Below are positions 1 through 64,000 of a stretch of 64,000 nt of DNA, piece after piece. The DNA lies in NCBI GenBank assembly GCA_965112735.1, contig OZ218960.1:3343088-3407087 (forward strand). Direction: 5' to 3'. The notes beneath the pieces were generated by a model, which had not been told where the DNA came from, made no database searches, and saw only the letters and a program-made list of their open reading frames with translations. The stretch's first letter is position 1. Every line of letters begins with the position of its first letter. Origin of the DNA: Phaeosaccion multiseriatum. Its lineage: Eukaryota; Protista; Ochrophyta, other classes. The position numbers and the translations under genes are program-made.

Positions 1-918
1 CGGCTCTAGAGGCCGAATTGGAGAGCAATGGAGGCTCTGACGACCGCATCGTCGATAGCTTGAGGGCCGAGGTGGGGCGACTAGCGGAGAACAAAGAGGA
101 GCTGTTGGTGGTGCAGCGGCAGCAGGAGGAGCAGATGGAAGCGATCCGCACAGAGAAGGAGGCCCTGCAGGAGGGGCAGTTGGTGATACGGCAGCAGAAG
201 GAGGCGCTGTGTGACGAGCTGAAGGCGGCACTGCAGGAGAGGGACAGAGCAGGCCAAGAGGCGGAGGAGCAGAGGGAACAGGTGCTCGCCCTGGGGGCGC
301 AGGTGGACGCCTTGGAGAGGCAGTTGGTGGTACAGCAGCAGCAGGAGGAGGAGGAGCGGCGGGAGGAGCGGCGGGAGGAGGGCAGGGACCCCACCGAGTG
401 CCTGCAGCAAGAGGTGAGCCAGAGAGTGCCGAACGTATCATGTCACCAACAGGCTCAGGGGGGGCGAAACTGCGCAGCTCTCTCTCCGTCTCCGTGCTCT
501 TCGCCCCCGTCTCTATCTCTCTCTTTCTCTCTCGCTCACTGCGTCCCACGAATGGGTATCCCCCCCCCCCCCACCCCCCCAAACAACAACAGCTGAAGGT
601 TGCGCGGGAGGCCCTCGCTGCTGGAGAGGCAGGGAGGGCCGAGGAAAGACAGACACTCGCCGACAAGAGCGACGCCTGCAGGCAGATGGTGGGTTGGGGG
701 GAGGAGGGGAGGGAAGGGAGGGAACGGAAGGGAGGGAGGCAGGCAGGCAGGGAGGTAGAAAGGGAAGGAGGCAGGGGGTGGGGGGACGAAAGACCGGCCC
801 TTAGTGGAGAGACTATGGACAGAAGTAGAGGGGCGAGCTGAGCAGAAATTGGCGGGGAATGGAGGGGGAGGGGATGGGATGTACAAGGACTCGTATCTTT
901 GATCCTCACCCTAACGTA

Positions 919-955
<37 letters not shown>

Positions 956-3900
956 CGTGCGTGCGCCCCTCAGGAGGAGAAGCTCCAAGCGCTTGGAGAG
1001 AGCTCTGAGCGAGAGGCGCGGCAAGCCACGGCCACCGCACTGGCACTGCACACTGCGCAGGAGCAGCTGAAGGAGGCCCTCTCCCAGCAGGTCAGCCAAA
1101 GCCCTCTCGCCACAGCCCTCTGTCTCCTCTCCTCTTTTTCAAAGTCCTCTGCTCCTCCATATCTGTGCTTAGTCTCTCTCGTCGCTCGCCCCCCTCCCCC
1201 TCCCCCCCGCCGTCTCCTCCCCCGAGTGAGTCATCCATAACCTCGCCCCCCTCCCCTGCTGTCTCTACTCTGCCCTGCGCAGAGCCAAATGGCGTGTAGT
1301 CTGCAGCTGCTCGAAGCAAAGCTATCGGCAGCTCAGTCCGCCCTCTCTGAGGAGAAGGGCAAGGCGGAGGCCGCAAGGAAGGAGCAGGCAGAGGCGATGA
1401 TGATGGCCGAGGCACGGGCCCACTCCAAGCCCCGGCAGCAGGAGCAGGGCAAGGAGGAGAAGGAGGAGAATGAGGAGGGGGCGCTCCTCACGGGGCAACG
1501 GCAGATGCAGCAACAGATGCAGCAACAGATAAAGCAACAAGTCACTACGCCCGCACATGGGGAGGCGTCGGAGATGAGGCGGAGAAGGGGGAGCAGGGGA
1601 AGCAGGGACAGCAGGGGCAACAGGAGGAGGAGGCGGAGGGCCCGTAGGGCCGAGCTGAGCGAAGGAGGGAGAGCGCAGGAGGAGGAGGAGGCTGGCGGAG
1701 GAGGGGAGAGAGGGGAGAAAGGGGAGGAGCTGTCTTTGTCACCGCTGTCCTCGTCGGGGGTGTCTTTGTCGTCCTCGTCCTCCTCCAACACGGAGGTGAA
1801 CGTGCAACGTGTGATGATGGCAATGGATGTGGATGTGGGGATGGCAGAGGAAGGGGACATGGAGCAGTCGGGCATCGGCATGGGTATCAGCCCCGTGCTC
1901 ACTTCGTCGCACTTCCGGCCCCGACAAGGGGAGGAAGAGGAGGAGGAGGGGGAGGGGGAGGGGGCGGCGGCGGAGGAGCAGGAGGAGGGGGACATGACTG
2001 CGGAACAAGTGGACGAGTGGCTCTCCAGGGAAGTGTCCATGCAGGCCGTGGAGCTGCGCCAGGTGCGTGGGCGATGATCAGGGATGGCAGTGGAAGGGGC
2101 GTGACTTAGCGTGTGGCTGTGTCTTCGCCGAAGTGCGTGTATTATTCGCGAGTGTCTAGTCCAAGGGGTATGACAGTGAAAGGCGGATGGTAGTGGAAGG
2201 GGGATGCCCGAAAGACGTGCATACACCCATTTACCTCACTCACGTATGCCTGGTTCCGTCCTGTGTGTGTGCGCGTGTCCAGAAGGTGTCCTCACAGGAG
2301 GAACAGCAGGAGGAGGAGCACCAGGGGCAGGGATGGAAGAGAGGGGCGACAGAGCTGAGCCTTAGTTTGCTGAGCGACGGAGGAGGCTTTGTCAACACAG
2401 GAGGAGATGGAGCACAACAGACGGAGACAGAGAGTGGCCAGATGGCACTAGACACGGTGCGCGGCAGTGGTGCGACAGTGCAGCAGGGGGTGGGTGAGGG
2501 AGCCGTCGCACCTGCTGTACCACCAACTCCTGCCCCTGCTGTATCACCAACTGTCGGGGCGGCACTCGTGTCGGAGCTGACCAAAATGTACGAGAAGAAG
2601 GACGCGGAGTGCCGCCAGCTCCTGTCCGAACTCGAGGCGCTGCGGCACAAGCAGGCGGGGGCCGAGAGAGGCGCGGAGGAGGCGGAGGAGAGGGCGGCAA
2701 GGGCGCAGGGCAGGGCACGGCGGCTGCAGGCAGAACTGCAAGAGCTACAGGCGGAGCTCGACGAGCAGAGCAGGGAGGTGCGCAGGTTGGCGGGAAGGGC
2801 CGCGGAGCTTCAGGCGCGCATTGAGGCGAGGGCCAGCAGCAGCGGGGTGGAGGGCCTCAGGCAAGCGGAGTGGGAGCTTGCCCACTCTCAGGCCAACACC
2901 CAACAGGCAGAGGCTGAGAGAGACCACCTCGAGATACAGGTCAGGGCAGGCTGGCAGGGGCAGCAATTTGGGGTTGGTGGTACTTATTCGAGGAAGGGGA
3001 GCTGAGTAGGCAGGTCACTGGCTGAGTAGGCAGGTCACTGGCTGAGTAGGCAGGTCACTGGCTGAGAGGCAGGTCACTGGGTCGTTGGGGAATACGTGTG
3101 GCATGCCGTGCCAGCTTGTCTTGCCGTCGTTGAGACAGCGTCCCTTTCCCTGCTGGTACATTGCTGCTGTCCGGATAGAGAGTAAAATAGGATAGAAGCA
3201 AGCAATCTCCGGCGGAGTGATTGATTCCACTCATTTCGTGTCTATAGAGGGAGGGAGACATGTCTTTGGTACATCGGCGCATGTGCTGACATCTGTGAGG
3301 GTCGCTCTTGCTGCCCGTATGCCCAACTTCCCTGCCTCAGATGCAGCGCGCTCGGGTGCAGTACTCGGCGCACTGCGAAGCGCTGTCCGAGCTCGAAGAC
3401 GCCCTCCGAGAGCTTCAGGAGGCGGAGAGGGGGGAGAGGGAGTCCAAGGAGGGACTGCAGGTGAGGTGCAGTCAGGTAGTGGGCAGGCTAGGCAGGCAAG
3501 CAGGCCGCACCTGCAGGAAGGCGGAGCGGAGGAGGGAAGGGAGAGAGAAGGAGGCCAGCGGGACAAGAGAAGAGAAGAGATGCGTTGGCGCAGCGCAAAG
3601 TGCATCCTCCTGAAGCGACGGTGAATGAGTCGGTCTTTGTGCGTGCGTATGTGTATGTCTTTGTGTGCGTGTGTATGTGACTCCCAGGCACTTCTGGAGG
3701 AGCAGGTGCGCAGAGAGGCCTCGACTCTGTCGGAGATGGAGACGCTCGCCGCCCGAGCCGCGCAGGAGCTGCGCGGGGCGGAGGCGGACAACGCCTGGCA
3801 AAGGGGACATGTTCAGCGCCTTGAGGGGGCCGTGGAGGACCATCGCTCGCTGCAGAGGCAAATGCAACACGCCATGAGGGAGCGAGAGGTGAGTGCGAGG

Positions 3901-6900
3901 AGGATGAGAGGAATGGGGGGGGGGCTGCCAAGAGAGAGGGAGTGCAGAGGAGCGGATCGCTTCCATGCGTTCGGTGTGTTCAGTGGGCGGCACTGCTCTT
4001 CGTGCTGGCTGACTGGAAGGGCCCTCCTTGATTCCGTTCGATTGTCCTGCTCTGTCCCACCTCCTTTGCCTGCAGGCCCAGGCAGAGGAGGCCCTGTCAC
4101 GAGCAATTTGCGCCGAGGAAGGCGTGCACAGCGCACAGCGCGAGGCAGAGGAGGCAAAGCAGCAGGTGGAGGCGCTGGGAGCGGCCATAGGGAGGGCAGA
4201 GGCTGTGCTGGACAGCTGCCTTGAGGCGTGTTTAAGAGCCAGGAGAGGGCGAGAGGAGGAGGAGGAGGACTCCGACGACGAAGAGGAGGAGAAGGAGGAG
4301 GGGGAGGACAGGGAGGGGGGCAGCACCGCGGGAGCGTTGTCGTCCAAGCTGGTGCTGCTGCGGCGCGGCTTGTTGTCTATTGTGGCGGAGAGAGACTCTC
4401 TGCAGCGCCGACTCTCTGCAGCGGCGAGGGACAGCGAGGAGCGCCTGAAAGCCAGGCTCGAGGCCGCCCAGGGGGGCACTTCCCAGGGGGGCTCGTCCCC
4501 AATGGATTCCGGAACGGCAGCGGCTGCGGCGAGTGAGCTGCAGCAGGAGCGGTCGTATGGGGTGGCGCTGGCGCTGGACAGACAAGAGGACCGGGCAAGA
4601 ATCGAGGAGCTGGTGGAGCAGCTCTCCCGGGGTGATGCACGGCTCAAGGAGGCGGAGGCAGAGAGAGCGGCGCAGCAGTTGGTGATACAGGCGACGCAGC
4701 AGGCCCAGGCGGAGCAGCGGACGGCAGACGAGGAAAGCGCCAGAATCAGCGCCGGCCTCAAGCGAGACCTCGAAGCTGCACAGGTCCAGCACGAGGAGCA
4801 AGTGGAGCGGTTGGCAGAGGCACAGAGCGGGCGGGATCAGCTCCAGGGGCTGCTGGAGGAGGCAAGGGAGAGGGAACAGAGGCTGGAGGAGGGAAGGCAG
4901 CAGATGGAGCAGGAGAGAGACGGGGCTCGGGCACAGGTGGAGAGGCTGCGGGGAGAAGGGCTCGCCAAGCAGAGGGAGCTTGAACTGCTGCACGAGGGAA
5001 GGCAACAGATGGAGGACCACCTCGCGGCGGAGAGGGCCTCCAGAGAGGATGTAAGACGGCTTTTGGGGGAGCAGAGGGAGAGAGAGGAGGCGCAGGCCAG
5101 AGATCTCAGGGAGAGCGCCAGGGAGAGGGAGGGCCTCGGACGGCAGCTGATGGAGGCGGAGCGGGCCCTCGAGAGGGCCCAGCAGCAGTTGGTGATACAG
5201 CTCCACGAGCAGCAGCAGGAGCACGAGGGCGAGGAGAGAAGCGCGATAGGAGGGAGGGAGGAGGCCCTGCGGCGGCTGGCGGAGAGGGAGGAGGAACTTC
5301 GGCAGGCCAGGGAGGAGCAGAAGCAACTGGTGATTCAGCTCCAAGAGCAGCAGCGAGTGGTGGGCCAGCTCCAAGAGCGGCAGGAGCATCATGAGGGGGA
5401 GGAGAGAAGCGCGGGACAGGCGAGGGAGGAGACCCGGCGGCGGCTGGTGGAGATAGAGGAGGAGCGACAACATTTGGTGATACAACTCCAAGAGCAGCAA
5501 CAAGTGGTTATGCAGCTCCACGAGCAGCGAGAGCAGCACAGACAGGCCCTGGCGACCACCCGCGGCGGCGAGGAGGAGCTGAGGGAGGAGAGAGATGAGC
5601 TGAGCCGGCGGCTGGAGGAGGAAAGGCAGCAGATGGAGGAGCTGAGCCGGCGGCTGGAGGAGGAAAGGCAGCAGATGGAGGAGCTGAGCCGGCGGCTGGA
5701 GGAGGAAAGGCAGCAGATGGAGGAGCTGTCCAGTCGGCTGGAGCGGGGGGAGGCGGAGCGGCAGAAAGAAGAACGACGCTTCGAGGAGGGGAGAGCGCGG
5801 TGGGAGGAAGAGAGAGAGGCCCTGCAAGGAGAGGCGGGCGGCGCGCGGCAGGAGCTCAGGCAAAGCAAGGTACGGGGGACGGGAGTGCGTGGGAGGGAGG
5901 GGAAGGTGTCTACGTATGTTCGTGTATGGTGTCTTTAGCTCGGGCATGGGGAGGAGGTTGGGTGAGTAGTGAGGCACGCATCAACTAATTACACTTTGCT
6001 GCCCTCTCTGCCCCTCCCCTGCCTGCCATCCGCTGCCATCCGGAGCAGGAGCAGCTCGCCCAGTTGGCCGAGGCGGTTAGGGCAGCGGAAAGCCGCGCAT
6101 CTGCCCTTCTGCTACCATCCAGCAGGTCGAGCAGCGGCAGGATCACCCCCTTGATCCCTTCTGCCCCCCCTGGGTCTCCTGGGCAGCAGCCCCCACAGCA
6201 GGGCATGTTGGGCATACAAGGCATGTTCACAGGCATAGACTTGGCGACGACACTGGAGGAGCAACAGCAGCAGCAGGGCGTGTGGGGCGTGCTGACTGGA
6301 GGCTTGGCCACGCTGGTGGAGGTGTTGGGACGGCTGAGCGGAGCCGTCGAGGAGCGCCGCGAGGAGGTGAATGCACTCAAGAGGGAAAGGGAGGAGGCGG
6401 GGAGGAACATGCACGAGCGGATGGAGGAGGCAGGGCGGCTCTTGGCAGGGGCAAGGGAAGACAACGCGAGGGCGGTGGGCGAGCTGGAGGAGCTGGGGAG
6501 GGGCAGGCAGGACATGGCAAGGCGCCTGGCGGAAAGGGGGGAGGAGCTGGAGCAGGCCAAGGAGGAGCTACGGCAGTTGGTGGTACAGCTCCAAGAGCAG
6601 CGGAGGTTGGTGGTGCAGCTTCGAGAGTCAGGGCGGAAACAGGAGCAGGCAGGGAGGGAGGGAGGCGTCCAGGGGGAGGGGATGGAGGAGGAGCAGAAGC
6701 AGCTGGTGATACAGCTTGAAGAGCAGCAACAGTTGGTGCTACAGCTCCGGGAGCAGCAGCAGGAGCACGAAGAGAAGGAGAAAAATGTGGAGGAAGGGAG
6801 GGAGGAGGCCCGGCGGCACCTGACGGAGAGAGATGAGGAACTGCGGCAGGCCAGGGAGGAGCAACAGCAGTTGGTGATACAGCTCCAAGAGCTGCAGCAG

Positions 6901-9900
6901 CAGGCCCGTGAGGAGCAACGGCAGCAGGAGGGGCTCAAAGTGGAGCTTGATGCGCACGAGGCAAGGGCTGAGGAGCAGAGGCAGCGAGGCGCCGAGGAGC
7001 AGCAGCAGTTGGTGGCACAGCTCCAGGAGCAGCAGCAGTTGGTGATGCAGCTGGAAGAGCAGCAGCAGCAGGAGAGGGAGGAGCTGCAGCAGTTGGTGGT
7101 ACAGCTCCAAGAGCGGCAGCAGCAGGAGAGGGAGGAGCAGCGGCAGGAGGTGGAGGGGCTGAAGGTGGAGCTTGAGGGACTGCAGGCACGGGCAGAGGAG
7201 CAAAGGCAGCGCGACGTGGAGGAGCTGCAACAGTTGGTGATGCAGCGGACGGGGGAGAACGAGGAGCTGCAGGCGGCGTTGGAGCGGGCAGAGGAGAGCG
7301 TGTGCGCCCTTCAGGTGGGTGGGTCGGGCGGGAGGCGCAGAGAATTATGGGCAGGTATATGCGTAGGCAGGCAGGCAGGCAGTCAGGCAGGCAGGCGAGC
7401 AGACAGGCAAGTAGGCAGGCAGATAAGTTGGCAGGCAACGAGGGAGTCAATTCCGTTTTTCGGCTCACCTCATTGATGCTTGCAGACAGAGAGAGCGCCC
7501 ATGAGTTGGCTTTGTGGTCGGAGGGAGAGGACACAGGGTTAGGGTTGACGGCTTATATATAGGCGGACTGTGTCTATGTATCGACTGTGTTGACCTCTTG
7601 CGTATGTTTTGACTGTATCGATTTCGTTGCCTCCCCCCCCCGCGCAGGAGGAGCTCTCGCATCTGCTGGCCCATGCACAAGCAACGGAGGGGCAGGAGGA
7701 CTTACAGTTGGCGCTGCGGCAGAGCGAAGAGCGTGTGGGGCAGCTTGAGGAGCGTCTGTTGGCCGTGGGGGAGGAGGGCGCGCAGGCGCTGGCACAGCTC
7801 GAGCAGGAGCTGGAGCGGCGCTATCGCATGGGACAGGGCGAGCAGCAGTTGGTGATTCAGCAGCAGCAGGAGCAGCAGCAGGAGCAGCAGCAGAGGGAAG
7901 AGGCGCTAAAGGCCGAGCTGGCGGCCGGGAGGCGGGAGATCGCGCAGCAGTTGGTGGTACAGCAACAGCAGCAGCAGGAGCTCCAGGAGCAGCAGTTGGT
8001 GATACAGCTGCAGGAGCGGCGGCAGGAGCAGCAGGAGCTAAAGGAGCAGGAGCAACAGCATCGCTTGGATCAAGGTCAAGAACAGTTGGTGGTACAGCAT
8101 CGGCAGCAGCAGCGGATCGAGGCGCTGTCGGCGGAGCTTGAGACCACAAGGAGCCGCCTTGACGGCCTTCAGCAGCAGGAGGATGAAGGGAAGTTGGTGG
8201 TACAGCAGCGGGCCACGCTCAGGGAGGCCGCGAGGGAGGCATTTGCCCTGCTGGAGGAGGCGCAGGCAAGTGACTGCCACGATTCGGAAACCTCCGCCGT
8301 GGTGCTGGCCCTGGCCGTGAGGAGGGGTGCCACAGAGGGGAGTATCGCATATGGCGACGACGACGACGATGTGCTCTCCGCGGTGAGGGCCCTCGGGGCA
8401 CACTTGGAGAGCTTGCGGGCGGCGCTTAAGGCCAAGCTACTCTTGACTCGGGAGCAGAAATTGGTGATCCAGCGGCAGAGGCAAGACAGGCAGCAGCTAG
8501 AGCGGGCCTTGGCGGGCCTCGCGGGAGGGGACTCTCCGGGGGGGGAGGGGGAGGGGCCCCACACCTTGCAGATGGGGCCCAAGAGCTTGCAGATGGTGCT
8601 CTCCGACGGGGGCGAAGGGGCCGTGGAAGGGGATGTCGAGGAGGCAGAGGGGGCAGAGAAGGCGGAGGAGGAGGCCCCCTCCCCCCTCCCCGCGGCCGTG
8701 GTGAGGCTACTGGGGGCACTGGCCGCGAGGCAGGAGGAGGCCGCAAGGCTCAAGGTGCAAGCCGCACAGCTCGGAGGTGCGCTCAGGGCAGCCGAGGAGA
8801 GGGCAGAGAGGGCAGAGGGAGCAGAGAGGAGCGGGAGGGAGGGCCGGGAGGAGAGCCGGGAGGAGGCTGGGCAGTTGGTGATACGGGCGGCGGGTCTAGA
8901 GAGGCACTGTCGCCAGCTGCAGATTGACCTCGCGGCGGCGGAGGAGGAGGCGAGTGACTGCAGGGCGAGGCTCGAGCAGAGGGAGGCGGAGGCCAGGCAC
9001 GAGGTGGGGCAGTTGGTGATACGGGCGGCGGAGCTGGAGGGGCAGCTGCAGAGCCGGGACAGGGAGCTTGAGCGTGACCGCACTTGGGGCTCCGGTGGGG
9101 GGGAGCAAGTGACCCAACTGGAGCTGGAGCTGGAGGCCTCCCGAGCAGAGGCTGAGGCCTCCGGAAGAGAGGTGGAGACCCTGTCGGGGACTCTCTCTAG
9201 GCGGCGCTCGGAGATGGATGGCCTGCTGGAGAGCCTCGAGGTAAGCGAGCAAGTAAGTGCGTGCGTGCGTGCGCGGGGGAGATAGAAGGGTAACCAAGGG
9301 CCGAGGCGTGTTGTTCTGACGTCCTTGACGTGCGCTGAAACTGAAACTGAAACTGAAACTGAAATTTCACAGGCCTTGACGCTGGAGCGGGAGGCGGCTG
9401 AGGACAGGCTGCGGCAAGTGGGCGAGGCACTCGACAAAAGCGAGAGGTGGCGCCAAGAGGTGAGGACGGAGGAGGGAGGAGAGAGGGCCTGGAGGAGAAA
9501 GGCAAGAGAGGTAGAGAGGGGACGCGCGAAGGGGACGATTCGTGAGGACCGGCCACCATCGTGGTACCCGTCCGTGCTGCTGTCTGTCCTGGTGCATCAC
9601 CAACTGCTGTATCACCAACTGCTGTATCATCATCTGCCTCACCCCCGCCTAGGTGGAGCGAGTGAGCGCCGCCCGAGAACAGGACCTGGCCTTGGCGCTG
9701 GAGGAGAGAGAGGCGGCAGAGGCAAGAGAGGGGGGGCTGCAGCAGCGCTGCCAAGGCCTGTCCGCAGACAACCAACGCCTCAACGAGCGCTTGCGCGCCC
9801 TGCTGGACAAGGCCGAGCCCGACGCTGACGGGAGGGTTAGGGTTGTTAAAGCTTCCGCTGACTCTAGGTGGGGCTCTTATGAGTCGGGGGAGGAGGGCGA

Positions 9901-11020
9901 ACTTATGACAGTTAGGGCTCGGCGGGCGAGGCCCAGGCCCAATCAGGGGCCCAAGCAGGGGCTTAAGCAGGGGCTTGAGCAGGGGGACGCGCAGAGCTCC
10001 TCAGGCATGTTCGCCTCCATCGGCGTTGGAGAGCGCTTGCTGGAGCTGCAGAGCGAAGCCGACTCACAGAGGGAGGAGTTGGTGATTCAGAGGGAGGAGC
10101 TCCTCAGGGCCAGGCAGGCCCTCCTGGAGGCGGAACACGCACGGGATGGCGCACGCGCGGAAGCGGACGAGGAGCGGGACCGGCGAGCGGCGCTGGCGAG
10201 GAAGGAGCAGGAGCTGAGAATGAAGGTCACGGGGCAGAGCGACGCACTGAGACAGGCGGACAGGCTCGTGGCCAGGCTGCAGGCACAGCACCAGCAGCAG
10301 GGGGAGTTGGTAATACGGCAGGAGGAGCGGGCGAGGGAAGAAGAAGAGCGCTTGCGAATTACGGAGGCGCAGCTCAGGGCGAGGGTTCAGCAGGAGCAAC
10401 AGGACCAGAGGGGGGAGCGCAACAACGATGAGGTGCTGCGGATGGTGCAGAGACAGACCGCCCTCAGGGACGAGGAGTGCATTCGCCTCAAGGCACAAGT
10501 CAAGAAGGGCAGGCACGCCTTGGCCAGGGCAGTGAGGGCAGTGGCTCAGGGGCAGGGGCAGAGGCAGCGGCGGCGGCAGAAGGAGGGGGAGGAGGAGGAG
10601 GAGGAGGAGCAGGCGGAGGAGGAGGAGGAGGAGGGAGGGGGGATGGGCCAGGAAGGAGAGGAAGGAGAGGAAGGAGCCGCAGCGGAGAGTGCCCGAGTGG
10701 AGACTGTTCGTACGCAGGGGCGCCCTTCCGATGGACAGCACCCGACCGAGAGGGGCCCAACCGAGAGGGGCCCAACCAAGAGGGGTCCAGGGGGGAGAGC
10801 GCATGTGCGTGTGGCTGGACCCTCCAGCAAGGGCAGGGGGAGGGGGCGTATTGGCCGCAGCGGGGGAAAGGAGAACGCCCCGGGGGGAGGGGCTTCCCTG
10901 GGCACCTCTCTGAGCGCTTCCTTCGGAGGCACTGCGTACTCTCGGCTTGTGGGCGCGCGTGTGAGGCTGACGCTGGGCAGCACGCAACAGCATCAACATA
11001 GACCTGCCCCGTCGGCTTAA
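1..11020 (+). CDS. Very large multi-exon coiled-coil protein rich in E/Q/R, with a recurrent QQLV(I/V)Q motif; 5' end probably upstream of the window
   Basis: Chain of + strand E/Q/R/A-rich ORF segments (18-413, 973-1090, 1305-2063, 2283-2939, 4076-5869, 6047-7315, 7648-9252, 9653-11020, approximate) bounded by GT..AG introns with microsatellites; stop TAA at 11018-11020. No recognisable globular domain. Confidence 0.75.
3001..3080 (+). repeat. Intronic 20-bp minisatellite (GCTGAGTAGGCAGGTCACTG) x~4
   Basis: Tandem copies read directly. Confidence 0.9.
5597..5722 (+). repeat. Coding 42-bp tandem repeat x3 (ELSRRLEEERQQME, two heptads)
   Basis: Three exact copies in ORF 4028-5938. Confidence 0.9.
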
Positions 11021-11408
11021 GGCTTTTGCCGTTACCGTAGGCTGCCAATTGCTTACCGTGCAGTGTCTTCAAAGGTGTACAAAAGAAAAGAGCGCGTGAG
11101 CGATCGATTCAAATGTATTAACGTGTAAAGTACTTCGAAGTAATAAATTAAGAAAATGAAAGGAGGAGGAGGAGGAGGAGGAGGAGGAGGAGGATTTTCT
11201 CTCGCCTCCAGCAACCCCCCTTGTGTGCTGCCTGCCTGTCCCCTTGTAAGACAAGTAAGCGCAAAAGAGCCAAACATGTCTCATCTAACCTAAGCTAACA
11301 TACACACCCCAACCTGTCCTCCCTCGCTCTCTATGTTGGGGAACATCGAAACTGAAACAACCGCCCCTCCTCCCCCCCCCTCCCCCGTCCTTCCAGGCCG
11401 GGCCCCGT

Positions 11409-13830
11409 TCACTTGTCGTCGAGGGCGGCCACACCGGGCAGCACTTTGCCCTCCAGGAGCTCCAGAGAGGCACCCCCTCCCGTGCTGATGTGCGACATCT
11501 TGTCCGCAAGGCCCGCCTTCTCCACCGCAGCCACGGAGTCCCCCCCCCCGATGATGGTGGTGCAGCCCCCTCCCGTCATGCCGCCAAGAGCCTCCGCAAT
11601 GGCAAGAGTGCCCTGCAGTTCGGGAAGAGGAAGGGGGGGGGGGGGAGGTCAGGCAAAGGGCAGGCGGGTAGGCGGGTAGGTTTTAGCGCGACTCTGTGTG
11701 ACCCCGGTGGTGCAACATGGGGGTGCTTTGATTGGCCGTCTTCAAAAGGTCAAGGCCCAGTCACATGCTAGGAAGGAGAGGTCTCGCACCAACACACGCA
11801 CCGCCCGATGTACCACGCCCGACTTCGCATCGCCTCTTTGTCCTCCTCCACCCATACGCCTCTACCTCGCTCTGATCATACACCTCTACGCATGCTTACC
11901 TTGCCGAACTTGTCCCACTCGAACACGCCCATGGGGCCGTTCCATACCACCGTCTTGCAGGGGGCAAGCGCAGCGCAGAACGCAGCGGAGCTCTGAGCGG
12001 CGGTGGAACCGGCCAGTCAAGCGGTCAGTCAAGCGGTCAGTCAAGCGGTCAGCAAGAGGGAGGGAGGGAGGTGGGGAAGGAGGGAGGGAGGCAGGGGGGA
12101 GGGGCGAAGGGAAGTAGGTAGGTAGGTAGGTAGGTGGGGGAGGGAGGGAGAGTGATTGATTGAGCATGTGAATGAGTGAGTGAGTGAGTTGAGTCTGCCA
12201 GTCGGTCGGTCCGTTGGTCGGTCGGTCAATCAGCCAGCCAGTCAGTCAGTCAGTCAGTCAGTCACCTCGGGTCCGATGTCCAGGCCCATCCAATCGTCGG
12301 GGATGCTGTCCACGCCCACCACCTTTGCCTCAGCGTCCTCGGCGAACTTGTCTGCCACGACGACGTCGGTGGGCAGGAGGAACTGCACGCCCTTTTCCTC
12401 TGCTGTCGCCATCAGTCGGGCTGAGTGACACAGAGAGCACAGAGCCGATGGGGTGCGTGAGAGAGAGAGAGAGAGGGGGGGGGGGGGCGAAGCTGCCACC
12501 TTGTGCCTGGTGTCAGGTGGGGAGGGGAGCAGCGACACGTACACTCGCACGCACATACACGGCCTACTCACTGGCGAGGTCAACGTAGTCGTCCTCTACC
12601 ATGCTCTTGCCAGTTGAGATGCCCTTGGCCTTGAGGAAGGTAAAGATCATGCCCCCACCCAGCAGGATGACGTTGCACTTGTCGAGCAGCGCCTCGATCA
12701 CAGTGATCTTGGACGACACCTGGGGGGGCATGCATACGCAAGCACACGCACACGCACAGATGCACACCGTGGCCTACGTCAGACTTTCTCTCTCAGCTTA
12801 TCGCTCCGCCCTCGCCCCTTCCCTCCCAGCAAAAGCCTCGCCCTCGCGCCCTTTCTCGTCTCCCCTCTATCCTCTCTCCTCCCCCTCCCCCCCTATCCAC
12901 CGCACCTTGGCTCCTCCGACGACGCAGGCGAGGGGTCTGACAGGCGCGTCCACCGCCCCCTGCAGGTACTTGAGCTCCTTCTCCATGAGGAAGCCAGCCA
13001 CCTGTGCAGTGCAGGACCAACAAACTCCTTCAGTAAAGCTTTGGGTAAGTGCAAAGAAAAGAGTGCGTGCGATTCCGCCAGTCCAATCGCAAGACGACTA
13101 ACCTTGTCCGACACGTGCTTGGTGATGCCCTCCGTGGAGGCGTGGGCCCTGTGCGCGGTGCCGAATGCGTCGTTAACGTAAAAGTCGGCGAGGCCCGAGA
13201 GCTGCTTGGCAAAGTCTGGGCAGTTGCTCTCCTCCCCAGCGTGGAATCGCACGTTCTCCAGCAGGATGACGCCTCCGTTGGGCAGCGCCTCCACCGCCGC
13301 GACGGCTTCGTCCCCCACGCTGTCGGGCGCCACCTTGACGTCCAGGCCCAGTACCTCCGACAACTTCGCGGCCACAGGGCGCATGCGGAGCGACTCCACC
13401 ACCTGCTTCTTGGGGCGGCCCAAGTGGCTGCACAGCACCACCTTGGCCCCCTTGTCACTCAGGAACTTGACGGTGGGCCCGCACGCGCGGAGGCGGGTGT
13501 CGTCCGTGACTGTGTAGGGCTCCTCCTTCGTGAGGGGCGCGTTGAGGTCCACCCTGCAGAACACCCTCTTGCCCGACAGATCCACTTCATCGAGACAGGA
13601 TAGCACGCCAGGGATAAGAGGATGGAAGGGAAGAATCGGTGGGTTAGGAGAGGAGGCAGAGAGCAGAGGTGCAGTGAAGAAGGAGCAGGGGGTGAAGATG
13701 CGTTGTAGCGGCTGGACATTCAACAAGACGAAATAGCAGGGATGAAGTTCAGAGATCAACAAGCGCACTTACCGCTCGCCGCCAGCTCCTCCACATTCTT
13801 CTTCGTGCTCGAGGGGCCTTCGGACGCCAT
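11409..13830 (-). CDS. PGK: Phosphoglycerate kinase, spliced, probably cytosolic (no N-terminal targeting extension)
   Basis: Motifs [86 protein letters not shown] at 13830, exon 1 13773-13830 with GTAAGT donor, exon 2 from 13584, stop TGA 11409-11411. Confidence 0.97.
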
Positions 13831-13843
13831 CTTTTCTTGTTCC

Positions 13844-13878
<35 letters not shown>

Positions 13879-14163
13879 AAGTTGTGCTTACGCGACAAAA
13901 AGGATTTCAGGATCCCAGAAATCGATGGCAGCCAAAGGCCGCAGCGGCCTCTTCTCCCTCTCTGCCCTCTTCCCTCTCTTCTCTCTCTGTCTCTCCCTCA
14001 GGTACTTGTACTTTCCCCAGGCCGCGGCAACTGGACGCTCTGAAGCAACATCGAAGAAGAAGCAGCTTCGCTTGTCTCAACTGTGCAAGCAGCTAGATAG
14101 AGAATTCCTTACCGGCCCTCCCTCTTCCCCTGATCCCTGAGCTCTAATCCTCAACGCTCCAAG
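13831..14163. promoter_or_regulatory. Short divergent intergenic region between PGK and TMEM258, with a (GA)n tract
   Basis: About 330 bp between opposite-facing ATGs; bidirectional promoter function is inferred. Confidence 0.45.
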
Positions 14164-14565
14164 ATGCTCAAGGTAGGTTCCCTTATAACCGCTACACGAA
14201 GTGCCCTCTCGACCAGAGAAACCCCTCCCTCTCTTTTCCCCTGGCCATATCTCTGTCGCCCCGCCTCACCCCCCCCCCCCCCCCCTTTACAACCACCCCC
14301 TACCTCTCTTTCCCCCGCCCAGATGGCGTACAGCAGCCCCGTGGACCCCGCCTCGTACGGCTTCCTGGGAATAATGCTGTGCATCGCGGGCCTGGCCCTT
14401 ATGGCGGCCTTTTTCGTTGTGCAGATGGACAGCAGTAGCAGCGGCAGCGGCAGGGGCAAGGACAAGCTCAGCCCAGGCAAGGAGGTGCTGCTGGCGCTGC
14501 TCTCTTCTCTGTTCCTTGGCTTCGGCTGCTTCTTCGCTTCCATGTGGGCGGGGCTGTACTTTTAG
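14164..14565 (+). CDS. TMEM258: Oligosaccharyltransferase subunit TMEM258/Ost5 (UPF0197); exons 14164-14172 and 14323-14565
   Basis: ~83-aa two-TM protein with Y.SPV.P at the N-terminus and KE..LA..SS.FLGFG..F...WAGLY at the C-terminus, typical of the family; GTAGGT donor and CCCAG acceptor. Confidence 0.85.
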   Translation: MLKVGSLITATRSALSTRETPPSLFPWPYLCRPASPPPPPPLQPPPTSLSPAQMAYSSPVDPASYGFLGIMLCIAGLALMAAFFVVQMDSSSSGSGRGKDKLSPGKEVLLALLSSLFLGFGCFFASMWAGLYF

Positions 14566-15468
14566 GAAGGCGCGAGAGAAACTCCTTCACAGCGCTTGGT
14601 GGGGGGCAGGACACCCTACCCCACAGGTCTACCCCTCTCTCTCTCTCTCTCTCTGTGTGCGTGGAGCCCTGCGTGGGGGGGCTGGCTGTACTCGCCGACG
14701 GGAGGACCAGGGGCATGGGGCAGAGGCAGAGGCAGCGGCGACAGAGAGGGTACGGAGGATGGCCAGGGGAGGCCAAGGCGAGCCCAGCCCAGTTAGTTGC
14801 CTTCACGCCCACTGCTCAGCAGGAGCCCCCTTCACACCTGGGGGCCGCGGAGGCTGCTGAGAGGAGTGTGGTCATGGGTATGCTACTACCGCAGGCCTTA
14901 AGAGGCTTCTTCCCTGACGAGAACATGTTGAGATGTAACGACATGCAGCGTTCGTTGGCTCTCCCTCAAGCTGTTGTCATCAAGCAGCAACAAGCCTCTT
15001 AAGGCCTGTGCGTGTGTCACCCCCCTGTCCCACTGCCCTCTTGCTCAGGCTCAGCCGGGGTGGGGCTAGGGTCAGGGCCTTCTGTTTGGCGGCGGTGGGG
15101 TGGGGCCTTTCCTTTGCCGGGGCACGTGGGCGCTGAACTTCCTTCCCTGGTCCGCCGAAAGGTTGTAAGACCCGCACGCACACACTGCGGGCTAGAGAGA
15201 CGTCGCGTTCGTTGGGCTATCTCGTGCGTGAATGCACTGTGAATGCACCGTCACTTTCATCCATGGCGTGTGCCGTACCTGCACTAGTGTTCAAGGACGA
15301 CCTCGGCAATGGTCACATGGTGGGCACGTGTGTTCAATTGTTTTTTAAAATATAATGTGCCATCATACGTAGCGTTTTAACGGGAGGCGAGCTCGTCTCA
15401 GTCTCAGCTCCTGTCACAGATGGGACTGTCAGCTAAAAGATGGCAGCAGATGCCTCAAAGAACAGATG

Positions 15469-18400
15469 CTAGCAGATGGCGCAGCAGCACTGCTTGACCT
15501 GCAGAGCGCGGAGCTTGGCCTCCTCCTCTCTGTAGCGGATGCAGTCCACCACCTCTTCCGAGAAGGCGGCGTCGTTGACGAAGTCCCAGTCCTTGTAGGC
15601 CGAGTGGTCGTCTTCTGTTAGTGCCTTGGTGCCCCCCCCGCTGTGCGTGGCGAAGCTGCCGATGGCCCTCTGTGGGGCTGCGTTGATGTCCTCTGTGTCG
15701 GGCACGAAGGGGGGTTGCACAAGGTCTTGCCGCATGCTGAGGGAGGGAGGGAGGAGAGGGGCGTGGGAGAGCGAGAGATTGAGAGACGTGAGCAAGCACG
15801 CATTCAAGAAAACACCCACAAAAGGGATAGACAAGCGAACTGAAGCAGATGGAGAGGCCCGGCGGGGGAACACATCACCTATGGGCGAGGAGCCTGCGAG
15901 GAGCCAATCTATACGGGGCTAGCGAGAGGAGCCCGCTCGACTGAAGAATTCCCTCCCCCCCCCCGCCCCACAGCAAAAGAAAAGGAAGGGACCCCCTCAA
16001 CCCGCAGTCGTGCACGCACGCACGCACATACGCAGTCACCACACACTTGCCCACCCAAACTCACAGGTCCCAATCGATGTCTTTGAGGAAGGGGTGCCCC
16101 GTGATGTCTGCGAAGTTCCTGCCCAAGCGCTCAGCAGGGTCCTTCTTCAGAAAGCCCTGTTTGTGTTGTGTTGTGTTGTGTTGTGTTGTGTTGCAAGTTT
16201 CAGTTTTTCAGTCACCATGCATGCCGTTGGTCCATCGTTTGCAGTGCGATGGAAGGAAGGAAGGAAGGAAGGAAGGAAGGAAGGAAGCAGTCAAGTTTGC
16301 CGTGGGTACCAACCATACCTGTATGAGGTCTATGCAGTCTTTGTCGAAGGAGTCGGGATTGCAGTACACCTCCATCTCCTGCGTGGCTAAGTCAATGAAG
16401 AGGTCCTTGTCCTTCTTGGGGGGAGGCTCCCCGGCCTCCAGTGCCTTCTTCTTCGCCCTCTCCATGCCCCACTGCACGGCCCTCTCGGTCCGGAAGGGGC
16501 TGCTTCCCTTCCTGAGTTCGTACACCACGCAGCCCATGCTGAACCAGTCCACCATCTCGTCGTATGGCACTCTGCGGCCCTTCGATGTGCGCCTGTGGTG
16601 CGTTGGGGTGAGTGTGTTGCAAGTCAGAGAAGATGAGAGAGAGAGACGCAAGCTCGCTAGTAACAGCAAGCCCACCCAAGCTCGCACAGAAGAGCAGACC
16701 TTGCCATCTGTGAACAGGGAAGGCTGGCAGCACTCCACGAGCGGGTGAGTCAGCGGTCACAAACGCCGCAAAACACACCACTCAGAGCAGCTTATATCCA
16801 TTCCGTTGGCTCCTCTAGAGAGGGGGAATGACACCTTGGCTCATCTAGAGAGGGGGAATGAGCCTCACCTCCGCATCTCCGGTGCCCAGTAGCCGCGGGT
16901 GCCACACGACCCGACGAGCTTACTGGAGATGCGGCAGGCGAGACCCATGTCGCTGATGCGGCTCCTGCCCGTCTCGTCGAGCAGGATGTTCTCTGGCTTG
17001 AGATCTCTGTACACGATGCGCTGCTTGTGCAAGTGGTGAAGGGCCAGCACCGTCCGCGCGATGTAGTACTGCAGGGCGTAAGGGTAAATAAGGGTACGTA
17101 AGAGTACGTAAGGGTAGGGGCAAGGAGAAAGGGTCAGTAAGAGATTGGTTTCCGTGGCCCGGCCCACAGCAAGGTATTGAAGGGGGAAGTTATTGCTCTT
17201 TGTCTGCCCCTTGTCTGCTCTTCCGAACGGATTTCGGAAAAGAGAAGGACAAGGACTTTTCTTTGATCATGAACAAGAGAAGGAGAAGGACTCTTCTTTA
17301 CCTTGGTGGTGGGTACGTCGAAGTGGCCCCTGGCACTGAGGTGGAAGCCGAGATCGCCCCCCGTCATGAGGTCAAGCACCAGGAACAGGTTCTGCTTGGA
17401 GGCGAAGGCGTACTTCAGAGACACGAGGAAGGGCCCAGAACAGTGCGCGAGGATGCGACGTTCATTGATGCATAGGTCCACAGCCTGCTTTTGCTTGATG
17501 CGAGCCTTCAGCATCACCTGTGGAGTCAAAGGATAGGATAGCAGTGGACAGGGGTAAGGCTTCCTTCCTTCCTTCCTTCCTTCCTTCCTTCCTTCCTTCC
17601 TTCCTTCCTTCCTTCCTTCCTTCCTTCCTTCCTTCCTTCCTTCCTTCCTTCCTTCCTTCCTTCCTTCCTTCCTTCCTTCCTTCCTTCCTTCCTTCCTTCA
17701 GTGTTCTTCCGAGGACTTACTGCCACTGCGCCGACCGACACATACGCCCAAGACACAGGCGACAGATAGGCAGATACGCACACGAGAGAGAGGCACGTCC
17801 ACCCTCCGCCCTCCCTACCATACCTTCATGGCATAAAGCTTGCCGGTGGTGGCGTGCTTGCACCCGTTCACGGCCCCGAAGCCGCCCCTGCCAAGCACGC
17901 GGAAGAGTATGAAGTCGCTCTCCTTGACGGGTTGGTGGCGGATGTACACGAAGGCTCTATACTCCGCGAAGAAGGGTGACTCCCTGAAAACATCCCCCAG
18001 TAAGTCGCGCAACCACTCGAACACGAATACCTCCAGCACGTCGAAGAGCTTGCGGTTGCAGAGCGGGTCTCCCCCTCTGGGGCTGGTGTCGAGGTTGAAG
18101 CCGGACAACCCCCCGCCCCCTCCGTGGCATGCCCTGCTAGAGAGGCGCGTCACCTCCTCGGGGTCAATCTCCGTGGCGAATGACATGGCCTTGCTGGGCG
18201 GCTCGCGCACCACCTCCTGCTCTCCCCCCCCCGCCACCCCCTGTCCCACCTGCCCCGCCCCCTCCTCCTCTTCCTGCTGCAGCAGCTGCTGCTGCTTCTC
18301 CTGCGGTTCCGCCTCCCTCCCACCGCCGCTACCGCTGCTGACGGCTTTTGCAGAGGGATTCGGAGCCCCTCCTCTGCCGCTCCCCTGCCGCCCCTCCTGC

Positions 18401-20334
18401 CCACCTGGAGGCTCTCCAGGCTCTGCTGGGTCAGCGCCCTCCGCACAGAGTCCTTCCTGTCCTTGGGCTGCTTCTCGTGCTGTCCCAACCTCTGGGGCAA
18501 CTCTGCTCCCCTGTCTTGCGGCTCGTGTCTTTGCCCTGCTCGACTCGAGTGCCTCCTCTTGGAGGCTCCTTGTTGGCGCTGGTGGTTCCTCGGCCGCCAT
18601 GTCTATTGGCTCCACATGTAGCGCATCTACTCTTGTTGCTGTATCATCAACTGCTGCCTCATCTGCTGGAATAGCCCCGCCAGCGGCCTTCGGCCCACTC
18701 TCGTGCTGCCCCTGCCCTTGTCCCTGCCCCAGTCCATCCCCGTCCTTCTCCTTCTCCCCATCTTCCCTTTCCACGTCGTCCGCCTCGGAAGGCACCAGCG
18801 AGAGCACCTCCGTGTCGTGCTCTTTGCTATCCCTGCCCCCCCCTCCGAGGCTGCCCATCTTCTTCTCGTCCAAGTGGCACTCGCTCTCCAGACTCGCGTC
18901 GCCGGCCCCGCTCGCCTTGACGCTGTCCATGATGTAGGTCACGAGCGGCCCCCTCACACCCAGTGCATTGGCGGCATCGTCCACAACCAAGCCGGCCGCC
19001 TCGAGCTGTCTTAGGAGCAGCGCCTGACTGTCCTCCGAGTAGGGCTTGCGGCGCATGTCGGGCTCCTTGATGAAGAGGTCCTCGTTGTCCTCCTCCACCC
19101 CCCCCTCCTTGCGTAGACTGCCCGCATCGGCCGCTGATGCCAAGGGAACCACAGAACTCGATCTCGAGGGCCGGTGGATCTGCGAGGGCGGTTGCGGCTG
19201 CGGCGAGGATTGCGCATGCTTCTGCTGCTGCTCTAACCCCACCACCCCCCCCGCTACTCCTCCCGCGCCGGCTGCTGCCACCCCCCCCACGCTGTCGTCC
19301 GGGCCGTGGACTGCCTTCCTGCCTCCCCCGGGGTGCAGGTACAACCCTATAAGCTCCAAAGTGCGCTCCCTCCGCTTGGCGACATCATTCATGCGTTTGA
19401 AACGGACAATGTCGCGCACAAATTTGAACTTGATGCGATGCCCGGGGTCTTCGGCGGCACAGAACCGCCCAAACTGAGAGAGAGAGAGAGAGAGAGAGAG
19501 GGGGAGGGGGGGTCGACGTCGAGGGGGGGGGGAGAGGGCAGAGGGCAGAGGGGAAGCAGGGGTGGGATTCAGACATAGAGAGTGAAAGGGAGATGTATAG
19601 AGCGAAGGACGGAGAGAGAAGGAAGGACATTGCCTCAGTTCCTCTGACTCTCCTGCGAGAGGCAGTCAAAAGGCCGGAGCAAGGGCAGGCACTCAGCACG
19701 CACCTCATAGAAGCCGAGCAAGCTACCGCAGATGTTACGTATATCATATGAGTCAGGATCTTCCTCCTGGATTGAATTCCAGAAGTCGTCCAGCTTATCG
19801 GCCTTGGGAAAGACCCAGGGCTCCGTGGGGGTGGGACCGGCTTTGGAGTTGACCGCAGTGAGATACTGCATAGAATAGGAATAGGCGGTTGATGCCAGAG
19901 GGGGGGCATTGGATCGAGGGAACGGGTTAGGGTTAGAGACACAGTTAGACAGGGCGGGGGGCGTCGAGAGGGAGAGAGGACGGAGAGGCAGAAGGACGCG
20001 AAGATACAATTGGGCATGCGTGGCACAGTCAGCAAGAGACATGTTCAGCGCGACAATCAGAAAGAGGGAAAGTCATTACACACCAAGGGCTAGGCTGACC
20101 GAAAAACACGGCACTGGGAGGCAGACCAGAGCACCCGAATCAATATCGAAGGAGGGGCCAAGCGAAGGAAGAGGCAGGCGCAGAGGCACAGTTTTGGAGA
20201 GCGGCTCGAGACTGGGCTTTTTGACACCGGACGCCTCTCTTCTCTCCTCCCTCCTCCTCCACACTAGAAAACCCAAGGTGAGCACCCCCCTTACTCACTT
20301 GGATATCCTCAATTGCGTCCTGAAGCTCCTCCAT
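15469..20334 (-). CDS. GRK: G-protein-coupled receptor kinase (GRK): N-terminal helix, RH domain, AGC kinase, C-terminal CCCAIC; about 8 exons
   Basis: N-terminus [17 protein letters not shown] resembles GRK2 MADLEAVLADVSYLMAM. Kinase motifs [78 protein letters not shown] and the AGC tail PPFVP. Confidence 0.9.
17560..17699 (+). repeat. (CCTT)n intronic microsatellite
   Basis: About 35 perfect units. Confidence 0.95.
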
Positions 20335-21297
20335 CCTGAACTGGCGTCCGGGGCACCACTCTTGAGGGGCTGACCCAGGCCCACCAGCCTATGTATCCCT
20401 CGTCTCTCTTGCGTCACCGGAGCTCATCAAGTCACACAGGAGCTTCTGCCATCCTCACACGCGTCTCAGCGACACTCCATAACATACAGTCTTGCCCCTC
20501 CAACACAGTCTCACGGGGAGGCAACAATATCAACGGTTTCGACTTTGCTTGCATGGGGCTGGGCTCTCCAAGGGGCCCAAATCTTGCGATTTGAGACCGA
20601 CAGCCATCAAGACAAAAAGACGGCTGCCTGCGCCCCACTTCTTCGACTGCTTACCGCCCGTGCTCGAAAACCTTCTCTACCTAGGACTAGCTCGTCTTTC
20701 TCTTCAGCAGAAGTGCCTGTGCAGCCCCACGAGCCGCAATTGAAGTTTCATTTCCCACTGAAAGGAGAGGAGAGGGCTTGAACAGAGAGCTGGGGAGAAG
20801 AGCAAGGGCGCTGGAGCAGCAAGGCGGATATTAGCAGCACTAGCGGAGGTGAGTGCGCCACCGGGAGTTTGCTGGTGCTTTGTTGCTCGGCCACGGATGG
20901 CGGACCCTTTTCTGCGCATTCTCCTCCCATGCTGGAGCCCATCCTCGACTCTCTCTGTGTCTGTGCCTCTCTGCGGGGGATGCATCGAGGGACACAGCTC
21001 CCGCGACTCGGAAGGCGTTATGCTATTGTACAAAGAATCGCCTCTCCTCTTAGCACACCACTAAGGCCTTGTTGATATGCTTTGCGGTATTCGCCAAGGA
21101 GACTCACACAGAGACAGACAGACAGTGTATGTATGCAGTGACGTGCGGAGCATCTCTACCGCTGCTCTCTCACGGTACCCCGCCTTATAATCTGGCATTT
21201 CCCCCTCTGACAAGCCATTTTTCTGCCCCTCCCCCCAGGCCCTTTTGCAGCACCACAGCAGGTGGCCCACCTGAGCAAGTGAGTCCGTGTGCGGCAC

Positions 21298-22770
21298 ATG
21301 AGTGGCATGGCGGAGGCAGTGACGGAAACGCGGCGCCAGCCCTCGTGGGGAGACTCGGATAGCGATTCCGACGATGGAGAGCCCGTGGACATGTTCGCTG
21401 GGGCTGCGGTCGGGGTGAGTGACGAGAGGAGCAACACAGCGCAACCCGACGTTGGCAACACACAACACTGGGGGCTCTCGTTAGCACACCATTTTTGCCT
21501 CGCGACGTCTTCATTTCTTTGCCGTGGGCCTCAACCCCCCCCCTTGCTGATTGAGCGCTTCCTCCTTGTCCCCTGGCCCCATTGCAGCTGAATGACGGTA
21601 CAGTAGGGGTGCCCTCGGGGGGCGTGCCGGACGATAGCGATAGCGACGAGGACGGGAAAGGCGTCAGCGCGCCGTGGAGCGACAGCAGCGACGACGAGGA
21701 GTCGGAGGAGGAGGAGGCGGAGGAGGAGGACGACGACGAAGGGCAGCAGCAGCACCTCAATGGCAGCGGCGGGGCCAAGGGGGGTCCCGAGGCCGGCAAG
21801 TTAAAAGAGGAGCAACCTTTTGTAGAGGAAGTGGACGTGATGCAGCTGTCCAAGAAGGAGAGAAAGGCGCTGAAGGAGAAGGAGCTCGACGACTTGGACG
21901 CGCTGCTCACGGAGTTCGAAATTGAGGGTAAGTCAGGAGGAAGTGCGTGCGTGCTTGCGTGCGTGGTGAGTGGGGCACCTCCGGTGGACGGACGCCCCCC
22001 TTCCCGGCCACGCCTACCTCGCGTACGTCCGCTGTTTCCCCTTACCCTCGTTTGTTCGCTCATCTATCTATCTATGTATCTATCTGCTTGTGGGCGACAC
22101 GTCTCCCTTGCTGCGTTCTTTCTGTCGCCGGCAGTAATTACCGCCTCTGTTCATGCTCTGACGCTCACGAATGCCCCCACACATCTTGCGCACGCCTCCT
22201 GTCCTCTTGCCCTCCTGCCCTCCTGCCCTCCTGTCCTCCTGCCGTCCTGCCGTCCTGCCCTCCTGCCCTCCTGCCCTCCTGCCCTCCTGCCCTCCTGTCC
22301 TCCTGTCCTCCTGCCCTCCTGCCCTCCTGCCGTCCTGCCCTCCTGCCCTCCTGCCCTCGGCCAAACGCTCCATTCACCTCTCTGGACCACTGTCGAATCG
22401 AATCGCCACAGCGGGGGGGGGGGTAGAAGAGACAAAGGATGAGGCAAAGCAGGCACCGGCACCGGTAGAGGAGACGGCTCAAGAAGGAAAGGAAGGAGGT
22501 GGGGGAAAGAAGAAGAAGAAGAAGCCGGCCAGAAAGCCCAAGCCAGCCGCAGCAGCAGACGGGGCAGCAGCTGGTGGTACAGCAGCAGCAGCGAATCTGA
22601 CCCCCGTGGAGGACCCCGCGGCTTTGCTGAAGAAGAAGCTCAAAAAGAAGCCCTCTACCTCTGCCTCCGGCTCGGGCAGCAGCGCCAAGGACAAGGAGGT
22701 GTCCAAGAAGGACAAGAAGGACAAGAAGAAGAAGGACAAGGCCAAGTACAACCAGGCCCCAACCAGGTAG
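21298..22770 (+). CDS. Acidic/Lys-rich protein of unknown function, 3 exons; resembles a conserved plant/algal family ending in KK...YNQ.P.R
   Basis: Segments SWGDSDSD, QLSKKERKALKEKELDDLDALLTEF and C-terminal KKDKAKYNQAPTR*, joined by GT-AG introns. The family resemblance is from memory, not from a search. Confidence 0.65.
22197..22357 (+). repeat. (CCTCCTGC)-type intronic minisatellite
   Basis: Degenerate tandem 8/11-mers. Confidence 0.85.
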
Positions 22771-23435
22771 ATGGAAAAGTATATCGACAGCGGTAGGTAG
22801 GTAGGTGGATCGACCAGCAGCACATCTTTTACTAGCGCGAGGTGGTGGTGGTGGTGGTGGTGGTGGTGGTGGTGGTGGTGGAGGAGGAGGAGGCCCTCTA
22901 CCTTGTGTTCGCTTCTTGGGACCCGCTGGGGGGGGGGACTTGCGAAAAACGCACTTTATTTATGAGGCTGCACAAGGCGAGCGGGAGAGGGATGGAGTGT
23001 GGGCACATCGCCCGGGGGGGGGGCAGCGAATGGAAGGAGAGAAGGAGAGGGGAGGGGGGAAGGAGGGGCGGCGTGGTCTTTCACAGGCGGGTGATCCGGT
23101 CAGTAGGTCAGCGTCAGTTAGGGAATGAAAGTCTGAGCCATACAGGAGAGAGAAAATGGAGGACCAACGCGTGACCGCCACAAAAGTAAAAGTAAAAAGT
23201 AAAATTGAAACCGTAGAAAGAAGGGACGTGAGGTTCTAGCGTTTCTTTGGGCCATGATGAGTGAGATGGAGCACAGATGCATCACAGAGGACGAGGATGC
23301 TCCTAAAGGTCTCCCCTCCATACGCTCCTCCAGCTGCACGCCCCACGCCCTTTGCAGACTGAAGAAGGCGAAAGGGAGAGCGAGCATTTAACAACGGAGG
23401 CCAAGCCAGGCTGTGCCGTTGCTGACAGCAGCGAT

Positions 23436-26400
23436 ATGGTTGAGCAGCTTGTCCGGCCAGTTCTAACGGCCTTCTATGGGCTGTACATGCTCGCTTTCAC
23501 TGGTATTTCGGCGCTTTGCTTTCGTCACTTCGCCAGCATGTCGACGACCCTACGCTTCCGCGGCCGGACCCCCGCCTTAACCCTCGCTGCTTGCGCCTAT
23601 GCCGTTGTCGTGGGGGGGTTTCTACTGCCACTCCAGCAGATTTTCGTGTCGCAGGGGAAGGGGTGGCCCTGCTGGATAACCATGTGCGAGTCATGTAAGT
23701 GCGTCCCTCAACCAGCCCTTCTTTCCCTTGGCTGCTTGGCCCCTTTCCCTCGAGCCTCACCGCCATTTCTTCACCCCATTGCTTGAGCCTGTTATGGCTC
23801 TGCCACCAATAGTTCTGCTGAGGAAGGGGCCGAAGTGAAATCCGCAGTGGGCGGAGAAGGGTACTGCTCTACTGGCTCAAGCAGTTTTTACCTGTAGAAT
23901 CTGCCCTGCGGCCGCCGCCCAACCACTCTAGGCTCAGACTTTTAACCTGTAGCCTGTGCCCCTTCCGTGGTTCTACCGCTACTACTGCTGCTGATCGTTG
24001 TTCAGGGTTCTTCTTCTTCGTGTGGATGGGTGCCTACATCATTCGAGCCGTGCGAGTCATCATCGCAGGGGGAGACAGAGGTGAGGCTCTTCGCGCTCGG
24101 CCCACTGCCAGCAAGGGGCCATTGCATACAGCGAGCAGCCCTACTAGGCAGGGGCGCGCGAAATGGGAGGAGTGGTGGAACGAGGGAAGGAGGGAAGGAG
24201 CGAGGGAGTGGGTGGGCGAGCGGGTGGCAGCGGATGGCGGCACAACAGCAGAGGCGGCCCTGTGCCGAGCCTGCTGCTCCACGCGCAAACTCATTCGGCA
24301 CTCTGTAGCTGTGGGGCCGAGTTTGTGAGGGGACCAGGTAGTCAGCCACTTCCCCCGCCCTCCCTCTCGCACCCACTTCCCTTCCCCCCCCCCCTCTGTC
24401 CCTCTGCTACGGCCTCCCCTCCAACCCTTACCCTCTGCCACTGCACAGCTCGACGTGAAAAGTACCGTCGCGTTCTGAGCAGCCACTTTACGGGCTGCGC
24501 GTACGGTGTCCTCATTCTCGCTGCAGTCATCGTCTGCGCCTTCGCCGCAACGCGCCTGCCTCGATACCGCGTAAGTTGTTGTCGTCTCTCTGTCTCCCTC
24601 TTCCTCCCTCTTTCTCTGCCTCTCTCTATCACCCCTCCTCTCCTCTCCCATACTCTCCCATTCTCCTTCTTCTCCCTCTTTCTATGTACATCCCTTCTGC
24701 CTTTCTTCTTTCTCTCCCCCCCGCTGAACGACACTTTCCCCGTGCGGTATTGTCACTCTCTCGCAGAGGTCCTCTGGACACGGAGACACATGCGGCTTCT
24801 TCTTCAACGACTGGGCCGCGTCCGCACACGCCTTGTACCTGCTCGCCTGCTTGCTGAGCGTGCTGTGGGACTTGGCGGACGAGATTAACGACCTCCTGGG
24901 CATCGGACACGAGATTAAGGCGAGTGCTTCCTCATTAACTTCATGGCTCTTCTTACAGCTGGCGCCGGCCAGACGCGGGGTAGTGCAGCAAGAGCCGCAC
25001 CTGATGCCTGCTCCTGCTCCCTGACGTGTGACCCTGGACACCTGGCACCTGACCCTTCCCATCTTCCCTCCTGCCCCCTCTTCCCTCAGGCGGTATTCAA
25101 CCTAATCTGCTACGCCGGCGTGCTGCAACTGCTTCTCGTGTTCATGCACCATACGGGGGTCACCGCCGTGCACACCTCCGTCAATCTCTGCATATCGCTC
25201 GCGCTGCTGGCCTCTGTGGTAGAGTCGTTGGTTCTCTGTATGAGCGTTGACGCCGACGGTCGGGCCTCTCGCATGTCCGCTGCCCGCCTCCGCCAAATGC
25301 TGCTGGAGGAGCTCATCCCCAACAAATGGAGGGTGGTTCCCAGCCATGGAGAGGAGAGCTGCGGTAGAGGAGGGGCGGACAGCGCTCTCGAAGGGTTCCG
25401 GCGGCGCTTCGGGGCACTCGACGCAGTGCTCGACAACGCCGTGATGAGCGAGCAGTTCGCCAAGCTCGTGCACCGCTTCTTGTGCCAAGAGAGCCTCGAT
25501 TTCCTCCTCGCGTGCCGCTCCTTCCAAGCGCAGGCCCAACTCACTATAGGTACAGGCGCCCGCGACGAGCAGGGCGACAAGGTGGGCGGAGGCGCAGGCG
25601 ACGAGGGCCGCGGCATTGCTACAGACACAGAGACAGAGACCATGGAGCAAGGTGGGGGCGGTGGCGACCTGACCGCGCTCGCTCTTCACGAGCAGGCGAA
25701 AGCGCTGTTGAAGGAGTACATACTCCCCGGCAGCGAATGCCAAGTGAACCTCCCGGCGGGTGTGGTGGAATGCATCAAGCGACAGACTGCCGAGGCCGTG
25801 TTCTGTGAGTTGCTCTCGCCGCACGAGCGGAGTCACGTGTTCGACAACGCCTTCGCCGAGATCCATCGCATGCTCAGCCAGAACTTGCTCCATCAAGTAA
25901 GTGGGCTCAGCTCGGGCTCAGGCTTTGGGAAGCAGGGATAGGGCTAGACTTTGGGCAGGTTGAGAGCTTGTACCGCATGGAAGAGGGTGGGGGATAGGCC
26001 CGACATTTTTGCACCCTCGTCGCCTCACTCTGGTGTGCGCCGCTAGCTTAGCTGCCTGTGTCCTCTCTCTGGCTCCCTCTGCCTTCTCTCTATCTCTCTC
26101 CTCCTCCTTCGCTCCGTCCCTCCCCCCCCCCCCCCCGCTCACCTCTCAAACTCTCTCTCCCCCTGTGTCTATCTGTCTGTCTGTCTCTCCCTCTCCATAT
26201 ATCTCCAGTTCCTCCAGTCCTCCGACTTCGAACTCGCCTGCAAAGTGCTTGAAGGGGGGGGGGCTCCTTCTCGCAAGAGGAGCCGGACCTCCAGGAGAAG
26301 CAGGATCTCAAAGGTACCAAGCGGCAAGACCTTGAGGGACGTGGGAGGGGCGGAAGCGGTGGAAAGGGCGGGAATCACCAAAGGGAGGGGCCTGTTGGGG

Positions 26401-26973
26401 AATGTTCGGCAGCTGCAAGGGCGCCTCACACCTCGCCAGCGCTCCTTCAAGTTTTCGTCCTTCGTGAGGAGCCCCGATCGGGACTCCATCCACTGCTCTC
26501 CAGCGGGGGGGCTCCAGCAGGGCGGGATGACCACCGTGGATGGAGGGGATGGAGGGGATGGAGGGCGGGGGGCTGCAGAAGAGCCGCAGGAGGACACAAC
26601 GAAGGCGAGAGAAGCAACGGCACAGCCATTCGCTGAACATGAAGCATCAGAAGAGGCCATGCCGAGGAAGCTGACAGGCACCATTGTGCTCGTAGCTGCC
26701 GCCACGAGCAGGGAGGGAGGGGAGGGAGGGGAGGGCAAAGAGGGAAGGGTGGACGTCATTGGAGGGGCAACGGAGTGGCCGGCCACGCTTGCCGTCTCCC
26801 CTCCGCCAGGGGAGAACCCCCCAGGGGAGAACCCCCCAGGGGAAAACCCCCCAGGGGAAAGGTCTCCCGTGGACTCTCCGAGGGCGTTGTTTCCCGCTCC
26901 CATCGCTGTCAGGCCTCCCGGATCCCCAGTGCTCGCTCCGCTCCGCTCCGTGAGGAGAGGCGAGCCGCCCTAG
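23436..26973 (+). CDS. 7TM-RGS protein (AtRGS1-like architecture): multi-TM N-terminus, RGS domain, Ser/Arg-rich tail
   Basis: About seven hydrophobic segments with R.P.L, PCW, DLLGIGHE motifs, then RGS motifs LDAVL...F.K......CQESLDFLLAC..F, EYILPGSECQVNLP, VFDNAFAEIHRMLSQN, FLQSSDF; stop at 26973. Confidence 0.85.
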
Positions 26974-27264
26974 TGAGAGGAGGCCAAGAGGCAAAGCGGC
27001 GAGCTGTCTCACCTCCCCTCGACTCCTTCTGCGCTGCACTACATCGCCTGCGATGGCCCTGCGAAGCCGTCGTTCGAGCTGCTCTGCTCTGTGGACGGGG
27101 CTCTCCGCCTCGCCTCATTCATTGCCTTATTGGAGCGTCGCCTCACGGCCTTGATGACGTGTGGGGCTCCTCTGAGCCTCGCCTTGGAGTGTGGAGCTTC
27201 AGTACGAAACACAAAATGAAACGCTTGTTGCACAGTACACGACAAGCCTTGTTGGTTTGTTTAT

Positions 27265-27890
27265 TTAGCCGAATATTGTCTCGAGATCGACCAGCACCGG
27301 CACGGTTGAGCGCAGTGCTTCCCCTGCACCGGCCGCCCCTGCCCCCTCTATTTGTTGCCCTTCTAGTAACCTCCCGCCCCCCCCAAGCTGCACTGCCAGG
27401 GTCACTTCCTCCGAGCGGAAGATGACATCTTTGTACATGTTACTGCGCAGCTCCATGGCCAGGCGGAGCGGGAGGGAAGGCAGAGGCAAGGGGGTCTGCT
27501 CGCCTCCGCCTGCCTGTGTATCACCAACTGCTGCTGCTGCTATTGCTGCGGCTGTGGCCTTGCCCCCGACGATGTTCAGGAGCAGGTCCACCTCCCCGCG
27601 GTACACGCACATGAGCGTGCGCCTCCCCGCCTCTTGCCCCCCTGTGCCCCCCCCCGCCGTGAGACAGGCCTCCCCATCCCTGCCAATCTTAAAATCTTGT
27701 GTAGCAAAAGACACGCGCACAGAGGACGCCCCCAGGAAGGAGCCGTGTTGCTGTCCCTCGCCCCCTCCTTCGCTCCCCTCAACCCTCCAGAGGTCGACGC
27801 GCGAGAGCGGGCCTGGGGGGGAAGTGATGGCCACGCCGGAGTGGCCCTTACCCAGGCACAGCGCGCGAGTCACCCCTGCGGAGAGGGCCT

Positions 27891-27928
<38 letters not shown>

Positions 27929-30900
27929 GTGACAGAACACATCACACATACGTACATTCGCCAGGCAGAGAAGTGCTCGACGTGAGCCTCAGTCTGACCA
28001 TGTAGGGCGACTCTTCACGTCTCTGTCTCATAGCCTGCCTGCCTGCCTGCTTCTCTCTCTACCTCTCTGCCTCTCAGCCCGCCAACTTGCCTCTCCACCT
28101 CTCATCCTGCCTCGTTACCTCTATAACTCCCTTCATCTCAGCCTGCCTACCTCTCCCTCCCTCCCTCCCTCCCTCCCTCCCTCCGTGCCCATATACCCAC
28201 ACGCCTGCCTGTCAGCCTGCCTGACAGCCTGCCTGTCAGCCTGCCTGTCAGCCTGCCTGTCAGCCGTGTATTCACCTGTGCATAGGCGTGCTCGTCCCTC
28301 CCCCGCACTGTCTCCGCCGCGACCCTCCTCAGGCGCCCCCTGTCCTGATCCTTCCCCTCCCCCCCCTCCCCCCCCTCCACTCCGGCCTCTCGCGCCAGCT
28401 GCAGTGCCCACCTTTCCATCATGCCGTGGCTTGTTCCCGGGGGGGGCGGCGCTATCCTGACTCGCTGTGCATTGAGGGCGGCTTGCAGGAGGGGCTCCGA
28501 GTCCGCATGGGAGCGCAAGAGGAGAACATCCTACAGCGGACATTTGATAGGGGCATTGCGTTTGTCAAGGGCAGACACAAAGTGAGAGAGGGGCGCGTCG
28601 AAAGGAAGTTGCGCTCCTTGAACCCAATTAATTGAGAGAGAGAGAGAGAGAGAGAGAGTCCGAAAGACACAAGCCCGACTCACCAGGTACAAGGGCTCCT
28701 TACCCCCCCGGGGATCCACCAATGACAGCTGCAGAGAGGCGGGCAGCGCCCTCACTTGCTCGGCGGACAGCAAAGCCTCCTCCTCCTCCTCCTCCTCCTC
28801 CTCCTCCTCCTCCTCCTCCCCCTCCTCCTCCTCCTCCCCCTCCTGTTCCAAATGCTGCCCCTTACCCGAGCAATGCGGCCCCTGCTTCCCCTGGCCCATG
28901 CCATGCCCTTGTGTTGAGCATGAGGACAGGTGCTGAGGCCGATGCGGTGCGAGGCCTGCGGCGCGCAGTAAGCGCCCCAAGGGGGTGTCCCTCTCCTTCG
29001 CCGTCACCGACACCGCCACCGCCAGAGTAACGTGCGGGAGCTGCTCCATCTGGTGTGGCTCCAGCTGTGGCTCCATCGGTTCCACCTCACCCCCCCCCTC
29101 TCGCCCCCCGGCCGAACCTATCCCCTTCTCCATACCTATCGTCTCTGCGCCCCTCTCAAGCTCCTCCTGCACCAGCGTCACGAGCTCGTCCACACCGTCT
29201 TCGCCGCCCACCAGCAACAGCCTGCCCGTATGCCTGCCGCTGCTGCTTGTTCTTGCTGTCCGCTCCAATGCGTCCAAATCGTCGCCAGGCAGCTTGACAC
29301 CCCACGCCCACTGCAGATGGCTTGCGCGAGCCCCTCCAGTGCTACCCCTTCCCTCCGCTGCCATCCCCTCCTGCCGGTCGATGAGGGCCTCGAGGGCCTC
29401 CCTGTCGCTCTCCGAGGAGTAGTACACAGCGTCGTACCACCTCAGCTCACCGCCATCCCCATCCACTGCCATCCCCCTCCTGCTATCGCCCCCCTCCTTG
29501 GCCAGCCGCCCCAGCCCCCCGTCCGCTCCCCACAGCACGAGTGCCCTGAGCTGCACGTGGAGCCCCTGTGTGTGCACACGCATGCCCCCTGTGGCCCCGA
29601 GGTCTCTCCTGACAGTCCTGTCCGCCACGCCCCCCCAGGGCCCCACGGCCCACACCAGGTCATAGCCCCACAGCTGCGGCTCGAAGTCGAGGGGTGCCCC
29701 GTTCCCATCCCGTGACCCTAACCGTGACCCTAACCGTGACCAAGCCTCAGGGTCAGTGCCAAGGTCGGCGCTCTCTGAGGCCTTAAAGAGGGTGATCTTG
29801 TACTGGCGGCGGAGCAGGTCCAGCGCAGGCCCAAGGGAGCTGTCGAAGACAATGTCTCCCTCGCCCAAGCCGGGCTCGAGCACCACCGCAAGCTTTAAGC
29901 ACCCCGCCCGACGGCACTCAGACCGCCCGGGGGACGGTTGATTGTTCTCACGGCCCTCGCTGCTGTCAGAACCATCACCACCAAAACTGTCTCTCTCTCT
30001 GTCTCTGTCTTGAATTTGGTGGTAATGTGCGAGAATGTCCCGTATTCTGTGTCCCCACGTGTGCTGCTCCTCCACGGCCCTCCTCCTCGCCCTCCTCCCC
30101 TCCCTCCGTTGTGCCTCGCTCTGTCGCAGCAGAGCCTCAATATGGGCCGTGACCTGCCCCTCCAGTGCCATCCCCTGCCCGCCGTCTGACGCGACCCCCA
30201 GCACCAGGGCGGGAATGCCTGCCTGGGGTGCCCCCGCCTCGGATTCGCAGTCGCAGCCGCCGCCGCCCCTGCCCCCATCCACTGCCATCCTGCTGCACCG
30301 GACGCCGCATGTCGTCCCCCCCTCCGCCTCCTGCTCCTCCTCGTGCTCTCGGGCAGGGGCAGTGGCAGCGGCGCTGAAGAGCTCTGTGAGGGCCGGAAAA
30401 GCGTCGCTGATGAGCGGCGCCCCCACCGCGAGGGCCTCGAACACGCGATTGTTGACCATGCCCATGTCGCGTTGGTCGTCCATCGTCACCGCCAGCACCG
30501 CCAGCGCCCCTCTGTACACTCTGGCGAGCTGCCCTTCCCCGTGCGGCAAGACGCCCCTCCAGCACCGGGCCAAGTGGGGTAGGTCCTCTTGCACAGAGGC
30601 GTCTCCCCAGCCAGAGCCGTACAGGTCCAGCCCGGCCTTGGACTGAGCGGCCTCAGAGAGCATGCCCGCCAGCATGCGCTTGTGCGGCAGAGCCCCGGCC
30701 GCCCCCACGTACACCACTCGTCTGTCGTCCCTCCTATCCCTGGCGTGAGCAGCCGAGTCGTTACCCTCTTCTCCGTCATCCTCTTGCTCTTCTTCTTCCC
30801 AGCCAAAGCCCGTGGGCGAGTCTCCAATATCGACCGCGAGTGGCACGTAGGCCGTGGGGGCGAAGGCGCTGAGCTGCTCCAACACCTCTGCGCTGTTGGT

Positions 30901-31579
30901 GAGGAAGCCATCCACGTCCAGGGCAGCGAGCGCTGCGGGCCCGGGCAGGGAGGGGTCCAAGCAGAAGAACAACACCTTCACCGATGGGGACGCCTTGCGC
31001 GCCTCGTGGATGAAGGGCGTGATCATCTCGAAGAAGCCCTCGATGATCACGAGGTCCCACTCAGAGCCGTGAAGCCCCAAGTAGCGGAAGGGGTAGAAGA
31101 TGGACACCGCGCTCACCTCCGAGGTGCCCAGAGCCAGCAACGCCTCACGCATGCCTGGGGACGGACGGGTGGAGGAGCCATGGGTTCAGGACAAGAGTTT
31201 GGACCGAGTCAGAGTTAAGAGCCGGCAGAGCTTTAACTCCAAGGCGAAGGCAAGGGCACACTTATCTATACACACCTGCGGTTGTGAGCACGGAGCCCAC
31301 GATGAGGCCGGAGTCCGGGGCCGCTTGCGCGTGCAGCGCCACCTTGGGGGGGGGGGACAGCAAGTATCGGTCAAAGGGGAAGGAGGGAGCGCTGCTTCTT
31401 TGCCCACAGAGTGGTGCACCACCTACCCGTAGAGGCCTCTTCTCCCGTGGCGCGGTCGTCGCGCATGCCGATACCAACAGCAGGAGGAGTGCCAAAGCCG
31501 CCCAAGCCCTTGCATGGCGACTGCCTGTGGGTCCATTGGCTCGGCTCCTGGCGGCTCCTTCGCCCCGTTCGCCAGCCAT
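27265..31579 (-). CDS. Signal-anchor/secreted glycosyltransferase, GT-B CgeB-like (Glyco_trans_1_2 type), with long low-complexity extensions
   Basis: Hydrophobic N-terminus (AWAALALLLLLVSACA); motifs YVPLAVD, LDLYGSGW, LARVY, MVNNRVFEALAVGAPLISD, EQHTWGHRI. The 3' exons are less certain. Confidence 0.7.
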
Positions 31580-32403
31580 GGCCAGGCGCCCTTGAGGCAG
31601 TCGGCAAGCCCAAAGGATCATGTCCCGGAGAAGCCAGGGTGAGAGAGGAATGGGCTCACATTGTCAGGGTGAGAGGAGTGGGAGAGAGAGAGAGAGAGAG
31701 AGGGGAGGAGGGACAGGATCGGCCAAGATTCCAACCGTCGAGATTATTGAGAAGTCGAGCACCTCGAGAAAAGAAAGGCACTCCACGGCGTCCGTCCACT
31801 CCCCCCTCTCTCCCTCTCCCTCTCCCTCTTTTTTTTGCTGTCCTACGTGCTGCTCCCAAGTGGTCCTGACCCTCCCTAAGCACCTTGCCCACTAGTCCTG
31901 CGTCCGTCGCTCGCTTCTCAAGCTTTAGGCTTCACCGACCACAGAGAAGGACAGCAGACTCTCAGCAGAGGCCATGTGTGGGGACTCGGGCCAGGAGGAG
32001 TGAGGCGTGTAGGGGTACTACTACGGCTTACACTCAAAGCCCAGCAGAAGGTTAGTGGTGGGTTAGGCCTCCCTCCAAGTGAAGGCCTTGTCTGCATGTT
32101 GAAGAGCACCATTCTCGTTTGCTGGATGCACTTTCCCCCGCTCTTCAGACTCGCCCGAGGAAAGCCCATGTCTGGTCTGTCTTGGACTGCGTTTGAGCAT
32201 CTTGTGCTCGAAAGCTGCCTGACGCCCGGTCCACCCCCCCCCCCCCCACCCTTGCCTCCCTTGGGCTGGCTTTCCGCCCCTCTCTCTTTTCCCCCTCTCT
32301 TTTGTCGGTGCTCTGGGTGGCCTTGGCTGCGCGCGTGCTCCGCACCTCCTATTTGCATCCTAACTCCTCATCCTAGCAGCAGTGTACGTCTCTGCGTTGA
32401 AAT

Positions 32404-33877
32404 ATGGCATTGCCTGCGCGAGCCCCGTCGCCGGAGCTGGAGAGCGACCTGGACAAGCTGCTGGAGTCGGAGCTCAAGGAGTTCGACATGAGCGAGAGCC
32501 ATCAAGTGGCAGCAGAGGCGTGTCTGGCGGCGTGCTGCCAGCTCATCAAGTATGACATTGCAGAGCTCTGGACCTTCGTGGGGGCGCTGGACAGCACGGA
32601 GGGGCGCAGCAAGACGCCGCTGTGCTTGCACATGTACAGCACCCCGCTGACCATCGAGAGCTACCAGACACACGTGGGGGGTATGCTGAGCCTGGCCAAC
32701 AGGGCTGAGAGGCACACGCTGAGCCCTCTGCTGGTAGAGAAGGCCATCATGGAGGGCAAGACTCAGTGGTACACCTCCGAGTCCAAGGACTCCCCCCTGC
32801 ACGAGAGCCTGCCCCTCAACACGGCGGTGGCGATGCCGCTGAGCTTCGATCTTCTGCACAAGGTCAGTGCTCAGTGCCAGTGTGGCATCGCCGGCCTGCC
32901 CCTGCTCTCGCTCAGATGGAGACACGGGTTTTCTCTCTTTCATGTTTGTTTTCGATGAGTGTTGTACGCGTTTTTCGCTCTCAAGAGCGCAATGGTTTAT
33001 AGCGAGCTAATGACTCCTTATATATCGCTACAAGCCTCACTGACCCTTTCCACTCGTGTGCCCCCCCCCCCCACCTCCCTCCTTAGGACGTGGTGGCCAT
33101 CTTCTTTGCGACGGAGGACATCTTGCGCACGGGTTACAAGTACCAGCTCTCGCTCTCCATGGCTAAAGGGGCCGCCCTCTCCCTGGCCAGGGCCCTCCCT
33201 GTCAGCAACAAGGCTGTGGTCGACTCTGCGGGAGACTTCAACCTCAGCAGCAGCAGGAGCAGCAGCAGGATGAGGATGAGACGCACCATGAGCCGCCTCA
33301 GCGAGGGGCCGGACGAGTGGGACGAGGACGCGTCCCCCGGGGGGGCGGGGTCAGACTCGCCGTTGGGGTCTGTGGGGTCTGCGTGCAGCAGCGAGATTAT
33401 GGAGGTGAAGCTGCCGGAGCAGGTCTTCGTGGGGGGGGGGGGCGGGGGCGGAGGCGCCTCGCCCAATGAGGCAAGGCTATCAGGCGGGATTGCACAGCAT
33501 TCAGACTGGGAGGGGAGTGGCAGCGGCAGCGGCAGCGAGCGGGGGGGGCGAGGGGCCAAGGGCGGCAAGAAGTCCCCTGGGGTGGGGCCTTCCTCGCCCC
33601 CACTCTTCTCCCCATCGCACTCGCTGGACAGCGGGGGGGGCAGTGCTGGAGCAGATGTCCCTCCCAAGGGCCCGAATCTCCCAGGGGACACGACCCAGCG
33701 CCCCCCCCTGCCCCCCTCGGCGGGGTCCTTCACCGCCACAAAGGTGCGCACGGACTGTCCGGCTGGCTGACTGAATGAATGAATGACTATCTGGCTGACT
33801 GAATGACTGACTGGATGAATGACTGACTGACGGACTGACCGACCGAATGAATGACTAACTGACTGAATGACTGACTA

Positions 33878-33936
<59 letters not shown>

Positions 33937-34544
33937 CTTGTGTGTTTGTCGACCGGCCTGTCTGCCTGCCTGTCGACATGCCTGCCCGCGTGCCTGCCTG
34001 ACTGCCTCATTGACCGACCTGCCTGCTTGACGGATGGCCTGTTTGTCTGCCTGCTTGACGGACTGACTGTTTGCCTTCCTGCCTGACTGACTGCCTGCCT
34101 GCCTGCCTGTCTGACTGACTGACTGACTGACTGACTGACTGACTGATTAACTGACTGACTGACTAACTGACTGACTGAATGACTCTCTGAGTGACTGCCT
34201 GAGTGACTGACAGACTGAATGACTGACTGACTGACTGACTGACTGACTGACTGACGGCCTGATCGACTGACCGCTGCCTGCCTTCCTGCTTACTGACCTG
34301 TCTGCCTGCCTGGCCTCTGAAGGTGCGCACGGACGTGGCGTGGGAGGAGCTCTCAACGGTGGAGTTCCTTGTGAACGGATCGCGCTGCACCATCTACACC
34401 GCCGTGTTCATGGGCAGGGCCGTGACCGTCAAGCTGCTCAACAAGGGGGTGGCCGACAAAGGTGGGCAGTCGGGTGGCCGGTGGTCGTCTGAGGATATAT
34501 TTCTGTATATACTTCTGTATGTATGATGTGTGTGTCTGTCTGCC

Positions 34545-34607
<63 letters not shown>

Positions 34608-37600
34608 ATGTATGTATGTATGTATGTATGTATGTATGTATGTATGTATGTATGTATGTATGTATGTATATATGTATATTTTCTTATGTATGTATAAAAC
34701 TGTGTGTGTTGTGGTGCCCTGCCCCCCGCTGAGCAGGCGGCCCCTTGCCCCGCGGGCCCAATTGACCCTCTGCCCAATGATTGCTCAGTTGCTGAATCGT
34801 CATGTCCATGCCCTGTGGTTGCCCAATCAATTGTCTATGCAACGCACAGACCTCGTGCGAGCGGAGCTTGAGCTTGAGGCGCGCATGCTCATGCGACTCG
34901 ACCACCCCCACATCGTCACGCTCATTGGTGAGTACCTGCATTCGGACACCCACACATCGTCACGCTGGCTCAACCACGAGAGCTCACATCACACAACCTT
35001 GTTGAAGTATCACCAACTGCTGTTGTTGTGGCCATTGTTGTGCCGTATTTGTCGGGGTTTCTTTCCCGCCTTCTGCGCTCTCTCCACCTCGTTGGATTTC
35101 ACACACACACGCACTCATACACACACACACACATACACGCACTCACCACACACACACACACAATACACAGGCACCGGGACCATTCCCGAGCGCTTCATCT
35201 TGCTGGAGCGCCTCGACGGAGGCACCTTGGCGCAGAGGTGAGGCGATGCTCTCAATCAATCACGCACTCTCACTTACTCACTCACTCCCTCACTCACTCC
35301 CTTACTCACTCGCTTCCTCACTCACTCACCCACTCACTCACACACTCACTCACCCACTCTCAAGCTCACTCACTTACTCACTCACTCACTCATTTCTTCA
35401 TTCATTCATCCACTCACCCATTCACTCAGTAACCCACTCACCCACGCTCTCACTCAATCACTCACTCACTCACCCACTCACCCACTAACCCACTCACTCA
35501 CTCACTCACTCACTCACTCACTCACTCACTCACTCACTCACTCACTCACTCACTCACTTACTCACTCACTCACTCACTCTGTCACTCACTCACTCACTCA
35601 CTCACTCACTCACTCACTCACTCACTCACTCACTCACTCACTCACTCACTCACTTATTACGCACTTATCCACTCACCCGTTCACCCCCTCACCCGCGCAC
35701 TCACTCAACCACTCAGTCACCCATTAACCCACCCACTCATTCACCCACGCTCTCACTGACTGTCTGAGCAGGTTCGGCAACGCTCTCGCAGTGCGGGATA
35801 GGAGGCAGCGCTTCGTGGCGGTGCGCCCCCTGACGTACATGCAGATCTTGCTGGGGGGGCTGCAGATGGCGGAGGCATTCAAGTACATGCATGAGGAGGT
35901 GAGGAGGAGGGGGGGAGGCAGTGCCTGGAGCTGGGCCGCTCATTGCTGCTGGCGCTAGCGAAGCCAAGGGATGGGAGAGAAGACGAGGCACTCCCCCCCC
36001 CCCCTCTGCCCCTTTCCTCTCCCCTCCTCTCTCACCCACCCCCTTCTCCACTCCCCCCCCTGCACCCCCCCCCTCTTCTATCCCCCCCTCCCCTCTCCGC
36101 CCTCTCCCGTGCAGGCGCTGCCCGGACGCTGCATCTTGCACAGAGATCTCAAACCAGACAGTGAGTGCACAGTGTTTGAGTGCGGAAGGTCCCCCTCCCT
36201 CTCTTCCTCCCTCTCCCCCCCCCCCCCCTCCCTCCGTCTCGCTCTGGATGGGGCCCGTCCCTCTCTCTTGTCTCTTTGCAGCCCTAGTACGACCACAAGG
36301 GGTAGTTTAATGCATACATGACCGCATGTCTGACTGTCCGATCCGATTGCTCTCTGATGGCTCCACTCCTCCACACACGAATGTACAGATGTGGCCTTTG
36401 ACTCCGACGGAAACCTCAAGCTTATTGATCTCGGTCTTGCGAAGGTGAGACGGAGACGGGCCACGAGAGAGAGAGAGAGGAGAGAGAGGCGCTACGATCG
36501 AGGATAGTTTTGTCAATGTTGACTTGCTGCTTACTGTCGGCCGCCGCTGTAGGATTGTCTGCTGAGGCGATTGGTGAAGCCATACGTGCGGCCAAGCGAC
36601 GCTTGGGGCTAGGCGAGCGAGCGACACCCCCCTCGAGTTGTGCCTCAAAGACATGATGTCCACTCACCCCTCTCTGCCCCTCCTCTCCCCCCCTCCTCTC
36701 CCCCCTTCCTTTCTGTGCCTCCTTAGGTCATCCCCCAGGGCACCAACGCAGACGAGGTGTTCGCCATGACAGGTCAGACGGGAAGTTTGCGCTACATGGC
36801 CCCCGAAGGTGAGACCAAGGTGTAGAGAGCCTCTTTGCCCTCTCTTCACTCTCTGCCCCTATGGCGGTCGTCTGGCACAAGCTTTTGCATCTATGACGCG
36901 CGGAAAGAGCCCCTCTGGTCTCTGTCTCTTCTCCCCGCAGGAAGAAACCAATGCTGTACTCTTCTTCGCCCCCTTGGAGCTTGGCTTGAGATGGCACTTC
37001 CTTGCAACAGGGGCCTACCTGCCAAACTGCTAACCTTTCGTCCCTCCCCACCCCCCCCTGCCCCCCCCCCCCCAGTGGCCAACGGGCTGCGCTACAACCG
37101 CAAGGCCGACGTGCACAGCTTCGCCATGGTGCTGTGGGAGATGGCAGCCTCCAAGAAGCCCTTCCTCGAATACGACAGGAAGCTCATCATGACCATGGCC
37201 TTCTCGGAGAAGGTCAGTGCCGTTCCCCAGAAACAGAGACTCTGTTACGACATAACGCTCCCCTTCCTTCATTTTCCAAACGTTTGGATAGTACTGAAGG
37301 CATATTGGGATGCCTTATGTAACAGACACATGGATTTCATCACCCTCCTGGTCTGCTGTGGACCCCTCCCCAATCCTCCCCTTCCCTGCCCCTTACCCCT
37401 ACCCCTTCCCCCTGCCCCTCCCCTCCCTGCCCCCCCCCCCCCTACTCCCTCCAATGGCCCCAATGCCGTATTTCCGCACAGGCGATGCGCCCCGCGTGCA
37501 AGAAGGAGTGGCCTCCTGCCTTCTCCGCCCTGCTCAAGGTCCGTCCTTCCCTTCTCTTCCCTTTCGTTCCCTTCCCTTCCGGGAGAGAGCTCGCCCCCGC

Positions 37601-37985
37601 CCTTGCGCTCCTGCTACTCCCACCTGGCAGCACCCGGCCTTCCACTTTTTGTGTATGCCCTCGTCCCCAGAGCGATCGCCGAAGCTGTCGCTTGTAGGAT
37701 ACCATGCTCTTATCCCAACCCTACCTCCCCCTACCTCCCCTTCCCTTGTCTCACCACCAAACGCATATGTGTCCCTCCGCTTGTATGTCCCCGCTTTATT
37801 GTGGTCGTGCTTAGCGGTGCTGGGCGGCGGACCCGAAGGACCGGCCCACCTTCAGCGCTATTGAGGGCTCCCTGCGCACCATGGTCCGAGAGGCCACAGC
37901 GGCGGAGGAGCCGCAGGGACGCCCCATGAGCGTGGCCAAGAACCCCGCCCTCAAGAAGATGTTCGGCTTTGTACTGCAGAAGTAG
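32404..37985 (+). CDS. TKL-group protein kinase with a possible N-terminal GAF-like region; many microsatellite-filled introns
   Basis: VTVKLL, E.RMLMRLDHPHIV, ILLERLDGGTL, ILHRDLKPD, LKLIDLGLAK, TGQTGSLRYMAPE, YNRKADVHSFAMVLWEM, CWAADPKDRPTF; stop TAG 37983-37985. Confidence 0.88.
32991..33032 (+). mobile_element. Single-arm copy of the palindromic mini-element found at 45040-45131, in kinase intron 1
   Basis: AATGGTTTATAGCGAGCTAATGACTCCTTATATATCGCTACA matches the element arm at 40 of 42 positions and keeps the CTACA end. Confidence 0.85.
33765..34315 (+). repeat. Compound (GACT)n/(GCCT)n intronic microsatellite
   Basis: Read directly. Confidence 0.9.
34535..34668 (+). repeat. (GTCT)n-(GTAT)n intronic microsatellite
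   Basis: Read directly. Confidence 0.9.
35265..35755 (+). repeat. (CACT)n intronic microsatellite
   Basis: Read directly. Confidence 0.9.
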
Positions 37986-38341
37986 TGGTGGAGCAGACAG
38001 ATTTGAGTTCTAGAAGTAGACAAGCCACAAGAAGCATGTGTTTTTTTTGCGTCGCATCGGTAGTGAACTGGCGTCGAAGGCCGTCAGTCCGTGAGGTGGG
38101 ACCATCGCTTCTCACGGCTTTGGCCAGCAGCAGGAGCAGGAGGGTGTCGCCCACAGCTGTGGCGCAGAGACGACGGAGCTCCGTGTACAGCACAGCGGGG
38201 AAGGTTTTCCACACATCATGGTGAAGGAAGCAAGGTAGGGCCAACAAATGTAATACATCTTGACCAAATTGGGCAGTCCGCATCGGGTGCCGATCGTGGA
38301 CTTAAAAGTAAAAGAGCCGAGAACTCGCTATATGAGATGCC

Positions 38342-38724
38342 TGTAAAAGCGACTTCAGCCGCTTAGACAAGTGGTAACACTCGGTATATTATCCGGGATG
38401 GAACCCGTTTGCAAGCCCTGCTGCTAGGCTCTCCTTACCAAGATTACCTTTTCTGACGGCTCGGTGCCACTCAGAATCTACGGAATATAGGACACACCGA
38501 CCACTCTGAGGCCTTCCAACATCCCCAATGCCTATCCCGTAACCTTCCAACATCCCCTGTACCTATCCCCCCTCGTCGACCACCACCACCGCAAGGTCTA
38601 GAACCCCAACTGTTGCGCCGTCTCCGCAGCGATGCCCATCCCCCACTTCTCGTGCAACATGGTGTAAAAGCGACTTAAGCCGAAGCGACTTAAGCCGCTT
38701 AGACAAGTGGTAACACTCGGTATA
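38342..38724 (-). mobile_element. Remnant of a second LTR family: 180-bp 3' LTR (38342-38521), PPT, integrase C-terminal tail, and a truncated second LTR copy (38663-38724)
   Basis: TGTAAAAGCG...CCTTCCAACA termini followed by TCCCC (PPT on minus). The TGTAAAAGCGAC...CGGTATA block is repeated at 38663. Peptide HEKWGMGIAAETAQQLGF* resembles the C-terminus of the large element. Confidence 0.7.
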
Positions 38725-39246
38725 GGGTTGAACAATGCCTTGTGTGGGCCGATGGGGTTGAAGTGATCCCACCGTGGTCGCAACGAGTCTGCGCGGCGTG
38801 TATGGTGCGCTCGGCGGGGTTGAACATGGACCTCTGTGGGGTTGAACAGGCCCATCTGTGGCCCCCGGTGGGCAATCTGGGCCTGATTTCGGCACGGGAG
38901 GGTTGAACAATGGCTTCCATGGGCCGGTGGGGTTGAAATGGTCCCAACATGGTCGCAATGAGTGTGCGTTGCGTCTATGGTGCGCTCGGCGGGGTTGAAC
39001 ATGGACCTCTGTGGGGTTGAACAGGCCCATCTGTGGCCCCGGGTGGGCAATCTGGGCCTGATTTCGGCACGGGGGGGTTGAACAATCGCTTCCATGGGCC
39101 GGTGGGGTTGAAATGGTCCCACCACGGTCGCAACGAGTCTGCGCTGCGTCTACAGTGTGCTCGGCGGGGTTGAACATGGGCCTCTGTGGGGTTGAACAGG
39201 CCCATCTGTGGCCCCCCGTGGGCAATCTGGGCCTGATTTCGACACG
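38725..39246. repeat. 175-bp satellite, left part (3 monomers)
   Basis: GGTTGAACAA anchor at 38726, 38901, 39076. Confidence 0.95.
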
Positions 39247-39441
39247 TGTCGAAACTACCGACAGCTAGCCTCAAAGCCAAGCTAGAGCAGAGCAGAAGCT
39301 GAAGCAAGCACCCGGAAGCCAGCCCACACGCAGGCTGCGCTTCCTTTCTTTATTACTGATTTACCGTCTAGTTGGCCCGTTTTCCGGCCGTTACACTACT
39401 GATTGGGTCCCCAAGGGACCCCAACTAGGCCACTTCTAACA
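39247..39441 (-). repeat. 3' LTR (195 bp)
   Basis: TGTTAGAAG...TTTCGACA on minus; contains AATAAA; identical by eye to 51684-51878. Confidence 0.97.
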
Positions 39442-39479
39442 TCCCCCTCACTACACCCCCGCTTCTTCCGCTAGCTCCC

Positions 39480-40488
39480 TCAGAAGCCGAGATGCGAGCG
39501 ATAGAATTGCGTCTCGTGCGCCAGCCCGCTGCCCCACTTCTCATGTTGCCGCAGACGGATCGTGCTTTCCCGTTTAGACCTATGCCCTCTTTTGACATTC
39601 ACTCCTGGATCAAGGGCAGTGTGCGGGAGGGCGTTCTCGAACGCCTCTATGGCCTTGGCGTGTCCCCGCTCCAGTAACCACTCAGCCCATTCCCAGGTCT
39701 GGAAAGTGCCGCCGTCCGACACCGCCCACCGCACGTTATACTCTCGCCGCAGTGGCAGCCCCGTGGCTTTGCGCCAGCGGAACTTCACAATCCTCGCCAG
39801 CGTGGGCACTTTCCCTTCACTCACCTCGTCCAGCTCTAAGCTACGCTGCTCCTGCATTGCGCTGGTAGCCCACTGAGGAGAGCACCAACGGATATGATAC
39901 CTGGCGAACCCTTCCGGGAGACCGAAGGGCCGCTCGCTCACCCCATCGATGAACGGCTTCGTCAAGTCTCTGTGGTACGCCCGTTGCAGCTGCTCCACAC
40001 CATTGCCGCGCACCCGTTTCATAGACAGATACACTGCGCTGCGCTGCATGACCTGATAGTGCTCTTCACTCACCCGCCCATGCTGAGCACAGTAGGCCCC
40101 CAGAGATGGCCAAGGCAAGACTGTATAAGGACCATCCCACGAGTGCTGCAGAGCCTTGAGTTGCGCTGACGGGGGCCCTTCGAGTTCTTCCCCTTCTTGC
40201 TGGGCGGCGGCACCAGGACGATACAACATCACCTTGGTGCCGGGTCGCAGGGGCGTCGGCCAACGGCGTGAGGCGTTCTTCAGCTGCAATCTCCCGTGGT
40301 AGTCGCAGCGCCTCCCATTGACCACCGCCGCAGCCGCAGCCAGGCGTGCCCGCAGTTCGTGGACCCATGCCGAGGCAGACGAAAACGACCCGTCCTCCAC
40401 TAGCGCCGGAAGCATCGCCTGTAGAGGCACCGGGGGGTGCCGACCGAACAAGGCGTAGAATGGCGCCATCCCCGTGCTCTCCTGCGAG
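39480..40488 (-). CDS. pol: Integrase C-terminal part: GPY/F motif, chromodomain (~39636-39806), HEKWG...LGF tail; out of frame with the IN core by a 1-bp deletion near 40489
   Basis: ESTGMAPFYALFGR continues the IN core YAYNAA; WDGPYTVL; EYNVRW...TWEWAEWL. Confidence 0.88.
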
Positions 40489-43400
40489 CGGCATTGTACG
40501 CATAGGTGAGCCCGGCGACGTAATCTGGCCACTGCTGCATCTGTGACTCCACGGTCGTCGCCAACATGTCCTTGATCGTGGCCATGAAGCGCTCCACCTG
40601 CCCATTGGCCTGTTGGTGCATCGGCGTCGTGAACACTTGCGACGCCGATAGAACCCGCATCACATCGCCCATGAGCGCACTGGTGAACTGCGAGCCTTGA
40701 TCACTCACCAGCACTCGGGGCACACCCAGGGTGGTGACGACATGCCGCACGAAGGCCCGAGCAATACCTTCCGCCGTATAGTCCTGTGCCCTCAAAGGCA
40801 CCACCACTGTCCACTTCGTGAACCAATCCTGAAACACCAAGAGGTACTCCTCACCGCCCATGCCCATAGGAAAGGGGCCAGCCACATCAGCGCCCATGAC
40901 CGCCCAAGGTCCATCCACCTTGGAAATGGACGACAGCGGCACAGGCTTTGGCTGCCGGCGAGGAGTCTTGCGTGTCTGGCACGCCAGACAGGAGCGGGCC
41001 CAATACAGCGCATGTGCATTCATCTTCTCCCACCATACGCGCTCTTGCAGCGCGTCTAGCATACGTCCCGGGCCTTGGTGCCCACCTGCGATGGCATCGG
41101 TGTGGGCGGCATGCAGCAAGGCTGGCCGCATCTCCTTGGGCACACATACTTGTAGCCGAGTGTGCCGCACCCGCCACCGAAAGCCCCCAGGAGCCCACTT
41201 ACGCATCAAGAGCCCGTCCTCATCCACAAAGAACTCACCCCCACCTGCATCCACCACGCCGCCGGTGGGCCCAACCTGAACACGGCGACGGAGTGCTTCC
41301 AGCTCCGCATCAGCCCGCTGCGCACGCACCCACCACGCGGCCTCGACATGCAGACTGCCACCCAAAGCTCCAGCCGCTCGTCTGTGCGCCGCGGCAGCAG
41401 GCACCGTGCCTGGTAGAGACCACCCAAACTGTCGCTCTGCCTCTCGTCGATGCCCATCAAGCTCGCGCTGCAAGGTGGACTCCTGCTCCACCGGCTCCTT
41501 GGAAACTGAATCCACTGCATCCTCAGCTTCATTACCTGCATCCCCCGCTTCTTCCGTGACCAGTAGATCTGCCGTACCAGGCTCCGACGGCGACTCCGCA
41601 GCAGGCGGCTCCCCAGGGGGGGTGATGCGGCCCTCCTCCGTAACAAGCTCCTCACCCTCGGTGGCACTAGCAACGGCAGCTGGACACACCTCCGAGGGCA
41701 GACGAGACGCATCCTCCTCAAGCTCGGCCTCCCATGCAGCCCACGCATGAGCGGCCGCGGCACCCGTTTGCTGAGCCTCCGCTGGTGTGCACATCGAGAA
41801 GTAGTCACGCGACACCTGACGGACTTGCTTCCATGGCAACTCGATCATGGTATCTAGATGACTGGCCAACGCGCCCACCACCTTCCGCTGGCGCTTATAT
41901 GTCCGCGTGAACCGCTCCACCATCTGCATCATTGTCTCCCACGAGCACTGCAGTTTGAATTGCAGTTTGGCCAGGTCGAATACCTCCAACGTCTTGGAGT
42001 GGACACCAAAGATGTAGAGCGGTGACACGTGGTCGCGATCGCCCCAATAACCAACCGCGGCCTGCATGAACCTGCCGACTTGCATCTCCTCCTGCTCCGC
42101 AGGGGTGTGAGCAGGGCTCATCGCGCTAAGCTCCACCCCCGGGCCACCATGGACGAACGGCACACACTCCGCCATGCGAGGCCAGAGGCGGAGAAGCGCC
42201 GCAGCGTCAGCAAACGCGTACTCCCGTTGAGCAGCGGACAGCGGCCGCTTCGTCCAATCGGTGGCCCGCTCCTCCTTGCTAAGGTGTTGCTCCAAAAACA
42301 TGCTGACAAGGTCCTGGAGTCCGATGAACTGAGCATGTTCGGGGCACACGCGCTTAAAGAGGTCACTGGTGTCCACCAAGTTGACGATGTGCTGGACATG
42401 CTCCGCGAGCGCCGGCCATCGGCCCAGGGCACGTTGGTCGTGACTCCAGTGGTGAGCCAGCTTCACAATCGAGGGTTCGGCCCACAGGTCCCGCAACACT
42501 TGCGCCAGTACCATCATACCCCCCGCCTTCTGAAGCGCGTCTAGATCAATCAAGAGCCCATAGTCACGCGCCACATCCGGCAGCGGCCCAACCTGCACGG
42601 CCAATTGCAGCAGCGACGCGCGCCGTCGGTGACGCGCCCACTCCGAATCCATAGCGACCACTTTGGCTGTGCGCAACTGAGTCGATAGAGCCTGCACGTG
42701 CCTCGGCGTAGACACGTACGTGCACCTCGCTGCGGAAATGTGGCTCACAAATGGCGGCATCTGACCCGGCTGCCAGGCCTCTATCACAGCCTTCTTCACA
42801 CCCAGCTGAGGTGCTAGCGTAGGCTGCCATCCACATTGCTGGAGACGCTGTGTCCAAGCACGCCGAGCAGTACCCCTGCGTGACTGCGTCGCCGACAAGT
42901 CCACCTCTGCAGTCTGCCAGGCTTGTAGGGCCTCCGCTCCGCTCTGCTGCTGGTGGTGGCACCGTTGCTGCTGTTGCTGGGCCGTCACGGCAGGCACAGG
43001 AATAGGAAGGCGTGTGTCGGCTTCGCCCTGCAGCTGTTGCGCCACTGCGAGAAAGCGAAGCAGTGCGCCCTCCGTGGGCTCCTCCCAATGAAGGCTGCAC
43101 TCGTCCCCTACCATCTCCACCAGGTTCAACTGCACCCCCATCGAAGCACACCAGGTGTGCAAGGGCGACGGCCACTCGCACTCAACCATGGCCAAGTCTA
43201 CCCCCGCATGCGTCTCCCACTCCTGCACCGGAAGCGCGTTGCGAGAGAGGCAGTCAGGCACCACCATTTGCTTCCCGGGACGATGCACAAACTGCAAGTG
43301 GTGCGTAGAGAGCCGCTCGTACCATCTGAACAGCTTGGAATTGGTATCCTTGTGCCCAGCCAACCACAACAAGGGCTGATGGTCCGTCACCACTGTGGTG

Positions 43401-45039
43401 GGGTAGTGGCAGATGTACATGGCCAGTTTACGCACACACCACACCACTGCCAGCAGCTCCAGCTCCGTGCTGCTCAGTCGCGCCTCCGTCTCCGTGGTAG
43501 CCCGACTGATGAACGTCACCACACGCTCCTCCCCGGTCGCATCTTTCTGAGAGAGCACTCCTGCTAACCCTTCCGTCGAGGCATCGGTGCTCAGGGTGAA
43601 AGTCGTCGCTGGCCCGTACTCCGGAAAAGCCAGTGCAGGGGAAGACAACAAGTCGGCAACGAGTCCATCCCAAGCTGCATCGTGCGAGGCATTCCAGGCG
43701 GTGCTCACGTCGACGCCCTTACGCAGCAGCCCATTGAGAGGCCGCACCTTGCGCGCAAACTCCGGAATGAAACGGCGAAAGTAGCTGAGCATGCCAATGA
43801 AACGCCGCACCTGCTTAACTCGATTGACGCCGCCATCCTTCGCAAGCAACCTCAACGGCTTGACCAGCTCTTGCACCGCCGCATGCTTGGCCGGGTCTGT
43901 GCGCACCCCATTCTGATCCAGCAAATGCCCGCAGAACCGCACCTCCGGTGCACCCAATACAGCCTTACTCGGCTCCAACTTGAGCTTGTGCTCCACCAAC
44001 CGCGCAAGCACAGCATCCAAATGCTCCAGATGCTGCTCAACCGTAGCCGAAAACACAGCAATATCGTCCACAAAGCATGCCACATGCTCCTGAAGCCCCT
44101 TGAGCACCTTATTCATAAGCCGCACAAAGACTGCAGGCGCATTCTTCGCGCCCTGCGGCATCACTCGCCAAGCGTAAGTACCACTGTGGCACACAAAGGT
44201 GGATATGTCCTCTTCCGCTGCTGATGCCATCGGCACATTGAAGTAGCCCGACATGATGTCCATCACCGAGAACACCTTGGAGCCATGCATCTCTGCCAGC
44301 AAATCATCAATCACCGGCATCGCAGGGGCCTCCGTGCGACACGCATCATTCAGCTGAGACAAGTCACACGTCATACGTACCACAGGCGTCCCATCCTCAT
44401 GACACTTGGTTTTGCCAGCTGCGTCCGTCTTCAAGACCGCCATCAGCGGAGTGGCCCAGCTGGAAGTGCTGGGGCGAATGATGGCAGCCGCGAGAAGCTT
44501 GTCAATCTCAATTTCAATCCCCCGCCGCAAATGGGGAGGATACCGTCGAGCGGAGCTCCGAATGGGCTGCTGATTCGCATCCTTCAGTCCCCACTCAAAG
44601 AAGAGAGTATCCGTCCGACCGTAGTCACCAGGCCTCTGACAGAATGCTTGCGACCGAGCGCGAAGGATCGCCACCAGTCCCCAGCGTTGCACCTCCGTCC
44701 AGGCACCGTCGCCAATCGTGATAGCGTGCAGGGGCGACGGTAGCTCCCTGAGCCAGAACTGAGCCCTCTCCGTAGTGAGCTTGGCACGGCGCCGCTGCTC
44801 CACCACAAGCTCTCCTGCATCCCACGACTCCACTCCCCCACCAAGACAGCGACTCTCCTGCAGCACCGTTCGCAATTGGATAAGGAGCAGCAGCGCATTG
44901 GTCATATCCTGCTCCACCTTCTCCTGCTGCTGTAATGGGCGACTAGACCACAACGACAAGAGCTGTTGGGCCCATGCGGCCACAGCAACGTCCCCAACGC
45001 CGCTCAGACCCGTGCCAGCGGCTTGGTGTACATGGGGGC
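40489..45039 (-). CDS. pol: Pol: reverse transcriptase, RNase H, DEDDy 3'-5' exonuclease, integrase (HHCC + DDE)
   Basis: RT: DIMSGYFNV, MPQGAKNAP, FVDD. RH: TDAS, ELELLAVV, TDHQPL, PDCLSR. Exo: MDSEW, HHWSHD, YAFAD. IN: H..H..C..C, ADVAGPF, SDQGSQF, NGQVERF. Confidence 0.95.
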
Positions 45040-45131
45040 TGTAGCGGTATATAAGGAGTCATTGGCTCGCTATAAACCATTCAGCGCTGAATGGTTTATA
45101 GCGAGCCAATGACTCCTTATATACCGCTACA
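45040..45131. mobile_element. 92-bp perfect-palindrome mini-element (MITE-like), TGTAG...CTACA, 4-bp TSD GGGC
   Basis: The two 46-bp arms are exact reverse complements; GGGC at 45036-45039 and 45132-45135; removing 96 bp restores the pol frame (LLLRPHVHQ). Confidence 0.92.
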
Positions 45132-48100
45132 GGGCGCAGGAGCAGTAGCGCGGTCACAGCCCCTTCCTCTGCCGCAACCAAGCACTCGCGCAGACGTCCA
45201 TACACTCGCTCTGACAGGTGAGGATACCACTCCTTGATCAACTGCACTCCTGCCATCAGAGTCCCACCGGACGTGTCACTCTGGCTACCGAGTCGCAAGG
45301 CACCATCCGCATCCAGTACCCACCCATCACCGCGTAGGTCAGTCAATGATGTGCCCACCGCCGCCGACGAGGAACCTGCCTCGGACCGTAGTGGCGGTTC
45401 CTCCGACGCCACTGACGATGGCGGTTCCTCCGACGCCACTGACGATGCCGCCCCTGTCACAGGCCTACTGGTGGAAGCAGCAGACACCGCCACGTGTTGG
45501 ACCTGCAGCGGATCTGTGCGAGAGGGTGGGAGCTCCTGCAACTGTGTCTGACGGCGTCGAGCTACCGCCGCCGTAGCCACCTGCTGCTGCACCGCATTGG
45601 ACCGCTGAACCTGCTGAGCTGCAGCCCGATCCGGTCGCTTAAAGAGCTCTTCCCGCTGGGCCTTGTGCCGTCGCTGCAATGCCCACTGGCGTTGCTGCCG
45701 TGCCTGCTGCTGTGCCGCTTGTAACCGCTTGGCCTGCTGCGTTGCCAACCATGCTGCTGTCTCCTCCGTCGAGTCAACTCGTGGTGTGTCAGCTCGTCTG
45801 GCCGGCACTCGCACTGTCCCCCCCCAGGAGGACGCCAAGGGCACTCGACGCTCCCGCGGCACCGGTCGTTGCCCCAAGTCGCTCCCCCAAGCGAGACGAA
45901 GCCCTCGGTGATGCCAGGCGCAGGAGCCGTCAGCGCACAGCTCCCGGCGCAGCGGCAAAACTTGTCGTCGCACTTGCTCATGGCGCTCCAACACTGCTTG
46001 CCGATGAACCTGGTCCCACAGCACAGGAGACTCCACAAGCATTGATGCCACTCGCCGACGTTGCCGCTGCAACCGCCCAGCACCCACTCGACTCTGACGA
46101 CACTGACTCCCCTTCTTGCCGCTGCGCTGCAAATGCTGAAACCGGGCCTTCACTGCCGGCTGAGGCACCAGAGTCGATGGCACCCCCACCTCAGTCCGTG
46201 GGTGCGTCAGGGCCTGCACCTGCACAGCTTGCAGCGGAAGCGCCGTAGCCCCCAGCTCAGCCTCCTCTGGTACCACCGAGCAGCGAACTACAGGCCCCTG
46301 CGGTGGGTACCAGACCGGCTCAGCTCCTGCTTCAGATTCAGCCGGCTGCGGCGACGCCTCCTCCTCCACCACAGACTCAACCGCCTCCCGCGCCTTGGAC
46401 CATGGCAGCCTGCGCTTCACCACACGCCTCACCATCCCGCCAAGAGCACCAAGCCAGGAGGAGGGGGCCGCTGCAGTCTCCGGCACGGTAGCTGAAGAAG
46501 CCGGCTCAGCGAGCATGAGCGCGGCCACCTCAGCGCTCGCCTCCGAGTCGAGCAAGCAAGAAGCCGTGCCGATGACCTGCCCAGGAACGACCACGATGAC
46601 CTGATTGTGGTGATTCTGCACTGTGATTCGGTAACTCTGCCCCCCAGCATACACACCATCTTTGTGCGCCACTAGAACCTGCTCGTGCTCCAGCCACCAA
46701 AGAACGTCCGCCTCTGCCGCCAAGTGTCCGTGAGCGCCCAGCTCCACCACCGCCTGGACACCCTCAGCGATACCCGTAAGCTCGAGGAGAAGGGACCCCG
46801 TCTGTCCAGGTCCCAAGCTCAAAGCCTCCACAGCACGTACCCCCCCAACAGCAGCGTTGCCGTCCACCACTGCCAGCACTTGCACAGCCAAGGCATCGGA
46901 CGGACGAGCATCCGACGTGGCCTCCTCCGAAGGAGTTGGAAGTACGTAGAGCTGCTTCGCACGATGATCGACGACTGCCCCTACTTGGGTGAAGAAATCC
47001 TGCCCCAAGAAGATGGGCCGCGCCAAGTGGTCCACCACATGAAAGGGTAGCACCGGCTGGCACGTCGGCGTGAGTCCCACCTGAAGCCAAACAAGCCCTC
47101 TGGACATAGTCTTGGCACGATTGTCAGCGTAAGACACCTGCACCCCCTTCTGCGTGGCGAGCTCTGACCGCTCCACCGTGCCATCCGCCACCAGTTGATT
47201 GAAACAGGCTGTCGAGATGCAGCCCGCTCCTGTGCACCCACTGTCCATCAAGGCTGTAAAGGCGCTCTTCTCCACGGCGTCGGCGGCACTGGCATCCCGT
47301 GGAGCGGTAGCGGCCAAGCAATGCCGAGCGTCACTGACCTTCACTGGCGAGCGCACCGTAACCTCGATCGTGTGACCCCGCCCTGCTGGGACTGCCGTAC
47401 GACCCGTGGCAGCCACCGCTTCGGCAATCTCAGCTCTCCGCACTGCTGTCTGCAAGGCGGCCACCCCCCCTGGAGCGTCCTCCATCCGCACACGGTAGAG
47501 AGCCAAGGCAGCGCGTTGCACACACCCCTCACACATAGCACACTCACTGTCAACAGCCGACGCACAGGCACAAGCTCCCGGACTGGGGGGCTCCTTGAGC
47601 AGAGCGACTCCCGCGCCAGGCTCCAAGGCGACTGCATGACAAGCACGCACAAACGGATCAAGGGCAAGCGTGTGCAGCCCCGCCTCCTCCGTCAACACAG
47701 CCGTGAAAGCAGCCTCCTGCTGATGCTGCTGTGCTGCTGCTGTCGCACGAGCACGCTGCCTCCGCTGCTTCCTCCGTACCCGCCGTCGAAGAGCTACTGC
47801 GCGCCTCGCTGCATCCTGCTGCTCCTGTGCCGCCTGCTCGTCACCCTTGCGCAGCGCTGCCTTCGCCTGCTGGGCACGCCGTCTCAACCACTTTGCTGCC
47901 ACCCTCTGCTCAGTCCTGCTCCGCCCCTCCGCCGGAGGCACCGCTGGAGACGTCAGCGGCAGGGTCCGAAGGCTCTGCTCCTGCTGCTGAAGCTGAACCT
48001 CCTCCTGCTGCTGAAGCTGAACCTGCCACACCCACTGTTCATGTTCCCCAGTGGGAGTGAATGGCGGAAGAGATGCTGCCCCGAGCGGCAAGGCCCGCAC

Positions 48101-49047
48101 GAGGCCCATGGCCTTGGCCTGTCGAGGCGTCACCAGGGAGCACAGCTGCTGAGGCTGAAGCTCATCGCTTGACGGTGGGCTGGCTTTTGCAACCTGGACG
48201 GCAGCCTCGACAGCATGACCCTGCTGCTGCTCCAATTGCTCCTGCTGCCCCCCCGCCACATGCGGCTGCTGCTCGGCAACCTGGACGACTACCTCGACAG
48301 CAGGACCCTGCTGCTGCTCCAGTTGCACCTGCGGTCCCGCCGGCTGCTGCTGCAGCAGCTGCTGCTGCTGGCCCAGCCGCTGTTGCCGCTCCTTCGTCGC
48401 ACGCAGTGCGCGCTGTTCTGGGAAGGCACACGCACGCACCCGCTCCAAACCCCTTGCATCCATCCAGACAGACTCGTGTTGCGCAACGGTTGCCGCCTCG
48501 CACTCAACCTCCCCAACTGCCAACGGTGGCGCCTGCTGCTCCGGACACTCACCCGCAACGACTGCATCCTCCTGGCGCAGAGGCAGCGGCAGCGCGACGT
48601 CAGGGCCGCTCGACGGCTCGACGGCAGAGCCGGGCTGCGGTGCTTCTACTAAGCACACGGAGCGTACCACTGGACACGGCTGCTGCTGCTGCTGCTGCTG
48701 CTCCGGCGGCGGCAGCTGCTCGACTGCGGAAGCCGCTGGCGCAGCCTCCTGGTGCGCGCCCTCCACGACTACCTCTACTGCACCCTGCGCCTGCTGCTGT
48801 ACCGCCGTCATCTCCGTGTGCTCACCAGCAACGACTGCATCCGGGCCGTCAGTGCCCCTCGACTGCTCGACCACAGAGCGTACCACAGGACCCGGCTGCT
48901 GCTCTAGCTGCCGCTCCGGCTGCTGGCGCTGCGGCTGCTGCGGCTGCCGCTCCAATGCTGGCAGCTGCTCGACCGCGGACGGCGCAGGCACAGCCTCTCT
49001 GTGCGCACCCTCCCCGACTACCTCTACTGCACGGCGCTGCTGCTGCG

Positions 49048-49088
<41 letters not shown>

Positions 49089-49372
49089 TGCTTGCGTCGC
49101 AGCTCAGCAAGTCTGTCGCCACACCACATGTCACTCCGATAAACTCTGATGGCAGGTGACTCCTGCTCTACACGACTAGCCTGACCGCTCCTACGCTGAG
49201 CGTCGGCATGGGGCAAAGGTGGGTCTGACAAACAAGATAGGTGCGAAGTACATTCATTATCTTCTACACTGCTCTTGCCCGCCCTCCCCCCCTGTTCCCC
49301 CACGCCGACGCTATCCTCACGCGCTGCGGTCGTGGTCCCCAGGGCTGCTGGCCAAGCAGCCCCGGGGCACCG
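45132..49372 (-). CDS. pol: Pol N-terminal part: long Q/A/V-rich spacer, aspartic protease (~46945-47265), second long spacer; same frame as gag and as RT
   Basis: FTALMDSGCT...IS, FHVVD...IFLGQDF protease motifs; 51562-49303 and 45061-44983 are both multiples of 3. Confidence 0.85.
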
Positions 49373-49375
49373 TCA
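49334..49375 (-). promoter_or_regulatory. Candidate stop-codon readthrough signal: UGA-CGG followed by a 13-bp stem-loop
   Basis: Minus strand TGA CGGTG CCCCGGGGCTGCT TGGCC AGCAGCCCTGGGG ACC. Confidence 0.6.
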
Positions 49376-49483
49376 GCCTTCGAACTTGAACCCGTCCTGC
49401 GCCGCCAGAGTGCCCGCCACCATTGCTGCTACGGCTTCAGACATGTCGGACTCCTGGTGCAGCGCTCTGACCGCCTGCCGCCG

Positions 49484-51541
49484 CTACACGCGGCTCACAA
49501 TGCCGAGCAGCTCCTCACGCGTAGCCGGGATGGCGTTGCATTCTATCCAACCATGGCCGGCGCGGCGACAAGTCATGCAGTTAAATGGGGCATTGCCGTT
49601 GCCACGCTGCTTGACCGGGCCGTGGAACAGCAAGGGCCGCTGCTGGGTGGGCGTGAGCCGCGGCTGCTGCGCCGGCTGCTGCTGCTGTTGCTGCTGCTGC
49701 TGCTCCACTGCATTCACCCCCACCTCCAGATGCTGCTCCACCGAATTCACGGCCACTTCCAGATGCTGCTCCACCGCATTCACGGCCACTCCCCCGCGCG
49801 GAGTGCGCAGACCACCACCACCACCACGGGTCCGCGGAGCCCCACCAGTAGAAGAGAGCGTAAGTGGACTACCAGCCTGGAGCACACGAGTCGCGGAAGG
49901 AAATGCCTTCTTGTAGGCGGTGTAGAAGGCACTCCACGAGGGGGTCGCCGACTCCCAGCGCAGCCAGAAGTTGGTCATGCCGTCAGTTAATGGCAACGAG
50001 CCGGAACGAAGCCGAATGTCGACCTCTGGCCGCAGCACCGCCAGCAGGCCCGTAACCAAGGCTTGCTCATCCGTGGCCTGCCCCGTCACCTGCGCTAGAC
50101 ACAGAGAGAGTTCCGCCAGCTTGGTGAGCAGCCTGGCGAGCGCCTGGTTCACCTCAGCAGGAACGGTGGACGCTTCCAGAGGCTTGGCCTCCCGCACCAA
50201 CGTCTGGACAAGCTGCTGGAGGCCGTCTCGCGCAACAGGAACGCCGAAGAGACGCAACAGACACCTCGCGAGCAATTGGAACTGTGCACTCTCCGTCTCC
50301 CACTCCAACGTGACGTGCCGGTCGCCCTCCATCCACGACGCACCCTTCTGAGCCTCCGCCAGGACAGTGGCCCGATCCACTGCACCCAAGTCGGCCAGCA
50401 CTCGCTGCTCCATCACCCGCCCTTGGCCCGGAAGCACGGACCCAGTAGAAGTCAAGATCTCCTGTCCTTGCAGAATGCTCACCCAGTCGTACATGGTTGT
50501 GAGCACCACAGCACGAGGATGAGGCTGTCCAGCCGCATCGAATAGAGAGGGAAGTTTCTGCTCCTGGAGCACACGGATAGCACTCACGGGCGGCGTGATC
50601 GTCTGCACCGTAGGACGGGCGGGCGCCTGCAGCACACCCAGTGCCTGCTGCCGTGCCCGCTCCCGCTCCCGTTCCATGTCCCGCTGTAGCATATCCTTAA
50701 CCTGCTGCTGCAGCACCTCTACCCCCCCCTGTGCGGCATCCTTAACCTGCTGGAGCTGCGCCGCTAACAGCTCCCGCTGCATCGTCTCCACCTCCAACTG
50801 GGCAGCACCCTCAGGCGCAGCCGGCTGCGGCTGCGCCGCCATCTGTCGCTGCAGCTCCGCCGCCACCTGCTGCTGCAGCTCCACCGCAAACTCCCGCTGC
50901 TGCTCCGCCCTCGAGAGCCGCAGCACCTCCAGTTCCCGCTGGAGGGCCGCCGTCTCCGCCTTGCTCTCCCGCAGTTGGGCCGCCATGAGCTGCGCAGCTT
51001 GGTGCTGCGTCAGCATCTCAAGCCCCTCCTGGAGAACCCGAGTGTCCTCCTGCTCCGGTGTCTTCTCTCCCTCCGCTGGCTGATCCACCACCCGAGCCCC
51101 GCCAGACGCACCAACAAGAGGGACCAAGGGCGTTCCAACCACATCCCACACCGTGCTCTCCTCCTGGCCCACCGACTCTGCAGCACCCGAGTGGAAAGAA
51201 ACCTCCGACTCCGCCACCGGCAGCGGCCTCACCCCAGCAGCAGGAGGGGAAGCGGCAGCAGCCGTAATCGCAGACCCCTCACAAAAAGAGGGCGACTCCA
51301 GGGACTCCTCCCCCCTACGCAACGCCTCCCGCACACGGTCCAAAGCCCCAGGGCTGGCAGTGACCTCCGCAGGAGGAGCAGCAGCTTCCGATACCACCGA
51401 CCCCACGTCCGCAGCACCACCATCAGCTCCACCGCCCTCAGCGTCACTCGTAGCGCCCTCCGCCGATGCAAGACTCAGGACGTCCATCCCCTCCTCCTCA
51501 GCCATTGCCACCCTAGCAGCGTGGCGACGCAGGAAGTCCAT
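49484..51541 (-). CDS. gag: Gag with coiled-coil region and a CCHC zinc knuckle
   Basis: CMTCRRAGHGWIEC (C-X2-C-X4-H-X4-C) near the C-terminus; first ATG at 51541, 143 nt downstream of the 5' LTR. Confidence 0.85.
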   Translation of the reverse strand: MDFLRRHAARVAMAEEEGMDVLSLASAEGATSDAEGGGADGGAADVGSVVSEAAAPPAEVTASPGALDRVREALRRGEESLESPSFCEGSAITAAAASPPAAGVRPLPVAESEVSFHSGAAESVGQEESTVWDVVGTPLVPLVGASGGARVVDQPAEGEKTPEQEDTRVLQEGLEMLTQHQAAQLMAAQLRESKAETAALQRELEVLRLSRAEQQREFAVELQQQVAAELQRQMAAQPQPAAPEGAAQLEVETMQRELLAAQLQQVKDAAQGGVEVLQQQVKDMLQRDMERERERARQQALGVLQAPARPTVQTITPPVSAIRVLQEQKLPSLFDAAGQPHPRAVVLTTMYDWVSILQGQEILTSTGSVLPGQGRVMEQRVLADLGAVDRATVLAEAQKGASWMEGDRHVTLEWETESAQFQLLARCLLRLFGVPVARDGLQQLVQTLVREAKPLEASTVPAEVNQALARLLTKLAELSLCLAQVTGQATDEQALVTGLLAVLRPEVDIRLRSGSLPLTDGMTNFWLRWESATPSWSAFYTAYKKAFPSATRVLQAGSPLTLSSTGGAPRTRGGGGGLRTPRGGVAVNAVEQHLEVAVNSVEQHLEVGVNAVEQQQQQQQQQPAQQPRLTPTQQRPLLFHGPVKQRGNGNAPFNCMTCRRAGHGWIECNAIPATREELLGIVSRV

Positions 51542-51674
51542 CCCCTCCTCAGCCAGTGCCACCCTAGCAAGCCTAAAGCCGTCAACGGCCTAACGCTGGG
51601 CAGCTGGAAGCAAAGCTCAAGCCAACACAATAAATCAGTCTCAAAGCTGGATCTCAGACCTGTGTCTTTCGGGT

Positions 51675-51683
51675 CTTCCGGGT
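51675..51683 (-). promoter_or_regulatory. Non-tRNA primer-binding site ACCCGGAAG, complementary to LTR positions 51747-51755 (self-priming candidate)
   Basis: Directly abuts the LTR-terminal CA; no TGG; exact 9-nt inverted match inside the LTR. Confidence 0.65.
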
Positions 51684-51878
51684 TGTCGAAACTACCGACA
51701 GCTAGCCTCAAAGCCAAGCTAGAGCAGAGCAGAAGCTGAAGCAAGCACCCGGAAGCCAGCCCACACGCAGGCTGCGCTTCCTTTCTTTATTACTGATTTA
51801 CCGTCTAGTTGGCCCGTTTTCCGGCCGTTACACTACTGATTGGGTCCCCAAGGGACCCCAACTAGGCCACTTCTAACA
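51684..51878 (-). repeat. 5' LTR (195 bp)
   Basis: Identical by eye to 39247-39441. Confidence 0.97.
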
Positions 51879-54800
51879 CACGGGAGGGTTGAGCAACGCC
51901 TTCTGTGGGCCGGTGGGGTTGAAATGGTGCCACCACGGTCGCAATGAGTCTGCGCTGCGTCTATGGTGTGCTCGGCGGGGCTGAACATGGGCCTCTGTGG
52001 GGTTGAACAGGCCCATCTGTGGACCCGGGTGGGCAATCTGGGTCTGATTTCGGAACGGTAGGGTTGAACAATGCCTTGTGTGGGCCGATGGGGTTGAAAT
52101 GGTCCCACCATGGTCGCAACGAGTCTGCGCGGCGTCTATGGTGTGCTCGGCGGGGTTGAACATGGGCCTCCGTGGGGTTGAACAGGCCCATCAGTGGGCC
52201 CCGGTGGGCAATCTGGGCCTGATTTCGGCACGGGAGGGTTGAACAATGCCTTCCATGGGCCGGTGGGGTTGAAATGGTCCCACCATGGTCGCAATGAGTG
52301 TGCATCGCGTCAATGGTGTGCTCGGTGGGGATGAACATGGGCCTCTGTGGGGTTGAACAGGCCCATCTGTGGACCCCGGTGGGCAATCTGGGCCTGATTT
52401 CGACACGGGAGGGTTGAACAATGCCTTGTGTGGGCCGGGGGGGTTGAAATGGTCCCACCATGGTCGCAATGAGTCTTCGATGCGTCTATGGTGTGCTCGG
52501 TGGGGTTGAACACGGGCCTCTGTGGGGTTGAACAGGCCCATCTGTGGCCCCCGGTGGGCAATCTGGGCCTGATTTCGGCACGGGAGGGTTGAACAATCGC
52601 TTCCATGGGCCGGTGGTGTTGAAATGGTGCCACCATAATCGCGATGAGTCTTCGATGCGTCCATGGTGTGCTCGGCGGGGTTGAACACGGGCCTCTGTGG
52701 GGTTGAACAGGCCCATCTGTGGGCCCCGGTGGGCAATCTGGGCCTGATTTCGGCACGGGAGGGTTGAACAATCGCTTCCATGGGACGGTGGGGTTAAAAT
52801 GGGCCCACCACGGTGGCAATGAGTCTTCGATGCGTCTATGGTGTGCTCGGTGGGGTTGAACATGGGCCTCTGTGGGGTTGAACAGGCCCATCTGTGGGCC
52901 CCGGTGGGCAATCTTGGGCCTGATTTCGGCACGGGAGGGTTGAACAATGCCTTCCATGGGCCGGTGGGGTTGAAATGGTCCCACCATGGTCGCAATGAGT
53001 GTGCATCGCGTCTATGGTGTGCTCGGTGGGGTTGAACATGGACATCTATGGGGTTGAACAGGCCCATCTGTGGGCACCCCCTGTGGGCAATCTGGGCCTG
53101 ATTTCGACACGGGAGGGTTGAACAATGCCTTCCATGGGCCGGTGTGGTTGAAATGGTCCCACCATGGTGGCAATGAGTCTGCGATGCGTCGAAGGTGCGC
53201 TCGGCGGGGTTGAACATGGGCCTCTGTGGGGTTGAACAGGCCCATCTGTGGACCCCGGTGGGCAATCTGGGCCTGATTTCGACACGGGAGGGTTGAACAA
53301 TGCCTTCTGGGGGCCGGTGGGGTTGAAATGGTCCCACCATGGTGGCAATGAGTCTTCGATGCGTCTATGGTGTGCTCGGTGGGGTTGAACACGGGCCTCT
53401 GCGGGGTTGAACAGGCCCATCTGTGGGCCCCGGTGGGCAATCTGGGCCTGATTTCGGCACGGGAGGGTTGAACAATCGCTTCCATGGGCCGGTGGGGTTG
53501 AAATGGTCCCACCATGGTCGCAATGAGTGTGCATCGCGTCAATGGTGTGCTCGGTGGGGATGAACATGGGCCTCTGTGGGGTTGAACAGGCCCATCTGTG
53601 GCGCCCCCACGGTGGGCAAAATCTGGGCCTGATTTCGACCCGGGAGGGTTGAACAATGGCTTCCATGGGCCGGTGGGGTTGAAATGGTCCCAACATGGTC
53701 GCAACGAGTCTGCGATGCGTCCATGGTGCGCTCGGCGGGGTTGAACATGGGCCTCTGTGGGGTTGAACAGGCCCATCTGTGGGCCCCGGTGGGCAATCTG
53801 GGCCTGATTTCGGCACGGGAGGGTTGAACAATGCCTTCCATGGGCCGGTGGGGTTGAAATGGTCCCACCATGGTCGCAACGAGTCTGCGCGGCGTCTATG
53901 GTGTGCTCGGCGGGGTTGAACATGGGTCTCCGTGGGGTTGAACAGGCCCATCTGTGGGCTCCCCCGGTGGGCAATCTGGGCCTGATTTCGACACGGGAGG
54001 GTTGAACAATGCCTTCCATGGGCCGGTGGGGTTGAAATGGTCCCACCATGGTCGCAATGAGTCTGCGCTGCGTCCATGGTGCGCTCGGCGGGGTTGAACA
54101 TGGGCCTCTGTGGGGTTGAACAGGCCCATCTGTGGGCTCCCCCGGTGGGCAATCTGGGCCTGATTTCGACCCGGGAGGGTTGAACAATGCCTTCCATGGG
54201 CCGGCGGGGTTGAAATGGTCCCACCATGGTCGCAATGAGTGTGCCGGGCGTCTATGGCGCGCTCGGCGGGGTTGAACATGGACCTCTGTGGGGTTGAACA
54301 GGCCCATCTGTGGGCACCCCCCGGTGGGCAATCTGGGCCTGATTTCGACATGGGAGGGTTGAACAATGCCTTCCATGGGCCGGTGGGGTTGAAATGGTCC
54401 CACCATGGTCGCAATGAGTGTGCAACGCGTCTATGGTGCGCTCGGCGGGGCTGAACATGGGCCTCTGTGGGGTTGAACAGGCCCATCTGTGGGCACCCCC
54501 GGTGGGCAATCTGGGCCTGATTTCGACACGGGAGGGTTGAACAATGCCTTCTGTGGGCCGGTGTGGTTGAAATGGTCCCACCATGGTCGCAACGAGTCTG
54601 CGATGCGTCCATGGTGCGCTCGGCGGGGTTGAACATGAACCGCTGTGGTGTTGAACAGGCCCATCTGTGGGCCCCGGTGGGCAATCTGGGCCTGATTTCG
54701 ACATGGGAGGGTTGAACAATGCCTTCGATGGGTCGGTGGGGTTGAAATGGTCCCACCATGGTGGCAATGAGTCGGCATCGCGTCCGTGGTGCGCTCGGCG

Positions 54801-56105
54801 GGGTTGAACATGGACCTCTGTGGGGTTGAACAGGCCCATCTGTGGGTCCCCCTCGGTCGGCAATCTGGGCCTGATTTCGACCCGGGAGGGTTGAACAATG
54901 CCTGCCATGGGCCGGTGGGGTTGAATAGGTCCCACCATGGTCGCAATGAGTGTGTGCTGCGTCCATGGTGCGCTCGGCGGGGTTGAACATGGACCTCTGT
55001 GGGGTTGAACAGGCCCATCTGTGGGCACCCCCGGTGGGCAATCTGGGCCTGATTTCGACACGGGAGGGTTGAACAATGCCTTCCATGGGCCGGTGGGGTT
55101 GAAATGGTCCCACCATGGTGGCAATGAGTCTGCGCGGCGTCCATGGTGCGCTCGGCGGGGTTAAACATGGACCTCTGTGGGGTTGAACAGGCCCATCTGT
55201 GGGTCCCCCCCGGTGGGCAATCTGGGCCTGATTTCGACCCGGGAGGGTTGAACAATCGCTTCCATGGACCGGTGGGGTTGAAATGGCCCCACCATGGTCG
55301 CAATGAGTCTGCCGGGCGTCTATGGTGCGCTCGGCGGGGTTGAACATGGACCTCTGTGGGGTTGAACAGGCCCATCTGTGGGTCCCCCCCGGTGGGCAAT
55401 CTGGGCCTGATTTCGACATGGGAGGGTTGAACAATGCCTTCCATGGGCCGGTGGGGTTGAAATGGTCCCACCATGGTCGCAATGAGTCTGCGCGGCGTCA
55501 ATGGTGCGCTCGGCGGGGTTGAACATGGACCGCTGTGGGGTTGAACAGGCCCATCTGTGGGCCCCGGTGGACAATCTGGGCCTGATTTCGACACGGGAGG
55601 GTGGAACAATGGCTTCCATGCACCGGTGGGGTTAAAATGGTCTAACCACGGTCGCAATGAGTGTGTATCGCGTCCATGGTGCGCTCGGCGGGGTTGAACA
55701 TGGGCCTCTGTGGGGTTGAACAGGCCCATCTGTGGGCACCCCCGGTGGGCAATCTGGGCCTGATTTCGACATGGGAGGGTTGAACAATGCCTTCCATGGG
55801 CCGGTGGGGTTGAAATGGTCCCACCATGGTCGCAATGAGTGTGCGCGACGTCCATGGTGCGCTCGGTGGGGTTGAACATGGACCGCTGTGGGGTTGAACA
55901 GGCCCATCTGTGGGCCCCGGTGGGCAATCTGGGCCTGATTTCGACCCGGGAGGGTTGAACAATGCCTTCTGTGGGCCGGTGGGGTTGAAATGGTCCCACC
56001 ATGGTCGCAATGAGTGTACGCGGCGTCTATGGTGCGCTCGGCGGGGTTGAACATGGACCTCTGTGGGGTTGAACAGGCCCATCTGTGGGTTCCCCCGGTG
56101 GGCAA
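51879..56105. repeat. 175-179 bp satellite, right part (~24 monomers)
   Basis: Anchors at 51887, 52062, 52237 (175-bp period) and 55067, 55246 (179-bp period); four GGGTTGAA motifs per monomer. Confidence 0.97.
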
Positions 56106-56238
56106 GGGTTAGGGTTAAAGGCTTGTTCGCTTAAGTTGTCAAAATAGGGGTCCGAGTTAGAGGTCGAGAGGCACACCGTTGGATAGCCTAGGGTGAGGGC
56201 TTTAATATTGACCTTATATCATAGGTCGAACTCGGTTT

Positions 56239-59200
56239 AGGCCAGGGCCAGGGCCAGGCCAGGCCAGGCCAGGCCAGGCCAGGCCAGGCCAGGCCAGGCC
56301 AGGCCAGGCCAGGCCAGGCCAGGCCAGGCCAGGCCAGGCCAGGCCAGGCCAGGCCAGGCCAGGCCAGGCCAGGCCAGGCCAGGCCAGGCCAGGCCAGGCC
56401 AGGCCAGGCCAGGCCAGGCCAGGCCAGGCCAGGCCAGGCCAGGCCAGGCCAGGCCAGGCCAGGCCAGGCCAGGCCAGGCCAGGCCAGGCCAGGCCAGGCC
56501 AGGCCAGGCCAGGCCAGGCCAGGCCAGGCCAGGCCAGGCCAGGCCAGGCCAGGCCAGGCCAGGCCAGGCCAGGCCAGGCCAGGCCAGGCCAGGCCAGGCC
56601 AGGCCAGGCCAGGCCAGGCCAGGCCAGGCCAGGCCAGGCCAGGCCAGGCCAGGCCAGGCCAGGCCAGGCCAGGCCAGGCCAGGCCAGGCCAGGCCAGGCC
56701 AGGCCAGGCCAGGCCAGGCCAGGCCAGGCCAGGCCAGGCCAGGCCAGGCCAGGCCAGGCCAGGCCAGGCCAGGCCAGGCCAGGCCAGGCCAGGCCAGGCC
56801 AGGCCAGGCCAGGCCAGGCCAGGCCAGGCCAGGCCAGGCCAGGCCAGGCCAGGCCAGGCCAGGCCAGGCCAGGCCAGGCCAGGCCAGGCCAGGCCAGGCC
56901 AGGCCAGGCCAGGCCAGGCCAGGCCAGGCCAGGCCAGGCCAGGCCAGGCCAGGCCAGGCCAGGCCAGGCCAGGCCAGGCCAGGCCAGGCCAGGCCAGGCC
57001 AGGCCAGGCCAGGCCAGGCCAGGCCAGGCCAGGCCAGGCCAGGCCAGGCCAGGCCAGGCCAGGCCAGGCCAGGCCAGGCCAGGCCAGGCCAGGCCAGGCC
57101 AGGCCAGGCCAGGCCAGGCCAGGCCAGGCCAGGCCAGGCCAGGCCAGGCCAGGCCAGGCCAGGCCAGGCCAGGCCAGGCCAGGCCAGGCCAGGCCAGGCC
57201 AGGCCAGGCCAGGCCAGGCCAGGCCAGGCCAGGCCAGGCCAGGCCAGGCCAGGCCAGGCCAGGCCAGGCCAGGCCAGGCCAGGCCAGGCCAGGCCAGGCC
57301 AGGCCAGGCCAGGCCAGGCCAGGCCAGGCCAGGCCAGGCCAGGCCAGGCCAGGCCAGGCCAGGCCAGGCCAGGCCAGGCCAGGCCAGGCCAGGCCAGGCC
57401 AGGCCAGGCCAGGCCAGGCCAGGCCAGGCCAGGCCAGGCCAGGCCAGGCCAGGCCAGGCCAGGCCAGGCCAGGCCAGGCCAGGCCAGGCCAGGCCAGGCC
57501 AGGCCAGGCCAGGCCAGGCCAGGCCAGGCCAGGCCAGGCCAGGCCAGGCCAGGCCAGGCCAGGCCAGGCCAGGCCAGGCCAGGCCAGGCCAGGCCAGGCC
57601 AGGCCAGGCCAGGCCAGGCCAGGCCAGGCCAGGCCAGGCCAGGCCAGGCCAGGCCAGGCCAGGCCAGGCCAGGCCAGGCCAGGCCAGGCCAGGCCAGGCC
57701 AGGCCAGGCCAGGCCAGGCCAGGCCAGGCCAGGCCAGGCCAGGCCAGGCCAGGCCAGGCCAGGCCAGGCCAGGCCAGGCCAGGCCAGGCCAGGCCAGGCC
57801 AGGCCAGGCCAGGCCAGGCCAGGCCAGGCCAGGCCAGGCCAGGCCAGGCCAGGCCAGGCCAGGCCAGGCCAGGCCAGGCCAGGCCAGGCCAGGCCAGGCC
57901 AGGCCAGGCCAGGCCAGGCCAGGCCAGGCCAGGCCAGGCCAGGCCAGGCCAGGCCAGGCCAGGCCAGGCCAGGCCAGGCCAGGCCAGGCCAGGCCAGGCC
58001 AGGCCAGGCCAGGCCAGGCCAGGCCAGGCCAGGCCAGGCCAGGCCAGGCCAGGCCAGGCCAGGCCAGGCCAGGCCAGGCCAGGCCAGGCCAGGCCAGGCC
58101 AGGCCAGGCCAGGCCAGGCCAGGCCAGGCCAGGCCAGGCCAGGCCAGGCCAGGCCAGGCCAGGCCAGGCCAGGCCAGGCCAGGCCAGGCCAGGCCAGGCC
58201 AGGCCAGGCCAGGCCAGGCCAGGCCAGGCCAGGCCAGGCCAGGCCAGGCCAGGCCAGGCCAGGCCAGGCCAGGCCAGGCCAGGCCAGGCCAGGCCAGGCC
58301 AGGCCAGGCCAGGCCAGGCCAGGCCAGGCCAGGCCAGGCCAGGCCAGGCCAGGCCAGGCCAGGCCAGGCCAGGCCAGGCCAGGCCAGGCCAGGCCAGGCC
58401 AGGCCAGGCCAGGCCAGGCCAGGCCAGGCCAGGCCAGGCCAGGCCAGGCCAGGCCAGGCCAGGCCAGGCCAGGCCAGGCCAGGCCAGGCCAGGCCAGGCC
58501 AGGCCAGGCCAGGCCAGGCCAGGCCAGGCCAGGCCAGGCCAGGCCAGGCCAGGCCAGGCCAGGCCAGGCCAGGCCAGGCCAGGCCAGGCCAGGCCAGGCC
58601 AGGCCAGGCCAGGCCAGGCCAGGCCAGGCCAGGCCAGGCCAGGCCAGGCCAGGCCAGGCCAGGCCAGGCCAGGCCAGGCCAGGCCAGGCCAGGCCAGGCC
58701 AGGCCAGGCCAGGCCAGGCCAGGCCAGGCCAGGCCAGGCCAGGCCAGGCCAGGCCAGGCCAGGCCAGGCCAGGCCAGGCCAGGCCAGGCCAGGCCAGGCC
58801 AGGCCAGGCCAGGCCAGGCCAGGCCAGGCCAGGCCAGGCCAGGCCAGGCCAGGCCAGGCCAGGCCAGGCCAGGCCAGGCCAGGCCAGGCCAGGCCAGGCC
58901 AGGCCAGGCCAGGCCAGGCCAGGCCAGGCCAGGCCAGGCCAGGCCAGGCCAGGCCAGGCCAGGCCAGGCCAGGCCAGGCCAGGCCAGGCCAGGCCAGGCC
59001 AGGCCAGGCCAGGCCAGGCCAGGCCAGGCCAGGCCAGGCCAGGCCAGGCCAGGCCAGGCCAGGCCAGGCCAGGCCAGGCCAGGCCAGGCCAGGCCAGGCC
59101 AGGCCAGGCCAGGCCAGGCCAGGCCAGGCCAGGCCAGGCCAGGCCAGGCCAGGCCAGGCCAGGCCAGGCCAGGCCAGGCCAGGCCAGGCCAGGCCAGGCC

Positions 59201-62200
59201 AGGCCAGGCCAGGCCAGGCCAGGCCAGGCCAGGCCAGGCCAGGCCAGGCCAGGCCAGGCCAGGCCAGGCCAGGCCAGGCCAGGCCAGGCCAGGCCAGGCC
59301 AGGCCAGGCCAGGCCAGGCCAGGCCAGGCCAGGCCAGGCCAGGCCAGGCCAGGCCAGGCCAGGCCAGGCCAGGCCAGGCCAGGCCAGGCCAGGCCAGGCC
59401 AGGCCAGGCCAGGCCAGGCCAGGCCAGGCCAGGCCAGGCCAGGCCAGGCCAGGCCAGGCCAGGCCAGGCCAGGCCAGGCCAGGCCAGGCCAGGCCAGGCC
59501 AGGCCAGGCCAGGCCAGGCCAGGCCAGGCCAGGCCAGGCCAGGCCAGGCCAGGCCAGGCCAGGCCAGGCCAGGCCAGGCCAGGCCAGGCCAGGCCAGGCC
59601 AGGCCAGGCCAGGCCAGGCCAGGCCAGGCCAGGCCAGGCCAGGCCAGGCCAGGCCAGGCCAGGCCAGGCCAGGCCAGGCCAGGCCAGGCCAGGCCAGGCC
59701 AGGCCAGGCCAGGCCAGGCCAGGCCAGGCCAGGCCAGGCCAGGCCAGGCCAGGCCAGGCCAGGCCAGGCCAGGCCAGGCCAGGCCAGGCCAGGCCAGGCC
59801 AGGCCAGGCCAGGCCAGGCCAGGCCAGGCCAGGCCAGGCCAGGCCAGGCCAGGCCAGGCCAGGCCAGGCCAGGCCAGGCCAGGCCAGGCCAGGCCAGGCC
59901 AGGCCAGGCCAGGCCAGGCCAGGCCAGGCCAGGCCAGGCCAGGCCAGGCCAGGCCAGGCCAGGCCAGGCCAGGCCAGGCCAGGCCAGGCCAGGCCAGGCC
60001 AGGCCAGGCCAGGCCAGGCCAGGCCAGGCCAGGCCAGGCCAGGCCAGGCCAGGCCAGGCCAGGCCAGGCCAGGCCAGGCCAGGCCAGGCCAGGCCAGGCC
60101 AGGCCAGGCCAGGCCAGGCCAGGCCAGGCCAGGCCAGGCCAGGCCAGGCCAGGCCAGGCCAGGCCAGGCCAGGCCAGGCCAGGCCAGGCCAGGCCAGGCC
60201 AGGCCAGGCCAGGCCAGGCCAGGCCAGGCCAGGCCAGGCCAGGCCAGGCCAGGCCAGGCCAGGCCAGGCCAGGCCAGGCCAGGCCAGGCCAGGCCAGGCC
60301 AGGCCAGGCCAGGCCAGGCCAGGCCAGGCCAGGCCAGGCCAGGCCAGGCCAGGCCAGGCCAGGCCAGGCCAGGCCAGGCCAGGCCAGGCCAGGCCAGGCC
60401 AGGCCAGGCCAGGCCAGGCCAGGCCAGGCCAGGCCAGGCCAGGCCAGGCCAGGCCAGGCCAGGCCAGGCCAGGCCAGGCCAGGCCAGGCCAGGCCAGGCC
60501 AGGCCAGGCCAGGCCAGGCCAGGCCAGGCCAGGCCAGGCCAGGCCAGGCCAGGCCAGGCCAGGCCAGGCCAGGCCAGGCCAGGCCAGGCCAGGCCAGGCC
60601 AGGCCAGGCCAGGCCAGGCCAGGCCAGGCCAGGCCAGGCCAGGCCAGGCCAGGCCAGGCCAGGCCAGGCCAGGCCAGGCCAGGCCAGGCCAGGCCAGGCC
60701 AGGCCAGGCCAGGCCAGGCCAGGCCAGGCCAGGCCAGGCCAGGCCAGGCCAGGCCAGGCCAGGCCAGGCCAGGCCAGGCCAGGCCAGGCCAGGCCAGGCC
60801 AGGCCAGGCCAGGCCAGGCCAGGCCAGGCCAGGCCAGGCCAGGCCAGGCCAGGCCAGGCCAGGCCAGGCCAGGCCAGGCCAGGCCAGGCCAGGCCAGGCC
60901 AGGCCAGGCCAGGCCAGGCCAGGCCAGGCCAGGCCAGGCCAGGCCAGGCCAGGCCAGGCCAGGCCAGGCCAGGCCAGGCCAGGCCAGGCCAGGCCAGGCC
61001 AGGCCAGGCCAGGCCAGGCCAGGCCAGGCCAGGCCAGGCCAGGCCAGGCCAGGCCAGGCCAGGCCAGGCCAGGCCAGGCCAGGCCAGGCCAGGCCAGGCC
61101 AGGCCAGGCCAGGCCAGGCCAGGCCAGGCCAGGCCAGGCCAGGCCAGGCCAGGCCAGGCCAGGCCAGGCCAGGCCAGGCCAGGCCAGGCCAGGCCAGGCC
61201 AGGCCAGGCCAGGCCAGGCCAGGCCAGGCCAGGCCAGGCCAGGCCAGGCCAGGCCAGGCCAGGCCAGGCCAGGCCAGGCCAGGCCAGGCCAGGCCAGGCC
61301 AGGCCAGGCCAGGCCAGGCCAGGCCAGGCCAGGCCAGGCCAGGCCAGGCCAGGCCAGGCCAGGCCAGGCCAGGCCAGGCCAGGCCAGGCCAGGCCAGGCC
61401 AGGCCAGGCCAGGCCAGGCCAGGCCAGGCCAGGCCAGGCCAGGCCAGGCCAGGCCAGGCCAGGCCAGGCCAGGCCAGGCCAGGCCAGGCCAGGCCAGGCC
61501 AGGCCAGGCCAGGCCAGGCCAGGCCAGGCCAGGCCAGGCCAGGCCAGGCCAGGCCAGGCCAGGCCAGGCCAGGCCAGGCCAGGCCAGGCCAGGCCAGGCC
61601 AGGCCAGGCCAGGCCAGGCCAGGCCAGGCCAGGCCAGGCCAGGCCAGGCCAGGCCAGGCCAGGCCAGGCCAGGCCAGGCCAGGCCAGGCCAGGCCAGGCC
61701 AGGCCAGGCCAGGCCAGGCCAGGCCAGGCCAGGCCAGGCCAGGCCAGGCCAGGCCAGGCCAGGCCAGGCCAGGCCAGGCCAGGCCAGGCCAGGCCAGGCC
61801 AGGCCAGGCCAGGCCAGGCCAGGCCAGGCCAGGCCAGGCCAGGCCAGGCCAGGCCAGGCCAGGCCAGGCCAGGCCAGGCCAGGCCAGGCCAGGCCAGGCC
61901 AGGCCAGGCCAGGCCAGGCCAGGCCAGGCCAGGCCAGGCCAGGCCAGGCCAGGCCAGGCCAGGCCAGGCCAGGCCAGGCCAGGCCAGGCCAGGCCAGGCC
62001 AGGCCAGGCCAGGCCAGGCCAGGCCAGGCCAGGCCAGGCCAGGCCAGGCCAGGCCAGGCCAGGCCAGGCCAGGCCAGGCCAGGCCAGGCCAGGCCAGGCC
62101 AGGCCAGGCCAGGCCAGGCCAGGCCAGGCCAGGCCAGGCCAGGCCAGGCCAGGCCAGGCCAGGCCAGGCCAGGCCAGGCCAGGCCAGGCCAGGCCAGGCC

Positions 62201-63996
62201 AGGCCAGGCCAGGCCAGGCCAGGCCAGGCCAGGCCAGGCCAGGCCAGGCCAGGCCAGGCCAGGCCAGGCCAGGCCAGGCCAGGCCAGGCCAGGCCAGGCC
62301 AGGCCAGGCCAGGCCAGGCCAGGCCAGGCCAGGCCAGGCCAGGCCAGGCCAGGCCAGGCCAGGCCAGGCCAGGCCAGGCCAGGCCAGGCCAGGCCAGGCC
62401 AGGCCAGGCCAGGCCAGGCCAGGCCAGGCCAGGCCAGGCCAGGCCAGGCCAGGCCAGGCCAGGCCAGGCCAGGCCAGGCCAGGCCAGGCCAGGCCAGGCC
62501 AGGCCAGGCCAGGCCAGGCCAGGCCAGGCCAGGCCAGGCCAGGCCAGGCCAGGCCAGGCCAGGCCAGGCCAGGCCAGGCCAGGCCAGGCCAGGCCAGGCC
62601 AGGCCAGGCCAGGCCAGGCCAGGCCAGGCCAGGCCAGGCCAGGCCAGGCCAGGCCAGGCCAGGCCAGGCCAGGCCAGGCCAGGCCAGGCCAGGCCAGGCC
62701 AGGCCAGGCCAGGCCAGGCCAGGCCAGGCCAGGCCAGGCCAGGCCAGGCCAGGCCAGGCCAGGCCAGGCCAGGCCAGGCCAGGCCAGGCCAGGCCAGGCC
62801 AGGCCAGGCCAGGCCAGGCCAGGCCAGGCCAGGCCAGGCCAGGCCAGGCCAGGCCAGGCCAGGCCAGGCCAGGCCAGGCCAGGCCAGGCCAGGCCAGGCC
62901 AGGCCAGGCCAGGCCAGGCCAGGCCAGGCCAGGCCAGGCCAGGCCAGGCCAGGCCAGGCCAGGCCAGGCCAGGCCAGGCCAGGCCAGGCCAGGCCAGGCC
63001 AGGCCAGGCCAGGCCAGGCCAGGCCAGGCCAGGCCAGGCCAGGCCAGGCCAGGCCAGGCCAGGCCAGGCCAGGCCAGGCCAGGCCAGGCCAGGCCAGGCC
63101 AGGCCAGGCCAGGCCAGGCCAGGCCAGGCCAGGCCAGGCCAGGCCAGGCCAGGCCAGGCCAGGCCAGGCCAGGCCAGGCCAGGCCAGGCCAGGCCAGGCC
63201 AGGCCAGGCCAGGCCAGGCCAGGCCAGGCCAGGCCAGGCCAGGCCAGGCCAGGCCAGGCCAGGCCAGGCCAGGCCAGGCCAGGCCAGGCCAGGCCAGGCC
63301 AGGCCAGGCCAGGCCAGGCCAGGCCAGGCCAGGCCAGGCCAGGCCAGGCCAGGCCAGGCCAGGCCAGGCCAGGCCAGGCCAGGCCAGGCCAGGCCAGGCC
63401 AGGCCAGGCCAGGCCAGGCCAGGCCAGGCCAGGCCAGGCCAGGCCAGGCCAGGCCAGGCCAGGCCAGGCCAGGCCAGGCCAGGCCAGGCCAGGCCAGGCC
63501 AGGCCAGGCCAGGCCAGGCCAGGCCAGGCCAGGCCAGGCCAGGCCAGGCCAGGCCAGGCCAGGCCAGGCCAGGCCAGGCCAGGCCAGGCCAGGCCAGGCC
63601 AGGCCAGGCCAGGCCAGGCCAGGCCAGGCCAGGCCAGGCCAGGCCAGGCCAGGCCAGGCCAGGCCAGGCCAGGCCAGGCCAGGCCAGGCCAGGCCAGGCC
63701 AGGCCAGGCCAGGCCAGGCCAGGCCAGGCCAGGCCAGGCCAGGCCAGGCCAGGCCAGGCCAGGCCAGGCCAGGCCAGGCCAGGCCAGGCCAGGCCAGGCC
63801 AGGCCAGGCCAGGCCAGGCCAGGGCCAGGCCAGGCCAGGCCAGGCCAGGCCAGGCCAGGCCAGGCCAGGCCAGGCCAGGCCAGGCCAGGCCAGGCCAGGC
63901 CAGGCCAGGGCCAGGCCAGGCCAGGCCAGGCCAGCCAGGCCAGGCCAGGCCAGGCCAGGCCAGGCCAGGCCAGGCCAGGCCAGGCCAGGCCAGGCC
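56239..63996 (+). repeat. (CCAGG)n array, ~1550 units, running to the window end; probable telomere position
   Basis: Near-perfect 5-mer array that begins TTTAGG CCAGGG CCAGGG CCAGG; sporadic CCAGGG units near 63821 and 63908. Confidence 0.9.
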
Positions 63997-64000
63997 GGAA

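What the first reader, a model, noticed from the sequence alone, without database searches (positions are those of the whole stretch)
42170..42720. Ty3/gypsy Pol with an in-frame DEDDy 3'-5' exonuclease between RNase H and integrase
Seen: within the RT-RH-IN ORF lie ExoI VAMDSEW, then SLLQLA and LLIDL, ExoII KLAHHWSHD, NLVDT, GLQDLVSMFL..LSK.ER.TDW.KRPLS..Q.EYAFAD (ExoIII YxxxD). All four acidic residues and the Tyr are intact. Established: this is the signature of mut-7/EXD3/WRN-exo/RNase D DnaQ-fold nucleases, and canonical Ty3/gypsy Pol has no such domain. I recall DEDDy ORFs in bdelloid rotifer retroelements, but as separate ORFs rather than fused inside Pol. Inference: a new chromovirus lineage with a captured nuclease. 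Possible roles are RT proofreading for a 12.6-kb genome, trimming of the self-primer or cDNA 3' ends, or degradation of host small RNAs.
Basis: partly seen in the sequence, partly recalled or inferred. Interest (0 to 1): 0.92.

Follow-up and report, generated by a model that had tools for sequence, protein, structure and literature searches.

The report
Gypsy retrotransposon with built-in 3'-5' exonuclease
A recently active 12.6-kb jumping gene of a brown-alga-related microalga carries an intact 3'-to-5' nuclease domain, kept by selection, fused inside its replication protein between RNase H and integrase; I found this layout in no paper or protein collection searched, and it suggests that the element trims or edits the ends of its own nucleic acids.

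Summary
The minus-strand Pol ORF (window 40400-44983) has the domain order RT, RNase H, DNA_pol_A_exo1 (PF01612, E 1.4e-20, nt 42170-42718), then integrase zinc finger and core. All five DEDDy residues are present (D779, E781, D849, Y922, D926). An AlphaFold model of the domain (pLDDT 91) matches Nibbler/Mut-7, Rrp6, RNase D and WRN exonucleases.

The element spans 39247-51878. It has identical 195-bp TG..CA LTRs and a 4-bp target duplication (CACG).

The genome holds about 19 copies of this family and about 10 of a second family. The second family is 59% identical in the exonuclease and 78% in RT-RH. Both have the same domain order, in open frames of up to 3303 codons. The catalytic residues never vary. 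The domain is under purifying selection (dN/dS about 0.24 between families, pN/pS 0.26 within the family).

No related Pol elsewhere carries the domain, and no paper in the held library describes the fusion. The nearest precedents are separate DEDDy ORF3s in bdelloid rotifer LTR elements and DEDDy inserts in Dada transposases.

The host is an ochrophyte (stramenopile) alga. "Chromovirus" is not established, because only a chromodomain-like motif is present. The function is inferred, not shown.

The scan had already found this family on other copies in the same genome (s1-343230, s1-336280), with the same reading.

The parts
39247..51878 (-). Complete LTR retrotransposon copy, 12,632 bp, inserted into a 175-bp satellite array
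   Evidence: Direct repeat D7 is 195 bp and 100% identical. LTR termini are TG..CA and the flanking 4-bp duplication is CACG.
51684..51878 (-). 5' LTR (195 bp)
39247..39441 (-). 3' LTR (195 bp), identical to the 5' LTR
49484..51562 (-). Putative gag ORF (692 aa), no Pfam match
45059..49303 (-). N-terminal part of Pol (1414 aa), Gln-rich low-complexity stretches, with the aspartic-protease-like motif LMDSGCTG at 47228-47251
   Evidence: The matching region of the second family gives a weak gag-asp_proteas hit (E 0.009).
45037..45133 (.). Insertion of about 97 bp, absent from the intact C5 copy, that splits the Pol frame in this copy
   Evidence: blastn of the window element against C5:4361000-4374500. 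Also noted by another first-reader finding.
43925..44365 (-). Reverse transcriptase (RVT_1, residues 207-353 of ORF 40400-44983)
   Evidence: E 1e-27
43307..43696 (-). RNase H (RT_RNaseH and RT_RNaseH_2, residues 430-559)
   Evidence: E 1.3e-28
42719..43306 (-). RH-exonuclease linker (about 195 aa, partly Gln-rich), no Pfam match
   Evidence: Families A and B are 47% identical here, dN/dS about 0.43.
42170..42718 (-). DEDDy 3'-5' exonuclease domain (PF01612, residues 756-938). Catalytic codons: D779 at 42647-42649, E781 at 42641-42643, D849 at 42437-42439, Y922 at 42218-42220, D926 at 42206-42208
41144..42169 (-). Exonuclease-integrase spacer (about 340 aa): a possibly globular stretch of about 110 aa, then an acidic, Ala/Pro-rich low-complexity stretch. 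No family match.
   Evidence: Families A and B are 40% identical here, dN/dS about 0.35.
40964..41143 (-). Integrase zinc-binding domain (Integrase_H2C2, residues 1281-1340)
   Evidence: E 1.2e-15
40631..40891 (-). Integrase catalytic core (rve, residues 1365-1451)
   Evidence: E 1.8e-06, 28.6 bits, which is below the 32.6-bit Pfam cut-off.
40494..40494 (.). 1-bp indel relative to the intact C5 copy. It shifts the frame inside integrase, so the ORF ends at 40400 and continues in ORF 39480-40532.
39480..40532 (-). Integrase C-terminal region, in another frame in this copy. SH3/GPY-like stretch at 40116-40241 and chromodomain-like motif at 39627-39800.
   Evidence: Pfam is negative.

Best explanation
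Shown: this is a young, multi-copy Ty3/Gypsy-type LTR retrotransposon of an ochrophyte alga. Its giant Pol (about 3300 aa in intact copies) contains an in-frame DnaQ-fold DEDDy 3'-5' exonuclease between RNase H and integrase. The domain predates the split of two element families. It keeps every catalytic residue in all copies examined and evolves under purifying selection. Inferred: the domain is an active nuclease. Because it is translated as part of Pol, it is packaged into the virus-like particle in a fixed ratio with RT and integrase. There it most likely acts on the 3' ends of the element's own replication intermediates. It would remove unpaired or non-templated 3' nucleotides from cDNA or primer ends, so that strand transfers and integrase end-joining can proceed. 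Confidence that the domain is real, fused and selected is about 0.95. Confidence in this particular mechanism is about 0.45.
For: Domain identity: Pfam PF01612 at E 1.4e-20. Profile hits to solved Mut-7 homolog, NrnC, RNase D and Rrp6. AF2 model with pLDDT 91.4. Foldseek PDB top hits are Nibbler EXO, Rrp6, RNase D, WRN exo and EXD2, all at probability 1.0. The best ESM Atlas match is a MUT7 cluster at TM 0.82.

Fusion is real: uninterrupted open frames of 3303 aa (family A) and 3199 aa (family B) carry RT, RH, exo and IN in that order. Every full RT copy of both families has the exonuclease at a fixed distance. An independently assembled 2628-nt contig from another study spans RT-RH-exo.

Selection: the DEDYD residues are invariant in 18 family-A copies and across families A and B. 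Between families, exo dN/dS is about 0.24, against 0.35-0.43 in the adjacent linkers and 0.04-0.08 in RT, RH and IN. Within family A there are 34 synonymous and 28 nonsynonymous variants, giving pN/pS 0.26.

Recent activity: the LTRs are 100% identical and a target duplication is present. Ten copies have identical RT-RH protein.

Mechanism by analogy: DnaQ-fold exonucleases have been captured repeatedly by unrelated mobile elements. These include DEDDy ORF3 in bdelloid Juno and Vesta LTR elements and in Athena elements (PMC5408684), a DEDDy insert inside the Dada DDE transposase (PMC3706591), and DEDDh in KolobokD (PMC9587614). The authors of those papers also propose 3'-end processing of transposition intermediates.
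Against: No biochemical, expression or particle data were available. No listed sequencing run is on record as RNA. The closest cellular relatives by sequence and structure (Mut-7/Nibbler) are small-RNA trimming exoribonucleases, which fits a counter-silencing role equally well. Canonical integrases already perform 3' processing, and far larger LTR elements manage without an exonuclease. The domain is less constrained than RT, RH and IN. Whether the protease releases it, or which mature protein carries it, is unknown.
Confidence: 0.45

Rival explanations
1. Counter-defence: the Mut-7/Nibbler-like domain trims or degrades host small RNAs (or other host RNAs) that would silence the element. It would act as a transposon-encoded suppressor of RNA silencing.
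For: The nearest sequence relatives include Mut7-C-containing proteins. The top structural matches are Nibbler EXO and a MUT7 cluster. The tree groups the element clade loosely with Mut-7-like proteins. The host has an Argonaute/Piwi gene.
Against: The tree grouping is weak (80/87, with a long-branch warning). No Mut7-C domain is present. A suppressor buried in a Gag-Pol readthrough product bound for particles would be made in small amounts and sequestered. PMC5408684 discusses a silencing role only cautiously.
Confidence: 0.2
2. Proofreading: the exonuclease removes nucleotides misincorporated by the neighbouring RT and so raises fidelity. This would let the lineage maintain a 9.9-kb Pol ORF and a 12.6-kb genome.
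For: PF01612 is the family of the proofreading domain of family-A DNA polymerases. The domain sits in the same polypeptide as RT-RH. The coding capacity is unusually long and stays intact in several copies.
Against: The closest relatives are RNA-processing or WRN-type enzymes, not polymerase exo domains. About 195 aa of partly low-complexity linker separates the domain from RH. Retroviruses and LTR elements of similar or larger size lack proofreading (general knowledge). There are no fidelity data.
Confidence: 0.15
3. The domain is kept as a nucleic-acid-binding or structural module, with its catalysis irrelevant, as in the inactive DEDD derivatives Maelstrom and EXD1.
For: Precedents are cited in PMC5408684. 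The domain's constraint is moderate rather than strong.
Against: All five catalytic residues are invariant across two families that are 59% identical and across all 18 family-A copies examined. Binding-only derivatives typically lose these residues.
Confidence: 0.08
4. Neutral passenger or artefact: a recently captured host exon, a nested insertion or a misassembly with no function for the element.
For: The window copy itself is defective: a 1-bp frameshift in integrase and an insertion of about 97 bp.
Against: About 30 copies in two old families share the same in-frame position. Purifying selection acts on the domain. No close host paralogue exists. Independent contigs from other studies span the junctions.
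Confidence: 0.03

Closest known systems
Bdelloid rotifer LTR retrotransposons Juno and Vesta with a DEDDy ORF3, and Athena/Terminon Penelope-like elements (Rodriguez et al. 2017, PMC5408684; PMC6431247)
   Same: These are retroelements (Juno and Vesta are LTR retrotransposons) that acquired an RNase D/Mut-7/WRN-type DEDDy exonuclease. The function is likewise unknown, and 3'-end processing has been proposed.
   Different: There the exonuclease is a separate ORF3 downstream of pol. Its motif is reported as DEED, and intragenomic evolution is reported as not departing significantly from neutrality. Here the domain is fused in frame between RNase H and integrase, keeps a full DEDDy motif and is under purifying selection. 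The host is a stramenopile alga, not an animal. Homology between the two exonuclease pools could not be tested because the rotifer sequences were not at hand.
Dada DNA transposons of Laccaria and Ectocarpus, with a DEDDy domain inside the DDE transposase (Kojima and Jurka 2013, PMC3706591); KolobokD with a DEDDh exonuclease (PMC9587614)
   Same: A DnaQ-fold exonuclease is embedded in, or encoded beside, the integrating enzyme of a mobile element. Ectocarpus is also a stramenopile alga. The authors propose processing of 3' ends during transposition.
   Different: These are cut-and-paste DNA transposons without reverse transcription. The insertion point lies within the transposase catalytic core rather than between RH and IN.
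Cellular Mut-7/Nibbler (EXD3), WRN exonuclease, RNase D and Rrp6
   Same: Same fold and the same DEDDy catalytic motifs. These are the best sequence and structure matches.
   Different: Identity is only 20-32%. No Mut7-C, HRDC or helicase partner domain is present. The element clade sits on a long, isolated branch.
Nidovirus and arenavirus ExoN (PMC7968707)
   Same: A replicating genetic element that copies RNA and carries a DnaQ-fold 3'-5' exonuclease in its replicase polyprotein.
   Different: ExoN is of the DEDDh type and belongs to RNA-dependent RNA replication. Its proofreading or immune-evasion roles have been demonstrated, whereas nothing has been demonstrated here.
Chromodomain-bearing Ty3/Gypsy elements (chromoviruses; Ectocarpus chromodomain Gypsy lineages, PMC12477816)
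   Same: PR-RT-RH-IN order, short LTRs and a 4-bp duplication. The C-terminal integrase extension has an SH3/GPY-like stretch and a chromodomain-like motif. Copies cluster in repeat-rich and subterminal regions.
   Different: No Pfam chromodomain is found. RT is at most 39% identical to any Pol in the protein collection. None of those Pols has PF01612.

Membership tests
DEDDy (DnaQ-like, PF01612) 3'-5' exonucleases | Profile match above the curated threshold | tested here: met
   74.3 bits against a 23.6-bit cut-off, E 1.4e-20. Also met in the intact family-A and family-B polyproteins.
DEDDy (DnaQ-like, PF01612) 3'-5' exonucleases | ExoI DxE, ExoII D and ExoIII YxxxD catalytic residues | tested here: met
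   D779, E781, D849, Y922 and D926 are present. They are invariant in both families and in 18 copies (71). D, E, Y and D are invariant, and the ExoII D at least 90% conserved, among 41 aligned homologues.
DEDDy (DnaQ-like, PF01612) 3'-5' exonucleases | RNase H-like alpha/beta fold of the DnaQ type | tested here: met
   AF2 pLDDT 91.4, pTM 0.88. Foldseek probability is 1.0 to Nibbler, Rrp6, RNase D and WRN exo, with TM 0.63-0.73. Atlas TM is 0.82.
DEDDy (DnaQ-like, PF01612) 3'-5' exonucleases | Metal-dependent 3'-5' exonuclease activity | not testable with these tools
   Needs a biochemical assay.
Ty3/Gypsy (Metaviridae) LTR retrotransposons | LTRs with TG..CA termini and a short target-site duplication | tested here: met
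   195-bp identical LTRs running TGTCG...TAACA, with TSD CACG.
Ty3/Gypsy (Metaviridae) LTR retrotransposons | Pol order PR-RT-RH-IN and Gypsy-type RT/RH/IN profiles | tested here: met
   RVT_1, RT_RNaseH, Integrase_H2C2 and rve occur in that order. The best database relatives are Gypsy-type Pols. The protease is supported only by a DSG motif and a weak hit.
Chromoviruses | C-terminal chromodomain after integrase | tested here: inconclusive
   Pfam is negative even at E 10. Language-model features resemble SH3_Tf2-1 plus Chromo clusters at 0.94. hhalign to SH3 plus chromodomain tails gives probability 20%, E 1e-3. The AF2 model of the tail is unusable at pLDDT 39.
Chromoviruses | RT phylogeny inside the chromovirus clade | not tested
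   No labelled reference set (GyDB or REXdb) was available. The best RT hits are at most 39% identical.
Bdelloid-type DEDDy-carrying LTR elements (Juno/Vesta) | Exonuclease encoded as a separate ORF3 downstream of pol | tested here: not met
   Here the domain lies inside one open frame between RH and IN.
Mut-7/EXD3/Nibbler | Mut7-C (PF01927) domain accompanying the exonuclease, or orthology to Mut-7 | tested here: not met
   No PF01927 is found in Pol. The tree placement beside Mut-7-like proteins is weakly supported.
RNase D/Rrp6/WRN | HRDC domain following the exonuclease | tested here: not met
   No Pfam match in the 161 aa after the domain, even at E 10. Atlas features are uninformative at 0.80.

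The most novel reading that the evidence does not exclude
The Pol-embedded DEDDy domain gives this reverse transcriptase a proofreading or mismatch-excision capacity in cis. That would make it the first retroelement whose replication is error-corrected, a retroelement counterpart of the nidovirus ExoN.
Probability: 0.13. Interest if true: 0.92.

Novelty: new variant of a known kind. Interest (0 to 1): 0.68.

Why it matters
Retroelements are usually taken to replicate without any 3'-5' exonuclease. Here a catalytically complete exonuclease is built into Pol, has been kept by selection through the divergence of two families, and belongs to a currently active element. That makes several questions directly testable. 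Can a reverse-transcribing element edit or polish its own cDNA ends? Does such an element fight small-RNA silencing with its own nuclease? Why have unrelated mobile elements (rotifer LTR and Penelope-like elements, Dada and Kolobok transposons, and now this Gypsy lineage) repeatedly recruited DnaQ-fold nucleases? An RT-RH-exonuclease fusion could also be of practical interest as a naturally linked polymerase and exonuclease.

Tried and rejected
1. Word-indexed protein search with the exonuclease region inside the 1527-aa query found nothing. It saw only proteins of 840-2670 aa, so it was superseded by the exhaustive profile search. That search found one close hit (P0001, E 4e-40) and otherwise only distant cellular PF01612 proteins.

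2. P0001 lies on a 917-bp metagenome contig that holds only the exonuclease. It cannot show whether a Pol surrounds it.

3. Two metagenome contig scans with exonuclease patterns gave no close relative.

4. The eight longest profile hits were checked for RT and IN. None has them; they carry Mut7-C, tRNA_edit, ankyrin or DEDDh_C partners.

5. The 120 best RT-RH homologues were checked, and none carries PF01612.

6. The BFVD viral fold search returned giant-virus and phage exonucleases but no retro-transcribing virus. Among the 10 family sets shown for the 99 nearest Atlas models, none includes RT or integrase.

7. My initial guess that the host is a green alga is rejected. rbcL and rbcS are plastid-encoded and of the red type. 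rbcL is 89-91% identical to Vaucheria, Chrysoparadoxa, brown-algal and raphidophyte sequences.

8. Satellite-specific integration is rejected. Only 1 of 14 other family-A 3' flanks that could be located is satellite.

9. Neither an HRDC domain after the exonuclease nor a Pfam chromodomain was found.

10. The AF2 model of the integrase C-terminal tail was too poor to use.

11. Sequencing-run search: no run is on record as RNA, so expression could not be assessed.

12. Papers: eight full-text searches found no description of an RT-RH-exonuclease-IN fusion. Repbase, GyDB and REXdb could not be queried.
Full report
OBSERVATION. The stretch lies on the minus strand, inside a 1527-codon ORF at window 40400-44983. 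These are ExoI VVAMDSEW (42638-42661), SLLQLA, LLIDL, ExoII KLAHHWSHD (42437-42463), NLVDT, GLQDLVSMFL and ExoIII YAFAD (42206-42220). Pfam gives RVT_1 (residues 207-353), RT_RNaseH (459-559), DNA_pol_A_exo1 PF01612 (756-938, E 1.4e-20, 74 bits against a cut-off of 23.6), Integrase_H2C2 (1281-1340) and rve (1365-1451).

THE ELEMENT. Two 195-bp direct repeats, at 39247-39441 and 51684-51878, are 100% identical. They begin with TG and end with CA, and they are flanked by the 4-bp duplication CACG. The element is therefore 12,632 bp, transcribed on the minus strand, and sits inside an array of 175-bp satellite units (38718-39246 and 51879-56123). Upstream of the RT ORF lie a 692-aa putative gag (49484-51562) and a 1414-aa Gln-rich Pol N-terminal part that contains a DSG protease-like motif. 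This particular copy is defective relative to an intact copy on contig 5. It has an insertion of about 97 bp at 45037-45133 and a 1-bp indel at 40494 that shifts the frame inside integrase. Identical LTRs together with a broken frame suggest a copy mobilised in trans.

COPIES AND SELECTION. The assembly is 67 Mb in 22 contigs. It holds 45 matches to the exonuclease segment. About 19 of them are 95-100% identical in protein (family A) and about 10 are 58-60% identical (family B). Intact open frames reach 3303 codons in family A (L031:85-9993:-) and 3199 codons in family B (L037:212-9808:+). Both carry RT, RH, PF01612 and IN in that order. Every full-length RT copy of either family has the exonuclease at a fixed distance downstream. 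The next most similar RTs in the genome are only 32-35% identical, and no PF01612 match lies near them. The domain was therefore already present in the common ancestor of families A and B and is confined to that clade.

The five catalytic residues are invariant between the families and in all 18 family-A copies examined, none of which has a stop in the domain. By Nei-Gojobori counts between A and B, exonuclease dN/dS is about 0.24. The two flanking linkers give 0.35-0.43, and RT, RH and IN give 0.04-0.08. Synonymous sites are saturated, so these ratios are if anything overestimates. Within family A, 34 synonymous and 28 nonsynonymous distinct variants give pN/pS 0.26. The refutation condition of a single, neutrally evolving copy is not met.

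INDEPENDENT SUPPORT. Logan contigs from a second study of the same organism include a 2628-nt contig covering 42105-44732 with 16 differences. In that contig RT, RH and the exonuclease are contiguous. A plant-metagenome run holds a 725-nt contig over 42633-43357 at about 88% identity, which bridges the RH-exo linker and the start of the domain in a diverged relative. Misassembly is excluded.

WHAT THE DOMAIN IS. A profile of the domain hits the solved Mut-7 homolog, NanoRNase C, RNase D and Rrp6. An AlphaFold2 model built on 41 sequences has pLDDT 91.4. Foldseek ranks Nibbler EXO, Rrp6, RNase D, WRN exonuclease and EXD2 first, all at probability 1.0. The best ESM Atlas match is a MUT7 cluster at TM 0.82. 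No Mut7-C, HRDC or helicase partner domain accompanies it. In a maximum-likelihood tree, families A and B and one metagenome fragment form a clade with 99/99 support on a long stem. The only candidate sister is a weakly supported set of Mut-7-like proteins, and the tool warns of long-branch attraction. Host cellular PF01612 genes are not close. The source of the capture is therefore unresolved.

DISTRIBUTION AND NOVELTY. An exhaustive HMMER search of 1.84 billion cluster representatives found one hit below 1e-30. It is a 186-aa fragment on a 917-bp metagenome contig, and its context cannot be read. The next hits have E of about 1e-17 or weaker and are cellular. The eight longest of them carry no RT or IN. 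None of the 120 best RT-RH homologues, all at most 39% identical, carries PF01612. Two metagenome scans, the viral fold library and the Atlas fold search gave no RT-linked exonuclease. These collections under-represent eukaryotic transposons, because genome annotations usually mask them, so absence is only suggestive.

In the held literature the closest precedents are as follows. DEDDy exonucleases occur as a separate ORF3 in bdelloid Juno and Vesta LTR elements and in Athena/Terminon elements (PMC5408684, PMC6431247). A DEDDy domain sits inside the Dada DDE transposase of Laccaria and Ectocarpus (PMC3706591). A DEDDh exonuclease is encoded by KolobokD (PMC9587614). A review lists the DnaQ-like exonuclease among accessory domains of LTR elements, and of the sources it cites there I confirmed the domain only in the rotifer paper; one other has no mention of it and one I did not check (PMC6338049). 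A detailed survey of Ectocarpus transposons does not mention an exonuclease in Gypsy elements (PMC12477816). I found no description of an RT-RH-exonuclease-IN fusion. I could not query Repbase, GyDB or REXdb. I therefore rate this as a new variant of a known kind.

HOST AND CLASSIFICATION. rbcL and rbcS lie on AT-rich plastid contigs and are of the red type. rbcL is 89-91% identical to Vaucheria, Chrysoparadoxa, brown-algal and raphidophyte sequences. The host is therefore an ochrophyte (photosynthetic stramenopile), not a green alga or plant. The 'chromovirus' label is not established. Pfam finds no chromodomain, even at E 10. The integrase tail does contain an SH3/GPY-like stretch and a chromodomain-like motif (39627-39800). 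Language-model features point to SH3_Tf2-1 plus Chromo clusters, but hhalign gives only 20% probability and the structure model failed. Copies cluster in repeat-rich regions and near contig ends. However, only one of the 14 other 3' flanks that could be located is satellite, so there is no strict satellite target.

MECHANISM. What is shown: the domain is a catalytically complete nuclease domain under selection, translated within Pol of an active element. What is inferred: it is packaged with RT and IN and acts on 3' ends.

I favour trimming of the element's own cDNA or primer 3' ends before strand transfer and integration (about 0.45). Three things support this reading. Placement inside Pol delivers the domain to the particle. 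Unrelated mobile elements that must present clean 3'-OH ends have recruited the same fold. The authors of those studies reached the same proposal.

The rivals are degradation of host small RNAs (0.2), true RT proofreading (0.15), a non-catalytic binding module (0.08), and passenger or artefact (0.03). The small-RNA idea is supported by the Mut-7/Nibbler affinity and by a host Argonaute gene. The binding-module idea is disfavoured by the invariant catalytic residues. The passenger or artefact idea is contradicted by copy number, selection and independent contigs. The genome-size argument for proofreading is weak, because larger LTR elements lack such a domain.

EARLIER SCAN NOTES. The scan had flagged the same architecture on other copies in this genome, and two follow-up agents reached the same reading (s1-343230, s1-336280). 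My results were obtained independently before I read them, and they agree.

Only natural copies were compared.

Noticed in passing
window 56240-64000; also L051-L054, L057 (C5, C7, C9, C16 left ends), L052 and L056 (C5, C11 right ends): A perfect (CCAGG)n array of at least 7.7 kb runs to the end of contig C11. Several other contig ends consist of the same pentamer in the mirror orientation. Other ends (C11 left, C8 left) carry CCCTAA telomere repeats. This could be a second kind of chromosome-end repeat, or a subterminal array where assembly stopped.
   Followed up: partly
window 38718-39246 and 51879-56123: A 175-178-bp satellite, about 27 units in the window. In the genome it lies mostly within tens of kilobases of contig ends (C7, C9, C8, C16, C3, C15, C5, C13, C6), so it looks like a subterminal satellite.
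   Followed up: partly
window 45037-45133: An insertion of about 97 bp that is absent from the intact C5 copy interrupts Pol in this copy. Another first-reader note describes it as a 92-bp palindrome with a 4-bp duplication.
   Followed up: partly
window 45059-49303 (and L031, L037): Pol has an N-terminal part of about 1400 aa upstream of RT. It has long Gln/Ala-rich tracts and no recognisable family apart from a protease-like motif. Intact Pol frames reach 3303 codons, which is unusually large for a Gypsy element.
   Followed up: no
window 41684-42166: The roughly 110 aa directly after the exonuclease look globular and are conserved between the two families, but they match no Pfam family. Atlas features are uninformative. 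This could be a novel partner domain of the nuclease.
   Followed up: partly
G000:C10:8220-9431: Another Gypsy lineage (34% RT identity) sits in an open frame of 4622 codons, with no PF01612 match nearby.
   Followed up: no
L047/L049 (G000:C18:86460-89493; same on C21): On the plastid contigs a 266-aa Lys/Glu-rich ORF lies between rbcL and rbcS, which are usually adjacent in red-type plastids. The plastid sequence appears on two contigs.
   Followed up: no
G000:C14:2.30-2.75 Mb: A dense cluster of full and fragmentary copies of both exonuclease-bearing families, including nested insertions. It is probably a heterochromatic or centromere-like region.
   Followed up: no
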